Origin: a virus
Taxonomy: Duplodnaviria; Caudoviricetes
IMG/VR virus record: IMGVR_UViG_3300043640_000359
Location: 1 to 59,537 of that record
Strand: one strand, 5' to 3'
DNA length: 59,537 bases
Part shown: positions 1-59,537 of the stretch, piece after piece
How the letters are laid out: each line of letters opens with the position of its first letter
How positions within the stretch are numbered: the first letter of the stretch is position 1
Notes under the pieces: generated by a model
The model's input: only the letters and a program-made list of their open reading frames with translations
What the model was told of the DNA's origin: nothing
Database searches by the model: none
Made by a program: the position numbers and the translations under genes

Positions 1-259
1 CGGTGGGCTGATAGGTGGCCGCGACATTGACACTCGCCATGCTACCCGTCCGCCTTCTCAGCGATCTTGCTGGCGAGTTTGTTCAGGAGCGTGTCGAGCT
101 TTTCGCTGGCCGCATTCACCGCCTCGTGATGCGTCTGCACCGTGAGCTCCACACTCTCGGTGGGCTTGCCATCCATGTACTCGGCGCTGAGGCGGAGGTA
201 GTGATGCGCGTTCTTGCTGCTCCCACGAATGCCGCGGGCAATGGCGGCTTGAATCATGG
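1..259. repeat. Terminal direct repeat, left copy
   Basis: 1-259 matches 59279-59537 except C/G differences at 111, 120 and 132. Confidence 0.95.
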
Positions 260-665
260 CCGGCTGTTCGGCCACCACCTTGCTGATCAACGCTTTCACG
301 CTGGCGCTCTTCTGGTGACTGTTGCCGCGGCCCTTGAAGCCGATGTTGCCCTTGCGAAAGGGGAAGAACTTATGCCCGTTTTTTAGGATGACGGGGTTGT
401 CGTAGTCCAACAGCTCGCGCTTCTGGTCCTCGGTCATGGGCGGCTTCTTGCCGAGCCGCACATCCAGTGCCGCCACATGCGCTTCCTTTTCTGCGATCTC
501 TTTGCGGAGTGCGGCCAGATGACGTTTGACCTGCGCTAAACTGACGCTATAGACCCGATTTGGCGTGCGCGCGACACCTTTCACCACCGTTTTCGGTGCT
601 TTTGTCACCTTTTTGGGGGTTTTAGGTGGCGAAAGCGCACGCTTCGCGGGTGCTGATTTGGTCAC
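42..665 (-). CDS. terS: Putative terminase small subunit
   Basis: 207 aa, basic N-terminus and helical C-terminus; directly upstream of terL across the circular junction. Confidence 0.65.
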   Translation of the reverse strand: MTKSAPAKRALSPPKTPKKVTKAPKTVVKGVARTPNRVYSVSLAQVKRHLAALRKEIAEKEAHVAALDVRLGKKPPMTEDQKRELLDYDNPVILKNGHKFFPFRKGNIGFKGRGNSHQKSASVKALISKVVAEQPAMIQAAIARGIRGSSKNAHHYLRLSAEYMDGKPTESVELTVQTHHEAVNAASEKLDTLLNKLASKIAEKADG

Positions 666-1237
666 TTGGCTTGGGGAGGCTGTTGGGACGCACAGCGGAT
701 GGGTGTGAGCACCCTAGCTTACCACCTCGGGAGGTGATCGCCTCGCTTTCACCACTCGCTGCCGTCCCGTGCATCACGAGTATGGGCCACCCCAACTGCT
801 GAAACACACGCAAAACATGTGATTTTTACCACTTTTCATGGCCTTCACGCAAGACATCACGCCCACCTCATTCTCCAACGAATTTTCGAATTCAACTCGC
901 CGAACGCGTTACTTAGCTATTGCTTAAGTATTCTTTTTTTTACCATAATTAAGGAAAAGGCCCAAAAGACCCTACCCTCCCCCGTGAACGGCGAGTTGAA
1001 TTCCTTGAAGATCATGGTGCATTCGTTCACCACCTGGTAATGCCGGCCGTTCACCCGTCCCCCTCCGTTTTTCCGCTGACCCCATTCCGCTCATGAAGGG
1101 TCCAACCGTTTCACCTCCATCCCTTGGAGATCACTGTGACGGTCGGAAATTCACCCCGCAACCTCCAGTTATTTCGACCCTTTCTCGTGATTTCTGGGGT
1201 GACACACAATTTATTTCGACCCTCTATGAAATAACTG
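666..1237. other. Non-coding AT-richer region between the divergent arms (possible ori, pac or late promoter)
   Basis: No credible ORF; T-run near 934-941; 13-bp direct repeat TTATTTCGACCCT at 1169 and 1211. Confidence 0.5.
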
Positions 1238-1279
1238 TTGCCACACGGGAACGATTTGAGCCATACTACATTTCGTTGG
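1238..1279 (+). promoter_or_regulatory. Early promoter P1
   Basis: TTGCCA-18-CATACT, with GATTTGAG in the spacer and downstream TTTCGTTGG shared with P2 and P3. Confidence 0.7.
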
Positions 1280-1357
1280 TGGACGGCGAGAGGCGACATG
1301 AGATTCGCAAGCCGCTCACCACCGGCCGCAGATGATCCCGCCTGAGGGAGCGCGGCC

Positions 1358-1393
1358 AACGGAACGAACGGAACAGACGGAACGGAACGGACC
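1358..1393 (+). repeat. ACGGA-repeat leader (5 copies)
   Basis: aacggaacgaacggaacagacggaacggaacggacc immediately before ATG 1394. Confidence 0.8.
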
Positions 1394-1873
1394 ATGACCA
1401 CCAAGACCTTCGCCTTCAACATCACGTTCACCCGGCCGGACGAAAACGACGCCATCACCTACGTGGTCGGTCACAACGTGACAGCCGACACCCGCGAAGA
1501 GGCCGATATCAAGGTTCGCGTGGCCAACGACCACCTCACGGTGTCGAAGGTCGAGCTCTTCGCGGTGATGGACGAAGACGGCAACGTCCTGGAAACCATC
1601 CCCACGCACGCGGCCGTGATTGCCAAGGCCGTGGCCGACATGGAGGCCTGGCGCCACATCAACATCACGGCCATCGACGCCACCGGCACCTACCGCGCCA
1701 CGCAACTCTGGACCAACGCCGACAACCAGGACGAGGCGCTCGCCAAGCTGGAAGAGTGGCGCACTCGCACCGACGCCGCTGGCCGGCTCGAGATGGCCCT
1801 CATTGCCGACCGCACCACCGTCCGCCGCTTTGTGGCCACCCCCGACGGCACGCTGACCGAGGTGGGTCGATGA
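1394..1873 (+). CDS. Hypothetical early protein
   Basis: 159 aa, strong GC3 bias, first gene after P1. Confidence 0.8.
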   Translation: MTTKTFAFNITFTRPDENDAITYVVGHNVTADTREEADIKVRVANDHLTVSKVELFAVMDEDGNVLETIPTHAAVIAKAVADMEAWRHINITAIDATGTYRATQLWTNADNQDEALAKLEEWRTRTDAAGRLEMALIADRTTVRRFVATPDGTLTEVGR

Positions 1874-2664
1874 ACCCCTTCATCACCTACGCCGTGGACG
1901 CGCGGGTTGACGGCCGGCGCGAGATCCTGGACATCCGCCTGGTAGACTACCGCATCAAGGAGGAAGGCGCGCTCCCCCTGGTGCGGGAGGCGCTGGCGAA
2001 ACTCGCCGGCACCGTGGAGCTCCTGGGCCTGATGGGACCCGACCGCCGCTACCTCCAGATTGCGGCCACGCTCGCCCTGACCGCCTTCTTAGCCGCCTGC
2101 GGGTCCAAGGGAGGTCCCACCGGCCCGACCCCTACGGCCGATACCCCCACGGCCACGCGCGCTGTAGCGAGCTTCTACACGCCCGGCCAATGCGCCGGCC
2201 AATGCCGGATAGACGCCGCGCTGGCCCTGGTGGACTACGTGCAGACCGGGGAGGCGCTGCCGTGGACATCCCAGCCAGCTGGCGCGTGGTTCCGCGCGCA
2301 AGGCTTGACGGTCGCCATCGTGACCTACGCGCCAGAGTTCAACATCGCCGCCGACTGCTGTGCCGACAACGTGCTGCACGTCGGGAGCAAAGGCTTAGGG
2401 CCCATCCTCAGCGACGGTGAGCTCGTCGCCACGGCCGCCACGCTGCTGCACGAGGCGCGCCACAAACAGTTCCCGCACTCCTGTGCCGATGCGCGCCGCG
2501 ACCGCACCGAAGCCGAGCTGGGTGCCTGGGGTGTGCAGACCACGTTCATGGAGTGGGTCGCCACCAAGAGCACGAACCTCTCCATGTCCGACGCCAGCCG
2601 CGCCGACATCCTCAGCTTCGTCAACACCATCCGTGGCTATCAGTTCTGTGGAGCCGGCCAATGA
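1870..2664 (+). CDS. Putative lipoprotein with HEXXH zincin-like motif
   Basis: Lipobox LAAC after RRYLQIAATLALTAF; TLLHEARH; possible internal start at ATG 2032. Confidence 0.6.
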   Translation: MNPFITYAVDARVDGRREILDIRLVDYRIKEEGALPLVREALAKLAGTVELLGLMGPDRRYLQIAATLALTAFLAACGSKGGPTGPTPTADTPTATRAVASFYTPGQCAGQCRIDAALALVDYVQTGEALPWTSQPAGAWFRAQGLTVAIVTYAPEFNIAADCCADNVLHVGSKGLGPILSDGELVATAATLLHEARHKQFPHSCADARRDRTEAELGAWGVQTTFMEWVATKSTNLSMSDASRADILSFVNTIRGYQFCGAGQ

Positions 2665-2771
2665 TCTGCCACAACCCCACGTCGCTCCGCGGCGAATGTC
2701 CGATGATGTTCCATAGCTGCGGGGAGTGGGGTGGCACCGAGTGCCTGCATGCACCCAAGGAGACGACACCA

Positions 2772-3173
2772 ATGCCTGAGATGAAGATCACCATTGCCTA
2801 CGCCGACGGCGTGGGACCACCACGCAGCCAGACCTTTACCCTCGACGAGGGCACCGTTGCGGCGCTCACGGCACCGCGTGTTCCGCATCACGAGTCCCGA
2901 GCCGAAGCGACGCAACGTATCACCGACTACCTGATGACGCGGCCACCCGCGCTTGAGCTCCATATGCAGGTGGGCGCGGTGCTCGACGCCATGTGGGTGT
3001 GCGGCTTCGAAGTGGCGCACCACGATGTCTACGGCAAGGCGCAACAGGAGGCCTACGCCCGCGGCCGCACCGACGCCACCCGCGACATCGCCAAGGCCGT
3101 GACCAAGCTCCTCGACGCCAGCTCGGTGGGTGAACTGACGCGTGTGTTGGAGAAGGGATTGGCCGGCAAATGA
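2772..3173 (+). CDS. Hypothetical protein (alternative start 2661)
   Basis: AAGGAG RBS before ATG 2772. Confidence 0.65.
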   Translation: MPEMKITIAYADGVGPPRSQTFTLDEGTVAALTAPRVPHHESRAEATQRITDYLMTRPPALELHMQVGAVLDAMWVCGFEVAHHDVYGKAQQEAYARGRTDATRDIAKAVTKLLDASSVGELTRVLEKGLAGK

Positions 3174-3445
3174 TCCAGGTGCTCCTCGTCGGCATCACCG
3201 TGTTGGTGGGCGTGCTGCTGGGTGGGTGGATGGGCGAGCAATACGCCGCACCCACGCTCCCACGGCCGCACCCTAACGACATCGCCATCCTCGAGACCAC
3301 CACCGTGCACCGCGGCTCCATTCACGTGGAGGCGCATATCGTGCGCGTGGGCAACGCCTGTCAGCTGGTGTGGAGCGAGCACACCACCACGGACGAGGGT
3401 GCCTACCCCCGCACGACCACGAGCTGGAGTGTGGCATGCCCATGA
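3170..3445 (+). CDS. Small membrane-anchored protein
   Basis: N-terminal hydrophobic helix; ATGA overlap with upstream gene. Confidence 0.6.
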   Translation: MIQVLLVGITVLVGVLLGGWMGEQYAAPTLPRPHPNDIAILETTTVHRGSIHVEAHIVRVGNACQLVWSEHTTTDEGAYPRTTTSWSVACP

Positions 3446-3807
3446 CGCTCGAGATTGGAAAATACTACCGGGACCGACAGGGCCATGCGTGGACCGTGCT
3501 GGATATCCACGTCGGTCAGTCCGGCACGCGCGTGACCGTCGCACGGTGGGACGCCGCCGTCTACCGCACACGGCTCTACCGCTGGGACGGCCGCTACGAC
3601 AACGTCGTAGAGGACCCCTGGGATCTGGTGGAGGAGTGCAAGCCGGTCGCTATCGAACCGGACGACGCACCAGAGCGACTGCGACGCAAGGCAAACCAGG
3701 AATGGGAGATGGCCGGTCTGGCGCGGCAAGACGGTGACACCAAGGCCGCGACGCAACACACACTCAGCGCGCGATGGTATGAACGTCAACTGAGCGAGCG
3801 TCAATGA
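3442..3807 (+). CDS. Hypothetical protein
   Basis: ATGA-coupled; LEIGKYYRDRQG and PWDLVEE segments typical of small phage proteins. Confidence 0.65.
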   Translation: MTLEIGKYYRDRQGHAWTVLDIHVGQSGTRVTVARWDAAVYRTRLYRWDGRYDNVVEDPWDLVEECKPVAIEPDDAPERLRRKANQEWEMAGLARQDGDTKAATQHTLSARWYERQLSERQ

Positions 3808-4154
3808 CGTTCGACGAACAGTCGGCGGCATGTGACCACGTGCCCTACATCCACGACGTGCTATCGAACCACTGGCAATGTCTCTGCGGCCAGACCTCGA
3901 CGCCTGTGACGACCGTCTGTCCGTCCGCTGTCTGCGTGCCATGCAAGGAGAAACGTATGAACTTGGTCGAAGGCGTGTTGGCCGAATGCACGCGGGTGCG
4001 CGCGTTGCTCCCGCTCTACGACGAGATCCCAACCGGCATCTTCGCGGCCACGATGATGCGCGCGTCCCTCGAGCGCGCCGACCAGGCCATTGGCTCGGGC
4101 GATGTCGTGGCCCTGCTCGCCATCTACGAAGATTTGAAAGGCTACACGGCATGA
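3804..4154 (+). CDS. Hypothetical protein (strong internal start 3957)
   Basis: Cys-rich N-part, then AAGGAG and ATG at 3957. Confidence 0.6.
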   Translation: MTFDEQSAACDHVPYIHDVLSNHWQCLCGQTSTPVTTVCPSAVCVPCKEKRMNLVEGVLAECTRVRALLPLYDEIPTGIFAATMMRASLERADQAIGSGDVVALLAIYEDLKGYTA

Positions 4155-4684
4155 GCGCGCCGAACGGCTCCGGCATTCAACGCTTCAAGACCGCCACCAC
4201 GCTTGTGGTGCATTGGTGCATGGGTGCCATGATCGGCGCGGGCGTCCTCATTCCGGCCACGCCGCTGGCCCTGTACACGTTCGCCATTTTCGGCGCGCTG
4301 TATGTGGCCGGCCAACTGTTCATGGCGTTGGTGCTGGCCACCGAGCGCCGGCTCTACCCGCCACAACCCAAGCCGAAGCCGGCGCGCACGCACTGCCCGT
4401 ATTGTGGCATCGTGCAGCCACACACCGAGCTTGAGCGCCAGATGCTCACGCCCTACAAAGAGACGCGCGTCGATAGTCGCCCCGATAAGATTGTTCTAGC
4501 GTCGATGGGTGGTGTGCGATCGCACACAATTCCAATCGGCACACCGGATGGTGGACCGGAGACGATTGTGTCGTTCTTGCCCGAAGGTGGCGACGGATGT
4601 CCCAACTGTGGGAGTGTCGTGGGGTGGATTCACGGTGCCATCAAAACCTGCGGCCCATGCGGCCATCAGTGGAGGCTCTCGTGA
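4151..4684 (+). CDS. Membrane protein with Zn-ribbon motifs
   Basis: Two hydrophobic segments; CPYC, CPNC and CGPC. Confidence 0.55.
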   Translation: MSAPNGSGIQRFKTATTLVVHWCMGAMIGAGVLIPATPLALYTFAIFGALYVAGQLFMALVLATERRLYPPQPKPKPARTHCPYCGIVQPHTELERQMLTPYKETRVDSRPDKIVLASMGGVRSHTIPIGTPDGGPETIVSFLPEGGDGCPNCGSVVGWIHGAIKTCGPCGHQWRLS

Positions 4685-4866
4685 GCACCGGACCCGCGCC
4701 GTCCAGTCCGCAGGATGCCCTTCGCGCCAAGGTGTGGGAGCTCCACTCGATGGGCCTGAGCTATGCCTCCATTGCGGCACGTCTGCACCTCACGTGGCGC
4801 GACGCCAAGATACTGGTGCGTGAGGCACAGTCCAATCTCTACGACAACGGCCGGGTGAAGCCATGA
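4681..4866 (+). CDS. Small HTH-like protein
   Basis: ELHSMGLSYASIAARLHLT HTH pattern. Confidence 0.55.
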   Translation: MSTGPAPSSPQDALRAKVWELHSMGLSYASIAARLHLTWRDAKILVREAQSNLYDNGRVKP

Positions 4867-5309
4867 AGACATCAGAGAAACTTGCGTTCGTCAAGCGACA
4901 GTTGAAATCCTATCGGTCTCTCGCGCGCCGCTCCGGAAGCTTCCAGCAGTGGATTGAACTGAAGATGGGCGTGAGTCGGCTCACCGCCTCCGAGCTGATC
5001 CGCAAGGCCCGCATCGATCTCCGTATGGAGGAATGCGACGCGCCGCTCAACGCACGCTGTGTGCCGTTGATTGTGGAGCAGGAGAATCTTGCGCAAGCGG
5101 AACCCGTGAGCGACGACACGCAGGTCGACGTGGTCACGGTCAAGACCTTCACGCGCACGCTCTCGACGGCGACGTTGCGCGAGGCACTCTCGCTCCCACC
5201 GGACACCGTCTTCTACACTGAGGTGCCATCCGGAGGCGACTGGTCCGGCATGCGCATTGAACTCGGACGCGAGTGCACCCTCTACGCCACCTGGATCGAA
5301 CGCGAGTAG
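4863..5309 (+). CDS. Hypothetical protein
   Basis: ATGA-coupled ORF, 148 aa. Confidence 0.55.
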   Translation: MKTSEKLAFVKRQLKSYRSLARRSGSFQQWIELKMGVSRLTASELIRKARIDLRMEECDAPLNARCVPLIVEQENLAQAEPVSDDTQVDVVTVKTFTRTLSTATLREALSLPPDTVFYTEVPSGGDWSGMRIELGRECTLYATWIERE

Positions 5310-5311
5310 CC

Positions 5312-5653
5312 ATGGCGTGGAAATACGTCATCATGCGCGTGGGCAACCGAGAGGTGCCAGTCCTCTTCCCAGAGAGCATGGTCCACGCGCATATGGCCGA
5401 GATGATGCAACTCTACTTTGCCACCGAGGCACAGTTTCTGGCGGGTGGTGTGCTCTCTACCGACGCCGTACGGAAGATTGCCGACAGTGTCACGGCAGCA
5501 AGTGCCGGCTCCTGCGAGGTGCGGGTGTTGGTGGCCCGCGACTCTGGTTCCGAGACGCTCGGGATCAAGAGTAGGTTCCACGACACGGCGGTCATCAACA
5601 TGCATCCTTACACCGGTGGCTACGTTGAGGACGAGGAGGATCCCAATGGGTAA
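5312..5653 (+). CDS. Hypothetical phage protein
   Basis: KYVI..PVLFP..H..SAG..SETLGIKS pattern resembling a common phage family of unknown function. Confidence 0.65.
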   Translation: MAWKYVIMRVGNREVPVLFPESMVHAHMAEMMQLYFATEAQFLAGGVLSTDAVRKIADSVTAASAGSCEVRVLVARDSGSETLGIKSRFHDTAVINMHPYTGGYVEDEEDPNG

Positions 5654-5825
5654 CACACGCATCGTGGCGGCGCGCATCGTGGAGAAGGTGCTGGCGCACT
5701 TCGCAGATGACGACGAATATCTGGAGACGTTGAAGCGGCGCGAACCCGCCGAAGAGTTCGAACAGCTGCGCGAGGACCTCACCAACATCGTCGCCACCGA
5801 GATGGACGACCGTGTCATCTACTAA
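5646..5825 (+). CDS. Small acidic hypothetical protein
   Basis: GAGGAGG RBS; GC3 bias. Confidence 0.6.
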   Translation: MGNTRIVAARIVEKVLAHFADDDEYLETLKRREPAEEFEQLREDLTNIVATEMDDRVIY

Positions 5826-6432
5826 CCGGTGGGGCATTGAACGAGAGGACCGCATCGCGCTCACGCACGACGAGGTGTTGAAGTATCTCGCCGCGCGACG
5901 GAGCCGGCCGCGGCCAAAGGAGGCGGTAGATATCCTGACGTGGCTGCGCGGCCGGTGGGTGTGTTCCGCGGCCCACGCCCGCACCCGACTCCAAGAAGCC
6001 GGCGTGGAATGGCAGACGGGCGTCGACGACGTCTGCATCCCCACGGCCGCGGTCCGGCCCAACGTCCTCCGAGACTGGGCGATTCTGGCTGCGGAGGTTG
6101 CCCTTAGCGGCCACGTCGACGACGCCGGTATGCTTCGCCTGGGCTTGGGCCGGCTCGCCAAGCAAGGCAATCTGGTGAGCCAGCGGGTCGAGGCGCTGGA
6201 AGCCGTGCTCGCCGCGGTATTGGCCGGTGACCCGCTGCGCTACAACGGCGAATATCCCGAGGCGACATGCGCCCACTGCGGCCGCACAGCCACCTACAAC
6301 GGCTTCAATGCACAGCCGCAATTCACGTTGACCCTACACGATCACAAGGAGGACTGTCCGTGGCGCCAGGCAAACGAAACGCTTCCGGTAACTACCCGGT
6401 TCTCGCCGTTGCGGTCTCGGCGAGCGAGGTGA
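5812..6432 (+). CDS. Hypothetical protein with C-terminal Zn-finger-like motif
   Basis: CAHC...HKEDCPW. Confidence 0.55.
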   Translation: MSSTNRWGIEREDRIALTHDEVLKYLAARRSRPRPKEAVDILTWLRGRWVCSAAHARTRLQEAGVEWQTGVDDVCIPTAAVRPNVLRDWAILAAEVALSGHVDDAGMLRLGLGRLAKQGNLVSQRVEALEAVLAAVLAGDPLRYNGEYPEATCAHCGRTATYNGFNAQPQFTLTLHDHKEDCPWRQANETLPVTTRFSPLRSRRAR

Positions 6433-6577
6433 TTGCCGGGATGAAGCTGTTCACCACCGATGGATGGCGCGAGGTGGCCGTCACGTTGATCGAAGACGGC
6501 GACGTCACCTTCACCTTCGAGGACGACGACGACACCTTCACGATTGAGAATCGTATGGTGATCGCGTCGATGTACTG

Positions 6578-6772
6578 ATGGGACACTACGACGAACAATT
6601 CGCGGAACTCGATCGTCGCGCCGCGGAAGAGCAACGACGACGACGCGCGGTCGTGGCTGAGCACCTCCTCCTGGCGCACGAAGCGTTGCAGGACGTTGCG
6701 AAGAGCCGCGAGACGGCGCTCGTCGCTACGAAGATCGAGGAAGCACAGATGTGGTTGGAGCGCGCCAAGTGA
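6578..6772 (+). CDS. Acb2/Tad1-like helical hairpin protein (candidate immune-signal sponge)
   Basis: SRETALVATKIEEAQMWLER resembles the Tad1-family SRE..A.T..EEA.MW motif. Confidence 0.6.
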   Translation: MGHYDEQFAELDRRAAEEQRRRRAVVAEHLLLAHEALQDVAKSRETALVATKIEEAQMWLERAK

Positions 6773-6948
6773 ACAACCAGCAGCTCGCTCAGTTGCTTGT
6801 CGACATCACCTCCGTGGCAGCATCGTTGCACGACCTCGTGGCGTGGATGCGTTACGAACTGAACATCGCGCTGTCGGTCATCGCCGCGTCGCTGGCTGTG
6901 ATGGCGGTGACGTTGGCCTTCAAACGGTTCCACGGCTATGACGACTAG
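6769..6948 (+). CDS. Small membrane protein
   Basis: C-terminal hydrophobic helix; GTGA overlap. Confidence 0.5.
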   Translation: MNNQQLAQLLVDITSVAASLHDLVAWMRYELNIALSVIAASLAVMAVTLAFKRFHGYDD

Positions 6949-7315
6949 GCCGCGCACACCGGGGTGGATTGTCCTCACGGGGTTGATCCTCGGGAGCTAC
7001 ACCGCGTTCATTGCCGGTCAGCGGCCGGACACGTGGTATCTGTACATCGGCATCCATGTCGTGGCGTCATGGGCCATGTTGCGGTGGTTCTTCGGTCCCG
7101 AGCCCACGCCAGTCCATCACTGCGACTGTGACTGTCATGGCGACGAGGACCGCGGCCACGCACCGGTGCTGCCACGACCGCTCATCACGCGTGCAGAGAT
7201 GGAACCGATCTGTGCGTGGGCACGGACACACTACGACATAGAGTTCACCGACGATCACCTAGCCCACTACGCCGACGCCATGGGCTTCCGCTACGTGCGA
7301 GAGGAGAAGACATGA
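6938..7315 (+). CDS. Membrane protein
   Basis: Two hydrophobic segments and an HHCDCDCH motif. Confidence 0.55.
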   Translation: MTTRPRTPGWIVLTGLILGSYTAFIAGQRPDTWYLYIGIHVVASWAMLRWFFGPEPTPVHHCDCDCHGDEDRGHAPVLPRPLITRAEMEPICAWARTHYDIEFTDDHLAHYADAMGFRYVREEKT

Positions 7316-7887
7316 AGCTGACGTTCACGGTAACGATGGAGATCGACGATGCGGAGGTCGAGAAGAACAACACACGGCGCACGCGCCAGGGACGACAAGT
7401 GCTGTTGCCGCTCGACATTGCACGCGACGCGTTGGACCAGGGATGCCGACACAACTTCCACATTGCCTCGCACCGCATCGAAGAGGTGGACATGGGGATG
7501 GCCCGCGCGCCGCTGCCCAACGACAACCTCCTGTCGTTCGAACGGTTCACCAAGACGAACGTGGCCCGCTGCGAGGCGCACGCGCAGGCCATCACGGCGT
7601 GGGGACCCGATCAGTGGAGCAACGCCATGGCCGGCGAGACCGGTGAAGCCTGCAATCTCACCAAGAAGATGTCACGCATCTGGCCGGCCAACCAGTTCAA
7701 ACAGAGCTGGAACAAACCCGAGGACCAACGCATGGACACGTTGGTGCAGAAACTGAAACGCGAGATCGGCGATGTCGTCATCTACGCGGACCTGCTGGCC
7801 GTGCGCGTCAACCTCACGCTCGAGGATTGCGTGCGCACCAGCTTCAACGAGAAGTCAGCTGAGCTTGGTAGCGCTCATCTGCTGTAA
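7312..7887 (+). CDS. MazG-like nucleotide pyrophosphohydrolase
   Basis: [11 protein letters not shown] and [14 protein letters not shown] acidic pairs; FNEKS end. Confidence 0.8.
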
Positions 7888-7918
7888 GCCGTTCACCCGC
7901 TACCATCGGAGAGGCACC

Positions 7919-8599
7919 ATGCAACGTAGAATCGTTTGGATCAGCGTGCTCGTCGCGGCGCTCTACACCGTCGGAGCTGGCGCACAGAGCAACCCGTTCA
8001 GTTCGCCGCAGACCAACAACCCGCCGTCGTGCACCACCTGCCCGGCCGGACCCAAGGGCGACAAGGGCGACCGCGGCTATCAGGGCGTGAAGGGCGACCC
8101 CGGCCCGAAGGGGTCTACCGGCCCACAAGGACCCGCAGGGCCACAAGGACCGGCCGGTCCTATGGGTCCTCAGGGTCCCGAAGGCGTGGGGCTTCCTGGG
8201 CCACAGGGACCGCAAGGACCTCCGGGATCGGCCACGCCGCTCAACCCGCCCACGGTGGACCCGCGCTTCGGCCATATCGACCGGCGCATTCCGCCGCTGG
8301 GCGCAATCGATGTCGTGGAAACCATCTGGCGCTTCGACACCGGCATCAACGACCTGATCATCATGTATCGCGGCGTGGACGCGACACCCACGCGCGCCGC
8401 ATCCCCAGGGATCGTGGCTGTGGTGGACAACAACCGACCCATCCCCTGCTACCAGATGATCAGTCGCGGTGGTGAAGGGGGACGTGTGTGGGATCGCATC
8501 AACCCGCACACCATCCGGCAGTTCAACTACTTCGACAACGAAACCGGCTACTGGTGCATCCTGCCGTGGGACGTCACGCTGCCCTGCACCCCGTTCTAA
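7919..8599 (+). CDS. Secreted collagen-like protein
   Basis: Signal peptide ending AGA; CTTC; about 19 Gly-X-Y triplets; C-terminal globular part. Confidence 0.75.
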
Positions 8600-8607
8600 G
8601 AAAGGAT

Positions 8608-8787
8608 ATGCCCGAGCACGAGCAGGTGCGGGTCACACGAGCGCTGTTACAGGCGCGCACCGCACTTCGCTTGTGCCGACAGGCGGCTCTGGAGTATGAC
8701 GATCCGTTTCTCCGTGAGACGACCACACAAGCCATCGAGGCTATCGGCGTCAACCTCGACCGGCGTCACCGCTATCACCGGCCGTAG
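8608..8787 (+). CDS. Small hypothetical protein
   Basis: AAGGA RBS before ATG 8608. Confidence 0.5.
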   Translation: MPEHEQVRVTRALLQARTALRLCRQAALEYDDPFLRETTTQAIEAIGVNLDRRHRYHRP

Positions 8788-8836
8788 GCTCTATACTAGA
8801 GCGTGAACCGTCCACTCGGATACAGAAGGAGCGCAA

Positions 8837-9163
8837 GTGAATCGACCGACGACGTCCGTCTCGGGTCAGCCCATTGTCATGCAGCCGTTGGAAGAGCAAG
8901 GCTCTGTCACCGTGCTGCGCATTTTGGAACGTCTCAACGGTGGCATGATGATGCCCATGCATCCGTTGGCTCCCATCACCAAACCTGAAGACATCGCGGC
9001 CGTCGTGGCCGAGATCGAAGCCGCCATGGGTGTGCCACTCAGCGACGAGCAGTTCGCCAAGGATGTCGAGGTGTGGCCCACGCAAACCGTGAGCGACGTC
9101 CTGCAGCTGTGGAAGGTGCGCGCTGGAGAAGCGCGGCCGAAACCAGATCAGGCCGACGCGTGA
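8837..9163 (+). CDS. Hypothetical protein
   Basis: AAGGAG RBS before GTG; 108 aa. Confidence 0.6.
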   Translation: MNRPTTSVSGQPIVMQPLEEQGSVTVLRILERLNGGMMMPMHPLAPITKPEDIAAVVAEIEAAMGVPLSDEQFAKDVEVWPTQTVSDVLQLWKVRAGEARPKPDQADA

Positions 9164-9372
9164 CGATTGATCTCGGACCAATGTTCGTGGTGTTTGCCGA
9201 TATGGCGCGCATCGTGCGTGACTATACGCAAGCCTGCGAGCAGACCGCCGAGAAATGGAACCGCTGGGCCGCAACCCCCGAGGCTCAGCGGATTCTTCGC
9301 AAGTGGCGATGGCAGGAACGCTATCGTCGTCGGTATGAACGGAGACGCCATGGCCTGGTCCGAACCAAGTGA
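9160..9372 (+). CDS. Small basic hypothetical protein
   Basis: GTGA overlap; fills the operon. Confidence 0.45.
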   Translation: MTIDLGPMFVVFADMARIVRDYTQACEQTAEKWNRWAATPEAQRILRKWRWQERYRRRYERRRHGLVRTK

Positions 9373-9607
9373 GCCGGTCCCCGCCGCTGTAAAAGCGGTG
9401 GAGCTCGACGATATTGCCGCACTGCACCGAAAGATCACGACCGCGCGCCAGGTGGTAGGAGATGCCAAGGCCCACCTCACCGACGCGCAGACCACCCTCC
9501 GTACCGCAGAGAGCGCACACTACCGCGCCGAGAACGACGTGGAGTTCCTCTGCGACGAAATGAAAAAGCTACTGGCTCGGTATTCCGCCGAGCACCTGGG
9601 AGAGTAA
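9350..9607 (+). CDS. Coiled-coil hypothetical protein
   Basis: GGAG RBS; heptad-like helix. Confidence 0.55.
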   Translation: MAWSEPSEPVPAAVKAVELDDIAALHRKITTARQVVGDAKAHLTDAQTTLRTAESAHYRAENDVEFLCDEMKKLLARYSAEHLGE

Positions 9608-9994
9608 ATGCATCCTGCACAGCCTCGGAAACTCCACAAGCGGTGGTCGCCCAGCCGGTATCGTCGCCGGCTCAAACGACAGGACCTCCGCGCGCCGGCT
9701 CGCTCGCGATGGGAAGCCGATGAACTCCTCCGCGCCACCGAACGCACGAAGACCTCCTGGCGCGAGAAGATCCTCGCCGCAGCGAAGTCGGTGCGTGAGA
9801 GCGGCGTCAAGATGTTGGTGGCGCTCACCTCACGCAAGGACCGCGCCGTGTCCGCACCCAAGGCCACCTGCCCGCGCTGCACCGGCCGGCTGCGTTCGGC
9901 ATCCTACGAGATCCCCACGTGGAGCTGCGACAGTTGCGGCCGCATGTGGCGGTTGTTCAACGGGGAGCTGGGACGCTTCGAGCCATGGCGCTAA
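9608..9994 (+). CDS. Basic Zn-ribbon protein
   Basis: CPRC...CDSC. Confidence 0.6.
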   Translation: MHPAQPRKLHKRWSPSRYRRRLKRQDLRAPARSRWEADELLRATERTKTSWREKILAAAKSVRESGVKMLVALTSRKDRAVSAPKATCPRCTGRLRSASYEIPTWSCDSCGRMWRLFNGELGRFEPWR

Positions 9995-10317
9995 CCCCCG
10001 AAGAAGCCGCGGTGCAACTGCAGCATCTAGCACTCGATCACCACGACGAGGTGGATGTCGTCAGTCGCCGTCTCCCGCGGCTCATCGACACCGAGACGCC
10101 GGATGTGGTCGCCGAGGCTCGGCACGACATGCAGGAGAACGCACAGGACGCGTTGGCCTGCGAGATGGGCAGTGGCGCGTTGATGGCCGCGCTCGACTAC
10201 GCGGCCAAGATTCGATTCCTCCTCGACACCTACACACTATGGGGCGAGGACGGACACTTCACCTTCGCAGACGGAGACACATGGGAACGCTCGCCGCCGA
10301 AGACCTCCTCCGTCTGA
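9985..10317 (+). CDS. Hypothetical protein
   Basis: GC3 bias; overlaps neighbours. Confidence 0.55.
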   Translation: MALTPEEAAVQLQHLALDHHDEVDVVSRRLPRLIDTETPDVVAEARHDMQENAQDALACEMGSGALMAALDYAAKIRFLLDTYTLWGEDGHFTFADGDTWERSPPKTSSV

Positions 10318-10649
10318 GGACGGCGTTCCCCGCGCCACTGCCGTGGGATCATCTCCGCGGCCGGTACGAACTGTACATCGTCCACCACCCGAGCAACGCG
10401 CTGTTGGCTCCGGTGGTGGGCGCTGACGGGATCACCCCGTTGGTGCTGTTGGAACAGGATGCGCACTACAGTGTCCACCGCCAATCGACCCGACGACACT
10501 ACGTGTTCATCCGGGAGTGGTACATGCGGACCATCCTGGACATCAACGAGCGGGTATGGGACGGCTCCAAGAGTCCACTGTGGCTCCGGGAGCTGTCCAC
10601 CGACGACATTGCCAGTATGATTGCGTGGAGGAGCGGACATGGAGTCTGA
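10281..10649 (+). CDS. Hypothetical protein
   Basis: GGAG RBS before ATG 10281. Confidence 0.55.
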   Translation: MGTLAAEDLLRLRTAFPAPLPWDHLRGRYELYIVHHPSNALLAPVVGADGITPLVLLEQDAHYSVHRQSTRRHYVFIREWYMRTILDINERVWDGSKSPLWLRELSTDDIASMIAWRSGHGV

Positions 10650-10794
10650 GACGGATCGACTCGAACGGTATGCCTTTGAACTCTTCAAGCGGTTGTGGGC
10701 TACCAACGCACCGACCTCGTCCGCGCTCACGGTGAAGAAATGCATCGACGCCGCAAAGATCTTCATCACGATGATCGATGAGACCAAGCGATGA
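10639..10794 (+). CDS. Small hypothetical protein (51 aa, not in the ORF track)
   Basis: GGAGGAG RBS; MESETDRLERYAFELFKRLW...; ATGA overlap with next gene. Confidence 0.6.
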   Translation: MESETDRLERYAFELFKRLWATNAPTSSALTVKKCIDAAKIFITMIDETKR

Positions 10795-11096
10795 CCGGGA
10801 CGCTTTGGATCAACGGGCATCCGTACACCACGACGTACTTGAGTCCGTGGTGTACGGAACCGCGAGAGCTAGAGCTTGGCGCGTGGGATGTGATTGCCGA
10901 AGTCGCGCGCGTGCAACCCGGTTTCACCATCAAACGATTCAAGGGTCACACGGCCGGTAAAACGTTTCGTGTGATGTGGCTCGGAGAGACCGGGTTGCGT
11001 CACGGCACGGCACACCTCCGAATGGTGGAGCCGAAGGCAGACTTTCTCGTGGTCACCTTCGTGGGCACGGGACCGCTACGGAGTACACGTCAATGA
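10791..11096 (+). CDS. Hypothetical protein
   Basis: Coupled ORF, 101 aa. Confidence 0.5.
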   Translation: MTGTLWINGHPYTTTYLSPWCTEPRELELGAWDVIAEVARVQPGFTIKRFKGHTAGKTFRVMWLGETGLRHGTAHLRMVEPKADFLVVTFVGTGPLRSTRQ

Positions 11097-11269
11097 ACAA
11101 ACCAGTCCAAGTGGTGGACGAGTGCGATGTTTGCCGGCGACCGGTGGAACGTCCCTGGCCCAACCAAATATGCACACGGTGCAATCGTGCACTGTGCGGT
11201 AGTGATCACTGCGCACTGCGGCACGTCGAGCGCTGCGGCAATCGGAAACGTACCGATGGCGCTGAATAG
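11093..11269 (+). CDS. Small Zn-finger protein
   Basis: CDVC, CTRC and C..HC..H. Confidence 0.5.
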   Translation: MNKPVQVVDECDVCRRPVERPWPNQICTRCNRALCGSDHCALRHVERCGNRKRTDGAE

Positions 11270-11762
11270 CAAAGAGATGCGGGTCGCGCATCTGCAACGC
11301 GCGGCCAAACGCCGGCACCACAGATGCAAGCTGCATGGCAAACCGAATGTCTTGTGCTTGCACTGTGGACGCACCACGTGTCCGTGGTGTCTGCCGGCGT
11401 GTCGCTGGTGCGGACAGACGATCCTCCTCCCAGAGATCGCGCCGCGCTCGAACTTCACGGCCAACGGCACCATCACGCAGAAGCCGGCCGTGGATATGAA
11501 CAACCTCCCTCCGCACATCGCGGAGCTCTACACCACGTTCCTCAAACCACGTGGCGCGTTGCGCATCGAGCTTCATCCGGATAGCGGCGGATGGTTGGCC
11601 ATCTTCCCGTATCAGCTTCCACCCTACGTCAGCGCGGGATCTCTGCTCGACGCGTTGACACTCGATGCGCCGGCCGGCTGGGCACCTACCAGCTTCGGCG
11701 CGGGCCGACGGTTCGCACCAGATGATTGGTTTGTTAGTTTTCACTATGAGGTTGCCCCATGA
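11256..11762 (+). CDS. Cys-rich hypothetical protein
   Basis: Several CxxC motifs in the N-terminal half. Confidence 0.5.
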   Translation: MALNSKEMRVAHLQRAAKRRHHRCKLHGKPNVLCLHCGRTTCPWCLPACRWCGQTILLPEIAPRSNFTANGTITQKPAVDMNNLPPHIAELYTTFLKPRGALRIELHPDSGGWLAIFPYQLPPYVSAGSLLDALTLDAPAGWAPTSFGAGRRFAPDDWFVSFHYEVAP

Positions 11763-11856
11763 GATGGATTGTGATGGGCCTGATCATCGTGATCGTGGCT
11801 GCACTCGTGTCGGTCCTCGAGATGTCGCGGCGCAACGGCCGTGATCAGGATCCCTG

Positions 11857-12153
11857 GTGATGTTGCAGCTCAAGGAGTATCGTGTCCCGCTGCCCACCAC
11901 GAACGACAGCCGCACCATGTTGGACCTGCCGCTGCCGGCGAAGCTGATGGGCCTTACATGGGACGAACGCACGGGACTGTCCGTGTCGGCCTTCGTGAAC
12001 CCGGAGTTGCCCACCGAGAGTGTGCCACTCTACATCTGGACCTACGGTGAGGAGCTGCCCGTCGGCGCGGACACCATGCCGCTGGTCGGGTTCTTCACCA
12101 CCAACCAGGGACTCCGGTGCCTGGTGTTCGACGCCAGGGTGGTGTTTTCCTAG
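11857..12153 (+). CDS. Hypothetical protein, DUF7352-like
   Basis: KEYRVPL..LPLPAKLM..VNPE..TYGEELP pattern. Confidence 0.5.
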   Translation: MMLQLKEYRVPLPTTNDSRTMLDLPLPAKLMGLTWDERTGLSVSAFVNPELPTESVPLYIWTYGEELPVGADTMPLVGFFTTNQGLRCLVFDARVVFS

Positions 12154-12175
12154 GAATCACCACTGATAATTTCTG

Positions 12176-12220
12176 TTGCACACGGTGGTGATTTGAGCGA
12201 TAATAGTTTTCGTTGGCGGC
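12176..12220 (+). promoter_or_regulatory. Early promoter P2
   Basis: TTGCAC-17-GATAAT; CGGTGGTGATTTGAG spacer and TTTCGTTGGCGGC identical to P3. Confidence 0.75.
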
Positions 12221-12256
12221 ATTCAGCCGCGGCGAAACGAACGGAGCGGAACGACA

Positions 12257-12802
12257 ATGGCGATCACCAAGACGGTCTTCAGCAACCTCGAAATCGGAAC
12301 CAAGTTCACCCTGGCGGACGAGACCGTCGAGCATGTGAAGGTTGCAGAGACGCGCGGGTCCTACACGGACCTCAATGGCAAGCCGGCAACGGCGCACATC
12401 AAAAAGACCGCCGTGGTGAGCGTGTTCCGGCCCGACCCGACACCCGAGGAGCTTGCCGCGCAACAGGACCGCTGGGTGCGGCGCTTCTTCAAGAGCGAGA
12501 TCGAGAGCACGCTTGAGATCATCCAGAAGTTCAAGGACAATCTGGAGCAGAACCCGGCCTACGCCTTCGAGTGGTGCGACCTCGCCGCGGAAGCTGCGGC
12601 CAAGATGGACACCTACGTTCGCTTGCAGTCGCTCTACGAGGACCAGGGTCTGGACGTCACCTACAACGAGGCGATGAAGATGGCGTTGCAGAACGCCAAG
12701 TATCCCTCGCGCTCCACCAGCGTGATGACCAACTACGCCAAGGAGTGCAAGACCGCCGCGTTCGCGGAGTTCGCGGAGAAGTTCGCGCCGCGCAACCGCT
12801 AA
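12257..12802 (+). CDS. Hypothetical early protein
   Basis: 181 aa, strong codon bias, ACGGA leader. Confidence 0.8.
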   Translation: MAITKTVFSNLEIGTKFTLADETVEHVKVAETRGSYTDLNGKPATAHIKKTAVVSVFRPDPTPEELAAQQDRWVRRFFKSEIESTLEIIQKFKDNLEQNPAYAFEWCDLAAEAAAKMDTYVRLQSLYEDQGLDVTYNEAMKMALQNAKYPSRSTSVMTNYAKECKTAAFAEFAEKFAPRNR

Positions 12803-12876
12803 TTCTCTACCCCGGCCGGGTTGCCTCTGGACCCGGCCACGCTTCTCAACGGAACGGAACGACCGGAGCGACCGCC

Positions 12877-13689
12877 ATGATCCCCGACGAGACCAACAAA
12901 GACGCCGCACGACAGAAGGTGATCGACCGCTTGGCGAAACTGAAGCGCCATGCCGAGAGCGCCGAGAAGATTGGCAGCGAAGCGGAGGCACAAGCCTTCG
13001 CGGCCATGGTCCAACAGTTGCTGCTGAAGCACAACCTGGACATGACCGATCTCGAATACGAGGCCACGGTCGACGCCGAGCCGGTGGGTGTCCACTACAT
13101 CAACTACGCCAAGCATCCGCGCGTGAAGATCCGCCACACCCGCGTGCTGTGGATCGAACAGCTGGCCGGCGTCATCGCGCGTGCCCATCACTGCAGGATA
13201 CTGACGCATAGCGGCACGTCGCGGGTATCGTTGATCGGGCGGAAAAGCAACTGCGAGATCGCCGAGTATATGTTCGTGGTGATGCAACGCCAGATGGAAC
13301 GCATCAGCCACGCCGCGTGGTGGGCCGCACATCGCGAGCGACTCAAGAACGGCCTGACCAACGAAGACGCCCGCGCCGAGCTACTCGGCTTCCGCTCCGC
13401 CTTCCTCTCCGGCTTCATCGCGCGCTTGGAAGAGCGCTACAACGAAGAGCGCCGCACTACCGAGCAGAGCTACAGCAGCGGATGGGCGCTGATGCGGCTG
13501 GACATGAAGCCGGTGGACGACTTCATCGAGGCGCAGCATAAGAGCAAGAACTTCGGTACGGCCGGTCGCCTGACCCGCCGCGTGTCGACACACGCCGAAG
13601 GCCATCGTGCCGGCCGCAACGCGGCGGACGACGCCATCCTCAAAGCCAAGGCCATGAAAGACGGAGGTGCCAAAAAGCTCACCGAATAG
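12877..13689 (+). CDS. DUF2786-domain protein
   Basis: KVIDRLAKL..AES..EAEAQAF..QQLLLKHNL N-terminal motif. Confidence 0.75.
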   Translation: MIPDETNKDAARQKVIDRLAKLKRHAESAEKIGSEAEAQAFAAMVQQLLLKHNLDMTDLEYEATVDAEPVGVHYINYAKHPRVKIRHTRVLWIEQLAGVIARAHHCRILTHSGTSRVSLIGRKSNCEIAEYMFVVMQRQMERISHAAWWAAHRERLKNGLTNEDARAELLGFRSAFLSGFIARLEERYNEERRTTEQSYSSGWALMRLDMKPVDDFIEAQHKSKNFGTAGRLTRRVSTHAEGHRAGRNAADDAILKAKAMKDGGAKKLTE

Positions 13690-13705
13690 GGTGGTAAAAT
13701 ACATG

Positions 13706-13751
13706 TTGACACCCGGTGGTGATTTGAGAGACAATGAGTTTCGTTGGCGGC
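13706..13751 (+). promoter_or_regulatory. Early promoter P3
   Basis: TTGACA-18-GACAAT; near-duplicate of P2. Confidence 0.8.
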
Positions 13752-13790
13752 GATGAGGGCGACGACACACAGAACGGAACGGAGACGAAC

Positions 13791-14066
13791 ATGTTGGCAC
13801 TCACACTCAAGATCAACGGCATCGACCACAACGGCTTCACCGGCCGCACCTTGCATCCCACCGACGACATGATCGGCCAGGACGCTCAGGTGATGAAGAT
13901 GGAGCAGTTCTGCGAGAGCGGCGAACCAATGCAGCCGGCCAACGACAGTCAGAACCACGGCATGTATCCCTACACCGTGTTTCTCGCGCAACTGTCCGAC
14001 GGCCGCTTGGTGGAGCTGATCGATACCGAGATCGAAGTCGTCGTGTGCCAGGAGCAGGTGTACTAG
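13791..14066 (+). CDS. Hypothetical early protein
   Basis: ACGGA leader before ATG 13791. Confidence 0.7.
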   Translation: MLALTLKINGIDHNGFTGRTLHPTDDMIGQDAQVMKMEQFCESGEPMQPANDSQNHGMYPYTVFLAQLSDGRLVELIDTEIEVVVCQEQVY

Positions 14067-14068
14067 TC

Positions 14069-14281
14069 ATGGCACGCGCCGGGGTCCAGAGCGGAGAGAC
14101 GGAGGTCGTGGTCGTGGACTACGCCTCCCTCCGGTGCCCACAGTGCCGCACGCCGTTGCAGGTGCTGCGCAATGTGGAGGTCGAGTTGCCGGCGGAGCGG
14201 TATAGCTGGGAGCACGAGAGCCGCCGCTTCCGCACCCGCAGCACGGTGTTGGTGTGCCCGAGTTGCGAACACGCGGAGTAG
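14069..14281 (+). CDS. Zn-ribbon protein
   Basis: CPQC...CPSC. Confidence 0.6.
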   Translation: MARAGVQSGETEVVVVDYASLRCPQCRTPLQVLRNVEVELPAERYSWEHESRRFRTRSTVLVCPSCEHAE

Positions 14282-14293
14282 GGAGGACAACCA

Positions 14294-14512
14294 GTGGATG
14301 AACTCGAAGCGGTGAAGCTTGTGGGTCGGTTGATTCGTGCAACGAGCGAGAGCACGAAGGCCGTCAACGGTATGCGACGCGGCGAGAAGAGTTGCGCCAA
14401 GGAGGAATTTGCGGCAGCGAAGGCAGTGCTGCGAGAGCTGATCGGTGCTAACCGGAAGTGGAAGCCCGACACTGGTTTGGATGCACTAACGCACGAAGCG
14501 TTGCGCGGCTAG
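14294..14512 (+). CDS. Hypothetical protein
   Basis: GGAGG RBS before GTG. Confidence 0.6.
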   Translation: MDELEAVKLVGRLIRATSESTKAVNGMRRGEKSCAKEEFAAAKAVLRELIGANRKWKPDTGLDALTHEALRG

Positions 14513-14522
14513 AACTTCGGTG

Positions 14523-14551
14523 TTGCCAAACGGAAGTGGTTGAGCGAAACT
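14523..14551 (+). promoter_or_regulatory. Early promoter P4
   Basis: TTGCCA-17-GAAACT, with CGG and TTGAG in the spacer like P1-P3. Confidence 0.55.
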
Positions 14552-14587
14552 AAGCGTCCCGATAGGACGAACGGAGCGAACGGAACG

Positions 14588-14764
14588 ATGGCGACCAAGC
14601 GGAGAACCTTCACATGTCCCGAGTGCGGCCAGAGCTACGACAGCAGAGCGCCGCGCGTGCAGTGCAAGAGCGCGCAACACGAGGACCGCGTCGTGCCGTG
14701 CAACCTGAAGTCGCTGCAACCGCTGCGCGACCGCGTGGCACCGTTGCCACCCACTCGGGTCTAA
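14588..14764 (+). CDS. Small Zn-finger protein
   Basis: CPEC..C..H..C; ACGGA leader. Confidence 0.6.
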   Translation: MATKRRTFTCPECGQSYDSRAPRVQCKSAQHEDRVVPCNLKSLQPLRDRVAPLPPTRV

Positions 14765-15147
14765 CGCTTCGGCTGCATCCGTTTCCGTTCCGCGGCGTGC
14801 TCCGACTCTACCCGAGTCCCGTGCACCCCGGCACCCTGGTGATGTGTGTGACGCGGATCACCTGCTCGAGCAACGGCGGCATGCACACCGCGCACGAGAG
14901 TCACACGGCGGTGGCGCGGCAAGACTGGGAGGCAATGAAACGGTTGGGCTGCGTGTGGTGGAATCGCCAGACGCAGCGATGGGAACGCGAATGGCCGCTG
15001 GCCTTGTGGGGATACGACGTGGCGCAGTATCGCGCCGCGCAAGATGGGCACCTCCCGTGGCGAGAGATCGCACCCCACCCAACGGCCGCAACGATTTGTG
15101 TCGAGGAGTTTTACCAAGCTGCCGGCGCGCGTGGCGTAGCGCCTCAG

Positions 15148-15228
15148 TCGCGGAAACAAACGGGAGCCGATCGAGTAGGCTCCGAGTGGGAACGGACCGC
15201 ACCATCGAACCCGGCTCCCGTTCCGCGA
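15148..15228 (+). ncRNA. Putative structured RNA element / 5' leader
   Basis: TCGCGGA/TCCGCGA and ACGGGAGCCG/CGGCTCCCGT stems enclosing a TCCG/CGGA hairpin. Confidence 0.45.
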
Positions 15229-15264
15229 ACAACCAACACGGCCACTTCAAGAGGAGAAGGCACC

Positions 15265-15735
15265 ATGGTCACGAAGAAGAAAGCGAAGTCCCCGAAGAGC
15301 GCCGCGCGTGCGGCGAAGAAGGCCGCGAAGAAGACGGCAACCGCCACCACGGCCGCAGCCGGCGGACGCAACTGGAACCAGAGCTACAAGTATCTGAAGT
15401 CGCCGGGCGACACGGGTGCCGAGACCAGCAACCGCTACGCCGTGTTCACGGCCATCAAGGAGCTCCGCTCGGGCACTGCCGACGAGATCGCCAAGGCCGC
15501 GGTGAAGGCCGGCCTGGAGACCACGCAGGACGCCCGGTCGCAGACCATGATCTTCCTGCGGCAGTTTGCGGCCGAAGGGTCGGTCGAGGTCGTGCGGTCC
15601 ACCAAGGCCAAGGCCGAGGCCACGCCGGCCGTCGAGAAGGCTCCCAAAGCGACGACCGCCAAGCCGCGTGTCCGCCTGAGGGTCGCCAAGAAGAAGACCA
15701 AGGCGGACCAGGCAGAGGCTCCGGCGACGACCTAG
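15265..15735 (+). CDS. Histone H1-like Lys/Ala-rich DNA-binding protein with central wHTH-like core
   Basis: GAGGAG RBS; AAKKAAKK and KKKTK tails around a helical core. Confidence 0.7.
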   Translation: MVTKKKAKSPKSAARAAKKAAKKTATATTAAAGGRNWNQSYKYLKSPGDTGAETSNRYAVFTAIKELRSGTADEIAKAAVKAGLETTQDARSQTMIFLRQFAAEGSVEVVRSTKAKAEATPAVEKAPKATTAKPRVRLRVAKKKTKADQAEAPATT

Positions 15736-15798
15736 GCTGGACAGCTCCGGGAACCCTCCTGGGCTAGCAAGCAACCGGAACGGAACGGAGCGATCGGG

Positions 15799-16041
15799 AT
15801 GGTGCTACTACGTCGTCGCAAGAAGAAGGTGAAGTCGACCGGGGACGCGACCCCGCAACGCCGGTCGATTCTCACCATGACCTTTCGCTACTCCACAGAC
15901 GCGCGCATCGGGTTGGGAGCGGAGCTCGGCAAAGAGCCGGGTGAGTATGTGTGGGAGCCGGTCATGGCCGACCACATTCGTACAATCGTCAACGCAGAAG
16001 TGACGCGCCTGGAAGCGCGCGCACGAAAGGTGAAGCGATGA
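15799..16041 (+). CDS. Small basic protein
   Basis: ACGGA leader; 80 aa. Confidence 0.6.
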   Translation: MVLLRRRKKKVKSTGDATPQRRSILTMTFRYSTDARIGLGAELGKEPGEYVWEPVMADHIRTIVNAEVTRLEARARKVKR

Positions 16042-16283
16042 GACTCCTCCTACACATGTGTGTCGTCGTGCTGTGGACCGCGGCGGCGATCGGTCTCGCG
16101 TTTCAGGTTGCGGTGAACTGGCCCACACGGCCGGTGATGTCGCTGATCTGCGCGATCGGATTTCTCGCGGTGATCTCGCAACTGCGGATCACGGCGGATC
16201 GAGTGCCGATGGGTTGGGAGCAACGGCTCCCTCTCGACAGTGAACGGAAGTGGATGTTCGTGCAACGCGATCGGAGCCTGTGA
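16038..16283 (+). CDS. Small membrane protein
   Basis: Two hydrophobic helices. Confidence 0.55.
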   Translation: MRLLLHMCVVVLWTAAAIGLAFQVAVNWPTRPVMSLICAIGFLAVISQLRITADRVPMGWEQRLPLDSERKWMFVQRDRSL

Positions 16284-16510
16284 TGAGCGACCTGCAGAGA
16301 ATGAACGGTGTCGTGCGCACCGTGGTATCGGACCGCGGCTTTTTCTTCATCCGCGCCGAGAACGGGGTGGACTACTTCGCGCACATGGAAGACCTGGTCG
16401 ACGCCGGCAACGTGCGCGTGGAGATCAACACACGTCTCTCGTTCACCGCCACGCAGACCGGTAAGGGTCCGCGCGCACGACAGGTGGAAGCGTTTTCGGC
16501 CGCGGAGTAG
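16283..16510 (+). CDS. Cold-shock-domain protein
   Basis: RNP1 RGFFFI, RNP2 DYFAH and KGPRA. Confidence 0.85.
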   Translation: MSDLQRMNGVVRTVVSDRGFFFIRAENGVDYFAHMEDLVDAGNVRVEINTRLSFTATQTGKGPRARQVEAFSAAE

Positions 16511-16512
16511 CC

Positions 16513-17880
16513 ATGCGCACTCTCTACCCGCACCAGCAAGAAGCGCTTGCCTACGCCGGCTCCCGCTCGGCCATCGCGCTCTACATGCAGATGCGCTTGG
16601 GCAAGAGCACCGTCGCCATGCGATGGCTCAAGGGGATTGGCGCGAGTCGTGTGCTACTGGTGGCACCGGGACCCACACACTACGACTGGGCCGACGAAGC
16701 CGCGCGGGAGGCGTGGGGCGTGCTGTCGCTTACCGAGTTGAAGAAGGAACAGCGCGTTCCGGCGATTGTGGCACAGCGGCGCGACGATGACATTCTCTTC
16801 ACCATCCATTACGAAGGTCTCCGTGTGCATCCCCAGTTACTGAACCTGGACTGGGACGCTATCGTCCTCGACGAGAGCACACGCATTCGCAACCCGAAGG
16901 CCGCGATCACGAAGCTGCTCATCCGCAAATCCGCGCACATCCCCAACCGCGCGCTGCTCAGCGGTGAGCCGGCACCCGAAGGCCCGTTGGACTACTTCGC
17001 GCAGTCCTGTTTCCTGGTCGGGCACTTCATGGGCTACGATAACTTCTGGGCGTTCCGCCAGAAGAAGATGCATCAAACCTTTGCCGCATGGGCGTGGTCG
17101 CCGAACAAAGGCGTCAACGACGAGATCCGCACCTTCATGCACGACATGGCGTTCTTCAAGACGCGCAAGCAAGCCGGCCTGGCGAGCAAGACCGTGAAGC
17201 AACGCCGTATGATCGAGCTCGATCCCGTGCAGAAACGCTACCTGCGCGAGCTGAAGAAGGATCTCGAGATTCAAGACCTCGACGTGTCCACCAAGTTCAC
17301 CGTCGCCACACAGGCGTGGATGCAGAAGATTGCCGGTGGCTTCGCGCCAGACGCGGCCGGCACTTTGATTTCGAATGCCAAGACGGACGAGCTGATCCGA
17401 CTCCTGCAGGGAGAACTGAAACGTGAGAAGGTCGTGGTGTGGTTCAACTACAACCATGAACTGAAGCACGTGTTCTACGAGCTGCGCAAGAAGGGCATCA
17501 CATGCACACGCCTGAGCGGCCAGACACCGCGCGCCAAGCGTCGCGGCCGGATCGAAAAGTTTCGCGGGACGAACTACCAAGTTATCTTGGTGCAGTTGCG
17601 GCTGGGTTTGTTTGGCTTGGACCTCTCAGTGGCGGATACGGCCGTCTACTACTCGAACTCCTACGAATACGAGGTGCGCTCGCAGAGCATCGAGCGTATC
17701 GAGCACATGCGGAAGATCAAAGCCGGCGTAACCACGCTAGTGATTGACCTCGTGACCAAGGGCACCACCGACGAAGATGTCGTGGCCGCGCTCAACGACA
17801 AACAGATGACGGCCAAGAAGTTCAAGCAGCGGCTCGCCATCCGCACTATGGAACGCATTCGTCCGGGACGTGCCGCATGA
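16513..17880 (+). CDS. SNF2-family helicase
   Basis: LYPHQ, LGKST, VLDES, SGEP and GLDL motifs. Confidence 0.85.
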   Translation: MRTLYPHQQEALAYAGSRSAIALYMQMRLGKSTVAMRWLKGIGASRVLLVAPGPTHYDWADEAAREAWGVLSLTELKKEQRVPAIVAQRRDDDILFTIHYEGLRVHPQLLNLDWDAIVLDESTRIRNPKAAITKLLIRKSAHIPNRALLSGEPAPEGPLDYFAQSCFLVGHFMGYDNFWAFRQKKMHQTFAAWAWSPNKGVNDEIRTFMHDMAFFKTRKQAGLASKTVKQRRMIELDPVQKRYLRELKKDLEIQDLDVSTKFTVATQAWMQKIAGGFAPDAAGTLISNAKTDELIRLLQGELKREKVVVWFNYNHELKHVFYELRKKGITCTRLSGQTPRAKRRGRIEKFRGTNYQVILVQLRLGLFGLDLSVADTAVYYSNSYEYEVRSQSIERIEHMRKIKAGVTTLVIDLVTKGTTDEDVVAALNDKQMTAKKFKQRLAIRTMERIRPGRAA

Positions 17881-18131
17881 CCATCACCGTGAGAGAGCAA
17901 GTGTTCGAGTTCATCGAGACGCATCCGTTCCTGACGGCGTGGAAGATCTCGTCCGCGCTCGGACTGAAGTCCAGCACCGTGTCGTCGGTGTTGCGGAAGG
18001 AGTGGGAGCGTGGTCGCATCGAGCGGTGCCTGGTGGACTCGCCTGGTGTCCCGATCCGCGGCTCGCTGACACCGGTCGAGAAGAGCTCCGGCGCGATGTA
18101 CTACTTCCCCGCGCAAGCGCCATGGCGGTGA
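17877..18131 (+). CDS. Winged-HTH protein
   Basis: LTAWKISSALGLKSSTVSSVLRK. Confidence 0.65.
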   Translation: MTITVREQVFEFIETHPFLTAWKISSALGLKSSTVSSVLRKEWERGRIERCLVDSPGVPIRGSLTPVEKSSGAMYYFPAQAPWR

Positions 18132-18225
18132 GGCGCAAGCGTCCGCGGCCGGTCGTCATTCCGCCGTCGCGGTTTCGCTGCCAGTGTGTGGGCTGTCGCA
18201 ACTTGGTTCCGTTCGAGAGGTTCAC

Positions 18226-18795
18226 GTGCCACGAGTGCTTCCTGTTTTGCCGGCCACCACAACGCGTCTCCGACGGACACCGAAGGTTTCGGCTCAACGC
18301 TACCTGGGGATCGACCCCGGCCTTACAGGCACAGGCATCGCCTCGATCGAAATCACCGGGGACGGTGTTGAGATTCTCGACGCGCGTGTCTACGTCCCCA
18401 AGCGTAAATACGAGTGGACCGGCCGCGCGATCCTCGTCGCCAGAGAGGTAGCCGAGGCGTGGCGGGACATGGGCCGCAACTACACCGGTGCCATGTGGTG
18501 CGCGGTGGAGATGACGGAGTTCTTTGCTGCGGCACATCGCGCCATGGGATGGAAGACGGGCGACCTCCAGCGGCTGACGTTCCTCTGCGGGTCGATCTAC
18601 ACGGCGCTGGCACAAGAAGATGGTGACGCCTTTACCACCATGGTGCGGACGTCGGAGTGGAAGGGCAACCTCTCGAAAGAGCAAACGATTCGCCGGCTCC
18701 AGCGCACACTCGGCCGCGCGCTGGAACCACACGACGTGCAAACGCATGCGTGGGATGCACTCGGCATCGCGATGTGGAAAGCCGGCCGGTTCTAA
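18226..18795 (+). CDS. RuvC-like Holliday junction resolvase
   Basis: LGIDPGLTGTG, VE and HAWDALGIA RNase H-fold motifs. Confidence 0.8.
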   Translation: MPRVLPVLPATTTRLRRTPKVSAQRYLGIDPGLTGTGIASIEITGDGVEILDARVYVPKRKYEWTGRAILVAREVAEAWRDMGRNYTGAMWCAVEMTEFFAAAHRAMGWKTGDLQRLTFLCGSIYTALAQEDGDAFTTMVRTSEWKGNLSKEQTIRRLQRTLGRALEPHDVQTHAWDALGIAMWKAGRF

Positions 18796-18807
18796 CGGAG
18801 CGGAACG

Positions 18808-19410
18808 ATGGCAGTCAGAACACACACTCAATCGTCGTATGACCCACTGGTGCTCACACACCCAGTGATGATCGTCGGTGATCTTGATGTCTCCGTGAGG
18901 TCCGCAATTCTTGATCATGTCGGTCATGTCTTCAAGAAGATCGAACGTACCGACGACGGGTTGACACTTCACGTCGATCAAATCGATCCATCGGCGATGT
19001 CCGGGAAGAAGAAATGGGTGTGGTTGAAGGTGATCATGGCCCTCATCCGCATCCACAAGGCCGCTGCCTACGTGTCGTTGACTCTTCGTCGTGAGGACCG
19101 ACATAAACTATACCAGGCTCTTCGTTGTGTTTACGAGACGCCCGCGCCACGATGGAAAGCTTCATACGTAATCACTGCGTGGTTGGGTGGATTCTCGAGA
19201 TTTGAGGTGTCGTCAGAAGACGCGACGGACGATCAGATTGACGCGTGGAAACGGCAACGCCGGTCCAACAAGGTTTCACTGAAGAGTTTTCATAAGAGAC
19301 ACCCAGAACGGAAACCTAGTCATCGCGCTCGATACATCGCCAAGAAAGCTGACAAGCCACGAGATCCGTTGTCGTCGGTGAAAAAGATCGTCAAGGCGGT
19401 GCAAGCATGA
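18808..19410 (+). CDS. Basic hypothetical protein
   Basis: ACGGA leader; 200 aa; visibly lower GC3 than neighbours. Confidence 0.65.
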   Translation: MAVRTHTQSSYDPLVLTHPVMIVGDLDVSVRSAILDHVGHVFKKIERTDDGLTLHVDQIDPSAMSGKKKWVWLKVIMALIRIHKAAAYVSLTLRREDRHKLYQALRCVYETPAPRWKASYVITAWLGGFSRFEVSSEDATDDQIDAWKRQRRSNKVSLKSFHKRHPERKPSHRARYIAKKADKPRDPLSSVKKIVKAVQA

Positions 19411-20438
19411 AGCTCAAAGTGAAACGCAAGCCGGCCGTCACAAAACAGGAGCTGACGCCCGAGCAACAGATCGGAAACTTCTACCGGCCCGAACGCGACG
19501 GTGTCACGTTCTCGCTGCTGTCGAACTGGACCAACTGCCGGGAGAAGGCGTTGCAATCGCTCCTGGGGATGACCAGCAAGGCCGAAGGCATGGGTCGTGT
19601 CTACGGCACCATCGTGCATGCCATCGACCAGCAGGCGCGCGACGAGCATAAGGCCGGCAAATTGAAGAAGCCTCCATCTAACGAATGGATTTCAATCCAG
19701 ATCAAACGTCTCGAGGCTCTCTGGAAAGAAGAGAATCCTCTAGCCAGCAAAGAGACGCTCGAGAATCTCGAGATGTCGCTGCTACTCGCTGACAACGTCA
19801 TGCCATACTACTTCAGGTATTGGCAAGACGATTTCAAGAAGATGAAGCATACGCGCATCGAGAGCACCTTCAAGCTACCGGCACCCGGCACCTTTCTCCG
19901 TGGCAAGATGGACGGTAACTTCGTGATGGTCGACGCACCCAAGAGCGGCTCATGGTTGCTGGAGACAAAGACGAAGTCCCGACTAGGAGACGCCGGTGAA
20001 ACAAACCTGGTGGACACACTGGGCTACGAGCTACAGGTGAACACCTACCTGGTCGCGCTGAACGAAATCGACGGCGTGACGCCGGCCGGCGTGCTCTACA
20101 ACATCGTGCGTCGGCCCGGTCTGCGACCCAAGGTGGGCGAGTCCCCGGTGCAGTTTGCCGAGCGCGTCACCGAGGACGTGAAGAAGCGACCGGACTTCTA
20201 CTTCATTCGCTTCCGCATGTCGGTGGAGAAAGGCGAGATCCGCGAGCAGGGCGTGAAGCTGCATGCCCGTATCCAGGAGTTCATGAAGTGGTATCGCGGC
20301 GAGAGCGCACACTACAACAACTCTGACCACTGCGAGAACAAATACGGCACCTGCGAGTTCATCAAGATCTGCGCGCACGGTGATCGCAGCGGTCACTACA
20401 AGCGGCCCACGGTGTTCCGCGAGTTGGAGGAGCTGTGA
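19407..20438 (+). CDS. PD-(D/E)XK exonuclease (RecB/Cas4-like)
   Basis: YGTIVH, GKMDG, ETKT, Q..Y and a Cys cluster. Confidence 0.8.
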   Translation: MKLKVKRKPAVTKQELTPEQQIGNFYRPERDGVTFSLLSNWTNCREKALQSLLGMTSKAEGMGRVYGTIVHAIDQQARDEHKAGKLKKPPSNEWISIQIKRLEALWKEENPLASKETLENLEMSLLLADNVMPYYFRYWQDDFKKMKHTRIESTFKLPAPGTFLRGKMDGNFVMVDAPKSGSWLLETKTKSRLGDAGETNLVDTLGYELQVNTYLVALNEIDGVTPAGVLYNIVRRPGLRPKVGESPVQFAERVTEDVKKRPDFYFIRFRMSVEKGEIREQGVKLHARIQEFMKWYRGESAHYNNSDHCENKYGTCEFIKICAHGDRSGHYKRPTVFRELEEL

Positions 20439-21271
20439 TGAAAGCGGAGCTGCTGATCCTCGGTGGTGGGTTCGTGGGCCAGTTGATCCACACGGTGTTC
20501 CCGCATGGCACCGTGTTGGACTGGCGAGCTGCGCCGCGCAACGGTGAGACGATGGTGCAGAACCGCTCCTTCGGTCCACAGTATTTGTGGCAACCGTTGG
20601 AGGGATTCGACTGCACACCCTTCAAGATCTTCACCACCGTCGACGGCGCGTTCGCGCGGCCAGAGAACGTGGCACGCTACAAAGCCAAGGTGGGCAAGGG
20701 TCACGAGACGGACTGGGGGATGCAGTTCGAGACCGTCACCACCGGCTATGACATCGCGATGCCGGATGTGCCGGTGTCCTACGGTCATCGCGCCACACAC
20801 ATCGATGTGGCATCGCGCACGGTCTACTTCGATGGGCAACCGCCGCGCGTGTACAGCCGGCTGTTCTCCACCATCCCGTTGTATGCGCTGTTCGAGTTGC
20901 TCGGCCACGTGGACATCGCACAGGACTTCAGCTACGCGCCCATCTTCGTCGCCAGTGGCTACGACCAACGTCGGCCCAGCAACGGGTCCATGTGGGTGGA
21001 CTACCGCAGTCAGCCGGCGGACCCGGTCTACCGTGTGACCTCTCGGCATGGCACCATGCACGAGGAAGCCTTGCAGCCGCTGGCGCCGCGGAGTTGCCGA
21101 CGGATCATCCCCGGCAAACTCTACCCGCACGCACACGTGGCAGCGATGCACGCGGTGTTGGCGTCGTACAACATCTTCTGCTTCGGCCGCTACGCCACGT
21201 GGGATGGTGACGAGCTGGCCCACCAGACCTACGACAAGATTCGCAGCTGGCAGGCGGTGGTCAATGACTGA
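20438..21271 (+). CDS. FAD-dependent oxidoreductase or mutase-like protein
   Basis: N-terminal ILGGGFVG, STIPL and C-terminal FGRYATW, as in UDP-galactopyranose mutase/HemY-like proteins. Confidence 0.65.
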   Translation: MKAELLILGGGFVGQLIHTVFPHGTVLDWRAAPRNGETMVQNRSFGPQYLWQPLEGFDCTPFKIFTTVDGAFARPENVARYKAKVGKGHETDWGMQFETVTTGYDIAMPDVPVSYGHRATHIDVASRTVYFDGQPPRVYSRLFSTIPLYALFELLGHVDIAQDFSYAPIFVASGYDQRRPSNGSMWVDYRSQPADPVYRVTSRHGTMHEEALQPLAPRSCRRIIPGKLYPHAHVAAMHAVLASYNIFCFGRYATWDGDELAHQTYDKIRSWQAVVND

Positions 21272-22247
21272 ACAAACCGAACTGGAACGAATCTGGGAGG
21301 ATCAGCGCGCGTTCAACGCGTTGCTCCGTCCCGCTCCTACGGACGAAGCGGAGCGTGGGCAGCTGACCAAGGACATGGTCATCCTTCTGACGGACGAGCT
21401 GCACGAACTCCTCCGCACCACGGTGTGGAAGAAACATCGCAACACTCCGCACCGCGGCAATCGACCGCACACCATCGAAGAGCTCGCGGACGCCTTCAAG
21501 TTCTTCATCTCGCTGTGCCAGGTGCACGACGTCACGGTGGACCAGCTCCTGAGGATGTACTGGGACAAAACAGCCGTGGTCAAGCAGCGCTATGACAGTG
21601 AATGGAAAGCGCAGCTAACCGACTGCGTGGTCGTGGATATCGACAACGTCATTGGCGACTACATCACGTGCATATGCCAGTGGCTCGCTATTCAGTATCC
21701 CAGCATCCCCGTGTCCAAGCTAAACGAGATTCGGCGTGAGGGTCGGTGGGTGAACGCGCAGAGCCTCGGCATCCCCGAGCCGCGGTGGCAGCTGATCAAG
21801 CACACGTTCCGCACGAGCGGCGCGAAGCGCGACATGCCGGTGTTCCCCGATGCCAAGCGCTTCCTCGAAGGGATGCGCGCCATGGGATTGCAAATCGTGT
21901 TGCTGACCAGCCGCCCGATCGACGGCTACCCCAACATGTACACCGACACCATCCTCTGGCTGCAGAAGAGTGGCCTGCTGTTCGACCACGTGTGGTGGGC
22001 CCACGACAAACCCGAGGCGCTGCAGAATCGCGACATTGTGGACCACGTGGTGGCCGCAGTGGACGATGACATGAAGTTCGTATCGGCGTATCGCGCGGCC
22101 GGTATCCCGGTGTTTCATCTGGTGCGTGGCGCATCGGTGACGGGCGTAGGCGCGAGCAACGGCGTGCACACGGTGTCGTCGTTGCATCACATTCAACCGA
22201 TCTTGACTCGACTGATCCTGGAGGCAACGGATGTACGACGACGCTAA
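21264..22247 (+). CDS. Dimeric dUTPase/MazG-like domain fused to HAD nucleotidase
   Basis: DELHELL..WKKH..EELADAFKF, then VDIDNVIGD, LTSR, K and VDDD. Confidence 0.8.
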   Translation: MTEQTELERIWEDQRAFNALLRPAPTDEAERGQLTKDMVILLTDELHELLRTTVWKKHRNTPHRGNRPHTIEELADAFKFFISLCQVHDVTVDQLLRMYWDKTAVVKQRYDSEWKAQLTDCVVVDIDNVIGDYITCICQWLAIQYPSIPVSKLNEIRREGRWVNAQSLGIPEPRWQLIKHTFRTSGAKRDMPVFPDAKRFLEGMRAMGLQIVLLTSRPIDGYPNMYTDTILWLQKSGLLFDHVWWAHDKPEALQNRDIVDHVVAAVDDDMKFVSAYRAAGIPVFHLVRGASVTGVGASNGVHTVSSLHHIQPILTRLILEATDVRRR

Positions 22248-23454
22248 GCACCGGCCGCATGGCACGCATTTCGGCGAGCCACCGTCCACAGAGATTACCT
22301 TCGGACCCGACTCGCTCGACGTGACGCTCGACACGTGGGGTCCGAAAGAGAATCTCTTCCCCACCATCTACGACGCGCTGCAAAGCAACTGGGGCGATAG
22401 CCCAAGTCGCACGGCTGCACACTACGACCGTCGCGACGCACACGAAGCGCCGCTGGGATCGTGGGAGCGGCAGACCGGGTGGGACCTGTTGACCGAGAAG
22501 CAGCGCACCTACGTCGAGGCGTGCTTCGCCGGCCGCACGCTCCAGCAGATTCTCGAGATGCTGACGTTCACGTTCACCATCGACGGCGTGACACGCGCCT
22601 TCACCCACGAGTTCGTGCGTGCGCGTATTGGCTCCGGTTTCATGCAGCATGGTGGCCGTGACAACGACTGGCGACACCGCCCGTGGACCATGCCCGAGAC
22701 CATCCGCCGCGCCTGCATCGCCAGTGGCGCAAACCCCGGCGATCTCGAGGAGCGCGACCACTGCCTCGTGGATATGCGGCCCATCATCGATCTGATCGAC
22801 AAGGAACGGGTCACGGCGATGGATCCGGACCCGCTCGCCACGGTGATCGATCGTCACCTGATGCGTACCAAGCGGCTTTATGCCGCACTGGTCGACGCGG
22901 GCATCCCCTGGCAGGATGCTCGGCGCGTGTTGCCCATCGGGTGCCAGACCTACATCCACGGCACGTTCAACTACGTGGCGCTCAACGGCGTACTGGCCAA
23001 CCGCTTGGAGCATATCATGGACTGGGAGATCAACTGTGTCACGCAGCTGATGCTCCGGCAGATCCACATGCACTGCCCGCCGCTCCTTGCGAAGTATCTG
23101 GGGAGCCACAGCGACAAGGCGCGCAAGGCCGCATTCGCCGGCTTGGATAGCTGGCCGCCGGACGGCAAGTATCCCAACCCGTTCGAGATCTGCGTGTGTG
23201 GGCACGGCCGCGGCGCGCACACCGGCCAGTGGGAGCACCCGCAAGCCACGCAGGATGGTTGTGGCGCGTGCGCAAGCGGTGGAACCCTGTGCCTGCACTA
23301 CCAGGCGACGGACGGTCGCCAGAGGCAACACAGGCGCGAGCAGAACCCGTTCTGGATCCTCTCGCCGGCTGCTATGGTCGGTGGCCCCATCGAGTGGATC
23401 GGAACCAACGGCGTCTATCCGGAAGACCTCCGGCCTGGCGCACGGAAGGAGTAG
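22231..23454 (+). CDS. thyX: Divergent ThyX (flavin-dependent thymidylate synthase)-like protein
   Basis: FTIDGVTRAFTHEFVRAR, GIPWQDARRVLP, WEIN; C-terminal Cys/His cluster. Confidence 0.75.
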   Translation: MYDDAKHRPHGTHFGEPPSTEITFGPDSLDVTLDTWGPKENLFPTIYDALQSNWGDSPSRTAAHYDRRDAHEAPLGSWERQTGWDLLTEKQRTYVEACFAGRTLQQILEMLTFTFTIDGVTRAFTHEFVRARIGSGFMQHGGRDNDWRHRPWTMPETIRRACIASGANPGDLEERDHCLVDMRPIIDLIDKERVTAMDPDPLATVIDRHLMRTKRLYAALVDAGIPWQDARRVLPIGCQTYIHGTFNYVALNGVLANRLEHIMDWEINCVTQLMLRQIHMHCPPLLAKYLGSHSDKARKAAFAGLDSWPPDGKYPNPFEICVCGHGRGAHTGQWEHPQATQDGCGACASGGTLCLHYQATDGRQRQHRREQNPFWILSPAAMVGGPIEWIGTNGVYPEDLRPGARKE

Positions 23455-23457
23455 GCT

Positions 23458-24339
23458 GTGGCTGTCGTCAAGAAACTGAAGGGTGCCGGTACCGTCGGCA
23501 AGAAGAAAGTGAAGGAGGTCGACGACACCCCGGCCTTCAAGATTTCGAAGGCGCTGTCGGTGCCGGTGGACAATCTCGCCGGCTACATCATCCTCCTCTT
23601 CGGCGAGAAGAAGATCGGCAAGACCACACTCGCCGCGCAGATGGGGAAGAACTACATCGCACGGTTCGAAGAGGGCACCAAGGCACTGCGCGTCTACGGC
23701 GATACCATCGGCTCGTGGCGCGATGCCAAGTCCATGGCGAAGCAGATGCTGAAGGATACCTTCTACGACACCGTCACCGTGGACACCATCGAGAAGATGC
23801 ACGCCATGTGCGACCGATGGGTGTGCCAGAAGCTGGCTATCGGCCATCTCAGCGAAGCGGACTGGGGTCAGGGCTACCAGATGGTGCGGCAGGAGATCGC
23901 CGAGTTCATCGACACGCTCGCGAAGAGCGGCAAAGGCGTTGTGCTGATCAGCCATGCGGATGTCCGCGAGATCACCGCACGCGACGGCAACAAGTACGAT
24001 CGGCTCACGGCGTCGGCACCAAAGATCTCCGCGGAGGTCTGCGAGGCGCTGGTGGATGTGTGGGCCTACTACGGCTACGAGGGTCGGCGACGCGTGCTCC
24101 AGATTCTGGGAGATGACCACGTCGCCGCAGGCCACCGACTCGACGGCCGCTTCCGCACACCGGACGGCCGACCGCTTCGACTCATCGACATGGGCAAGAC
24201 GCCGCAGCAGGGGTACAAGAACCTACTGGCCGCGTTTGCCAACGAGTTCACGCCAGTGCGTGAGACCGACGCAGACGACGATAGCGTCCCGTCTGTGGCG
24301 AAGAAGGCGAAGAAGAAGACGCTGCGTCGCCGCGCGTAG
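23458..24339 (+). CDS. AAA_24 / Sak4-like ATPase
   Basis: FGEKKIGKTT, VDT and LISH; beside the SSB-like gene. Confidence 0.75.
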   Translation: MAVVKKLKGAGTVGKKKVKEVDDTPAFKISKALSVPVDNLAGYIILLFGEKKIGKTTLAAQMGKNYIARFEEGTKALRVYGDTIGSWRDAKSMAKQMLKDTFYDTVTVDTIEKMHAMCDRWVCQKLAIGHLSEADWGQGYQMVRQEIAEFIDTLAKSGKGVVLISHADVREITARDGNKYDRLTASAPKISAEVCEALVDVWAYYGYEGRRRVLQILGDDHVAAGHRLDGRFRTPDGRPLRLIDMGKTPQQGYKNLLAAFANEFTPVRETDADDDSVPSVAKKAKKKTLRRRA

Positions 24340-24374
24340 GGTGCGGCATCTACCCTCAGTCACAGGAGAGCACA

Positions 24375-25268
24375 GTGAAGAAACCGAACAAAGGCACCGC
24401 GGCGAAGAGCATCGATCTCAAGACCCTGATGGGGTCGGGTGGCGTGAAGCGGCTGAAGGCCGCGCGTGAGAAAGCCGCTGAGGGTGGTGGCGTCACCGAG
24501 TTCGAAGACGGCCGCTACATCGCCAAGTGCACGAGCGCCACGCCGTGCAAGTCGCAAGCCGGACGCCCGCAGGTGAAGTTCGTGTGGGTGTTCGTGGATG
24601 GCGAGTACGAGAAGAAGGAGAAGTGGTCCTTCCAGGGCATCGACACGGACGACGGCATGGGCTACCTCCTGATGGATCTCGACCGTCTCGGCTACGACGT
24701 GTCGGAGGTCGAGTCGCCGGAGGAAGTGCAGGAAGTGCTCGACGCCGTGGGCAAGGACAAGCCGGTCGCGCGCATCTCGCTGAAGACCAGCGGCGACTTC
24801 CAGAACGTCCGCATCCAGAAGCTCGTCGACCTCGACGACGCCGAAGAGGAAGAGGACGACGAGGAGGAAGACGAGGCCGAGGTCGAGGAAGAGAAGCCGG
24901 TGAAGAAGGCGAAGACCGCGAAGGGCAAGAAGGCGAAGCCCGAGCCGGTGGAAGAAGAAGAGGAGGAGGAAGAGGAAGAAGAAGAGGAAGCCGACGAGGA
25001 GGAAGAAGAGGACGACGAAGCCGCCGATGACGAAGAAGGTGGTGACGAACTCGATGTCCAGGTCGGCTCCCACGTCACCGTGCAGACCAAGGCTGGCAAG
25101 AAGAAGGCCGAGATCACGGACATCCTCGAGGACGAGAACGCCGTGAAGGTGCTCACCGAGGACGGCAAGAAGTTGAAGCTGTCCGCGGAGAAGATCATCA
25201 CGGTGGACGACGTCCCCGAGGAGCCGAAGAAGAAGGCCAAGAAGACCGCGGCCAAAACCAAGAAGTAG
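24375..25268 (+). CDS. DUF669-like ssDNA-binding protein with long acidic tract
   Basis: DGRY.AK..SQAGRPQVKF..VDGEY OB-like part; poly-Glu/Asp linker. Confidence 0.65.
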   Translation: MKKPNKGTAAKSIDLKTLMGSGGVKRLKAAREKAAEGGGVTEFEDGRYIAKCTSATPCKSQAGRPQVKFVWVFVDGEYEKKEKWSFQGIDTDDGMGYLLMDLDRLGYDVSEVESPEEVQEVLDAVGKDKPVARISLKTSGDFQNVRIQKLVDLDDAEEEEDDEEEDEAEVEEEKPVKKAKTAKGKKAKPEPVEEEEEEEEEEEEEADEEEEEDDEAADDEEGGDELDVQVGSHVTVQTKAGKKKAEITDILEDENAVKVLTEDGKKLKLSAEKIITVDDVPEEPKKKAKKTAAKTKK

Positions 25269-25292
25269 ATCGGGTCTGACGGCGGTGTAATG

Positions 25293-25321
25293 CTACGAGC
25301 CGGCCGAGTGCCGGCTCGTAG
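25293..25321 (+). terminator. Stem-loop after the SSB gene
   Basis: 12-bp stem CTACGAGCCGGC/GCCGGCTCGTAG; no clear U-tract. Confidence 0.5.
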
Positions 25322-25345
25322 TGTGTTCGCGAATGGGGTGACACA

Positions 25346-25756
25346 ATGGCTGCGCTGGATCTCGGTCAACAGTACGACTACTTCAACTACGTCTACGAGT
25401 GCGCCACCGACGTGCTCGACAACCGTGCTAAGGATTACGCACCAGGAGGCGCACCACTCCTCAACGTGCTGGACACCTGTGTGCGCCGCAAGCTGACACC
25501 GTCCCAGGTGCTCGGTGTGCTCCTCGACAAACAGACCACCGCGCTCGACCGCTTCTTCAAACACGACGGCCGGCTGGACTCCGATTCCCTTCGGAGCCGC
25601 ACCATTGACGCGCTCAACTATCACGTGTTCATGCTCTTCTGGGTAGAGCGGCGCGCGGACATCTGTGAGGCGTGGCGCGTCTATTGGGACGCGCAACCCA
25701 ACAGTCAGCGAAAATCCAAGACCCTCCAAACCATCGATCGTCTCCGACAGCTATGA
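25346..25756 (+). CDS. Nmad1/DUF1599-like all-alpha nucleotide-modification-associated protein
   Basis: LDNRAKDYA...IDALNY pattern; ATGA-coupled to the polymerase. Confidence 0.5.
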   Translation: MAALDLGQQYDYFNYVYECATDVLDNRAKDYAPGGAPLLNVLDTCVRRKLTPSQVLGVLLDKQTTALDRFFKHDGRLDSDSLRSRTIDALNYHVFMLFWVERRADICEAWRVYWDAQPNSQRKSKTLQTIDRLRQL

Positions 25757-27828
25757 CCCGCTTTCGGATTCGCGGTCCGATTGCCTGGGACACGGAAGGC
25801 ACTGGACTCTCGCCGCACGGCAAGTGGAAGACCGTGTGCTACAACTTCGGCAACGCCAAGAAGCCGGACCTCGCGATTCGTCGTGTGGTGCCGGCGAGAC
25901 CGTTCGCCTTTGCGTTTTGCAACACCCAGAACCAAACGCTCTACGTGCGTGGTGAGGTGGATCCGTTCACCCGCACCGTAGCGTTCACCAAGTCGCAACA
26001 GCAGCAGATCACCGACATCCTCGCGGACGAGCGCATCCCGAAGATCGCGCACAACGGCCGCTACGATATCGGTGTGTCTGAAGCGCAAGGGTTCGTCTTC
26101 CGTGGCGAAGCGATCGACACGATGATTCTCGGGCACACCTACACGGGTGGCAGCGAGTTGACCTACGCGTTGAAGCCGCTGACAAAGAAGTACCTGGACT
26201 ACGGCGACGACGACGAGAAGATTCTGGTGAAGGCCACGCACAAGGCGCGGCTCCTCGCCAAGAAGATGCGGTGGTCCTACGCCAACGAAAAGCTCGGCGG
26301 ACGCGAGCCGGCCAAAGCCGACTACTGGCTCGCACCCTACGAGATGTGCGAGGACTACGCCACCCGCGATGCGGTTCGCGCCATGCTGCTCTACCTGATG
26401 TGGTGGCCGCAGGTTAGCGACGACCAGAAGCGAAAGATCATATGCGAGCGTGAACACAAGTTGTTCTGGACGCTCAAACGGATGGAGGATCGCGGCGCAC
26501 GGGTGCACCCCAAGGATGTGCAGCGGCTGAAGAAGTTCTACCAGGCCTACAGCGACAAACAGATTGCCGTCGCCGTGAAGAACGGCGGTGCGGGAATGAA
26601 CTACAGTAGCACCCCGCAAATGTCGGCAAAGTTCTACGACGACCGTGGACATGAACCCGTGTTCACCGACGCCGGCAACTACTCCCTCAACGGCGAGATG
26701 CTCCTGAAGCTCGCCACCGGCTACACGCTCGACGCCGACGTAGACGAACGGAAGCTGAAGAAGCTCCGCACGCTCTTCGGCCGCTCGCTGGTGTTCGACC
26801 CGAAGTCCGAGGCGTGGCTCATTCCGGCGGACCCGCTAGCAAAGAGCGTACTGGAGTACAAAGCGGCCCAACAGACCATCTCCAGTTTCTTGGAGGTCTA
26901 CGAACGCTGCTGGGTGAAGGAAGCGGCCGACACCTACATCCTGCATCCTAGCTACCGTCAGAACGGCACGAAGACCGGCCGCCTCTCCTGCAGCGATCCC
27001 AACTTGATGCAGGTGGCCAGCGAGACCACCGGCCGTCGCAAGGCCGACATTCAGAGTCGGCCGCGCGAAGCCTTCGGCCCACGACCCGGCTACGTGTGGT
27101 ATCTCCCCGACTACTCGCAGATCGAGGTGTGGCTCTTCGCACACATGTCGGGCGAAGCACGCATGATGGCGCAACTGCTGAGCGGGATGGACTACCACGG
27201 TGGTATCGCCAAGCAGGTGTTCGGGCATCTGGCCGACTTCGCCGAGCACGCCGACTACTATCGCAAGTGCGCCAAGCTGATCATGTTCGCCAAGCTGTAT
27301 GGTGGCGGTATCGACAAGCTGGCCAGTCTCCTGAAGATGGCCCGCAGCCTGGCCGCCGAGTTCATCTCCCAGTACGAGGCGTCGCTCCCTGGTGTGCGGG
27401 CGTTCATGGACGAGATGATCGACCGTGCCAAGGTGGACGGCGAGATTGAGAATCCATTTGGCCGGCGCTACATCCTCGACCACGGGTTCGAATACCGCGC
27501 CACCAACTATATGATCCAGGGCACGGCCGCTGACGTGATGAAGAATGCCATGATCAACGTGGACGACATGCTGCGTCGCGAGTGGAACGACGAAGCCTAT
27601 CTCCTGTTGACCATCCACGACGAGCTGGTGATCGAGGTGCCGTATGCCTTGCACAGCCGTCGCCTGATGTACGCTATCGTGCGTGCCATGCAGCGCGATA
27701 CCCAGACGCTGGGGATGCCGTGTCATCTCCCGGTAGATATGAAGTTCGTTACACGCCGTTGGTCGTGGACCACGAAAGTGGATCTGCCCAAGGACGTGCG
27801 CGGTGGCGTACTGTTGAAAGCCGCGTAG
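25753..27828 (+). CDS. polA: DNA polymerase family A with 3'-5' exonuclease
   Basis: DTEGTG, HNGRYD, YATRD, TGRLS, DYSQIE, K..F...YG, NYMIQGTAAD and IHDE. Confidence 0.95.
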   Translation: MTRFRIRGPIAWDTEGTGLSPHGKWKTVCYNFGNAKKPDLAIRRVVPARPFAFAFCNTQNQTLYVRGEVDPFTRTVAFTKSQQQQITDILADERIPKIAHNGRYDIGVSEAQGFVFRGEAIDTMILGHTYTGGSELTYALKPLTKKYLDYGDDDEKILVKATHKARLLAKKMRWSYANEKLGGREPAKADYWLAPYEMCEDYATRDAVRAMLLYLMWWPQVSDDQKRKIICEREHKLFWTLKRMEDRGARVHPKDVQRLKKFYQAYSDKQIAVAVKNGGAGMNYSSTPQMSAKFYDDRGHEPVFTDAGNYSLNGEMLLKLATGYTLDADVDERKLKKLRTLFGRSLVFDPKSEAWLIPADPLAKSVLEYKAAQQTISSFLEVYERCWVKEAADTYILHPSYRQNGTKTGRLSCSDPNLMQVASETTGRRKADIQSRPREAFGPRPGYVWYLPDYSQIEVWLFAHMSGEARMMAQLLSGMDYHGGIAKQVFGHLADFAEHADYYRKCAKLIMFAKLYGGGIDKLASLLKMARSLAAEFISQYEASLPGVRAFMDEMIDRAKVDGEIENPFGRRYILDHGFEYRATNYMIQGTAADVMKNAMINVDDMLRREWNDEAYLLLTIHDELVIEVPYALHSRRLMYAIVRAMQRDTQTLGMPCHLPVDMKFVTRRWSWTTKVDLPKDVRGGVLLKAA

Positions 27829-27837
27829 GAGTAGCCT

Positions 27838-30048
27838 GTGGATTGGACCGACTCACCCAAACTCCGACCCTACGAGAACCACGGGGTGCTGTTCGCGAGC
27901 AGCCGTGGAAAGGAAGCGATCGGCTTGTGCCCCTTCACCGGGAAGCGAGACAAGTTCTACGTCAACATCGACAACGGTCTCTGGGACTCCAAGACCGCGG
28001 GCATGGGCGGCAACGTCCATCAGTTCCTGGAACAGATCCAGAAGATCTACCAGGAGGCGATGACCCCCGAGCGGTTGAAGGCGTTGGCCGATCACCGCAA
28101 GCTCCCCATGCGCGCGTTCGAGGACTGGGACCTTGGGTGGGACGGCGACTACGAGCGGAAGATCGACGGGGTCACGGTGCGTGGTGCGTACACACTCCCC
28201 GTGTACGATACGTCGGGCACGATGATCGATATCCGCCGCTACAACCTCTCCGCCAAGAGCATGATGTCCACGGCCGGGATGAAGGTGGGCCTGATGGGTG
28301 CGCACAAGCTCACCGCCAAGCCCAGCGCTCCCGTGTACATCTGCGAAGGCGAGTGGGACTGCATCGCGCTCACGTGGCTGCTGGAGCGTCTCGAGATCGA
28401 CGCCGTGGTGCTGGGACTCCCAGGTGCCGGCGTGATGAAGAGCGAGTGGTCGGGATGGCTGACCGGTCGCATCATCCACTTGCTCTACGACAACGACCGC
28501 GCCGGTCGCGTAGGCGAACTGAGCGCGTGGGAGAAGCTGAAGACCGTTTCTCGTCACATCACTTTCACGCATTGGCCGGCGGACGACGTGCCCGACGGCT
28601 TCGACGTGCGTGACTGGGTAGTGTATGGTGCGGTGGAGAAGAAGACGCCGAAGATGTGCTGGGAGCGGCTCCAGGGATTGTTCCGGAAAGAGCCGCGCGA
28701 TCTCAACGCGACCCTCATCGATGAGAAGGTTACAAAGAAACTCCGACTGGTGAAGCGCAAGCCCACCGAAGCGGAGACGAAGAAGGCCGGATGGAAGCCT
28801 ACGCTCGAGGAGGTGCACGCCACCTTCTCGAAATGGCTGCATCTCCGCAACACCGACGCCATCGACGTCATGCTCGCCACGGTGCTGTCGCAGCGTATTG
28901 GCGGCAACGATCCCTGCTGGGTATTCCTGGTGGGTCCGCCGGGGAGCGCCAAGACGGCCATCCTGAATTCCATCTCCGACTACGAGATGGTCTACGCCAC
29001 CAGCTCCCTCACGCCCCACTCACTGATCTCTGGTGCGAAAGTGGACGGCGTGGATCCGTCGTTGATTCCGCGGTTGAACGGCCGCGTGTTGATGGTCAAA
29101 GACTTCACCTCCATCCTGTGCATGCGCGAGATGGACAAGGAGGAAATCTTCGGCTACCTGCGCGACGCCTACGACGGCCGTTGCGGTAAGGTGTTCGGCA
29201 ACGGCGTGGAACGAAGCTATGTGTCGCGCTTCACAATCGTCGCGGCCGTCACCCCGCGCATCTACGACCTGGGCGAGAACCACCAGGCACTCGGCGAACG
29301 GTTCCTGAAGTTCACGGTGGGCGACAACCTCAATCACGACCAGGAGAACGACATCATCGATCGCGCCATTGCGAACATCGGCACCAGCGATGCCATGAAC
29401 GTGGAGTTGCGCGCGGTGGTCGAAGCGTTCCTCACCAACACCATCGCGCAAGAGGTGACGGTGATCCCGCACATCGAGCACGAGATGGCGGTTCGCATTC
29501 GCGAGCTTGGCAAGTTCGGCGCGAAGATGCGCGGCACGGTCTCACGGCATCACTATCACAACGATGTGATGACGGCACGTCCCTCCGCAGAGATCGGGAG
29601 TCGTCTCGGGATCCAGCTGGCGAAGCTCGCGCAGTCGGTCGCGCTGCTGCATCAACGCGCCACCGTCAGCGACGACGACTATCGTATCATCAAGAAGGTG
29701 GCACTGGATACCATCTCGCAGCGTATCGAGGATGTGGTGCGCTATATGTTGAAGGCGTGCCCCAACCCGGACCACTTCATCTCGACGAAGGAAGTGGCCA
29801 ACATTACCAACTACCCGCTGGCCACCTGCACACGAATCCTGGACGACCTACTGGCGTTGAAGGTGGTGGCGCGCAAGGGCAGTGGCTACCGCTATGCGTG
29901 GAGTGTGACGCCCTACATTCGGAACGCCGTGCGCATCAGCGGCATCTACGACGCGGCCGAGCAGCGCAACCGAGAGGTGGGCACGTGGTTCACGCTGCGC
30001 CGCAAGCGGAAGCCGCGCCGGCAGACGGCGGAGCCGGTTACGCCCTAG
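27838..30048 (+). CDS. Primase-helicase fusion (Toprim plus MCM-like AAA+)
   Basis: CPF, CEGEWD, YDNDRAG, GPPGSAKT, KDFTS and ERFL. Confidence 0.85.
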   Translation: MDWTDSPKLRPYENHGVLFASSRGKEAIGLCPFTGKRDKFYVNIDNGLWDSKTAGMGGNVHQFLEQIQKIYQEAMTPERLKALADHRKLPMRAFEDWDLGWDGDYERKIDGVTVRGAYTLPVYDTSGTMIDIRRYNLSAKSMMSTAGMKVGLMGAHKLTAKPSAPVYICEGEWDCIALTWLLERLEIDAVVLGLPGAGVMKSEWSGWLTGRIIHLLYDNDRAGRVGELSAWEKLKTVSRHITFTHWPADDVPDGFDVRDWVVYGAVEKKTPKMCWERLQGLFRKEPRDLNATLIDEKVTKKLRLVKRKPTEAETKKAGWKPTLEEVHATFSKWLHLRNTDAIDVMLATVLSQRIGGNDPCWVFLVGPPGSAKTAILNSISDYEMVYATSSLTPHSLISGAKVDGVDPSLIPRLNGRVLMVKDFTSILCMREMDKEEIFGYLRDAYDGRCGKVFGNGVERSYVSRFTIVAAVTPRIYDLGENHQALGERFLKFTVGDNLNHDQENDIIDRAIANIGTSDAMNVELRAVVEAFLTNTIAQEVTVIPHIEHEMAVRIRELGKFGAKMRGTVSRHHYHNDVMTARPSAEIGSRLGIQLAKLAQSVALLHQRATVSDDDYRIIKKVALDTISQRIEDVVRYMLKACPNPDHFISTKEVANITNYPLATCTRILDDLLALKVVARKGSGYRYAWSVTPYIRNAVRISGIYDAAEQRNREVGTWFTLRRKRKPRRQTAEPVTP

Positions 30049-30206
30049 GGTTCGCCGGCCGGCCAAACCGCCTGGATTGGCTGGCCCGGCGCTCCGCCTT
30101 GCCGCAAACGGGGGTCCGCCCCTAGCCTTGGGAGGGTCGCCGCGGCGATCGTTCCTAAGGCCTTCTAAGGGTTTTCGTTCTTAACCCGATCAATCTAAGG
30201 GAGTTA

Positions 30207-30235
30207 ACCCCGGCCCACACAAGGTAGGCCGGGGT
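30207..30235. terminator. Stem-loop between the convergent arms
   Basis: ACCCCGGCC/GGCCGGGGT. Confidence 0.55.
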
Positions 30236-30245
30236 CCGAGGGAGG

Positions 30246-30488
30246 CTAGGCGTGCGGATCGGTCTCGCCGGCCGTCTGCGCGGCCACACGACGGGCGATC
30301 TCGTCGTCTACGCGCGCCAATTCCGCCGCATAGCGGACGCCCGTGTCCACAAGGGACTTGCGCTGGGCGTCGGTGTAGTCGGTGCCGAACTGATCGAAGA
30401 CCCAGTTGAGGCCTTTGCCGATCTGCTCGAGAGTCAACCCGGCACCGCGGAACGCGGCGACAAGCTGGAGAACGCCTGACAGGTCCAT
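30246..30488 (-). CDS. Small hypothetical protein at the end of the lysis cassette
   Basis: 80 aa, amphipathic N-terminus. Confidence 0.65.
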   Translation of the reverse strand: MDLSGVLQLVAAFRGAGLTLEQIGKGLNWVFDQFGTDYTDAQRKSLVDTGVRYAAELARVDDEIARRVAAQTAGETDPHA

Positions 30489-30491
30489 GGG

Positions 30492-31229
30492 CTACTTCGC
30501 TTTCTCGTAGGCGACTGCCAGCGCGCGACCCAGCGTGGCGGTCAGTTGTGCTTCCTGTGCGCCGTCGAACGTGTCCACCACAGCGGTCTGTAGCTTCGCG
30601 ATCTGCGCCACGAGTGGGCCGAGCTTATCGAACTGACGGGCCTGTGCCGCGGTATTGAACTCGCGACCAGTCGCCAGCGCTTCACGAACGACGACCTGTA
30701 CGTTGAGGCACGGCTTCGCCAACGGCGACGTCGTGTTCTCGGGAGCCGGACAGAACTTCGATACCATCTGACTGGCTTCGATCAGATAGTCCGCGGTCTG
30801 TTTGTCGGCAGTAACGACAGCTTGGTTCTGGCGCGCACTGCAGGCCAGGCCCGACAGCATCGTGGCCGCAATGAAGAAGGCCACGTACTTCTTGCCGTTG
30901 CCCAGCAGCGTGTTCACGCCGTTGACGCTACTGTCGAGCGACTTGGTGATCGTCAGGGCCCACTCGCGGCCACCGCTCGCCACCATGGCCGTCATGACGC
31001 TCTGTGCCAGCAGCGCGCCGAGCTCGCCGTCGAGCGTGTGCAGCACGCTGTGGGCCAGCCATGTACCGAAGCCGGACAGCCCGACCGCGTACACCCAAAT
31101 GGGGACCTTCTTGAGCACGGGGATTTCAGTAGCGGTGCGCTTGAGCACTTCGATCACGGCCCACACCGCGAGGCCAATGCCTCCGACGGTGGTGAACCAT
31201 GTCATGGGATCGAACACTTGCGGGTCCAT
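30492..31229 (-). CDS. Holin-like domain followed by lipobox and helical domain
   Basis: Three hydrophobic helices, then KKYVAFFIAATMLSGLAC; AAGGAG RBS. Confidence 0.6.
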   Translation of the reverse strand: MDPQVFDPMTWFTTVGGIGLAVWAVIEVLKRTATEIPVLKKVPIWVYAVGLSGFGTWLAHSVLHTLDGELGALLAQSVMTAMVASGGREWALTITKSLDSSVNGVNTLLGNGKKYVAFFIAATMLSGLACSARQNQAVVTADKQTADYLIEASQMVSKFCPAPENTTSPLAKPCLNVQVVVREALATGREFNTAAQARQFDKLGPLVAQIAKLQTAVVDTFDGAQEAQLTATLGRALAVAYEKAK

Positions 31230-31263
31230 AGGGTCTCCTTGAAACGGGGGTTGAGTGGGTGCC

Positions 31264-33033
31264 CTATCGGGTCTGACCCACGAAGAGCCGGCCGACGTCG
31301 CCGAAGCTCACTGTGAACGATCCGCCGGCTGGCGCGCTCACATCCTGGCACGACTGCGCGGCCGTGTCGCAGAGCTTTCCGGCGAAGCCTTTGTCCACGT
31401 GCATGGTGTAGGTTCCAGGCCGTGGTCCATGAATGACGTAGTCGAAGCGACCGTCGCTATTGATCACGCCATCGATACGTACATCTCCTGACGACGGTGG
31501 CGCGAGTACACGGAAGGTACGCCAGCTGTCACCGCTATGGTGGATGGTGGTGAACGTCGCCACATCGCGATGCATCTGGCGAACGGTCCACGGGATCTGG
31601 TTGAACCCCACCACGTTCTCGAAGCTCTGGTAGCGCTGCACACAGTTGCCGCACATCTCCGATCCGATGCCGCGTACCGTCTGCATTGCCACGATGAGCG
31701 AGAGCGCCTCAGGCGAGTTCATCTCCTGCCCGTTGGATGTCGCACTCACACAGCGCAGCGAACCGCCGCACACCGGCGCACCAACGCCTTCACCATCTAC
31801 CCAGAAACGGTTCCACTTGCCAGGTGCCTCGTACAGCCACGTGAACCGCCGACGCACTTTGTCGTCCGCGTGGAGGTCGCGGTCGCCGTGGTAGTAGCCA
31901 AACGGTTGGTCGCTTGGGGTGAAGAGCTTCTGAGCGAAGCGGTCGCCGGGCGTATCCCATACGATGTTGCTGGCATGACCAAGATGCCACAGCATCCCCG
32001 TCCCGTCCACGACAACCCGGATCAGCGCACGGAGATGCGTGGGGTCCACGTCGCCGTTGTCGTCGGAGGTACCGTGCGTGCTGCTCGGTTCGTTGACCGG
32101 CGAGGCCCACGCAAACTTCCACGCACCGACACGATCCACTACGGCACGGAACTGCCGCATGACCGCGAACTCTTGGTCGCTGTTCAGGCCGTCAATGCCA
32201 CCGGTCTCGAGCGTGAGGCGCATGCCGCGCTCGACCACCGCATCGGCCAGCGAGGCTTCCCACTCCACGAAATGAGCGTGGCGCGCGTCCAGTCCGTCGT
32301 AGGCCGGCGAACCGCCGTGGGCCCAGACACTGCTCCCACCGCTTGGGCGGATGTGCGACCACGAGCGGAGGATGTGATACCCCTGCCGTGCCGCCGCGTC
32401 GAGATCACCGAGGATCTCACCCACGTACCGGTCACGCTCGCCGGCGTCGCTGATGGCTTGAGCCGCATGCCAGCGCAGCGGCAGGTCGCCCATGTGGAGA
32501 ATAACGAATGTCCGCGGCCCTGTGTCGTCGCCACACACCCCACTCTCGCACCAGATGCGGCCTTGCACCGGGTCCGCATTGACCCCAGGTGGAGGCTCAG
32601 GCAGTGCATCTCTGGCGAGGTGGACACGGTGTTCCGGTCCCGCGAGATTGCACGACGCACCGAGATCTCCGCAGTTGACGGTGTGCCATCCCTCGAGGAT
32701 AAACGCATAGTCAGCCGGTGCGCAGGCCCATCGATGCGAGAAGCCGTTACCGTCGCTGATACGGTCCGTATCCTGTGCGGTCGAAGCAATGCGGACATTC
32801 GGTAGCGGGTTGCTGGCGCCGTCCAGCGTATAGATGACCACATCGCGGCCGTCACACGACGATGGTGGCGTCCCAGGATCGGGCACGCAATTCTCGTCGA
32901 CCTGACCGTCGCCGTTGTTGTCCATGCCATCGCCGCAAATTTCGATGGGAGGTGTGATGATGGGTGGCCGGTTGCCTGCACAGGCAACGGCCGCGAAGAG
33001 CGCGACGATCCACAACCAACGTAGGGTACGCAT
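31264..33033 (-). CDS. Lipoprotein with MopE-like motif and glycoside-hydrolase-like domain
   Basis: Lipobox AVAC; EICGDGMDNNGDGQVDE; LDAAARQGYHILRSW, VNEP and WVDGE (clan GH-A-like). Confidence 0.6.
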   Translation of the reverse strand: MRTLRWLWIVALFAAVACAGNRPPIITPPIEICGDGMDNNGDGQVDENCVPDPGTPPSSCDGRDVVIYTLDGASNPLPNVRIASTAQDTDRISDGNGFSHRWACAPADYAFILEGWHTVNCGDLGASCNLAGPEHRVHLARDALPEPPPGVNADPVQGRIWCESGVCGDDTGPRTFVILHMGDLPLRWHAAQAISDAGERDRYVGEILGDLDAAARQGYHILRSWSHIRPSGGSSVWAHGGSPAYDGLDARHAHFVEWEASLADAVVERGMRLTLETGGIDGLNSDQEFAVMRQFRAVVDRVGAWKFAWASPVNEPSSTHGTSDDNGDVDPTHLRALIRVVVDGTGMLWHLGHASNIVWDTPGDRFAQKLFTPSDQPFGYYHGDRDLHADDKVRRRFTWLYEAPGKWNRFWVDGEGVGAPVCGGSLRCVSATSNGQEMNSPEALSLIVAMQTVRGIGSEMCGNCVQRYQSFENVVGFNQIPWTVRQMHRDVATFTTIHHSGDSWRTFRVLAPPSSGDVRIDGVINSDGRFDYVIHGPRPGTYTMHVDKGFAGKLCDTAAQSCQDVSAPAGGSFTVSFGDVGRLFVGQTR

Positions 33034-33044
33034 TGTGCCTTCTC

Positions 33045-33530
33045 CTAGAATGTGACTGAACCGTTCCGAACTTGCACCAACCATCGATGGACACCGTCCA
33101 CATACGCTTGGGTGCGCTTGGGAAACACGCCGGGTTTATTGTCGGCGGTCTTTCCGCCGTTGTACGCGGCCAACGCCGCCTCGACATCGCCCTTGGCCCA
33201 CATCATCCGTTCGTGCAGGATGGCACAGCCCCAGTTCAACCCGATGTCGGGGATGGTGAGCCACTCGGGCGGATCGGTCTTCGAGTAGCCCATCTCGCGC
33301 GCCGTGACGTACATCGCCTGCATCAAGCCATAGCTGGCGGCAATACGCTCGGGGATGCCGTCCCGATAAAGCGGATTATTCGCGCAGTAAGTCAACCAGA
33401 ACTTCGGCTCGTACCGATACGCGCCGGTACGCCCAGCGGACTCCTGCAGGCAGACCGCCACGACCAGGTCGACGTCGAGGTGATGCCGGAGCGCCGCATC
33501 TGACGCCTCTGCACGATACCAGAACTTCAT
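33045..33530 (-). CDS. Endolysin, SLT lytic transglycosylase
   Basis: QES, SYGLMQ and ALAAYNGG. Confidence 0.9.
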   Translation of the reverse strand: MKFWYRAEASDAALRHHLDVDLVVAVCLQESAGRTGAYRYEPKFWLTYCANNPLYRDGIPERIAASYGLMQAMYVTAREMGYSKTDPPEWLTIPDIGLNWGCAILHERMMWAKGDVEAALAAYNGGKTADNKPGVFPKRTQAYVDGVHRWLVQVRNGSVTF

Positions 33531-34174
33531 GCCATGCTCCCTGGTGTGGAGGTAGGGTTGTCGCGCACCGTGATGGTGCCGAACCACCCAATGGTTTCCT
33601 TCTCCACAATGTCGCGCATGGGTGTGGCTTCCATGTACACCTGCTTGGAGCTGGAGCCGGCTCCCGTCAGCAAGCGGAAATCTGCCCGGAACAGTCGCTG
33701 ATCCTTCACCGCGTGGGCCCACTCCGTGGCGATGTGGCGTCGGTCTTCGATGTACACGGCGCTGAACCAACCGTTGCCGAGGAGTTCGTCCAAGCTGAAG
33801 CCGGTGAGCTCCTCGTAGGCGTGGTTCACATGCACGTACAGACCCTTGGCGTTGGTCTCAAACAGCGGACGCGAGAACGCATGGCCGATGGCCGACTGTC
33901 GCGCCTCGGACCGCCGCACGGTATCCTCAATACGATCGATGGCATCGCGCAAACTCTTGCCGCCGTTCACGCCCATCTGATCTTTCATGGTTTTCTGTGA
34001 CACCTGCACTTCGGTGAGACCGGTCTGCAGGGTATCGATGCGCTGGAAGAAGCTCTTCCAGTTGTCGCGTCGGGTCTTCAACCACTTCCACACACCCCAC
34101 AGGACGCCCAGTGCGCCCGCGGCGTAGACGATGAATCGAGACCACTGCTCGAGATGCGAGAGGTCCAACCACAT
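33527..34174 (-). CDS. Single-TM coiled-coil protein with C-terminal PAS domain
   Basis: TM helix; NGGKSLRDAIDRIE; FETNAKG..VNHAYEELTGFS.DELLGNGW..DR PAS signature. Confidence 0.8.
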   Translation of the reverse strand: MWLDLSHLEQWSRFIVYAAGALGVLWGVWKWLKTRRDNWKSFFQRIDTLQTGLTEVQVSQKTMKDQMGVNGGKSLRDAIDRIEDTVRRSEARQSAIGHAFSRPLFETNAKGLYVHVNHAYEELTGFSLDELLGNGWFSAVYIEDRRHIATEWAHAVKDQRLFRADFRLLTGAGSSSKQVYMEATPMRDIVEKETIGWFGTITVRDNPTSTPGSMA

Positions 34175-34184
34175 AACTCACTCC

Positions 34185-34667
34185 CTACGCCGTAACATAC
34201 GGGAAGGAAAAGTACAGCCAAAAGTTGTTGGGCGAGATGGAGAAATTGACACCATCCGTCCGTGTGATGAGGAGCGTCGTGCCGCTGACCGGTTGAATAA
34301 TCGCTGAGGTCTCACCTCCGTTGTCAATGCAATAGCCGACCTGTCGTACGCATCCGCCCACCGCAATACTCCCGATGGGGATGGTGTACGTGATCGACGC
34401 GGTCGATGCGCTCAACGACGACTGGACAATCTGTGCCGTGACCCATACTTCGTTCATCACGACCATGTAGAAGTGCGAACCGAGGTCCACATTCTGTACG
34501 GTCCAGAGTCCGGTAGCTGCCGTGAAGAGTGCGGCGTTGTACGCGATGTTGACCTTCGCTGCGCCGCTCGGGAGCATGAACAACATCTCGTCGCGAATCG
34601 CCGCGTTCATCTTCGCGGCGTCGCCCATCTCGCCGCCGATCCACTGCCGTGGCGTATTCCAAGCCAT
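34185..34667 (-). CDS. Small tail fibre/adhesin paralog 3
   Basis: MAWNTPRQWIGGE..MNAAIRD; TAATG overlap. Confidence 0.7.
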   Translation of the reverse strand: MAWNTPRQWIGGEMGDAAKMNAAIRDEMLFMLPSGAAKVNIAYNAALFTAATGLWTVQNVDLGSHFYMVVMNEVWVTAQIVQSSLSASTASITYTIPIGSIAVGGCVRQVGYCIDNGGETSAIIQPVSGTTLLITRTDGVNFSISPNNFWLYFSFPYVTA

Positions 34668-35167
34668 TAGAGCCTCACCGCGAAGGAGACCGCCACGTAG
34701 ACGTAGAAGTTGGCTTCGGGTAGCGTAAAGTTCGCACCGTTCGTCAACGAGATGGTGATCGCGGTTGCACCGGCACCGGGGAGAATACTCCCGGCCGCGA
34801 CCACCCCACCGGCGAACATGAACCCCGATCGTTGGAATCCCGACTGCAGGATGGTCATACCGTCGGGGAGTCCAATCTGTATGGCCGGACTCGCCGACCC
34901 TCCGAACACGGACGTGGTGATCTGCGCCACATAGAAGATACGATTGCCGCACCGTGTGTAGTACTCTGCCGCGCGATCGCCGGCGTCAACGGTCCACGTC
35001 ATGGGTGCGACCCCCGTGAAGCGACCGGCGTCAAACGGAATGGGACTAGCCGAACGCGCGGGACTTCCGAACGGATTCAGGAAGAGGAAGTTATCCCGAA
35101 TCTGCGTGTTGAGGTAACTGGCCGGAACCAGCTCACCGTCGATCCACGTACGAGGTGCGGTCCACAT
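34667..35167 (-). CDS. Small tail fibre/adhesin paralog 2
   Basis: MWTAPRTWIDGE..LNTQIRDN. Confidence 0.7.
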   Translation of the reverse strand: MWTAPRTWIDGELVPASYLNTQIRDNFLFLNPFGSPARSASPIPFDAGRFTGVAPMTWTVDAGDRAAEYYTRCGNRIFYVAQITTSVFGGSASPAIQIGLPDGMTILQSGFQRSGFMFAGGVVAAGSILPGAGATAITISLTNGANFTLPEANFYVYVAVSFAVRL

Positions 35168-35169
35168 AA

Positions 35170-35700
35170 TTAAACCGGGGTGATGGCTAGCGGCATCGTC
35201 AGATACACAAATGTGGTGTTGGCCGTTACGATGAACGCGATCGTGATCGCCGCGATCTCAATTTTTCCACTACTGGCATTGGCCGTGGCCAGGCATCGAA
35301 TGGACGATGTTGCTTGCGCAAAGTACGTGACGCGGTCGAAGGTAGAATCTGAGAGCCGCGTATCCAATCCGTCTGGAAGCTTGATACTCAGCGTGCTGTT
35401 CGGTGTCCCGCCCACAGTGGTCGTGATGAGCTGGATTGTGTAGAGGCAGAATGGACCCGTGATCGAGTACCACTCAGCCGCGACATCGGCCACTTGTACG
35501 GTCCACGTCATCGCACCATTGCCGGTGAAGCGCGCCGCGTCGAACGTGTTCAGGTTGACAACCGTAATGTTGGTGCCGACGTTGTCGGTGGTGTTGGCGT
35601 GTGGGTTCAACACACGGAGGTTGTTCCGGATGTGGGTGTTGAACAACGACGCGTTCGTGTCTTCGCCGGCAATCCAGGTTCGTGGCGCGGTCCAGGCCAT
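35170..35700 (-). CDS. Small tail fibre/adhesin paralog 1
   Basis: MAWTAPRTWIAGE..FNTHIRNN. Confidence 0.7.
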   Translation of the reverse strand: MAWTAPRTWIAGEDTNASLFNTHIRNNLRVLNPHANTTDNVGTNITVVNLNTFDAARFTGNGAMTWTVQVADVAAEWYSITGPFCLYTIQLITTTVGGTPNSTLSIKLPDGLDTRLSDSTFDRVTYFAQATSSIRCLATANASSGKIEIAAITIAFIVTANTTFVYLTMPLAITPV

Positions 35701-35702
35701 GG

Positions 35703-36179
35703 TTACTTTCGCGGATAGGTCAACGTCTTCGTGACGCCGTGTACAACGTTCTCACCGTCGAGGCCAATCGGTTTCTCCCACGGTTGCCAGTTGCGCGTGT
35801 CGGGATCCGGCCGCTTGCTCAGGAGCGTTTCGATCTTGGCACGTGTCTCTGGATCCGGTTGCACGATGTCCGTGAAGAGTGCCCCACAAGTGAAGCACCA
35901 CGCACGGGCCCACCCCGGCACAACCGCCACACCACCCTTGCAGTGCGGGCAGTCGCCACACCAGCGGCCTTGGTTCACGTACACCGTCACCGGTGTGGGA
36001 GACGCCCACGAGGGACGACCATTCAGCTTCATCGCGGCGTGATGCTCTTGACAGGCGTCGTCTTCGCGCCGGATGTTCCGCTCACGGAACCATTCGATGT
36101 ACTGTCGGGCGTCACGCAGCGCATTGGGCTGAACGCCCATCTGTGCGAGTCGCTTCTGCATCTCTTCGATCAGGGACAT
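35703..36179 (-). CDS. Tail-region Zn-binding protein
   Basis: CPHC...CFTC and TRNWQPWE. Confidence 0.6.
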   Translation of the reverse strand: MSLIEEMQKRLAQMGVQPNALRDARQYIEWFRERNIRREDDACQEHHAAMKLNGRPSWASPTPVTVYVNQGRWCGDCPHCKGGVAVVPGWARAWCFTCGALFTDIVQPDPETRAKIETLLSKRPDPDTRNWQPWEKPIGLDGENVVHGVTKTLTYPRK

Positions 36180-36186
36180 GAGTGCC

Positions 36187-38457
36187 TCACGCGTAGAATA
36201 CACGAGTGTTGATACCGAGCTCTCGAGAGCCGGCCTGTCCCAGGATCCAGAAGTTCTGGGTGGGAGCCGGGACTGTCCGCATCCAGAGTGTCGCTTCCCC
36301 ACCGACGCCGACTTCGATGCGGAGCGCGTTGACCAACATTTGCGAGACGAGATTGGCAATCGGTACGGACACGCGGTAGCTCACGTCAAGTTCCAGTGCG
36401 GACTCTGGCGTGAGTGGATCGTTGAGCGAGATCAGCAGACCACGTGCACGGGTCGTGGTGGACTGTGCCGTCACCAGGATGAGGTCGCCCACACCCTGAG
36501 CGATGTTCGCGTTGTCCTGATACGGCATGTCGAGCGACACACTGTTCGCACCGTCCGACGCCACAGCCGCGATATCCTCGCTCTTCATGGTCTGCGTGCG
36601 GAAGTCGTAGATGCCCTTGCCGCGAATCTGGAGCTTGGTGATCCACGCCGCAGACGTCGAGGAGTTCGTCACTGTGAGCTCGACGTTGTTGGCACCTTTG
36701 TTTGCCACGATCGCTAGGAAGGCCGTCAGGTTGGTTCCGGTCCCGTCGGCCTTGGTGTTCATCGTATAGTCGGTCGTGGGGACCGGTGTCACGACTTCTG
36801 CACCTCCGATACGCGCGACCTTCGTCGGTGCGCTGTCGGCACGGTAGGGACCCTGGAAGGTGAAGGTCTCGCCGGGTCCAATGGGCAACGCCGCCACCAT
36901 CGCGTACAGCACGGTCGTCGCCACGGGGTCCGTGACCGGCGGATGCGCCGTGGTCAGGACACGGTTGATGGCGTTGCTGTTGATCTCGACAACCTCGATA
37001 TCCTTGTACGCCGTGAACGCGGTATCCACCGCCAAATGCGAGATGTAGCGTTGCCCACGCGGCTCTTGCACCACGATGCCCGATCGATTGGTGTATAGAT
37101 AACCACCATCCGTATTGACCGTGCGGACCGCCTCGTTCAGTGCCGTACGGTTTTCGTCCTGCGCGTTGTTGAACCCGTAGGCCACAATGTCCTGCGTAGG
37201 CGTGATCCGCATGCCCGGTGGGCTTGCACCGAGGAACGCCATCAGGTACGACGTCATGTCCGACGACCGTGGGTTGTACAACAACGGCAACGTCTCGACC
37301 GGCGAGCGGCCCATTTGATCCAGGAAATCGTAGGCCATCATGTTCGTCACCTGCTCGTCGAAGCCGAGCGTCGGTGAGATGACGCGCACACGTCCGTGGA
37401 ACTGTGTCTTGTAGGTGGACCCCACAGTGGAGGATAGGAACGAGATGCGACACGCCATCCCTTTGCGAAAGCCGCTCCGGCAGCTCGCGCTCGCGGGGTC
37501 GTAGTAACCGGCCGTCTTCGCGCTGTTCTGGTCGCTGTTGTCCAGGCCAAAGAGTCCCTGACCGGGTCCCGCGATATGCGCCGTGGGGCTGTCGTCGCGG
37601 ATACCACGCTCCACCACGCACGGGACGTTGTCGCGCACATCGGCGGATACGTCGGTCCAGAGGAGCGGCGGCATACGCAAGGCGATCTCTGCAGCCGTGA
37701 GCTCCACCGGGAACACGCCCAGGTGGTAATAGGTGAACGCGCCGAACTGCGCAGACGTCCAGTGCTTGCCGGCAAACACACCGTCCACCCACGTGAACGA
37801 AAACCGCGCCGGAGTACCGGACACCGCCAGCACACCGTTCACATACATCTTCACGGCGTCGGGTGAGGCACCCGAGCGTGTCAGTGCTACGTGGATCGTT
37901 TGACCGAGACCCGGCAGCACGACGCTCCCTACCGCTGAGCCGTTGTAGTAGGCGTAGAGCCGGCCGTCTGGGCGCAGTGAGATCCCGAAGCGTGCCGCGG
38001 CACCGGACCCCCACACCCAGGTCTCTGCTGCGGGCAACGAGTTCACCCGGAAGAGCGCCTCCAACGAGGCGGGTGTGATGCCGGGGTATGTGGCATTCAG
38101 ACCAAACGTGATGAACCAATCGTCCACACCGTCCAGTGTCACGCCACCGCCACCCTCGGGCAGCACACCAGCTTCGCCGAAGTAGGACGGGTCCGTTACC
38201 GGCGTCCCGGCGTTGCCTTCACCGAGGATGAGCGCTGCCGCGCTGATGATGTTGGACGGTGCCAGACCGCCGTTGAAGTTCGGCGACGGCTGTTGCCATA
38301 CAACCACCAGCGACGGTGTCGTTTGCGACGGTGAGAGGTTGATACTGAACGGCGACGCGACCATACGATACTGGTTTTGCGCCACGCTACTCGCGCTGAC
38401 ACGTTCCCAGTAACTTCCGCCGAGTCCCAGTTCAACTTTCGTGGTGAGGCGTCGCAT
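36187..38457 (-). CDS. Tail tip/hub protein with LamG (ConA-like) domain
   Basis: LDGVDD, HVALT, MYVNG and LTAAEI LamG motifs; follows the tape measure gene. Confidence 0.75.
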   Translation of the reverse strand: MRRLTTKVELGLGGSYWERVSASSVAQNQYRMVASPFSINLSPSQTTPSLVVVWQQPSPNFNGGLAPSNIISAAALILGEGNAGTPVTDPSYFGEAGVLPEGGGGVTLDGVDDWFITFGLNATYPGITPASLEALFRVNSLPAAETWVWGSGAAARFGISLRPDGRLYAYYNGSAVGSVVLPGLGQTIHVALTRSGASPDAVKMYVNGVLAVSGTPARFSFTWVDGVFAGKHWTSAQFGAFTYYHLGVFPVELTAAEIALRMPPLLWTDVSADVRDNVPCVVERGIRDDSPTAHIAGPGQGLFGLDNSDQNSAKTAGYYDPASASCRSGFRKGMACRISFLSSTVGSTYKTQFHGRVRVISPTLGFDEQVTNMMAYDFLDQMGRSPVETLPLLYNPRSSDMTSYLMAFLGASPPGMRITPTQDIVAYGFNNAQDENRTALNEAVRTVNTDGGYLYTNRSGIVVQEPRGQRYISHLAVDTAFTAYKDIEVVEINSNAINRVLTTAHPPVTDPVATTVLYAMVAALPIGPGETFTFQGPYRADSAPTKVARIGGAEVVTPVPTTDYTMNTKADGTGTNLTAFLAIVANKGANNVELTVTNSSTSAAWITKLQIRGKGIYDFRTQTMKSEDIAAVASDGANSVSLDMPYQDNANIAQGVGDLILVTAQSTTTRARGLLISLNDPLTPESALELDVSYRVSVPIANLVSQMLVNALRIEVGVGGEATLWMRTVPAPTQNFWILGQAGSRELGINTRVFYA

Positions 38458-41400
38458 TAGGCCGACACTCCGTTCGCATTGTAGCGCATGGCATTCGTCA
38501 AGCTATTGCGAATCTCAAACATGAACGACTTCATATCCTGGCGCAGCGCGGACACCTGACCTGACATGGCTTCCATGAAGTCCTTGCCGCCACCGGTGAA
38601 CTCGTCCATGCGGTCCAGCGGGATCAGCGCTTCCGCGCCACGCTCGCCGAAGATGCCCACGCTCGGCGAGAGCGCGATACCACCGCTTGCGTGCTCTGGG
38701 AGTTCCTCGGGAAGCGGCGTGCCGTCACCGTAGGTCTGCTGGAAGTACTCCTGCACCATGGCCTGGAGGAACTCCTCGAGTCGCGCGGCATTGATGGGAC
38801 CTCCCGTGTAACCGTAGGCCTGCGCCATGCGCTGGATCTCGGCTGTCGACGCATCGCGTCCGCCGTACTGGCGGAACACGGTGTTGATGCGCGCTACGGC
38901 CTGGTCCTGATTCAACATCTGCGGGCCACCCGGCTGGCCCGGTTGAATCGGATATCCCTCCCACGGGTTCTTGATATTCTTCAGATCCTCGATGCGTTTC
39001 TCTAGCACCTCGATCTGTTTCTTCAACTGCTCCTGCAACGCTTCGACGTACGTCTTCTGCGAGTCCAGCTCCGCGGCCATGGCGTCGCGACGCGCCTCGA
39101 GGATGCGTCCGAGCGGCGTGTCCGCACCGATCTCCTTGATGGAGGCGTCGTACGCCTTGAGCTCGTCCTCCATCTGCTTGATGTGGTCGTCGTCCTTGGT
39201 GCTGGACTGCAAGTCCTTCAGCTTCTTGAGTTCCGCCTCGGCCGAGTCGATCATGCCCTGAACAGCCGGCGAGATCGCTCCCTGCATCGTCAGCGGGATC
39301 TTCAGCGTGAACAGTGTGAGCTTCTTGGTCTTCTCGTCCAACAGGCCCATGCCGGTCAACAGCGCGTCGATGCCGTTGTACAGCTTGCCCATGGCAATGA
39401 CACCGTGCGACGCCAGATCACCGATCGCCGCGCTCGCCAGATAGGCGTGCTCGGTGAGGTCGATCATGCCGCCCGGTGAGTGACCGTAGGTGGCGCCGTA
39501 CACGGCGTTGTCCAGATTCTCCACCGCAGGTGTCGCCTTGTTGTTGAACTCGTCGGCGATCGTCCCCGCGGCGCGCTTGCCAGAACTCTCGAGACCGCTG
39601 AAGCCGCCTTGCACCGTACGAATGGCACCGGTCAACCCGTCGCGCACGCTCGCCGTGAGCTGTTGGACCGCTTCGATGACGCCATCGAAACCTTCCTTCA
39701 TCACGTCCTGATCGGTCTTCGCTTTGTGACCGAGCAGGTCGTGCTCGCGCGCCTGGTCGATCAACATCTGCGTGTTGTCGTCAATCTTCAAGCCGTACTG
39801 TTGCGCCAGCTCAATGATACTGTCCAGTGCCGGTGCCATCTGCTGCAACGCGTCACGGTGCGAACCGCCAGCCTTGGCGACCTCTGCTTGCACCCGTGTC
39901 ATCGTCTCGCCGAGCCGGCGCTGGACCGCGTCGAGCGTCTCCTGGGACACGGGACCGATGTTGCTCAGGGCGAGGGTGACCTCGTTGATACCCGCTGCGG
40001 CTTTGCCGGCAGCGGTCTCCGACACCCGTGCGCCCACGATGAGGGAGTTGAGTCCCTCGTCGGCCGTGAGGCCGAGTGTATCCTGCAGGGCAATGAGGTT
40101 TGCAATGGCGGGTTGAACCGCCTGCAACGCTTCGAAGTAGGACAGACCCGCGGCACGTGCGCTGTTGAACGCCGACAGCGCCAGGATGCCCATGTCGGTG
40201 AAGTCGTCACCGCTCTGTTGGGCCAGCGTGTTCATCTGGCCTTGCAGCTCGTTGACCTTCGCCTGTGCGGCGGCAATCTCCCCGGCCGCTTGCGATACAT
40301 CGTAGGGATCGCGGTCGTTGCCCTTGCCTGTGGCTTCGTTGGCACGCTCGCGTTCGGCATCGGTCAGCTTCTGGAGGTTGTCCTTTGCCTCCTTGAGCTT
40401 CTCCGCCATGGCCTGCGCATTGGTCACGGTATCCGCGAACATGTCCGACATGCCGCTGGCCGCACGACCGGTTTGCGCTTCCACGAAATCGTGGATGGCC
40501 TTGCTGCCGATGTTCATCTGCGCGTTCAGCCGGATGATCTCCGTGAACGCCGCGCTGGCGACATGACCGCTGTTGACCACCGTGTCGGCGAAGCTGGCAA
40601 AGTTCTCGTCGAGGATGTGTGCGGCCTGACCCGTGTTCAGCAAGCCGCGCTCGGTGAGGACGAACACATCGCGCAGTGGCCCCAGCAACTGCTGCATGTT
40701 ATCCGGCCGCACCCCACCCTGCTCCTTGATGACGTCCTTCAGGTTCCACGCGCGCGCAGCTTCCTCGACCCCGTCGAACAGGTTCTTGGCGTCTCCCTCG
40801 ATCTGCTTCGCCAGACCGAACGAGATGTCCGTGCCCCACTCCTCGCCGACCTTCTCCATCTCGCGGCGCGTCCCGCGGCCGCGGAAGATCCCGATCATAA
40901 TCCCGACGATGGCGCCGGCTGCGGCACCCCACACACCCGCCGCAGCGCCTGTGCTAGCGCCCGAGGACATCGCCATCGCGATGCCTGTACCAATCGCCGC
41001 GCCAGTCCCCGCACCCGTGAGTGCGCCGCCCAGCACGTTCTGGAGCCGGCTCTCGGTGCCGGTGGAGGCCATCATTCCAGAGATGCCGGCCACCATGGCG
41101 CTGGCGATGGACACCATGCCCGACGCCAGATTCTTCTTGACCCCACCCATGCCGAAGGACTGCTTGATCCCTTCGACGAACTGCGTGCCCGCTTGCACCC
41201 CGACATTGGCAAACGACACCATCGAACCGAGCGTCTTGGCAAGACCGCCGAAGGAACCACCGGCTACCTGCGCCAGATTCGAGAAGGCTGAGGCGAGATT
41301 CTGCAGTCCCTTCTGCCATGTGGTCGTTTCCTTGAGACGGTCCAAGAACATCTTGACCGCCTCCTCGGAAATGCCGAGGGACTTCGCAATCTCCTTCACG

Positions 41401-43820
41401 CTCCGGCCCATGTCGTTGCCGGCGATGATGTTCTTGCGCTGCTCCTCCGAGAGACCCTCCACTTCGCTCCGCACGGCACCAAGAATCTGCTGCATGGTGC
41501 CGGCGTCGGTAGTGAAGTTGGTGAAAGTGTCCTTGAGCTCGATCGTCTTGTCGTTGAGACGGTCGTTCTCCTCCCACATCTTCTTCATCTCGGCCGTGTG
41601 CTTTTGCACCGTGTCGAGATAGAGCTTCACCGCCTGCTCGGACACTTTGACGTTCTTCGCGATCTCGGCTTCACTATCACCGTAGGCCTTACCGGCTTCA
41701 ATCTCCGCACGCTTCGCCGCAGTGAGTTTGCTTACCTCGCTGCGGGTCGCCTGCATCATGTCGGTGTAGGTGCCGGCGGTCTTCGTGAAATTCTGGAACG
41801 TGTCCTCGAGATCGATGGTCTTCTTGCCGAGCTCCGCGGAGTCCTTCATGAAGTCGGCGCGCGCCTTCTTGCTCTTGTCCAGCGCGTCGACATAGAGCTT
41901 CACCGCAGCAGCACTGACCTTGACATTCTCCGCGACCTTCTCGTCGGTCAGGCCCATCGCGTGGCCGTCCGCGATGTTCTTCTTCTGCTCGGCGTTGAAG
42001 CCGGCCATCTCCTTCTTTGCTGCAGCGAAATCTGCGCTGAGACTGCCTGTGGCCTTGCCGGCAGCGCCTGCGGCCTTGGCCTGCTGACCGAGTGCGCCAC
42101 TCAAGTTGATGACGGTGCTCACCGCTACCTGACCGCCATCCACCATGCCACGCTGCCAGGCCTGTGCCATGGCGGCGGTAGCACCCTTGGCTTCGATCAT
42201 GCGGCCTTCGAGACCCGCCTGGTAGGAGTCCAACACCTTGACGGCTTCGGCGCTATCCTTCCACGTGATGTTCAGTTCATCAACGAGATACTTCAGGATC
42301 TTCGCCTGATCCGCCGTCTCCTTGAGGTACTTCGCATTGACGTTGTAGGCGTAGTTGGCCGCGGTCAGTATACCGACCGCTGCGGCCAGCGCGATGATCG
42401 GACCCGATAGCAGCGCGACGGCCGCTTCGGTGGCGTAGGCCGCGACGGTGATGCCGCGGAACGCGTTGACAACAGCCGGTGCGAGTGCAACGAAGTTCTT
42501 CCAGTTGCTCGCGATCAGCACAACGGTCTGTGCCATCTGTCCGCCGAAGTACAGCACGGGTCCGATGCCCGCGGCCACCAGACCGAGCCCCACGCTCGCC
42601 AGACGCAGCGGCTCCGGGAGCTTGGCCCACCCGTCGGCCATCCCCTTGACGATCGCCACAAGCGGTTCTGCCGCCGTGAGCGCGTCCTTCATCATCGGAA
42701 TCATCGCCGTGCCCAGCGTGATGCCGATCTCGTTGATGGTTTGCCGCGCGATCTTCAGCTGCGCATCGAGCGTCTCGCTCTTCTTGCGGTAGTCTTCCTG
42801 GAATTGACCGGTGTCCTGGAATCCCTTGCGCGCGTTCTCGATGCTTTCGTTGAAGAGGTTGCCGGCCGCGGTCGCATTGAGCAGCGCACGCTGCAGACGA
42901 ATATCTCGGAGCTCGAGACCGTCCAACGTACCGAAGATGTTCTCACCGCTGGCGTGCAGCTTTTGAAGACCCTGAATGAACGCGATGATGGCATCGGTGG
43001 CGTTCTCCTTGAACGATTTCGCGAACTGATCGCCCGACATGCCGGCCACGCGACCGAACTCATTCAGTTTCTTGCCACCCTCCGAAACGGAGTTGGCCAT
43101 CGAGAAGATGGTGCGCGAGATGGCACTACCGCCAGCCTCCGCCTCAATGCCAACCGATGCCAACGCGCCGGCGAAGCCAACCACATCGGCCGTGGACATC
43201 TTAACCACCGCCGCGGCACCGGTAAGGTTGCGCGCCATGGCCACAATCTCTGGTGCCGTGGACGCGCCGTTCTTCGCAACAAGGTTGATGCTGCTCGCGA
43301 GATTCTCGAACTGCTCCTGCGGCATCTTCATGACGTTGGCGATGCGCGCCATACCGTCCGCCGCGGCGTCACTCGTGAGCTCGGTGACCACCGCCATCTT
43401 CGCGATGGTGGCGGTGAAGCTCTCGATGTTCTCGGTCTTGATGCCCAGTGCGCCGGCCGCAGAGCCAATCTTGTTCAGCTCGGTGGTCGAGACCGGGATC
43501 TCCGTTGCTAGTTGGCGGAACCGAAGTGCGAGACTATCCAGCACCTTGTCGCTGCCTTCGACGGTGCGGCGCACGTCGGCGAAGGTGCTTTCGAATTCGA
43601 TGGCGGACTTGGCCGCCAGGCCCATCCCTGCGATGATGGGCAGCGTGAGACCGACCGACACTTTCCGTCCGAGTGATTCGGCATCCTTCCCCAAGCCGTC
43701 GAGATTCCCCATGATCTCGCCGCGCATGCGGAGGAAGTCCCTCCCCAGCTGCGCGCCGACGGCGCGAACAGAGACGGTCGCTTCTCCCAGTGAGCCTAGT
43801 GATCCCTGTTCGTCAGCCAT
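38457..43820 (-). CDS. Tail tape measure protein
   Basis: 1787 aa, Ala-rich helical; TP901-type N-terminal motifs. Confidence 0.95.
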   Translation of the reverse strand: MADEQGSLGSLGEATVSVRAVGAQLGRDFLRMRGEIMGNLDGLGKDAESLGRKVSVGLTLPIIAGMGLAAKSAIEFESTFADVRRTVEGSDKVLDSLALRFRQLATEIPVSTTELNKIGSAAGALGIKTENIESFTATIAKMAVVTELTSDAAADGMARIANVMKMPQEQFENLASSINLVAKNGASTAPEIVAMARNLTGAAAVVKMSTADVVGFAGALASVGIEAEAGGSAISRTIFSMANSVSEGGKKLNEFGRVAGMSGDQFAKSFKENATDAIIAFIQGLQKLHASGENIFGTLDGLELRDIRLQRALLNATAAGNLFNESIENARKGFQDTGQFQEDYRKKSETLDAQLKIARQTINEIGITLGTAMIPMMKDALTAAEPLVAIVKGMADGWAKLPEPLRLASVGLGLVAAGIGPVLYFGGQMAQTVVLIASNWKNFVALAPAVVNAFRGITVAAYATEAAVALLSGPIIALAAAVGILTAANYAYNVNAKYLKETADQAKILKYLVDELNITWKDSAEAVKVLDSYQAGLEGRMIEAKGATAAMAQAWQRGMVDGGQVAVSTVINLSGALGQQAKAAGAAGKATGSLSADFAAAKKEMAGFNAEQKKNIADGHAMGLTDEKVAENVKVSAAAVKLYVDALDKSKKARADFMKDSAELGKKTIDLEDTFQNFTKTAGTYTDMMQATRSEVSKLTAAKRAEIEAGKAYGDSEAEIAKNVKVSEQAVKLYLDTVQKHTAEMKKMWEENDRLNDKTIELKDTFTNFTTDAGTMQQILGAVRSEVEGLSEEQRKNIIAGNDMGRSVKEIAKSLGISEEAVKMFLDRLKETTTWQKGLQNLASAFSNLAQVAGGSFGGLAKTLGSMVSFANVGVQAGTQFVEGIKQSFGMGGVKKNLASGMVSIASAMVAGISGMMASTGTESRLQNVLGGALTGAGTGAAIGTGIAMAMSSGASTGAAAGVWGAAAGAIVGIMIGIFRGRGTRREMEKVGEEWGTDISFGLAKQIEGDAKNLFDGVEEAARAWNLKDVIKEQGGVRPDNMQQLLGPLRDVFVLTERGLLNTGQAAHILDENFASFADTVVNSGHVASAAFTEIIRLNAQMNIGSKAIHDFVEAQTGRAASGMSDMFADTVTNAQAMAEKLKEAKDNLQKLTDAERERANEATGKGNDRDPYDVSQAAGEIAAAQAKVNELQGQMNTLAQQSGDDFTDMGILALSAFNSARAAGLSYFEALQAVQPAIANLIALQDTLGLTADEGLNSLIVGARVSETAAGKAAAGINEVTLALSNIGPVSQETLDAVQRRLGETMTRVQAEVAKAGGSHRDALQQMAPALDSIIELAQQYGLKIDDNTQMLIDQAREHDLLGHKAKTDQDVMKEGFDGVIEAVQQLTASVRDGLTGAIRTVQGGFSGLESSGKRAAGTIADEFNNKATPAVENLDNAVYGATYGHSPGGMIDLTEHAYLASAAIGDLASHGVIAMGKLYNGIDALLTGMGLLDEKTKKLTLFTLKIPLTMQGAISPAVQGMIDSAEAELKKLKDLQSSTKDDDHIKQMEDELKAYDASIKEIGADTPLGRILEARRDAMAAELDSQKTYVEALQEQLKKQIEVLEKRIEDLKNIKNPWEGYPIQPGQPGGPQMLNQDQAVARINTVFRQYGGRDASTAEIQRMAQAYGYTGGPINAARLEEFLQAMVQEYFQQTYGDGTPLPEELPEHASGGIALSPSVGIFGERGAEALIPLDRMDEFTGGGKDFMEAMSGQVSALRQDMKSFMFEIRNSLTNAMRYNANGVSA

Positions 43821-43841
43821 CGGCGTACAACCCTACGTGTG

Positions 43842-44198
43842 CTACTTTTGCGTGATCATGCGAGCGACGCGTTCGTCATGCTCGCGTTTCAGACGCTCCT
43901 GGTCATCGACCGAGAGCTCCCGAGGTGGCGGGTTCAGCTCGCCGCGAAGCGAGGGTAGCCGTTTGGCTTTCGAGTAGCGCGCCGTGTTCCAGGCCTGCGC
44001 TATCGAGAGGACGCGTCGTGTCTCGAACTCCTGGTCGCGAACGTGTGCAGCCGCTCGCCCCAGTTCGTTCAACTCCCAAAACGTCACGTTCCAAAAAACG
44101 CGATCGTCCTGGACCCCATCGCACGCCGCGCGAAAGCGGAACTCCGCCCAGTCGTAAAACCCCTTCGAGTCTACGAGCGGGCGACCGGAGGGTTTTTC
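43842..44198 (-). CDS. Tail assembly chaperone, -1 frame extension
   Basis: Open -1 frame KPSGRPLVDSKGFYDW..FWNVTFWEL after the slippery site. Confidence 0.65.
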   Translation of the reverse strand, partial: EKPSGRPLVDSKGFYDWAEFRFRAACDGVQDDRVFWNVTFWELNELGRAAAHVRDQEFETRRVLSIAQAWNTARYSKAKRLPSLRGELNPPPRELSVDDQERLKREHDERVARMITQK

Positions 44199-44602
44199 TT
44201 ACCCTTCTTCTTGCCGGCCTTCGGCAGTGTCGCTCCATCAGCCGTGGTGTTCGGCTTCTTCTCTGGTGCGGGGAACGCGTCGCTCCACGCTTCGGTCATG
44301 GCCTTGATGACGGGCGAGTCCTTCTGGAAGAACAGGGGAACACCGCCCAGCTCGTCGATCATGTCGTCGACTTCCTCCTGAGTCCAGGGTTGGGGACGCA
44401 CCTTGAGTTTCAAGCGTGCGCCTTCCAACCCTGCCCAGATGGTGGTCGACATCTCGCCGATGCCGTACAGCTCCTTGAGCATACGGTACGTGATGGTCTG
44501 GAGCGACATGTTGAGCGTCTTCTCCAGCATCCGCATCGACGTGGTGGTGAACATGATGGGCGTCTGCTCGCCCTTGAAAACGAAGTAGTGAAGTCCGTGC
44601 AT
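44171..44602 (-). CDS. Tail assembly chaperone
   Basis: Lies between major tail and tape measure genes; slippery site near the 3' end. Confidence 0.75.
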   Translation of the reverse strand: MHGLHYFVFKGEQTPIMFTTTSMRMLEKTLNMSLQTITYRMLKELYGIGEMSTTIWAGLEGARLKLKVRPQPWTQEEVDDMIDELGGVPLFFQKDSPVIKAMTEAWSDAFPAPEKKPNTTADGATLPKAGKKKGKKNPPVARS

Positions 44603-44667
44603 GATTGGGTGCCTCCGACTCTAACGTTGTGGTGAAAGGGTGGTCTCGGTCTTCTGCTACCGACGAA

Positions 44668-45081
44668 CTACGACCACGCTCCCGTGACCTGCAGTTCGAC
44701 GCTCACCACGGCCGCGTCCTGATCGGGCGCACTCGTGGAGAAGTTCGTCACGACGCATCGGGCGCTCTCGAGCGGCCCACCGAACTCCTGACGCTGGGCG
44801 CGGACGTAGGTCCCGTCGCGCATGGCGTTGCGGAGCACGGTCTGCCCGGACGCGCTCGGCACGTACAGGTGCTCCAGCGACATCGTGCTGGTGTACCGGC
44901 CGGGACCGAACTTGCCCTTGCGGTCGTTCTTGCTCGAGAAGTCGATGGGTGCGGTCTGCTCTGCGAACGTCGCCCCACGCTGCGAACCGATCACGAGGTA
45001 CGTGCCGGACGCTGCGGGATTCTCGATCGAGATCAGGATGTCGGTTCCGTTCACTTCGGGGTCGTTGATATTCGGCGGCAT
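44668..45081 (-). CDS. Major tail tube protein
   Basis: NGTDIL..IDFSSK..VELQVTG, TP901-1-like. Confidence 0.8.
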   Translation of the reverse strand: MPPNINDPEVNGTDILISIENPAASGTYLVIGSQRGATFAEQTAPIDFSSKNDRKGKFGPGRYTSTMSLEHLYVPSASGQTVLRNAMRDGTYVRAQRQEFGGPLESARCVVTNFSTSAPDQDAAVVSVELQVTGAWS

Positions 45082-45097
45082 TGACTGTCTCCTCTAT

Positions 45098-45514
45098 TTA
45101 CGTGGCCTGCGCTACGAGCCGCACGGTGATCACGCGGCCGTAAACCGTGTCATCAGTGGGCGCGAGCATGGGACCTGCGCAACTGGCCACCAGCGTGCGC
45201 ATGTCGGCGATGGCGAGCTTATGGCGATGCAGCAGCCAGAAGATCTTCATCATGATGGCGTTGATCAGCTCTCGACTGCCCGACTTCTCCACATAGCAGA
45301 AGACATCGAACAGCATGTCGAATCCAACGGTGGTCTTGGTGTCGAACGGTCCCGACCCCACCGGACCCGTAATGTACACGTAGGGATACGGTACCGCTTC
45401 CGGTACCACATCCAACGTGATGATGGAGGGTGCCCCACCGTAGTCGCTCAGCAGCGCCGTGAGCGTGGCGTCGCTCTCCAGTCGCGCATGCAAGGCATCC
45501 AGTACGGTGTTCAT
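45098..45514 (-). CDS. Tail terminator (DUF3168-like)
   Basis: ALHARL..DVVPEAVPYPYV. Confidence 0.75.
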   Translation of the reverse strand: MNTVLDALHARLESDATLTALLSDYGGAPSIITLDVVPEAVPYPYVYITGPVGSGPFDTKTTVGFDMLFDVFCYVEKSGSRELINAIMMKIFWLLHRHKLAIADMRTLVASCAGPMLAPTDDTVYGRVITVRLVAQAT

Positions 45515-45945
45515 CCGCGCTCCTTCAGAATCTTCTGGATCGCCGCTTTGTTATTGGCGATCGCGGGCCGAATGAACGGCCGTGGCTTCTGGTTGAAGCG
45601 CCGGCCTTTGCGGTCCGTCCCCACGAACCCCAGTTCCAGCCGGCGCGCGTACTTCATGTTCACGCCCACATAGCCCACCACATCGCCGTTCTTGTCGACC
45701 GGCTCGGTGGCCACCACGCTGTCACGCAACCGACCGCTCACCCGCTTCGGCGGTTCACCCGGCAAGCTCGGGTTGTCGCCATCGGCGTTGCTCCGGTTGA
45801 TGGACTTCTGAATGACACCCTTGATGAAGAGCGTCGCGCGCCAGATACGTTTCTTCAACGCCTCGCGCGCGGCCGACTCCACCTGCTCGGGTGTCCACTT
45901 CGTGAGCGAGGCTCTCACGGCTTGCCTCGCTGCACTTGTTCGCAT
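45511..45945 (-). CDS. HK97 gp10-like neck protein
   Basis: SGRLRDS, YARRLELG and PRPFIRPA. Confidence 0.8.
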   Translation of the reverse strand: MRTSAARQAVRASLTKWTPEQVESAAREALKKRIWRATLFIKGVIQKSINRSNADGDNPSLPGEPPKRVSGRLRDSVVATEPVDKNGDVVGYVGVNMKYARRLELGFVGTDRKGRRFNQKPRPFIRPAIANNKAAIQKILKERG

Positions 45946-46268
45946 CGAATCCGCGTGTGGTGCCCGCGCACACTGGGCGACGTGTTGTCCTTCACCCGGT
46001 AGCGGCCCATGTCCATACCGAGCTCGTCGGTGGCGTCCACCACATCACCGATCGCGATGGCGAGCTCCGGCGGGAAGTAGATGTAGAACTCCGGCTGTGA
46101 TTGTGCCTGCGCACCCAGGAGCTTGTCGCCCATGCCCTGCGAGGTTGTACTCACACGGCAGGGTGTGGTGTAGATGGCCACGAGGTTTGTGGGCAACTGT
46201 CCACCCGCGGCCGCACCGGGACGGTTGCGCAGCACCACGCCCGTGTGGATGAGGAGGTCCTCGATCAT
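45915..46268 (-). CDS. Head closure/stopper protein
   Basis: Position and size; PCRV and IGDVV. Confidence 0.65.
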   Translation of the reverse strand: MIEDLLIHTGVVLRNRPGAAAGGQLPTNLVAIYTTPCRVSTTSQGMGDKLLGAQAQSQPEFYIYFPPELAIAIGDVVDATDELGMDMGRYRVKDNTSPSVRGHHTRIRCEQVQRGKP

Positions 46269-47143
46269 TCGACCACCTCCCACGACTCCAGCATCTCGCA
46301 GATGTACATCGGCATCACTCCTGGGGTAGCCTTGCCGCGCGTGTAGGAGTAGTCGCCGATCTTCTCCCCGCTCAAGGACGTGTCCTTGTTGCGGTTCTTG
46401 TAGCGGTACTTCACCATCTCGATGCAGGCCATCTCAATGGTGGCCGGGAGGTTGGCCACCTCCACCGAAACCTCCTGATCGGTGGGGCCTTCGTTGGTCA
46501 GCGGCTGGAGGACCGTGAGGGTCTCGTCGTCGACCCGGCGCGTAACCGTCCACACGCCGTTATTACGCGTTCCGGAGAACCCGCTCAGGCGGACACGGTC
46601 CCCGGCCACCAACATCGGCCAGAGCCCACCGGGCCACCTTATTGACCTATCCTCGGCCACAAGGGAGATCCCCGAGGCGAGAACGTTGTCGTCGGCGACC
46701 AGATACCCTCCGGTATAGTCGGCTTCCCACCCCTGATAGCCTTCGGCCGGGGTCAGGAACCTGGTGATGTAGTCGCCATAGCGCCGGTTGTCGTTGAACC
46801 GGCTGTTCAGGTAGAGGATGCCGGCGTTCCGGTCCCGCACCTGGACACCCGACACGGTCACGGCTGGCTGGATACCGATGTATCCGCCACGCACCGCGTC
46901 CAACGCCGCCACAGGCCGGCGCGTGATCATGGCGGTGGGCAACCCCGAGCCAACCAGCTGCTCGGTGACACCCTCACGCACGAACTCGCGATCGGTGAAC
47001 GCCACAATGGCATTCGTGGCGTCGCTGATGTACCGCTGCAGGAGTCCGTCTGTGCCGCTGGCCGAGACGAACTCCTGCTTCACTCGTGACAGCGAAGTGA
47101 AGTTGCGGTTCTGCGCGGGTACGCGTACCGTGACCGTGTTCAT
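46265..47143 (-). CDS. Head-tail adaptor (gp6-like) with inserted beta domain
   Basis: SLSRVKQ, YTGGY, LPATIEMAC and EKIGDYSY. Confidence 0.75.
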   Translation of the reverse strand: MNTVTVRVPAQNRNFTSLSRVKQEFVSASGTDGLLQRYISDATNAIVAFTDREFVREGVTEQLVGSGLPTAMITRRPVAALDAVRGGYIGIQPAVTVSGVQVRDRNAGILYLNSRFNDNRRYGDYITRFLTPAEGYQGWEADYTGGYLVADDNVLASGISLVAEDRSIRWPGGLWPMLVAGDRVRLSGFSGTRNNGVWTVTRRVDDETLTVLQPLTNEGPTDQEVSVEVANLPATIEMACIEMVKYRYKNRNKDTSLSGEKIGDYSYTRGKATPGVMPMYICEMLESWEVVE

Positions 47144-47150
47144 GATGGAC

Positions 47151-47348
47151 CTACTTCTGAACTCCGCCGGTCTGCTGACGGTTGTTGCCTGGCTGCGCCG
47201 TACGCGTGTCCTGCGTCACGTGCCGCTCGGCAATGCCCTTGGCCACCAGCTTCGAGGCGGTGTCCGAGGAGAACCCGGCGAGCTCACCCACCGCGTACGG
47301 CTGATACGACTTCTTGAACTTCACGATTTCCTTCTGCGTTTCCATCAC
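47151..47348 (-). CDS. Small head-associated protein
   Basis: VKFKK..YAVGELAGF..ASKLVAKGIAE. Confidence 0.65.
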   Translation of the reverse strand: MMETQKEIVKFKKSYQPYAVGELAGFSSDTASKLVAKGIAERHVTQDTRTAQPGNNRQQTGGVQK

Positions 47349-48543
47349 TGGCCTCCTGTACCGACGGTTTGTGTTCGTGCTGTTCGAGCACGTGGGTCAG
47401 TGTGTCGGAGAACACCTCCCCAATAGCGTGCCAGTCGAAGCGCGGCTCCACGGCGCGTGCATAGGCACGACGCGCATAGTCTTCGCGCATCTCCCGGTTG
47501 CGATAGAGCGTATCCATGGCGGCAACAAACGCGGTCTCGTCCGGAATGCCGCCGATGGTATTGGGTCCCTGGTTCACGACGAGCGCGGAGCAGGGGACGA
47601 CCCACGCCGCGTTCGCCATCCACTCTTGACAGGCGGACCATCCCCCCACGATCTGTGCACGGCGACATGCCATGCCTTCGTGTTGCGTGAGGCCCCACCC
47701 CTCACCAACGGCCGTCGAGATCTGGACATCGAAGCTGTTGTAGATGGCGGCGAGGATCTGCGCGTTGACCCCCACACCCACTTGCATCTTGGGATTCGTG
47801 ACGATGATCCGCTCCTCGACACCCAGGTAGCGGGCCAGCCGGATGAAGTCGATCCCCGCGGCGTCGTCGATCGATGCGTGGAGATACAGATACGCATTGT
47901 CCGGCTCTCCTGCCTGACGCCACCAGCGCGCGAAGTACAACACCGACAGGTCCATTCGCTTGCGCGTGCTGTTGCGGTTCACGTTCCCGAAAATGAACGC
48001 GTCCGCGGGCAACTGACCGAGACCCGCCATCGCGCGGGCATCCTTCTGGTCCATGGGTCGAAACACGTTGCTATCGACCCCGTGCGGAATCACCGAGATG
48101 GGGCCACGGTAGCCGCTCTCGTGCATTTCCTCGGTGCCGAAATTCGTGTACATGATGGCGTGCGCCAGACCCCCCAGGTCCTTACCCCACCGCATGTTGC
48201 GACCGTCCACCGGCATGTAGCCAATCAACGGTTGCGGCATAGCGTAGAACTCCATGGCCTTGACGAACTCCACCACGTTCCAGGGGTCGTTGTTCACCAG
48301 CACCACGTCGGGCTTCTCAGCGTCGACCACCTTGTCGAGCAGGTTCAGACCCCACACGTCACCACCCGAGAGCGCCGGCCAGATGTTGTAGGGAAACTTG
48401 TGCGGGAAGCCGGCGTAGTTCACACCCAGCACCGCCACGTCCCACCCCGCGTCCATCAGGCGCGGCAACACCGAGTGCGTGACACGCGCAAAGCCGGTGT
48501 GGATCACCGCGTCGCCGATCCAGAGCACCTTAGGCTTTTGCAT
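47284..48543 (-). CDS. Glycosyltransferase, GT4-like
   Basis: TGFARV, PHGVD, NRN..RK and EGWGL...EGMAC. Confidence 0.9.
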   Translation of the reverse strand: MQKPKVLWIGDAVIHTGFARVTHSVLPRLMDAGWDVAVLGVNYAGFPHKFPYNIWPALSGGDVWGLNLLDKVVDAEKPDVVLVNNDPWNVVEFVKAMEFYAMPQPLIGYMPVDGRNMRWGKDLGGLAHAIMYTNFGTEEMHESGYRGPISVIPHGVDSNVFRPMDQKDARAMAGLGQLPADAFIFGNVNRNSTRKRMDLSVLYFARWWRQAGEPDNAYLYLHASIDDAAGIDFIRLARYLGVEERIIVTNPKMQVGVGVNAQILAAIYNSFDVQISTAVGEGWGLTQHEGMACRRAQIVGGWSACQEWMANAAWVVPCSALVVNQGPNTIGGIPDETAFVAAMDTLYRNREMREDYARRAYARAVEPRFDWHAIGEVFSDTLTHVLEQHEHKPSVQEASDGNAEGNREVQEVVSAVRGG

Positions 48544-49447
48544 AACGCACCATCTCCCACCAGTCCGTCATGAGACGGTCCCACGCAAACCTATCGGCCA
48601 CATGCGCGCGCTCCGCCGGCGTCACCGGTCGTGTCTTGCCACCAAAGAGCGTGGCCAAGTCACTTTCCACATCTGCCGGTGCGCGCTCGGTGATGTAGTC
48701 CGCGTGTTCACCGAACCAGTGACGGTAGTGCGGCGCGTCCAGCATCACCGGCCGCGCACCACACATGAGACCTTCCAACGCCGGCATCTCGAAGCCTTCG
48801 ATGCGCCGCATCCCGGCCACCCACCGGCACTGGTTGTACTGCTCCACCAGCTGACGGTCCGAGATGCCCGACATGAACGACACGTTCTGGTAGCCGGCGT
48901 CGAGCACTTGCTGCAGGACTGGGCCGAGATGGAACACGCGGCCGTCGTGAGAGGACGCCGCGGAAATGCACTCCATCACGCACTCAGTGTCGGCAATGTA
49001 GCCGCTGGTCCCCACCATGTACGACTTGCGTGGCATAGGACCCGGTGTGAAGATGCTCGGCTCCGCGCCCATGGGTGCGTGGAGGAAGGTGAAGCCCAGC
49101 AGGTCGTCCGGCTGCAACAGGCCGGTCTCCACTGCCAGTTTTGGCAGATCGTAGTAGCTCCACACCACGCGCGCACCGCGCCAGAGGTCGAGCCACCGTG
49201 GGGAGGCCGGGTTCTCTGTGGTCCGGTAGCAGTACTGCACCACCCCGTACGGTTTGCCGCTGGCCAGCCAATCGGCCACGGGTCCGTCGAGCGAGCCCAG
49301 GCCGATGACGTGGAACACGGCGAAGTCTGCACTCGCCATGCGCGGCGTGAACAGCACGTCGTTCGGCGCGTGCGCCTTCATGGCGCCGGCCACCCGATGG
49401 ATGCCCTGGCTCAGATGACTAGGCACCACCTCTACGAAGGCCTTCAT
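48530..49447 (-). CDS. Glycosyltransferase, GT-B fold
   Basis: EGFEMPALEGLMCGARP (EX7E motif). Confidence 0.8.
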   Translation of the reverse strand: MKAFVEVVPSHLSQGIHRVAGAMKAHAPNDVLFTPRMASADFAVFHVIGLGSLDGPVADWLASGKPYGVVQYCYRTTENPASPRWLDLWRGARVVWSYYDLPKLAVETGLLQPDDLLGFTFLHAPMGAEPSIFTPGPMPRKSYMVGTSGYIADTECVMECISAASSHDGRVFHLGPVLQQVLDAGYQNVSFMSGISDRQLVEQYNQCRWVAGMRRIEGFEMPALEGLMCGARPVMLDAPHYRHWFGEHADYITERAPADVESDLATLFGGKTRPVTPAERAHVADRFAWDRLMTDWWEMVRYAKA

Positions 49448-50133
49448 GGGTGCCTCACAATCTGCGACGCGTCGCACGCGATGGTGTAACCTTTGGCGCG
49501 GACATCCTCACCGAAGCCGATGAGGCACGCGTCGTTGATAATGCGGCATTCGCGCGCCACATATCCGCGCATCAGGAACGCCGAGCCCACGCTGTCCATG
49601 TCGCGGGTGAGCTGGCCGTCGTGCCGGCACTCGCCGTGATACGGATAGAACGGACCAAAGCGATGCCCGCTCTTGCGGAACACGAAGATGTCGTAGAACG
49701 CCGCACCCGCCATGCAGAGCGGCGCAATGACATCCACCGATTCCAACATGATGCGCATGGCAAGCGACTCCACGGTGGTGGGGTCCCACTGCAGATCGCT
49801 CTCCACGTACCATACCAGGTCGTCGGTCTCGCCTACCGACGCCAAGCCGGCATTACCGAGCGCCGACAATGCCCGGAGTCGCGCGGGTTCCTCTGTGCTG
49901 CCGAACACCGGACCGCCGTGAGAATGTTCGACCAGCTGCAGGCGGAGGCCATGGCGTAGCGCCTCGAACTGGAGGACGTCAGCCGTGTTGTCAACGCAGT
50001 CACCGTAGACGGCAATGACACGCACCCCGTACGAAAGGCGGAGGACGTCGCGAAGCGCGGCGCAGCGCGCGAGGAACGCTTGTGCTTGGCCATGGGCGCT
50101 GTTCCGGAAGAAGGACAGGATGACGAGGTTCAT
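49444..50133 (-). CDS. Glycosyltransferase, GT-A fold
   Basis: GDCVDNT, WYVESD, FYD and DSVGS. Confidence 0.7.
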   Translation of the reverse strand: MNLVILSFFRNSAHGQAQAFLARCAALRDVLRLSYGVRVIAVYGDCVDNTADVLQFEALRHGLRLQLVEHSHGGPVFGSTEEPARLRALSALGNAGLASVGETDDLVWYVESDLQWDPTTVESLAMRIMLESVDVIAPLCMAGAAFYDIFVFRKSGHRFGPFYPYHGECRHDGQLTRDMDSVGSAFLMRGYVARECRIINDACLIGFGEDVRAKGYTIACDASQIVRHP

Positions 50134-50975
50134 CGCGGGTCCTCCATTTTGGCATTGCGGAGATAGGGCAGGTCGCCCATCGCCGCTTCACGCTCTTCAG
50201 CCGCGCGGACAACCTCGCGAAACGGCATCGTCGTGGTATCCTCGCCCACGGTCCACTTGGTGTTGAACGTGGTATTGAGCCGCTTGGCGGGCACGCCTCC
50301 CCAGATCTCGCCGGGTGGTACGTCCTTTGTCACCACCGCACCGGCACCAATGCGTGCGCCTTCGCCGATGGTGAGACCGGGCAGCACGGTGGCGCCGGCA
50401 TAGATGGTGGCGTTACGGCAGATGCGCGTCACGTAGCGCTGCACCATCTGCTCGGCGGCTGGGGCAACGGCGCTGCAGCTGACTGCCTCGGGGAGATTAC
50501 TCCCACTAAGCACCCGAGCGCCTGACCCAAAACTACTCCCATCTTCAAGGATCGTGGTCCCGCCACCGATACCAATATGACAGAAGCTGGCGATATGCAC
50601 GTGCCGCCCGATGCGCATACCGGTGCCACCTTCGAGTTTGACGAATGCGTCAATGCGTGCCTCGTGGTCAATGTAGATCATGTCCGCACGGATGGCCACG
50701 ATCTGGTCATCCACCAGGGTCTTGCCAGCGCGAAAGCCGAAGGCGTTGGCAAACGGCGGTGTGGCGCTCTTGCGACGCTGGCTCTGCTCGTACTGGTATA
50801 CCGCGTCCTCGACCGTGTCGAACGGACCAGCGTACAGATCGGGCTTCACGTCGTTGCGCAGATAGACACCCGGATGGGCCCACGGGCCATCGGGTCCTAC
50901 CACCAGGAACACCGACACCGGCGGGAACTCGCTGATGCGCTGATGCGCACCTTCATATTGCAGGTCAGGAACCAT
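50130..50975 (-). CDS. Hexapeptide-repeat (LbH) sugar acyltransferase
   Basis: IGRHVHI, VLPGLTIGEGARIGAGAVVTKDVP and WGGVPAK. Confidence 0.85.
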   Translation of the reverse strand: MVPDLQYEGAHQRISEFPPVSVFLVVGPDGPWAHPGVYLRNDVKPDLYAGPFDTVEDAVYQYEQSQRRKSATPPFANAFGFRAGKTLVDDQIVAIRADMIYIDHEARIDAFVKLEGGTGMRIGRHVHIASFCHIGIGGGTTILEDGSSFGSGARVLSGSNLPEAVSCSAVAPAAEQMVQRYVTRICRNATIYAGATVLPGLTIGEGARIGAGAVVTKDVPPGEIWGGVPAKRLNTTFNTKWTVGEDTTTMPFREVVRAAEEREAAMGDLPYLRNAKMEDPR

Positions 50976-52093
50976 TAGCGTGCCTCCACTTCACAAGCAT
51001 TGGCGAGCATCACACTGATGTGGGCCACGTCTGCGTCGGTCAGCCCACGATAGGTGGGTAGTGACAAACCGCGCATTGCAATCTCCTCCGCCACGGGGAA
51101 GTTTGCCGGTCGGCCGGTGTACATCGGCATGCGATGCAGGGGAACGAACACGGGTCGTGTCTCGACACCTCCTTCAGTTGCGAGCCGCCGCATGACGGCG
51201 TCGCGGTCTACGTACGGCGGCAATAGCACCGACATCAGCCAGTCGGCGCTGAGGATGGTCGCGTCCGCATTCTCCTGCCATTCCAAGTACGCCACCCCAT
51301 TCAGGTGCTGGCGATACATGGCGCACACCTCACGATGGGCCTTGGCATGCGCGTCGAAGTCCTCGAGCTGCGCACAGGCCACCGCGGCTTGCAGGTTCGT
51401 CATGCGGTAGTTGTAGCCCATCACTGGGTGGTAGTACCGGCGCGTCAAGGACATCCCCTGTCCGCGCAACAGGCGCATGCGGGTCTCGAGCTCCGGATTA
51501 GCCGTAGTGAGCAAGCCACCTTCGCCGGCCGTGATGATCTTGTTGCCGTAGAGGGAGAACATCCCGATGGTGCCCAGCGAGCCCACGGCTTCACCGGCCA
51601 CCGTGGCGCCATGCGCCTCGGCCGCGTCCTCGACCACCCACAGCTTATGGGCCTGGGCAAATTCGTTGATGCGCGTCATGTCGCAGGGTAGACCGTACAG
51701 GTGCACCGGGAGGATGCCCACGGTATGTTCGGTCACCTTGCTCGCCATGCTGTCCACCGTGAGGTTCCACGAGTGGGGATCCACATCACAGAGGACAGCG
51801 TTTGCGCCGCAGTAGGCCACCGCGTTCGCGGTCGCCACGTAGGTGAGCGTGGGCACCAGCACTTCGTCGCCCGGCTCCAGGTTGAGCGCCATCAGCGCGA
51901 GGTGCAATGCTACGGTTCCATTCATCACGGCCAACGCGTAGGGCGTTCCGCAACGTTCTGCCCAGTCCTGTTCAAGTTGAGTGACAAAGCGGCCGCTGCT
52001 GAGCGCGTTCTCCCGTACGCAGGCCAGCAGATAGTCCGCTTCATGTCCGCCAAGATATGGTTGGGCGACTGGATACCGTAACATTGCACTCAC
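50975..52093 (-). CDS. DegT/DnrJ family sugar aminotransferase (perosamine synthase-like)
   Basis: NGTVALHLAL, VEDAAEAHG, SLYGNKIITAGEGG (PLP lysine) and GYNYRMTNLQAA. Confidence 0.92.
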   Translation of the reverse strand: MSAMLRYPVAQPYLGGHEADYLLACVRENALSSGRFVTQLEQDWAERCGTPYALAVMNGTVALHLALMALNLEPGDEVLVPTLTYVATANAVAYCGANAVLCDVDPHSWNLTVDSMASKVTEHTVGILPVHLYGLPCDMTRINEFAQAHKLWVVEDAAEAHGATVAGEAVGSLGTIGMFSLYGNKIITAGEGGLLTTANPELETRMRLLRGQGMSLTRRYYHPVMGYNYRMTNLQAAVACAQLEDFDAHAKAHREVCAMYRQHLNGVAYLEWQENADATILSADWLMSVLLPPYVDRDAVMRRLATEGGVETRPVFVPLHRMPMYTGRPANFPVAEEIAMRGLSLPTYRGLTDADVAHISVMLANACEVEAR

Positions 52094-52109
52094 ACCCCTT
52101 CTAGAGAGC

Positions 52110-52181
52110 GGCCGGCTGTCCTACACACCGGATCACCGGAGGCACCACCGTGACCCAGTGTGGTGGCGTGGACAGCCGGCC
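52110..52181 (-). promoter_or_regulatory. Long intergenic stem-loop before the sugar operon
   Basis: 12-bp stem GGCCGGCTGTCC/GGACAGCCGGCC with inner pairing. Confidence 0.5.
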
Positions 52182-52193
52182 TTCTTGCGGAGC

Positions 52194-52676
52194 TTACATC
52201 CCTGACGGAACGGGGATGTGCTCGAGACCGCCGAGCGCGAAGATGCTCTGACCCAGCACTGCGGTGTCGGTACCGCTGGCGCTCAGATTCGGAGTGTACT
52301 TCACGCGCAGGTACCGCTTGGCACCCATGAGGTCAACGTTGACCGCGCCCACGCCGTTCGCCGCGACCACGGGTCCCGTCGGTGCGGTCTGCACCGTGAG
52401 GTTGGCCGATACGAAGGTGGTGGCATCGGACATCGTCGGCTCGTTGCCGTGTTCCAGGACCACCGCAAACGCCAGGGACTGTCCCGACGCCAGCGTGGTG
52501 AGGAACGGCTGCATGATCTTGCCGCTGCGTGCCCACGGACGACCCGTCGCCATGCGGTCGATGATCGGACCGGTCTGCTGTTGACCGTCCTGACCTGCGC
52601 CCGCCGTGATCGACAGATTCGCCCCTGCCACGACGCCGAAGAACGCGGCACCGCTGTTGTTCTGTGTCCAGTGCAT
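52194..52676 (-). CDS. Capsid decoration/cement protein
   Basis: Beta-rich, KRYLRV motif; follows the capsid gene; AAGGAG RBS. Confidence 0.7.
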   Translation of the reverse strand: MHWTQNNSGAAFFGVVAGANLSITAGAGQDGQQQTGPIIDRMATGRPWARSGKIMQPFLTTLASGQSLAFAVVLEHGNEPTMSDATTFVSANLTVQTAPTGPVVAANGVGAVNVDLMGAKRYLRVKYTPNLSASGTDTAVLGQSIFALGGLEHIPVPSGM

Positions 52677-52798
52677 GAGACGACTACTCCTTGTGAAACT
52701 ATCGTGAACGGTTGAACAGTTCAGAGAGGTGAGCCGGCCATCCTTGCCGGCCCTGACCTGGAGCGTACGTTACCGAACACTCTCACCTCTGCGGCGTC

Positions 52799-53998
52799 CT
52801 AGGCCGCGAACTGCCAGCTGAGGCCCGTCGCCACCGCGATGGACTGGTTGTGCCGCGCCGCGATGTCGTGCTCCTCGATCACGCGCATCAGCGTCTGATC
52901 CTTGCCGAACGCCGACTGGAGGTTGCCATCCTGGTCGACGTAGGCCGCTTCGGTGGACACGGCCACTTCCACGTTCACGGTCTGACCGATGGCGATGTCG
53001 TCGAAGTCCACCAGGTACGCTTCGCTCGCGTCACCGCCCACGCCGAGGTTGTTCGGCAGCTGCGTGGTGGTACGGAACGGGTAGCCCCAGAACTTCCCGG
53101 TCATCATCTCGTCACGGAACGCGTAGACGCCCAGCGCGTTGCGCAGCGTCATGAGGAACATCTTCGTACGCGGCGTGAAGATCCAGCCCATGTTGGTGAA
53201 GGCCACGTTCGCCTCTTCCAACTTGAGGATCATGGTCGCCAGGACGGCAGTGACGCCTTCCAGGGTCTGCGGATACGCGCTGGCATCCACGAAGTTCTCC
53301 GGAGCCGCCCAGTAGCGAATGCCCTTGGGGGTGAACTGCGTGCCCTGCGCACGGATAAAGGAGTAGTCTTCCTTCAGTGCCAGCGAACGGAGCACGTCGT
53401 TGCGTACGATGGTCTGTGCCTGCGAGCCGGCCCGGCGGATCAGGTCGTTGCTGATCGGCACCAGCGCCATCAGCTTCTTCGCCTGCAGCACGACGTTGTC
53501 GAACGCCGGCTGGCTGATGGTGGGCTGCATGCTCTCGCCCACGTACTCGGCCGTGGTCGCCGCGGCGATACGCGGGATCTGGAGCACGCCGCTCGACATC
53601 GGCACCTGGATCGGATTGAACGAGCGGACCACGGCACGTGGCCGCAGCAGTTCGATGATGTCGCTGGACACCTCGGGTTCGATCAGCAGGCCACCGCTGC
53701 CCGCCGTGCTGGCTTCGAGCGCCTTGACCACGGCATCGTTCTTCGCGATGGTCTTGGCGTACTCGATGGCCTTGCTGACGCCCTCACGGCCGGCATGCGC
53801 CAGCGCCATGGTGACGCCGGCGAAGACCAGGCCGCGCTCTTCGGTCTGCGGCGGTGCCGCCTTCTGATTGTGCGCGAGCAGGATGGACTCTCCGAGGCTC
53901 GGTGCCTTGAGTGCGGCTTCGACCGCGGCTTTCACGCGATCGGCAACGTCGTCGCCCACCACGTCCTTGATCATAGCGATCAGTTCTTCCTTCTTCAT
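52799..53998 (-). CDS. Major capsid protein, HK97 fold
   Basis: GGLLI.PE..IIELLRP, YVGES and KKLMALVPISNDL. Confidence 0.95.
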   Translation of the reverse strand: MKKEELIAMIKDVVGDDVADRVKAAVEAALKAPSLGESILLAHNQKAAPPQTEERGLVFAGVTMALAHAGREGVSKAIEYAKTIAKNDAVVKALEASTAGSGGLLIEPEVSSDIIELLRPRAVVRSFNPIQVPMSSGVLQIPRIAAATTAEYVGESMQPTISQPAFDNVVLQAKKLMALVPISNDLIRRAGSQAQTIVRNDVLRSLALKEDYSFIRAQGTQFTPKGIRYWAAPENFVDASAYPQTLEGVTAVLATMILKLEEANVAFTNMGWIFTPRTKMFLMTLRNALGVYAFRDEMMTGKFWGYPFRTTTQLPNNLGVGGDASEAYLVDFDDIAIGQTVNVEVAVSTEAAYVDQDGNLQSAFGKDQTLMRVIEEHDIAARHNQSIAVATGLSWQFAA

Positions 53999-54051
53999 CT
54001 GCGTCTCCCTCCTGGAGAGTGATAGTCCCGTGTTACGGTAGCGGTGAACTT

Positions 54052-55332
54052 CTAGCGGACAGCACCCGTCGCTTCGCGAATGGCGTCCTGCACGGCCGCC
54101 AGAATCACGTCGCCGACCGTTTGCCGTACGACCTCCGCCTCGGTTCCGCTACCGGCCGTGGCGGGAGTGTTGGCCTTGGCTGGCTCGTCGTCCAGCGTCA
54201 GCACCTCTTCCTCGTCGAGCGACAGCACATGCACGTCGTCGTCGACGGGGTCATTCTTGGCCACCGGAAGTTCGCTGTCGTCCAGCGTCATGATGTCTTC
54301 CGGGTCGTGTTCTTTCGCCACCGGCGGATCGTCCGCCTTGGGCGTCTCGGTGGTGGCGGGATCGGCCGCTGCGGGATCGGCCGCGGGCGGATCCACGTCC
54401 TCCAGTTGCGCCAACACCTCGCCGATGCTGTCGCTGGCGCTCCGGAGCTTGTCCTCGTTCTTCTTCGACAGGGTCCGGCCGGCCTTGATGCTGTCCACCA
54501 GCGCCACCTTCACCGCAGTGAGCGCCTTCACCGGGTCCACGGTCTCGTCGCCGGGGTTGCCGGTTGCGGGTGGTTCGGGCGTGTCCTCCGCCTTGGGCTC
54601 TGGCGGGTCCGCCTTGGCGTCGTCGCTCTTGGGCACCCGAAGCTCCTGGAGCACGAGGAACAACGGCTTCCCGGCCGGGTCAGAGGCCTTCCGCAGCCGT
54701 TCCAGACCCTCGCGCTCGGGGGTGGACGCGCCGTCGGCCCGTTGGCAGGCGTCCAGCGCGCGTTCCGCCCAGCTCTTCATGGGCAACGTGTCGATGCCGG
54801 CACTCCGCGCGGCAATCAGGGCGTCAGGATGGGCCGGCACGGGCACACAGCTGTATTCCAACAGCTCCTGCTTGAGGAAGTCAATGCCGAACGGCCGCTC
54901 GTCGCCACTGACGAACTTGTAGTCCTTGGGCGCAAAGCCCACCGACACCGCACGCATGTACCCTTGCAGGTACATCTGGAAGATCATGAAGCCGAACGGG
55001 TACATATCGCGCGGCGTGAACTGCGACCGCGACATCAGGTTGCCGGCGTCCTTCCACACGTTGAGCGCTTGCGCCACGGGTGGGTTCCAGTTGTCGTGCG
55101 CGAACAGCACCACGGGGTTGTTCAGGTAGTGGTCCAGTTCCCATCCGTCCTGGTTCACGGTATCGCTCTGGCGATCGATGGTCCCGAGCGAAATGGTGAA
55201 GTCGATGGTGCGGGCCGCTTCGTCCACGGCCTTGGCATTCGTGAGGGCGAAGCCTTTCAGAATGCCCTGGACATCCTTGCGTTCCGCCTCGGGCATTTTG
55301 CGAAACACTTCGATCGGGATCATCTTCCGCAT
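54052..55332 (-). CDS. HK97-type prohead protease with acidic scaffold-like tail
   Basis: NPVVLFAH, SVGF and LLEYSCVPVPA. Confidence 0.9.
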   Translation of the reverse strand: MRKMIPIEVFRKMPEAERKDVQGILKGFALTNAKAVDEAARTIDFTISLGTIDRQSDTVNQDGWELDHYLNNPVVLFAHDNWNPPVAQALNVWKDAGNLMSRSQFTPRDMYPFGFMIFQMYLQGYMRAVSVGFAPKDYKFVSGDERPFGIDFLKQELLEYSCVPVPAHPDALIAARSAGIDTLPMKSWAERALDACQRADGASTPEREGLERLRKASDPAGKPLFLVLQELRVPKSDDAKADPPEPKAEDTPEPPATGNPGDETVDPVKALTAVKVALVDSIKAGRTLSKKNEDKLRSASDSIGEVLAQLEDVDPPAADPAAADPATTETPKADDPPVAKEHDPEDIMTLDDSELPVAKNDPVDDDVHVLSLDEEEVLTLDDEPAKANTPATAGSGTEAEVVRQTVGDVILAAVQDAIREATGAVR

Positions 55333-55336
55333 GACG

Positions 55337-57649
55337 CTATCCTTTCAAAGCCGCCAATGCGGCCGACTGTTGTTCACGGAACCCGCGCTGCATAGCACTC
55401 TTGAGCGCAGTGTCGTAGGGTGCGCGCGCCGCTTCCACGTCGTTCCAGCGGGCGATGCGCGCGTCGTTGGCTTTCAGCATCTTGGTTGGGATGGCGGCCA
55501 GCACGGTACAGCGGCAGTTGATGTCCAGCTCTGCTTTGCCGAAGCCACCAGGGTACTGCGCCTTGGCACCGGCCACCACAAACGGATCGTCCACCGGCAC
55601 AATGGCCCCATCGAGACCCGCATGCTGTTCACGGGTGCGCGCATCCATCACCGCCAGCCATTCCTTCTCTTCGATGCCGGCTTGCTTGATGCCGCTGAGG
55701 GAGCCCCAGTTCGAGGAGCGCGCCACTTCGTTTCTGGCGATGAGCTCCGCGCGGTAGCCGGTGGCGTTCGAGAAGGTGGCGCGGACACGCGTCGCCAACT
55801 CGTCCAAGGTCTCACCCTTGTTCATGCCCTGGACCAACGTCTTGCGCAGCTCCCGACGCGTGGTGGCGTCAACAAGATCCTTGATACGCCGCGTGCCCCA
55901 CTGGCGCAAGAACCGCGTGGTCTGCGGATCCGCCAGATTGAACACGTCGGGATTCTCGAGGGAGTCCAACATGCGTTGGCCGAACACCTCCACCGTCTCA
56001 GTGATGATGGGCTTACCACGACGCACCAGCGGCTCGCTCTTGATGGAGCCGGTCACCTTGGCCACCAGGCGCTTCTGCTTCGTGTCCAGCGCCTTCACCC
56101 GTAGGAGGTGCGCGGCCTTGGAGTTCGGCTCGTCCGGATTCTCCTCGGTGGGGTCGGTGTCATCTTCGACATCCTCGAGGTCGTCCTCTTCCTCCTCGGG
56201 CAAGTCGTCGTCGAACTCGATATCGACATTCTCCTGATCGTCGCTCTCGTCCATGGGCGTGGCGCGGACCACCGTGTTGGCCGGCACCGCGAACACACGG
56301 CCTTGCTTGTCGGGCAGTGGGTCGGTCCCGGTGATCGCGCGCCACTCATCAAACGTGTAGGCCCAGGGACTGGCCTTCATGCTGTTGAGGAGGAACTCCT
56401 TGTCTTGCAGCGCCGGCGCTTCGTACAGCACCACCAGGCGCTTGTCGTACACGGGTGCCAGGCGCCACTGCAAAATCTCGCGCTGGAATTCGAGCCGCGG
56501 AATCACCACGTACTTCCACGTCAGGTAGTCGGCGGCTTCGATGGTGGCGCGGTTGGAGTTCTCCAGAATGCCGAAGATCTCCGGTGGCATCCCGTACACC
56601 TGCATGAACATGTCGCGTTCGTGCTGGCGCAACTCCGGCATCATCATGTCGCGGATGTTCTGGGAGAGGACCTCCACCTTGACATCGCGGTTCAGGAAGT
56701 ACGGCTTGAACATGTTGCCGATGCCCTGCAACCGTTCGAGCCACTTCTGTTCCAGGCGTGTCATCTCCTCCTTCTGGGCGTTAACGCCGTGGATGAGGAG
56801 GTCGGGCCGCGCGCGATTGATGAAGAACTGCTTCATGTATTTCGCGGCGTACTCGTCGGTCTCAAGCTCGTCCCCCAGCACATGGCCCGTGCCCACAGCA
56901 CGCTCGTAGGGCGACTCGGGTGCCGGGTGGTGCCACCACACGAAGCTGTCCTTCGGGATCTCGCTCATGCGGCCGTTGGGCGTACGCACCATATAGGTGC
57001 CCTCACCTTTGGCCGCAGCGTCGGGCGTGTCCCACGGTCGTTGCACCACCCATGTCGGCGGCACGGGCCAGAAGCCGGTGGGTCCGCCGGCGCGGTTCTT
57101 GTCCAGGATCCACCCACCACACCCGGCCATGTCGAGATAGTTCTGTGTGAGTTCACGACCGACCCGTCCGTTGAACTGGCTGTTGCCGTAGTCCAACGCC
57201 GTGAGCATGGGATGCCCGTCCAGGTACTCGAAAGCCTGCATGTCCACCATGTGGCGGAGCACCGACCCGCGCTTCGCCATGTCGGCGTTCTGCATGATGC
57301 GGGTCAACCCCTGCATCGACATGCGCGCTAAGGCCCGGCGCTCGTAGGCATCGGGCGTCCGCTTGCCCTGGCCATCGTCAGCCGGCACATTGGTGACGTA
57401 CCCTACGCGCCACACCACCGAACTCGACAGCTCCCCGATGCGCTTGACAATGGTGTGCAACCACGGCATGTGTTCGAAGCCGCGCAGCAGGTTCTGGGTG
57501 CCAATGCGGCGCGAGGTGGTGGGGCCATAGCCCGTGCTAAATTGCCACTGACCACCCTCGTTGGAGGCCGGATCACCAGGCGTCTGTTGCGCCTTGCCAT
57601 CAGGCTGGGTGTACCCAAACGCGCCGGCAATGCGATCGAGTAAACTCAT
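55337..57649 (-). CDS. Portal protein fused to MuF/SPP1 gp7-like domain
   Basis: HK97 portal motifs (YGMPPEIFG..NRAT); acidic linker; RAELIARNE, KEWLA..D.RTR.H and INCRC. Confidence 0.9.
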   Translation of the reverse strand: MSLLDRIAGAFGYTQPDGKAQQTPGDPASNEGGQWQFSTGYGPTTSRRIGTQNLLRGFEHMPWLHTIVKRIGELSSSVVWRVGYVTNVPADDGQGKRTPDAYERRALARMSMQGLTRIMQNADMAKRGSVLRHMVDMQAFEYLDGHPMLTALDYGNSQFNGRVGRELTQNYLDMAGCGGWILDKNRAGGPTGFWPVPPTWVVQRPWDTPDAAAKGEGTYMVRTPNGRMSEIPKDSFVWWHHPAPESPYERAVGTGHVLGDELETDEYAAKYMKQFFINRARPDLLIHGVNAQKEEMTRLEQKWLERLQGIGNMFKPYFLNRDVKVEVLSQNIRDMMMPELRQHERDMFMQVYGMPPEIFGILENSNRATIEAADYLTWKYVVIPRLEFQREILQWRLAPVYDKRLVVLYEAPALQDKEFLLNSMKASPWAYTFDEWRAITGTDPLPDKQGRVFAVPANTVVRATPMDESDDQENVDIEFDDDLPEEEEDDLEDVEDDTDPTEENPDEPNSKAAHLLRVKALDTKQKRLVAKVTGSIKSEPLVRRGKPIITETVEVFGQRMLDSLENPDVFNLADPQTTRFLRQWGTRRIKDLVDATTRRELRKTLVQGMNKGETLDELATRVRATFSNATGYRAELIARNEVARSSNWGSLSGIKQAGIEEKEWLAVMDARTREQHAGLDGAIVPVDDPFVVAGAKAQYPGGFGKAELDINCRCTVLAAIPTKMLKANDARIARWNDVEAARAPYDTALKSAMQRGFREQQSAALAALKG

Positions 57650-57915
57650 TTCGTCAGCTCCATGCGGCGCTCGATGGCGTCGATCAGCACCTTCAGCGCG
57701 TACTGACTCTCTTCGCTATAGCCACCCGTACCGCTTGAGAAGCGCGCGTACACGGTCATCATGACGTTGCCCAACGCCTCAACCGGCAGCATCGCCATCG
57801 CCCCGAGGAAGGCGCGGTCGGCGATGGCGATCTTCGCGGCCATCTCGAGGGAGCACTGGACGCATACGTCGTCCACCACACCATGCGGACACGGAACATT
57901 GGGTACAATCGCCAT
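57646..57915 (-). CDS. Hypothetical protein
   Basis: TGATG-coupled to terL; CPH..C..C. Confidence 0.55.
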   Translation of the reverse strand: MAIVPNVPCPHGVVDDVCVQCSLEMAAKIAIADRAFLGAMAMLPVEALGNVMMTVYARFSSGTGGYSEESQYALKVLIDAIERRMELTK

Positions 57916-59318
57916 CAGCCAAACTCCAACGGACCGGGTCCGTCCAACATCAACTCGGTCAAGGCCCACACCAGCGCGTCCATACGATCGGGACTCTTCT
58001 TGCCGGGGACCCACTCCGTCATCTGATCCTCGAGCTCCACGAACGAACCCACATGATGCACGCGGCCCTGCTCGTACAGCGCGGCCACGGGTTCGGCACG
58101 GGTGTACTTGCCGCGGCTCGCGCGCACGGTCTTGAAGTACACCGGCACCCCGAGCTCGACCGAGGCGGTCTTCACCACGAACTCCACCATGTCGCCGCCG
58201 TTGTTGATCTCGCCCACGATGGCGTCGGCCTGGCGATCGTCGAAGGCTTTCACCAGTGTCTGGCCCCAGGCGTTGGGCGACATGTTGTCACTGAGGTCGT
58301 CCCACACGTACCCATGACCACGCGCATCGATGCCGGCCACGATGATGCCGGTCTCGGGCAGCTTCCCCTCTGCCGCCTCGGTCCGCTTGTCTTCGTCGTC
58401 ATCCTTGTGCGACGCGCCAGGGTCAGCCGCCACCACCATACGTACCATGGCGGGCAGCGGCACCTCCTCGGTATGCCGGGCCACACGCGCGGCGTCGATG
58501 ATATCGTGCGTCCATAGGGCACCGGGCGTGTCGCTGAGGATCTCGGCATTCAGCTCTTGCCGGCCCAAGCGCGTGCCCGCATAGCGGTTGTACACAGTCG
58601 TGATGAAACGCGGCGGCAGGTTGCCCTTGTTGCTCTCCGTACTGGCCACCGTGAGCACCGTGCCCTGCATTTCGAGGACCGTTCGTAACGCCTTGCTGGG
58701 CCGTGGTGTGAAGGTCATCATCACCTGGGGGTGGGCACCCAAGCGTAACCCGAACTGTAGGTTGTCCCACACCTCCATCATGTAGCGGAACTTGGTCCAC
58801 TCGTCCAGCCACGCGCCATGATGCTGGGGTCCGCGCAGCTGGTCGGGTTCCTCACTGGAGTACAGAGTGGCGATAGAACCATCGGGCCACGTCAGCCGCC
58901 GGAGCGAGGGTTCGTACTTCGGCTTCCAGTACCAGGGCGACTGTTGCAGAAAGCCGCTCTCACCTTCCACCATGACATCGCGAATGTCGGCTGGCGTCTT
59001 GCCCACCAGTGCCCATCGCACGGGTCCATAGATCCGGCCCAGCCGATGGATCTCGTTGTTGCACCACTCGACCGCGCTGCGCGTCTTGCCTTCACCACGA
59101 CCCGCCATGCGACACCACGTGTCCCAGTCCATCTCCACCGGTGGGAGTTGGTTGGGTCGGCCAAACAGATCCCAGCGGTACGCCAGCACGCCACGCTCGG
59201 TGTCATCCAGCGCGCTCAGGAATTCATGGGTCTCGGTGGGGTAGTCCTCGAGCAACACCTGCATCAGACAGCGCGTCTCGGTGGGCTGATAGGTGGCCGC
59301 GACATTGACACTCGCCAT
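57915..59318 (-). CDS. terL: Terminase large subunit
   Basis: AGRGEGKT, LRGPQ, WLDE, ADPG and SPDRMDALVW. Confidence 0.95.
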   Translation of the reverse strand: MASVNVAATYQPTETRCLMQVLLEDYPTETHEFLSALDDTERGVLAYRWDLFGRPNQLPPVEMDWDTWCRMAGRGEGKTRSAVEWCNNEIHRLGRIYGPVRWALVGKTPADIRDVMVEGESGFLQQSPWYWKPKYEPSLRRLTWPDGSIATLYSSEEPDQLRGPQHHGAWLDEWTKFRYMMEVWDNLQFGLRLGAHPQVMMTFTPRPSKALRTVLEMQGTVLTVASTESNKGNLPPRFITTVYNRYAGTRLGRQELNAEILSDTPGALWTHDIIDAARVARHTEEVPLPAMVRMVVAADPGASHKDDDEDKRTEAAEGKLPETGIIVAGIDARGHGYVWDDLSDNMSPNAWGQTLVKAFDDRQADAIVGEINNGGDMVEFVVKTASVELGVPVYFKTVRASRGKYTRAEPVAALYEQGRVHHVGSFVELEDQMTEWVPGKKSPDRMDALVWALTELMLDGPGPLEFG

Positions 59319-59537
59319 GCTACCCGTCCGCCTTCTCAGCGATCTTGCTGGCGAGTTTGTTCAGGAGCGTGTCGAGCTTTTCGCTGGCGGCATTCACGGC
59401 CTCGTGATGGGTCTGCACCGTGAGCTCCACACTCTCGGTGGGCTTGCCATCCATGTACTCGGCGCTGAGGCGGAGGTAGTGATGCGCGTTCTTGCTGCTC
59501 CCACGAATGCCGCGGGCAATGGCGGCTTGAATCATGG
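59279..59537. repeat. Terminal direct repeat, right copy
   Basis: Matches 1-259 with 3 mismatches. Confidence 0.95.

Follow-up and report, generated by a model that had tools for sequence, protein, structure and literature searches.

The question raised by this locus is what a non-canonical ThyX-like protein, encoded in an array with a flavoprotein and a nucleotide-handling fusion, makes for its phage: dTMP or some other nucleotide. The window analyzed here (the whole stretch of DNA, 59,537 nucleotides) contains overlapping plus-strand ORFs (the first five lines below, from the ORF list), with overlaps of 4, 8, and 17 nt between successive genes of the array; the gene at 21264-22247 starts at an ATG internal to an ORF listed as 21048-22247. 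Coupling of the genes for an FAD protein, a pyrophosphatase-HAD fusion, and the ThyX-like protein, as proposed in an earlier note on this DNA, was borne out by the overlapping ORFs across 20435-23454 and by support for their folds or families.

19407 to 20438, plus strand: conserved upstream neighbor, 343 amino acids (ORF, synteny; context only)
20435 to 21271, plus strand: FADp, virus-only flavoprotein, 277-278 amino acids (profile search, AF2, Foldseek)
21264 to 22247, plus strand: NTP pyrophosphohydrolase/HAD phosphatase fusion, 327 amino acids (PHROG matches)
22231 to 23454, plus strand: ThyX-like protein, 407 amino acids (Pfam Thy1, AF2, Foldseek)
23458 to 24339, plus strand: Sak4/AAA_24 recombination ATPase (Pfam AAA_24 E 4.3e-32, phrog_124, synteny; context only)
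22618 to 22659, plus strand: altered ThyX signature and active-site loop, residues 130-143, RARIGSGFMQHGGR (computed from the gene start)
23191 to 23298, plus strand: variable Cys/His insert inside the C-terminal extension of the ThyX-like protein
25346 to 25756, plus strand: small protein, 136 amino acids (Atlas lead only)
25672 to 27828, plus strand: family A DNA polymerase (PolA) with 3'-5' exonuclease domain (Pfam, phrog_17)
7312 to 7887, plus strand: 191-amino-acid protein (ORF; tblastn homologs in loci L017 and L022)

The 19407-20438 product, previously called Cas4-like, had no family match in Pfam or PHROG. In related loci its homolog is the gene immediately before that of the flavoprotein, and the Sak4/AAA_24 gene is the conserved downstream neighbor of the cassette.

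The ThyX-like protein was matched by Pfam Thy1 (E 3.5e-20; 73 bits, cut-off 24.8) and scored under the NCBIfam thyX equivalog cut-off (62.5 versus 87.9 bits). The best Foldseek matches of its AF2 model (pLDDT 90.2) were ThyX from T. maritima (TMt about 0.75), ThyX from M. tuberculosis, and PolB, all with E about 1e-9. A ThyX fold core is flanked by clade-specific N-terminal (about residues 1-85) and C-terminal (about 290-407) extensions, both of which were kept in relatives in the alignment. The Cys/His cluster described in the earlier note exists (C321, C323, H325, H330, H336, C344, C347, C354, and H356) but is not appended, being a variable insert within the conserved C-terminal extension. 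The cluster occurs in this protein, L002-L004, L010, and P0009-P0012 and is missing from L005, L007, and P0013-P0025, and AF2 confidence was low across residues 321-360 (pLDDT 48-63).

Residues were mapped by profile alignment to T. maritima ThyX, with a 12-residue tag offset and RHR at positions 78-80. Arg78, Arg80, Arg90, Arg147, and Arg174 were retained as R130, R132, R143, R231, and R258. The signature His was indeed replaced by Ala (His79 = Ala131) and the Ser by Gly (Ser88 = Gly141), and further losses, unremarked upon previously, were His53 to Arg102, Tyr91 to Asp144, and Asn85 to Met138 (T. maritima numbering). In ThyX, His79 contacts FAD. Ser88 and Tyr91 have been described as 'strictly conserved' and critical, with mutation of Tyr91 reported to lower the flavin oxidation rate about 1000-fold, while His53, held by Tyr91 and Asn85, is reported to stack on folate and flavin (PMC11940539, PMC8316439). 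The motif His was missing from 31/31 motif-covering matches ranked above P0050; the whole clade has lost this His, mostly to Thr, with Ala as the variant seen here. The substitute loop, QHGGRDNDWRH, was conserved clade-wide, indicating a selected active site rather than decay. As the ThyX fold and the five active-site arginines are retained, binding of a pyrimidine 5'-monophosphate is predicted to persist; these dUMP-contacting arginines would fit a dTMP synthase equally well.

The assignment of FADp as an FAD protein held, given its N-terminal GGGFVG motif and UGM/amine-oxidase fold. A C-terminal GRYATW..DELAH motif was also found, together with an invariant Tyr-Arg pair aligned by HMMER to FYR of the T. 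cruzi mutase. There was no match to FADp in Pfam, PHROG, or NCBIfam; a profile search gave 135 homologs, and Atlas neighbors were 96-100% viral. The best PDB matches of the A3 profile were eukaryotic UGMs (E 6.9e-8), and Foldseek with the AF2 model (pLDDT 94.2) placed UGMs at the top (E 5.9e-11, TMq 0.70, TMt 0.41), ahead of protoporphyrinogen oxidase and renalase. By these comparisons UDP-galactopyranose mutase (UGM) is closest to FADp, which is predicted to have a UGM/amine-oxidase-type FAD fold, an assignment that is new here.

The N-terminal part of the fusion (about residues 1-113) is an all-alpha MazG/dimeric-dUTPase-like NTP pyrophosphohydrolase, matching PHROGs of that function (phrog_173, E 3.6e-9; phrog_12184, E 3.5e-7). 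The C-terminal part (about 119-319) is a HAD-type phosphatase with motif I, DIDNV, read from the translation and with matches to HAD/PNK-phosphatase PHROGs (phrog_420, E 3.6e-9; phrog_415, E 9.4e-8). Pfam matches were below cut-offs (dUTPase_2, E 0.017; Hydrolase, E 0.094). Actinophage genes annotated 'phosphatase', 'nucleotide pyrophosphohydrolase', and 'deoxyuridine triphosphatase' were detected by tblastn, covering at most 50% of the query. Three all-alpha pyrophosphatase-like proteins had been proposed, and family evidence was obtained for this one only. The supposed MazG at 7312 drew no match in Pfam, PHROG, or NCBIfam and no meaningful one among PDB sequences, and its homologs in the related phage loci L017 and L022 lie within the replication module beside a RuvC-like gene. 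Similarly, the 25346-25756 product, read as Nmad1-like, had no Pfam match at E<=10, and PF07659 had no match in the record; its sole support was a lead from Atlas, in which 10% of the members of one similar cluster have DUF1599. Homologs of this gene precede PolA in L009, L010, L016, and L025, and here it overlaps the likely PolA ATG at 25753, a start inferred from the translation. PolA itself was confirmed by Pfam DNA_pol_A (E 1.6e-64), DNA_pol_A_exo1, and phrog_17.

The co-occurrence of variant ThyX with the FAD gene, proposed earlier as a check, was strongly positive. In the close clade, 29 IMG/VR loci remained after de-duplication and extended 2.3 kb or more upstream. FADp preceded the ThyX-like gene in 28 of them and the MazG-HAD fusion was present in 27, counts that are confounded by the synteny that members of one phage lineage share; the exception for FADp was L073, in which it was not found within 6 kb upstream. 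A distant FADp homolog was upstream in 12/12 Pbunavirus-like ThyX loci, overlapping or abutting the ThyX gene in 6, versus 0/7 loci with other ThyX types. FADp is thus specifically associated in genomes with ThyX-like genes lacking the motif His, a finding that is new here. A homolog annotated 'oxidoreductase' (hhalign probability, 96.3%) was found in 126 records (phages of Gordonia, 46; Microbacterium, 36; Mycobacterium, 32; Streptomyces, 9; Arthrobacter, 2; and Nocardia, 1), and a matching distribution was seen for the long ThyX-like form that lacks this His (Gordonia, 46; Microbacterium, 36; Mycobacterium, 28; Arthrobacter, 2; and Nocardia, 1). The two genes overlap in Microbacterium phage NarutoRun, and a HAD gene follows the oxidoreductase in Mycobacterium phage PBI1. 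A FADp-like protein was present in 362 records of Pseudomonas, Escherichia, and other phages. Searches with clade motif patterns did not find the cassette in 185,579 prokaryote species genomes, and in phages it was always in the replication module beside the phage DNA polymerase (PolA, DnaE, or the Pbunavirus polymerases). The phage studied here is an uncultured soil phage whose close relatives are known solely from metagenomes.

Building on the observed folds, residue changes, and gene association, we infer that 20435-23454 carries one example of a three-enzyme cassette, widespread and confined to phages, that would tailor deoxyuridylate at C5 prior to DNA synthesis; that it makes a C5-substituted dUMP other than dTMP has, in our estimation, about an even chance of being correct. 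The ThyX-like protein would bind a pyrimidine 5'-monophosphate via its retained arginines. Absent from it are His53, which stacks on folate, the motif His79, and Ser88 with Tyr91, a pair that helps to resolve the flavin-carbon adduct. The UGM-fold FADp would be the dedicated partner of the ThyX-like protein. The fusion may trim nucleotide or sugar-phosphate intermediates, converting dNTP to dNMP and removing phosphate. The product, most likely sugar- or polyol-bearing rather than plain dTMP, would be phosphorylated by host kinases and built into DNA by PolA, and the modified base might shield the genome from host nucleases. The earlier suggestion that a non-canonical ThyX, pyrophosphatases, and a phage polymerase yield something other than dTMP gains real, if indirect, support from the residue losses, the co-occurrence, and the modified thymidine of phages F8 and 14-1, while nothing points to the hydroxymethyl or methyl pyrimidine that was named as product.

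A live rival, which we consider somewhat unlikely, is that a two-component ThyX provides an ordinary supply of dTMP from dUMP and CH2-THF. Efficient self-reduction or tight flavin binding would have been lost, with the UGM/renalase-like FADp acting as an NAD(P)H-linked redox partner and the MazG-like domain as a dUTPase supplying dUMP. Consistent with this, the ThyX fold and the full set of five mapped arginines are retained, and the record contains no other thymidylate synthase; the absence of a ThyA-type enzyme from the record also counts in favor of the preferred reading. Furthermore, renalase and UGMs that bind NAD(P)H (5vwt, 5vwu) are among the solved structures nearest to FADp, and the lost His79, His53, and Tyr91 all serve flavin or folate handling, for which a partner could compensate. 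Counting against a C5-substituted product, no dedicated dNMP kinase or DNA-level hypermodification genes were recognized in the scanned ORFs, most early ORFs being without a family match; the lack of recognized modification genes also suits a dTMP supply. However, canonical ThyX occurs as one protein in 1336 phage records, so that the need for a partner would require explanation, and a phosphatase fused to the pyrophosphatase opposes simple dUMP/dTMP supply. Folate stacks on His53, carbon transfer is reported to depend critically on Ser88/Tyr91 (PMC11940539, PMC8316439), and F8 and 14-1, with this type of cassette, do have modified thymidine (bioRxiv 10.1101/2025.03.31.646159).

The virion DNA of F8 and 14-1 is reported to contain hypermodified thymidine: derivatives with masses of 362 and 390 units, described as sugar-alcohol and cyclized aldopentose derivatives, replace roughly 25% of T, within a TG context; the searchable main text of that report gives no biosynthetic genes for the base and has no mention of thymidylate, ThyX, or flavin (bioRxiv 10.1101/2025.03.31.646159). 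Replacement of ∼25% of T in this context suggests a DNA-level, sequence-selective step, and TG-selective partial replacement is not obviously explained by a nucleotide-level cassette. It would fit a post-replicative enzyme, and hence an improbable alternative in which other genes make the Pbunavirus base while the cassette reshapes pools (dUTP/dNTP destruction or salvage) or makes a non-DNA nucleoside. The ThyX-like protein would then be likened to PolB, the ThyX paralog of polyoxin biosynthesis described as a UMP/dUMP methylase (PMC5954106), a neofunctionalized ThyX that was among the top structural matches, and the sugar genes, which lie away from the cassette in the structural module of the window, would serve virion glycosylation. 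Against this are the constant position of the cassette beside the DNA polymerase in very different lineages, its absence from the prokaryote genomes searched, and the lack of any hint of a secreted or small-molecule product. A catalytically dead protein with a structural or regulatory role, as the loss of four residues important in canonical ThyX might suggest, is highly improbable given the strong conservation of the loop and both extensions over sequences only 40-58% identical, the retention of all substrate-binding arginines, and the translational coupling of the gene to those of two enzymes.

In favor of the preferred reading, a C5-substituted dUMP, Pbunavirus phages PB1, F8, and 14-1 encode next to their DNA polymerase a HAD fusion, a ThyX-like protein of the RTR type, and a FADp-like protein that scores 27.6-28.9 bits with the A3 profile. 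The ThyX-like protein studied here is only about 25-31% identical to the Pbunavirus-like group, so that its product need not be alike; we infer that the cassette makes the Pbunavirus base and that this phage would make a related one. As the same kind of gene set is found in Pseudomonas phages with sugar-decorated thymidine, the cassette is a strong candidate for the pathway that would make a modified DNA base.

The coupled gene array described in the earlier note was borne out, with all of its open reading frames reading on the plus strand:

19407-20438, plus strand, upstream ORF, first gene of the array
20435-21271, plus strand, FADp, an FAD-fold flavoprotein; overlaps the preceding ORF by 4 nt
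21264-22247, plus strand, predicted fusion of an N-terminal MazG/dUTPase-like all-alpha domain to a C-terminal HAD-type phosphatase domain; overlaps the FADp gene by 8 nt
22231-23454, plus strand, ThyX-like protein; overlaps the fusion gene by 17 nt
23458-24339, plus strand, Sak4-like protein, last gene of the array

The genes for FADp, the fusion and the ThyX-like protein are termed the cassette. Two further genes proposed for the same pathway did not hold up. The gene at 25346-25756, described previously as Nmad1-like, had no match in Pfam, nor to PF07659 (DUF1599, which we take to be equivalent to Nmad1), at an E value of ≤10, the sole support being an Atlas lead present in 10% of the members of one neighbouring cluster. 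A supposed MazG gene at 7312 (7312-7887) had no match in Pfam, NCBIfam, PHROGs or PDB sequences.

The ThyX-like protein matched the Pfam Thy1 family (PF02511) with 73 bits (E value of 3.5e-20; cut-off, 24.8) and scored 62.5 bits against the NCBIfam equivalog thyX (TIGR02170), which is under the cut-off of 87.9. An AlphaFold (AF2) model (pLDDT, 90.2) had the ThyX fold, as the best Foldseek matches were all ThyX proteins (T. maritima and M. tuberculosis) or the paralog PolB, with a probability of 1.00; matches to T. maritima chains had E values of about 1e-9 and a TMt of about 0.75. Residues were mapped by profile alignment to T. maritima ThyX, for which a 12-residue tag offset sets RHR at 78-80. 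In place of the signature RHRx7S, the window protein has RARIGSGFMQHGGR, with one extra residue. The original reading of this motif, with Ala for His79 and Gly for Ser88, was right, these residues being Ala131 and Gly141. As His53, Asn85 and Tyr91 were also replaced (by Arg102, Met138 and Asp144, respectively), the remodelling exceeds what had been seen at first. Arg78, Arg80, Arg90, Arg147 and Arg174, which in ThyX bind and activate dUMP, were retained as R130, R132, R143, R231 and R258, and both R130 and R258 were invariant across an 81-sequence alignment. A Cys/His cluster was present as proposed but is a variable, poorly modelled insert inside a conserved C-terminal extension rather than an appendage. 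In accounts of canonical ThyX (PMC11940539, PMC8316439), Ser88 and Tyr91 are described as strictly conserved and critical, with Tyr91 acting as an acid catalyst or gate whose mutation slows flavin oxidation roughly 1000-fold, while His53 stacks on the folate or flavin and is held by Tyr91 and Asn85.

An exhaustive HMMER search with the ThyX-like protein detected 683 representatives at an E value of ≤1e-3 and 32 at ≤1e-30. Listed matches of 190 aa or more were aligned, and those ranked above representative P0050 and covering the motif were counted. The motif His was absent from all 31 of these matches, being replaced by Thr, Ser, Gln or Ala; Tyr was found at position 91 in none of them, and most read QHGGRDNDWRH. 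Members of the close clade share N- and C-terminal extensions that canonical ThyX lacks. Because the whole set of residues has been replaced in a conserved manner across the clade, the sequence pattern points to a change in chemistry or in how cofactors are handled and not to decay. The window contributes the most remodelled ThyX clade seen here, together with accessory domains joined by fusion and a setting near PolA. No clade relative was detected in 185,579 prokaryote species genomes with single-protein patterns or clade patterns (GGR[DN]NDWR and others), scans which, being pattern based, could miss distant forms. Another viral ThyX-like group (e.g., P0068, P0071, P0075 and P0081-P0084) reads ...SQQC(S/T)GD.DWRH and hence has no Arg90 equivalent, though the DWRH of the window clade is retained. 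Long or fused ThyX-like matches offered no functional clue. Among them, the distant representative P0095 (700 aa) is split by an intein (Hint and Intein_splicing domains), and in P0142 (426 aa) an N-terminal MmgE/PrpD domain is fused to only the C-terminal half of Thy1.

No family match to FADp was found in Pfam, PHROGs or NCBIfam; 135 homologs were detectable by profile, and its Atlas neighbours were viral. The best solved relatives of the FADp profile (A3; 60 sequences, consisting of the window protein and 59 of 120 listed matches) were eukaryotic UDP-galactopyranose mutases (UGMs), with an E value of 6.9e-8. Structure searches with an AlphaFold model of FADp (pLDDT, 94.2) also found UGMs first (E value of 5.9e-11; TMq, 0.70; TMt, 0.41), followed by protoporphyrinogen oxidase and renalase. 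An FAD Rossmann motif of the GxGxxG type was present as GGGFVG at residues 9-14 and was invariant in the family, while the full three-domain UGM architecture, with its helical substrate-binding domain, was absent from this 278-aa protein (UGMs, 466-510 aa). As both the best profile matches and the best structure matches are UGMs, FADp is predicted to be a trimmed UGM-fold flavoprotein, and not Glf as architecture defines Glf. A lyase resembling MnmC1 or PaMx11 gp47 was rejected as the closest model, since the best sequence and fold matches were UGMs and not DAO-type enzymes. For the fusion, the N-terminal domain matched phrog_173 (E value of 3.6e-9) and phrog_12184 (E value of 3.5e-7), of the all-alpha NTP pyrophosphohydrolase type, and scored 15.9 bits against Pfam dUTPase_2, under the cut-off of 22.9. 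The C-terminal domain has HAD motif I (DxDx(T/V), here DIDNV) in its translation and matched phrog_420 and phrog_415, with a match below the cut-off to Pfam Hydrolase (E value of 0.094).

The earlier note had raised the co-occurrence of variant ThyX forms with the FAD gene. The order FADp-fusion-ThyX-like was found in 8/8 IMG/VR loci with upstream sequence and 13/13 with downstream sequence. In a separate analysis, loci recovered by clade alignment (n = 77) were scanned with HMMs from A2, A3 (FADp) and A4 (the ThyX-like protein) and de-duplicated by ThyX-like sequence. Among close-clade loci with at least 2.3 kb of upstream sequence, FADp was present in 28/29, the exception being L073, and the fusion in 27/29. 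A second group of ThyX-like proteins, 25-31% identical, had a distant FADp homolog upstream in 12/12 loci, overlapping or abutting the ThyX gene in 6, while FADp was found in 0/7 loci with other ThyX forms. The co-occurrence was thus upheld. Synteny held in common makes up part of this association within the close clade. The second group represents an independent lineage, as do the cultured phages.

The window record is linear (59,537 bases; GC content, 58-66%), with a completeness of ∼70% by CheckV estimate. Genes for a terminase, portal, protease/major head protein and head-tail adaptor occupy the minus-strand half, while the plus-strand half encodes a SNF2 helicase, RuvC-like protein, Sak4/AAA_24 ATPase, family A polymerase and primase-helicase. 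The window is a tailed phage without a close cultured relative; nucleotide matches of the region to 50,697 phage records were short, covering 3% or less. A soil metagenome was the sole public sequencing run holding the record and may be its source; no RNA run was listed among the public runs holding it. Between the Sak4-like gene and PolA lies a gene (24375-25268, plus strand) for a protein of 297 aa that contains an extended Glu/Asp-rich run; the N-terminal part of the protein is kept in related loci. This acidic run accounted for the region's sole nucleotide matches to cultured phages, the Erwinia jumbo phages, which are probably compositional. In the early region, a 275-aa protein (7772-8599, plus strand) contains a collagen-like Gly-X-Y repeat (Pfam Collagen, E value of 3.1e-8). 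Within the structural module, flanked by the head genes on one side and the head-tail adaptor on the other, is an amino-sugar tailoring gene set (47284-52093), which could serve virion glycosylation or supply sugar for DNA modification:

50975-52093, minus strand, DegT/DnrJ/EryC1 aminotransferase (E value of 3.6e-108)
50130-50975, minus strand, hexapeptide acyltransferase
49444-50133 and 48530-49477, minus strand, two ORFs without a family match
47284-48543, minus strand, GT4-like glycosyltransferase

Direct tblastn searches of cultured phages with FADp gave no match at an E value of 1e-3, and the link to these phages emerged solely through profile comparison (hhalign) and HMM searches. The 'oxidoreductase' of Streptomyces phage Wentworth is an FADp homolog (hhalign probability, 96.3%) and is followed by a gene for an HAD 'phosphatase'. 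Relatives of this oxidoreductase were detected by tblastn in 126 actinophage records, with genus counts matching those of a long ThyX-like form without the motif His, an agreement of genus counts and not of record lists. Canonical ThyX was found in 1336 phage records. The oxidoreductase and ThyX-like genes overlap in Microbacterium phage NarutoRun, while Mycobacterium phage PBI1 has a HAD gene after that for the oxidoreductase and its ThyX-like gene at a distance of 7 kb downstream. Wentworth gp54, encoded after the oxidoreductase-phosphatase pair, is not a hidden ThyX; the ThyX-like gene of this phage lies elsewhere (locus L099, 1231-2532, minus strand) and encodes a 433-aa protein with an RSR motif. 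A double Cys motif of the CxxCxGxG type at the C terminus of the latter protein parallels the variable Cys/His insert of the window protein.

An FADp-family protein, a ThyX-like protein of the RTR type and an HAD fusion are also encoded beside the polymerase in the Pbunaviruses PB1, F8 and 14-1 (in the order flavoprotein, ThyX-like protein, HAD fusion):

PB1: gp68, gp61, gp59
F8: ORF065, ORF059, ORF057
14-1: gp66, gp60, gp58

When six sequences at a time were searched with the A3 profile, these flavoproteins scored 27.6-28.9 bits; they have the motif GRFATW in common with FADp. The Pbunavirus type was detected in 362 phage records, of which 292 were from Pseudomonas phages, 27 from Escherichia, 9 from Serratia, 8 from Rhizobium and 6 from Xanthomonas phages, with the rest from others. 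GenBank names of its homologs (H223/H225) include 'galactopyranose' in Serratia phage vB_SmaM_Hera and 'polysaccharide deacetylase' in Rhizobium phage RHph_Y65, and Rhizobium phages of 206 kb have members of the family as well.

Virion DNA of F8 and 14-1, formerly thought to be unmodified, is reported to contain thymidine derivatives with masses of 362 and 390 units, which replace about a quarter of the thymidines, in a TG context, and are read as sugar-alcohol and cyclised aldopentose forms; this sugar-derived thymidine is sensed by host END nucleases (bioRxiv 10.1101/2025.03.31.646159). The main text of that report names no biosynthetic genes for the base and has zero mentions of thymidylate, ThyX or flavin. 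The Pbunavirus base has its obvious candidate source in the cassette. The modified nucleosides of F8 (L104) and 14-1 (L103) are reported to differ (362 versus 390). Identities between the two phages are 97.3% for the flavoprotein, 93.8% for the ThyX-like protein and 80.8% for the HAD fusion, making the last the most divergent of the three cassette proteins.

Beyond the observed folds, residue changes and gene association, we give an even chance to the cassette acting on dUMP at C5 to form a product other than dTMP. A more sober interpretation, in which FADp is the reductase of a two-component dTMP synthase, is a less likely alternative. In UGM chemistry, N5 of the reduced flavin is the nucleophile on sugar C1. 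One form of the C5 pathway, which we regard as speculative and rather improbable, is that the ThyX-like enzyme and FADp take their electrophilic carbon from an aldose, a sugar phosphate or a nucleotide sugar and not from methylene-tetrahydrofolate. Sugar C1 would be attacked by N5 of the reduced flavin, as in UGM, and the same carbon would then be attacked by C5 of dUMP, activated as in ThyX. Loss of the flavin, with hydride transfer or ring closure, would produce a C-C-linked polyhydroxyalkyl or C-glycosyl deoxyuridine, and the HAD domain would remove a sugar phosphate. An aldose electrophile would account for why the folate-stacking His53 has been lost and why a flavoprotein partner is obligatory. 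The masses of both Pbunavirus nucleosides would also fit by arithmetic: dU minus H plus 1-deoxypentitol-1-yl (C5H11O4; C5 to reduced-pentose C1) gives 362, and dU minus H plus a hexosyl ring (C6H11O5) at C5 gives 390. A nucleotide-level pathway alone does not explain 25% substitution in a TG context. If true, use of an aldose electrophile would constitute a new DNA-base route, in which a rebuilt thymidylate synthase carries out the reductive C-glycosylation of a nucleotide.

Systems that hypermodify thymidine are of a kind already known (PMC8989533, PMC13326640). Literature searches did not find a ThyX-based form with a UGM-fold partner and, on cassette function, produced annotation mentions only. 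With both sets counted (126 + 362), relatives of the flavoprotein occur in roughly 490 records of cultured phages, and many metagenomic phages have them too; the carriers include Pbunaviruses widely used in Pseudomonas phage therapy. As the cassette is an obvious candidate, the question of the genes for the Pbunavirus base is answerable by experiment. If the cassette makes this base, it would be the first ThyX-based, and not ThyA-based, route to a hypermodified pyrimidine and a new job for a UGM-fold flavoprotein; a different base again could come from the window clade, whose ThyX form is more heavily rebuilt than any other seen here. Applications would then include forecasting how well phages withstand restriction and other defences and making modified DNA with enzymes.

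Compared with canonical ThyX (TM0449 and M. tuberculosis ThyX; PF02511), the window protein has the same fold and a Pfam match and keeps Arg78, 80, 90, 147 and 174 together with Gln/Glu at positions 75 and 86. It differs in the replacement of His53, His79, Asn85, Ser88 and Tyr91, a signature lengthened by one inserted residue, about 85 additional N-terminal and 115 additional C-terminal residues, a score below the equivalog cut-off and the flavoprotein gene alongside in 28/29 close-clade loci. FADp has its best sequence-profile and structure matches in UGM (Glf; PDB 4dsg, 3ukh and 1wam), with which it shares the FAD Rossmann motif, a C-terminal GR..W motif and a Tyr-Arg pair that lines up with FYR in the enzyme from T. 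cruzi. In contrast to UGM, FADp is virus-only, without a Pfam match and paired with ThyX-like rather than glycan genes, and it is shorter (278 versus 370-510 aa); the TMt of only about 0.41 indicates that a large part of UGM is missing.

The Pbunavirus cassette resembles that of the window in that its flavoprotein is UGM-like and of the same family, its ThyX-like protein has RTR and so lacks the motif His, its HAD phosphatase is fused to an all-alpha domain and all three genes lie next to the gene for the phage DNA polymerase. At 305 aa, its ThyX-like protein is the shorter of the two; it retains Thr/Ser near position 88 and, judged by related IMG/VR loci, shares only about 25-31% identity with that of the window. 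In the fusion the domains come in the opposite order, with HAD first, and the genes do not overlap but extend over about 4.4 kb. Actinophages (Mycobacterium PBI1, Microbacterium NarutoRun, Gordonia LilyPad and Streptomyces Wentworth), for which literature searches found no DNA chemistry, have the order oxidoreductase-phosphatase/hydrolase (or methyltransferase)-...-ThyX-like. Like the window, they encode a homologous flavoprotein, an HAD partner (here with a DxDGT motif) and, in the replication module, a long ThyX-like protein with RQR, RTR or RSR for RHR. Unlike the window, they keep Ser88, have Phe or Ala at position 91, use a DnaE-like polymerase instead of PolA and encode the MazG-like protein separately (NarutoRun gp54, by sequence reading).

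The hypermodification pathways of SPO1, M6, ViI, PaMx11 and PhiW-14 resemble the cassette in involving phage pyrimidine C5 chemistry from dUMP, accessory nucleotide hydrolases and a flavoprotein among the tailoring enzymes. They consist of a ThyA-type dUMP hydroxymethylase, a 5-hmdU DNA kinase, an aGPT-Pplase and tailoring enzymes, among them the flavin-dependent lyase PaMx11 gp47 (PMC8989533). These pathways differ in using a ThyA homolog, for which the ∼70%-complete window record had no match (PF00303) at an E value of ≤1, and no kinase or aGPT-Pplase was recognised in this record; furthermore, PaMx11 gp47 is MnmC1/DAO-like, whereas FADp is UGM-like. The 5-hydroxy-dCMP synthases of RB69 and DLP3 are ThyA homologs in which folate has been swapped for flavin (NAR 2026, PMC13326640), and a genuine UGM takes part in one glycosylated-base phage, RL38J1 (PMC13326640). 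The RB69 and DLP3 enzymes differ from the cassette in belonging to the ThyA and not the ThyX superfamily and in acting on cytosine and not uracil, and their sugars are added on DNA via an ether oxygen, unlike in the cassette proposal. They provide a precedent for a thymidylate-synthase-superfamily enzyme that can change its cofactor and product and thereby start a glycosylated DNA base.

Follow-up and report, generated by a model that had tools for sequence, protein, structure and literature searches.

The window, that is, the whole 59,537-nucleotide stretch of Caudoviricetes DNA analyzed here, encodes a membrane protein in which a TM helix and a helical hairpin lead into a PAS domain (ORF list and AF2 model), and the stop codon of its gene overlaps the start codon of an SLT-family endolysin gene. 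By profile comparison the N-terminal half of this protein is homologous to a widespread family of short phage proteins (47-161 residues). We put the chance at about even that the PAS protein is an accessory holin-like or holin-regulating lysis-timing protein of the single-TMD N-out/C-in kind that acts together with a separate pore-former, and the arrangement suggests a phage that ties the moment of host lysis to an intracellular signal. Phage lysis-timing decisions are well understood for only a few model systems, and T4 lysis inhibition, the known case that responds to a signal, senses what happens outside the cytoplasm. Full-text literature searches turned up no relevant account of a PAS domain in the lysis cassette or the holin of a phage, and the recurrent natural NGG-PAS fusion, found at 58 viral loci that fall into 34 clusters, is new here.

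The PAS gene and its cassette

As the preliminary description had read it, the PAS gene encodes a TM helix, the basic cluster KWLKTRR, the signature NGGKSLRDAIDRIE and a PAS domain. Its frame, of 215 residues, lies on the minus strand (Table 1). A protein identical to its product is on record as P0001. The overlap with the endolysin start that had been claimed was read directly from the letters: plus-strand positions 33527-33530 carry tcat, hence ATGA when read on the minus strand, so that the PAS gene's stop codon (TGA) shares bases with the start codon (ATG) of the 161-residue frame that follows, an SLT protein (PF01464). A GGGAG sequence at 33537-33541 lies 6 nt 5' of that ATG. The 161-residue protein also matches PHROG endolysin, transglycosylase and lytic-tail families, and its frame is the sole SLT match in the whole record. 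As it has a charged N terminus that lacks a hydrophobic or signal segment, the endolysin is taken to be soluble.

Table 1. Features of the PAS gene and the neighboring cassette genes in the window.
Feature	Position	Strand	Basis or remarks
Shine-Dalgarno-like AGGGAG, 6 nt 5' of the PAS-gene ATG	34181..34186	minus	sequence reading
PAS gene, 215-residue bitopic membrane protein	33527..34174	minus	ORF list; ATG start
N-terminal hydrophobic helix, residues F14-L32, Gly/Ala-rich	34079..34135	minus	hydropathy; within AF2 helix 6-66
KWLKTRR, residues 30-36, basic cluster closing the TM helix C-terminally	34067..34087	minus	K/R counts
NGGKSLRDAIDRIE, family signature at residues 70-83, forming the turn and the beginning of the hairpin's second helix	33926..33967	minus	alignment, phrog_9869
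PAS domain, residues ~95-203	33566..33892	minus	Pfam, PDB profile matches, Foldseek
ATGA, PAS-gene TGA stop shared with the endolysin ATG	33527..33530	minus	sequence reading
SLT-family lytic transglycosylase, 161 residues	33045..33530	minus	PF01464 1.3e-13, from residue 12
Next cassette gene, up to 606 residues	31264..33084	minus	lipoprotein-like signal (hydrophobic 21-37, then Cys)
245-residue protein, up to four hydrophobic segments (13-29, 42-58, 70-86, 116-132)	30492..31229	minus	hydropathy

The next gene of the cassette encodes a Cys-rich MopE-like motif; its match to PF11617 is weak (0.014, under the cut-off) and no PHROG family was found for it. If the cassette has a separate holin, the only multi-TM candidate is the 245-residue protein that follows. 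Neither a Pfam nor a PHROG family was found for this protein, no homolog of it was found in other PAS loci, and Pfam and PHROG searches of the cassette found no canonical holin family. Searches of 50,697 deposited phage records with the PAS protein (tblastn) and with region 30000-36000 (blastn) gave no match, and no cultured phage having the PAS form was found among those records.

The preliminary description had assigned a PAS fold to the C-terminal domain, and three kinds of comparison agree. In Pfam searches the 215-residue protein matched PAS_3 (PF08447; 2.3e-8, 34.6 bits, cut-off 25.6), PAS (PF00989; 3.5e-8, 33.9 bits, cut-off 22.6) and PAS_4 (PF08448; 1e-6, 29.4 bits, cut-off 23.1), all three above the curated gathering cut-offs and spanning residues ~95-201. 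A profile made from 38 relatives matches solved PAS domains (3lyx_A, 6.6e-9), and Foldseek comparison of the AF2 model with PAS structures (3lyx_A, ARNT PAS-B and others) gave target-normalised TM scores of 0.76-0.83 with E ~1e-7. The AF2 model (pLDDT 88.7) consists of a helix (residues 6-66), a loop (67-72), a second helix (73-99) and a PAS core in which a five-stranded antiparallel sheet with flanking helices can be superposed on solved PAS domains. The label coiled coil, where applied to this protein, refers solely to the long helices predicted by AF2. A DNA pattern for the motif plus the PAS domain matched once in the window versus not at all in 100 shuffles. The prediction of a homodimer from two copies of the protein scored 0.02 against a mark of 0.42, a result uninformative either way.

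Conservation in the PAS portion of the 38 relatives falls on residues (G111, N117, G125, G133, W136, W152, R160, G196 and G199) that typify the PAS_3 fold and are therefore uninformative on any ligand. The Pfam search found no second domain, in keeping with the earlier statement that the protein carries no kinase or other output domain, and the longer relatives have only repeats of the motif-helix-PAS unit, with no informative output domain added.

A family of short phage proteins with the same N-terminal module

A word-indexed protein search gave one relative of the PAS protein; the family was revealed by an exhaustive HMMER search, and further loci were collected by IUPAC motif scans. Among the 38 relatives the signature residues N70, G72 and S74 show no variation, with G71 and D77 conserved in at least 90%. 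Residues 64-91 of the window protein match phrog_9869 (8.3e-4), and loop 67-72 of the AF2 model is the hairpin turn at the signature. When alignment A1 was compared by hhalign with alignment A3 of 35 short members, the two matched over 44 columns with 99% probability (E 4e-18). The proteins of this family, which we call the NGG family, have in common a TM helix and a PNGGxSxxDxxxRIE turn that is invariant in the alignments, and are predicted to be N-out/C-in. A Pfam search of the short-form members found no family for them, and an ESM Atlas search with residues 1-100 returned only generic long-helix look-alikes. The short proteins (phrog_9869 / phrog_15431) share the N-terminal module, the predicted topology and the endolysin adjacency of the PAS form; however, they stop 20-60 residues past the motif and lack a PAS domain, whereas the window protein continues into one.

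The motif scan of IMG/VR gave at least 119 stretches, all within open frames, of which at least 109 are short and at least 10 have the PAS domain. Among the matches listed, 62 of the 109 short-form loci have a same-strand hydrolase gene no more than 300 nt away, or, when loci are grouped at 60% identity, 16 of 39 short-form clusters do. The hydrolases counted were CHAP, Amidase_2, M23 and LAS-like, with neighbor families named from one annotated representative per neighbor cluster and neighbor cluster 27 (8 loci) left out of the count. Phmmer searches of two neighbor families against the PDB sequences gave no match; one was later assigned by fold. The fold match on which the LAS-like assignment is based is to the LD-endopeptidase domain of VldE (E 3.7e-4; TM score 0.65, target-normalised). 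Two short forms overlap the starts of lytic genes, Arthrobacter phage Sonali gp22 that of lysin A and Thermobifida phage P1312_040 that of an amidase. Others carry holin labels, which are annotation only: Arthrobacter phage LiSara gp70 is called a holin in RefSeq, and phrog_15431 ('holin') matches a short-form member (2.7e-7; locus L002). The association of NGG.SL.D motifs with small lysis-cassette membrane proteins, given in the preliminary description for NGG.SLRD, is correct: short forms lie beside or overlap hydrolase genes. No experimental tests of NGG family members, short or PAS-fused, were found in the records and literature searched.

The topology assignment comes from the distribution of basic residues. 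The TM segment of the window protein is weak (17-residue Kyte-Doolittle maximum of 1.45 versus a median of 1.83 for the PAS-form relatives), and the 15 residues that precede it contain one K/R versus five after it. The same bias is found in 48 of 50 distinct PAS-form relatives (two tied, none reversed) and in 101 of 105 distinct short-form relatives (the remainder tied, none reversed). Because the basic cluster KWLKTRR follows the TM helix, the positive-inside rule predicts a bitopic, N-out/C-in protein of the inner membrane having a very short N terminus outside and all the remainder in the cytoplasm, the PAS domain included, the location that the preliminary description had proposed for that domain; it stands as a prediction shared by nearly all relatives. 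A reading of the protein as an i-spanin was rejected, since a TM segment with periplasmic helices would require N-in/C-out, contrary to the K/R bias.

Genomic neighbors of the PAS form and alternative roles

A Pfam tally of 145 neighbor ORFs from 30 PAS-form representatives covered the best 25 of 68 families. Since hydrolase families having a single member could be hidden in such a tally, the whole records of 34 representatives were searched with the LAS-like profile and eight hydrolase families of Pfam. These searches gave 11 hydrolase places in nine records, and eight of the 11 are within ~1 kb of the PAS gene, where random placement would give about 0.8 (and at least 8 of 9 records with P = 1.5e-8). 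Local searches added two further neighbors, and a hydrolase-like gene is thereby found within ~1 kb in 10 of the 34 PAS-form clusters. The classes vary (SLT, CHAP, Amidase_2, VanY/M15_4, GH19 and LAS-like); Phage_lysozyme, Amidase_3 and Peptidase_M23 had no match in the 34 records. Linkage of the homologs to endolysins is far above chance. In the other 24 clusters no recognised hydrolase was found near the PAS gene with the families searched. Many of the hydrolase-less records are fragmentary (estimated completeness 7-30%), but five records estimated at 81-100% likewise gave none with those families.

These 24 clusters count in favor of a different role, in which the protein would be a membrane-anchored PAS sensor unconnected with lysis, acting for example on late transcription via a sigma/anti-sigma pair or in host takeover, and its adjacency to endolysins would merely result from a place at the ends of late operons. 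In the most numerous subgroup of PAS loci, which comprises 16 of the 58 loci and 4 of the 34 clusters, the gene order is PhoH, PAS, Zn-ribbon and sigma-70-like, one PAS locus follows a DNA polymerase III alpha gene, and others adjoin portal or terminase genes, six of them sitting directly 5' of the portal gene. PAS domains are, moreover, generic signalling modules. A portal or terminase neighbor is also compatible with a lysis role, because the Mu releasin gene, which lies near the endolysin gene, likewise directly precedes the packaging genes. Against a role outside lysis stand the stop/start overlaps with endolysins of unrelated classes, the eight of 11 whole-record hydrolase matches that fall beside the PAS gene, and the PAS-less short form, which is the conserved core and is so often within 300 nt of a hydrolase gene among the matches listed. 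We judge such a role unlikely.

A second alternative is that the PAS protein is itself the holin of the phage, a single-TMD N-out/C-in pore-former, a role also proposed for LysF1b, that releases the SLT endolysin with the PAS domain setting the trigger. A soluble SLT endolysin requires a membrane lesion, the PAS gene is coupled directly to the endolysin gene, Pfam and PHROG searches of the cassette gave no canonical holin, and certain short NGG members bear holin labels. Phages having only LysF1b still lyse, and energy poison triggers them (PMC13056207). However, the window has its own multi-TM candidate in the 245-residue protein, the TM helix of the PAS protein is only weakly hydrophobic, and related cassettes have a separate holin-like gene beside the PAS gene. 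In one of these (L150) the order is GTA_holin_3TM, VanY/M15_4 and PAS gene with junctions of 4 nt and 19 nt, and the holin-like gene is assigned with confidence (GTA_holin_3TM 5.8e-28; phrog_3427 holin 1.7e-39); in three others (L022, L014 and L172) a small 2-TM ORF adjoins the PAS gene. The presence of these genes argues against the PAS protein as the sole holin, and we consider that role quite doubtful. Note that the window protein fits the broad description of a holin as a small phage membrane protein that has one or more TMDs and is encoded alongside the endolysin, and that its predicted topology is not that of a class III holin (T4 T type, N-in/C-out, the large domain being periplasmic).

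Very improbable is a strict releasin, which would release a SAR endolysin from its membrane tether in the manner of Mu gp25: the build is gp25-like, hhalign of the short NGG family against five DUF2730 proteins gave a weak collinear match (35% probability), and in one cassette (L163) the Amidase_2 beside the PAS gene has an N-terminal hydrophobic segment, but the SLT endolysin of the window has a charged N terminus, with its SLT domain beginning at residue 12, and no DUF2730 match was found in the window even at E <= 10.

Comparison with known lysis proteins and proposed action

Lysis proteins having a single TMD and N-out/C-in topology have been recognised recently, the Mu releasin in 2022 (PMC9239132) and LysF1b in 2026 (PMC13056207). 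LysF1b (DUF2746, PF10874) of the cluster F1 mycobacteriophages Girr and NormanBulbieJr, the hosts of which are mycobacteria, has a single TMD at its N terminus, is predicted to be N-out/C-in and otherwise lies in the cytoplasm (PMC13056207). Its gene is in the lysis cassette beside the endolysins and adjoins that of a separate 2-TMD holin-like protein, and LysF1b is required for efficient lysis that can be triggered by energy poison (PMC13056207). The window protein resembles it in its single N-terminal TMD, predicted topology and cassette position, and the separate multi-TM proteins encoded in the window's cassette and in the four related PAS cassettes described above may have a part like that of the holin-like neighbor of LysF1b. 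In contrast, the tail of LysF1b is highly charged and lacks a conserved motif, whereas the NGG family has its PNGGxSxxDxxxRIE turn, here followed by the PAS domain. No DUF2746 match was found in the window at E <= 10 or in four short-form records at E <= 1.

The Mu gp25 releasin (DUF2730, PF10805) is membrane-tethered by an N-terminal TMD, is N-out/C-in with a helical cytoplasmic part, and has basic residues at the junction of TM segment and cytoplasm (PMC9239132). By AF2 model and K/R count the window protein is predicted to share this build. DUF2730 proteins are found paired with both SAR and non-SAR endolysins of several enzymatic classes (PMC9239132), and the hydrolases neighboring the PAS forms are of similarly varied classes. 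The two differ in that gp25 lacks a PAS domain and acts on a SAR endolysin, whereas the window protein has one and its endolysin is soluble. T4 holin T is a further lysis protein with a single TMD, and lysis is delayed by a signal acting on its large folded domain. However, T is N-in/C-out (PMC13056207), opposite to the topology predicted for the window protein, and its folded domain is periplasmic and receives the signal via a separate antiholin, RI, whereas the domain in the window has a PAS fold and is predicted to be cytoplasmic. In the T4 paper that was checked for the GAF-like domain ascribed to T in the preliminary description, the words GAF and PAS are absent.

The PAS gene product is a fusion of a lysis-cassette module, composed of a TM helix extended into a long helix, the sharp PNGGxSxxDxxxRIE turn and a return helix, with a C-terminal PAS domain joined directly to the return helix. 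In the preferred reading of an accessory lysis-timing protein, it would be made late, after the tail-fibre genes, in translational coupling with a soluble SLT endolysin that should be incapable of crossing the membrane unaided, and its action would be comparable to that of LysF1b or the Mu gp25 releasin. The partner pore-former in the window would be the 245-residue multi-TM protein as sole candidate, and the PAS domain would provide an added cytoplasmic input that alters the association or action of the hairpin/TM module. We infer the lysis role, the identity of the partner and sensing by the PAS domain. A more specific proposal, which we hold to be unlikely, is that the PAS domain reads the state of the host (a metabolite, redox or energy charge) and, via the rigid return helix and NGG turn, switches the membrane module between an inactive form and an active one that would be either holin-activating or pore-forming. 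The preliminary description had offered a related view, in which the protein may act as a holin or antiholin and a host metabolite or redox state may gate its oligomerisation.

If this sensor-effector proposal is correct, dozens of uncultivated phage lineages, jumbo phages included, would time lysis from inside the cell, a topological mirror image of T4 lysis inhibition. By its predicted topology the NGG family is a third family of the single-TMD N-out/C-in build, much larger than the other two, defined by a motif and without a Pfam model. The PAS domain, as a soluble and foldable cytoplasmic unit, could be open to purification and ligand screening; if it does gate lysis, it would give a direct route to testing the coupling of lysis timing to host physiology and could also serve synthetic biology as a compact natural element that puts lysis under ligand control.

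LOV domains occur among the PDB profile matches of the PAS domain, although a reading as a LOV photoreceptor was set aside. The short LOV proteins (5luv, 8q5e) and the CPS_1291 PAS domain (3lyx) have the same fold, are the best sequence and structure matches and also lack an effector domain; these proteins are soluble, whereas the PAS domain of the window is membrane-anchored.

Architecture and gene surroundings of the PAS membrane protein

The flagged protein had been described as one TM helix followed by KWLKTRR and a full PAS domain, with no kinase or other output domain; the Pfam, modelling, hydropathy and charge results show this description to be correct, with the strand (minus) left unstated. 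PAS_3, PAS and PAS_4 all scored above their curated Pfam cut-offs (residues ~95-201), and the Pfam search gave no domain besides PAS. The AlphaFold2 model (pLDDT 88.7), computed from an alignment of 38 relatives, has a continuous helix at residues 6-66 that comprises a hydrophobic stretch (14-32) and its continuation, followed by a loop (67-72), a return helix (73-99) and the PAS core (104-203). Foldseek matched the model to solved PAS domains (target-normalised TM 0.76-0.83), and a profile search against PDB sequences agreed with the assignment. The hydrophobic stretch is weak (17-residue maximum 1.45; family median 1.83-2.12) and is directly followed by KWLKTRR. Counted over 15 residues, there is one K/R before the stretch versus five after it, and thus the PAS domain is predicted to be cytoplasmic by the positive-inside rule, as had been proposed. 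The Gly/Ala-rich composition of this weak helix is reminiscent of releasable (SAR-type) anchors.

The window record is linear (59.5 kb, CheckV completeness 70% in IMG/VR), with the plus strand carrying replication genes up to ~30 kb and the minus strand carrying structural genes between 59 kb and 30 kb. The nearest relatives of its large terminase are those of Brevundimonas siphophages (50% identity). The reported overlap of the PAS-gene stop with the endolysin start was read in the sequence. The enzyme so coupled gives the only SLT match in the whole record and, as its N-terminus is charged and the SLT domain begins at residue 12, is a soluble endolysin. Three further ORFs lie 3' of its gene, encoding a lipoprotein-like product of at most 606 aa and products of 245 and 80 aa. 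The lipoprotein-like signal is a Cys after a hydrophobic stretch (21-37); this ORF also encodes a MopE-like metal-binding motif rich in Cys (PF11617 match of 0.014, below cut-off), and its first possible start overlaps the endolysin gene end by 40 nt. The three paralogous ORFs near the PAS gene have in common an N-terminal MxW(T/N)xPRxWxxGE motif and are probably tail-fibre or receptor-binding variants.

Features of the window and of related loci (L, loci; G, representative records of PAS-form clusters)
Record	Feature	Position	Strand	Remark
Window	PAS-membrane protein ORF, 215 aa	33527-34174	-	ORF list
Window	AGGGAG word	6 nt 5' of the ATG of this ORF	-	sequence reading
Window	TM helix of this protein	34079-34135	-	unusually Gly/Ala-rich
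Window	Three consecutive paralogous tail-fibre-like ORFs, ~160-176 aa	34185-35700	-	just upstream of PAS gene
Window	ATGA, PAS-gene TGA overlapping SLT ATG	33527-33530	-	GGGAG 6 nt upstream
Window	SLT lytic transglycosylase, 161 aa	start overlaps PAS-gene stop	-	Pfam; SLT domain from residue 12
Window	Lipoprotein-like ORF, <=606 aa	31264-33084	-	between endolysin and multi-TM ORF
Window	Multi-TM ORF, 245 aa	30492-31229	-	up to four hydrophobic segments
G000	SLT	overlapping PAS gene
G003	Amidase_2	one 96-aa ORF between
G003	Second amidase	distant
G010	M15_4 domain	9.3 kb from PAS gene
G012	CHAP	gap 16 nt
G013	LAS-like (fold match to VldE)	gap 2 nt
G013	SLT domain within 1950-aa ORF	distant
G023	VanY/M15_4	gap 19 nt
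G026	GH19	~0.36 kb off
G031	GH19	beyond a 2-TM ORF
G032	CHAP	~0.7 kb off
L083	SDH...D.D...HxH family	2826-3314		AF2 fold match of the family
L053	SDH...D.D...HxH family	5881-6888		AF2 fold match of the family; fused to C-terminal TM segments
L054	DNA polymerase III alpha gene	4628-8503		LAGLIDADG-domain intein inside; directly 5' of PAS-form gene

A motif family with short and PAS-bearing forms

A word-indexed protein search returned one relative of the window protein. An exhaustive HMMER search gave 17,824 PAS-containing matches; among the best 150 of these, 36 proteins of 190-220 aa align nearly full-length and, with the window protein and the word-indexed relative, make up the 38-row alignment. 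N70, G72, S74, G111 and R160 are invariant in all rows, and the turn after the TM helix has the consensus PNGGxSLxDxxxRIE. PHROGs recognises this motif region alone in the window protein (phrog_9869, unknown function). Three longer relatives (P0034, P0086 and P0088; 363-396 aa) carry the motif-helix-PAS unit tandemly duplicated after a single TM helix, with a degenerate second motif and no domain beyond the repeated unit.

An IUPAC scan of IMG/VR found the motif in at least 119 stretches. All 119 matches listed have an open frame; 109 encode short proteins (47-161 aa) in which the motif stands between a TM helix and a short helix, and 10 have a PAS-sized C-terminal extension. The PAS family and 35 short members matched with 99% probability in a profile-profile comparison (E 4e-18). 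The short members matched no Pfam family, and one also matches phrog_15431, labelled holin. A stricter pattern that adds the PAS tryptophans matched 51 IMG/VR stretches. Together with the loci found earlier and the window these give 58 PAS-form loci, which lie on contigs 4-270 kb long and whose 50 distinct sequences fall into 34 clusters at 60% identity. Among 185,579 species genomes the stricter pattern had four matches, all on MAG contigs (two Acidobacteriota, one Pseudohongiellaceae, one Bdellovibrionales); these (L177-L180), which may be prophages or phage contigs that were binned, hint at diderm hosts. N-out/C-in is the orientation predicted by charge bias for 101 of the 105 distinct short-form sequences and for 48 of the 50 PAS-form ones; ties make up the remainder, and none is reversed. 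The motif family defined here is large and without a curated model.

ORFs within 2.5 kb of the short-form genes were clustered by blastp and one representative of each large cluster was annotated. Representatives matched CHAP (with PHROG endolysin families also), a PHROG transglycosylase family, Amidase_2 and Peptidase_M23. A Pfam-less family with SDH...D.D...HxH motifs gave an AF2 model (pLDDT 86.9) with its best fold match to the VldE zinc LD-endopeptidase domain (E 3.7e-4, target-normalised TM 0.65). This peptidoglycan-hydrolase-like (LAS-like) family (phrog_32486, unknown function) occurs at 25 short-form loci. Among the matches listed, 62 of the 109 short-form loci (16 of 39 clusters at 60% identity) have one of these hydrolase genes in the same orientation and no more than 300 nt away; this is a lower bound, because at 28 loci one flank is shorter than 1 kb. 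Deposited phages agree: the stop of Sonali gp22 overlaps the start of lysin A, Thermobifida P1312_040 that of an amidase gene, at L002 the motif protein directly follows a GH25 endolysin, and for LiSara gp70 the label is 'holin' in RefSeq and 'membrane protein' in GenBank. The previously stated association of the NGG motif with small lysis-cassette membrane proteins is borne out.

Neighbours of the PAS-form genes

The direct neighbours of PAS-form genes are heterogeneous. In the largest group (16 loci, four clusters) the order is PhoH, PAS gene, Zn-ribbon, sigma-70-like; a portal gene lies just 3' of the PAS gene at six loci, and one PAS gene is directly 3' of a DNA polymerase III alpha gene. 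For an unbiased linkage test, 34 representative whole records were searched with eight Pfam hydrolase families plus the LAS-like profile. Hydrolases matched at 11 places in nine records; eight of these places lie within ~1 kb of the PAS gene and three are distant. Random placement would give ~0.8 near matches (P = 1.5e-8 for at least eight of nine records). Local, neighbourhood-biased searches found a lysozyme-like gene adjoining the PAS gene of G011, with a homolog in G015, bringing the number of clusters with a hydrolase-like neighbour of the PAS gene to 10 of 34. Homologs are linked to endolysins well above chance; in the other 24 clusters no hydrolase was recognised alongside. These 24 count in favour of a sensor unrelated to lysis, a reading that we consider rather unlikely; the position of eight of 11 hydrolase places near the PAS gene speaks against it.

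The PhoH block (including L063, L133, L135, L141, L146, L155, L165 and L166) is found on large-phage fragments. Since its Zn-ribbon gene (~104 aa) adjoins the sigma-like gene (~226 aa), the block points to a pair of sigma and anti-sigma factors accompanied by a PAS sensor in the membrane.

Relation to known lysis proteins

We hold with moderate confidence that the window protein is a single-TMD, N-out/C-in accessory of lysis timing to which a cytoplasmic PAS domain was added as a putative input. The preliminary observations are confirmed, and their interpretation as a signal-gated holin or antiholin is partly supported. Two experimentally studied lysis proteins share the build of the window protein. 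The 'releasin' of Mu, gp25 (DUF2730), is a cytoplasmic protein tethered to the membrane in N-out/C-in orientation and required for SAR endolysin release; members of its family accompany endolysins that belong to several classes and may or may not have SAR domains (PMC9239132). LysF1b (DUF2746) of F1 mycobacteriophages, also single-TMD and N-out/C-in, acts with a 2-TMD partner and is required for efficient, cyanide-triggerable lysis (PMC13056207). T4 holin T is the known example of signal reception by a domain of a single-TMD lysis protein, but its topology is opposite to that of the window protein.

That the window protein is the sole holin, as labels in the short family might suggest, is quite unlikely. 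Four related PAS cassettes have a separate small multi-TM gene, and the window has its 245-aa ORF, which together favour an accessory or partner role. The L150 order is GTA_holin_3TM (PF11351 5.8e-28; phrog_3427 'holin' 1.7e-39), VanY/M15_4, PAS gene; that of L022 is CHAP, PAS gene and a 117-aa 2-TM ORF with a weak, below cut-off Phage_holin_5_2 match. At L014 and at L172 a 2-TM ORF separates the PAS gene from the hydrolase gene, and neither ORF matched a family.

A strict releasin, as gp25 is for SAR endolysins, is very improbable. Neither the DUF2730 nor the DUF2746 HMM matched the window at E <= 10, DUF2746 had no match in four records with short-form members, and hhalign of the short family with five DUF2730 proteins gave 35% probability over 61 collinear columns. 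The window protein resembles gp25 and LysF1b in build and context; these sequence comparisons did not establish kinship with either. In full-text literature searches, no publication on PAS domains within lysis cassettes or holins turned up. As a lysis-timing accessory, the PAS-fused protein would extend the recently recognised group of single-TMD N-out/C-in lysis proteins by a PAS-bearing form.

The 245-aa ORF of the window matched no Pfam or PHROG family, and no homologous gene turned up at the other PAS loci. A lipobox-like ...LSGLAC closes its fourth hydrophobic segment (116-132), and a soluble part of ~110 aa comes next. One possibility is that the ORF joins a holin to a lipoprotein, by fusion or by an in-frame overlap (spanin-like?).
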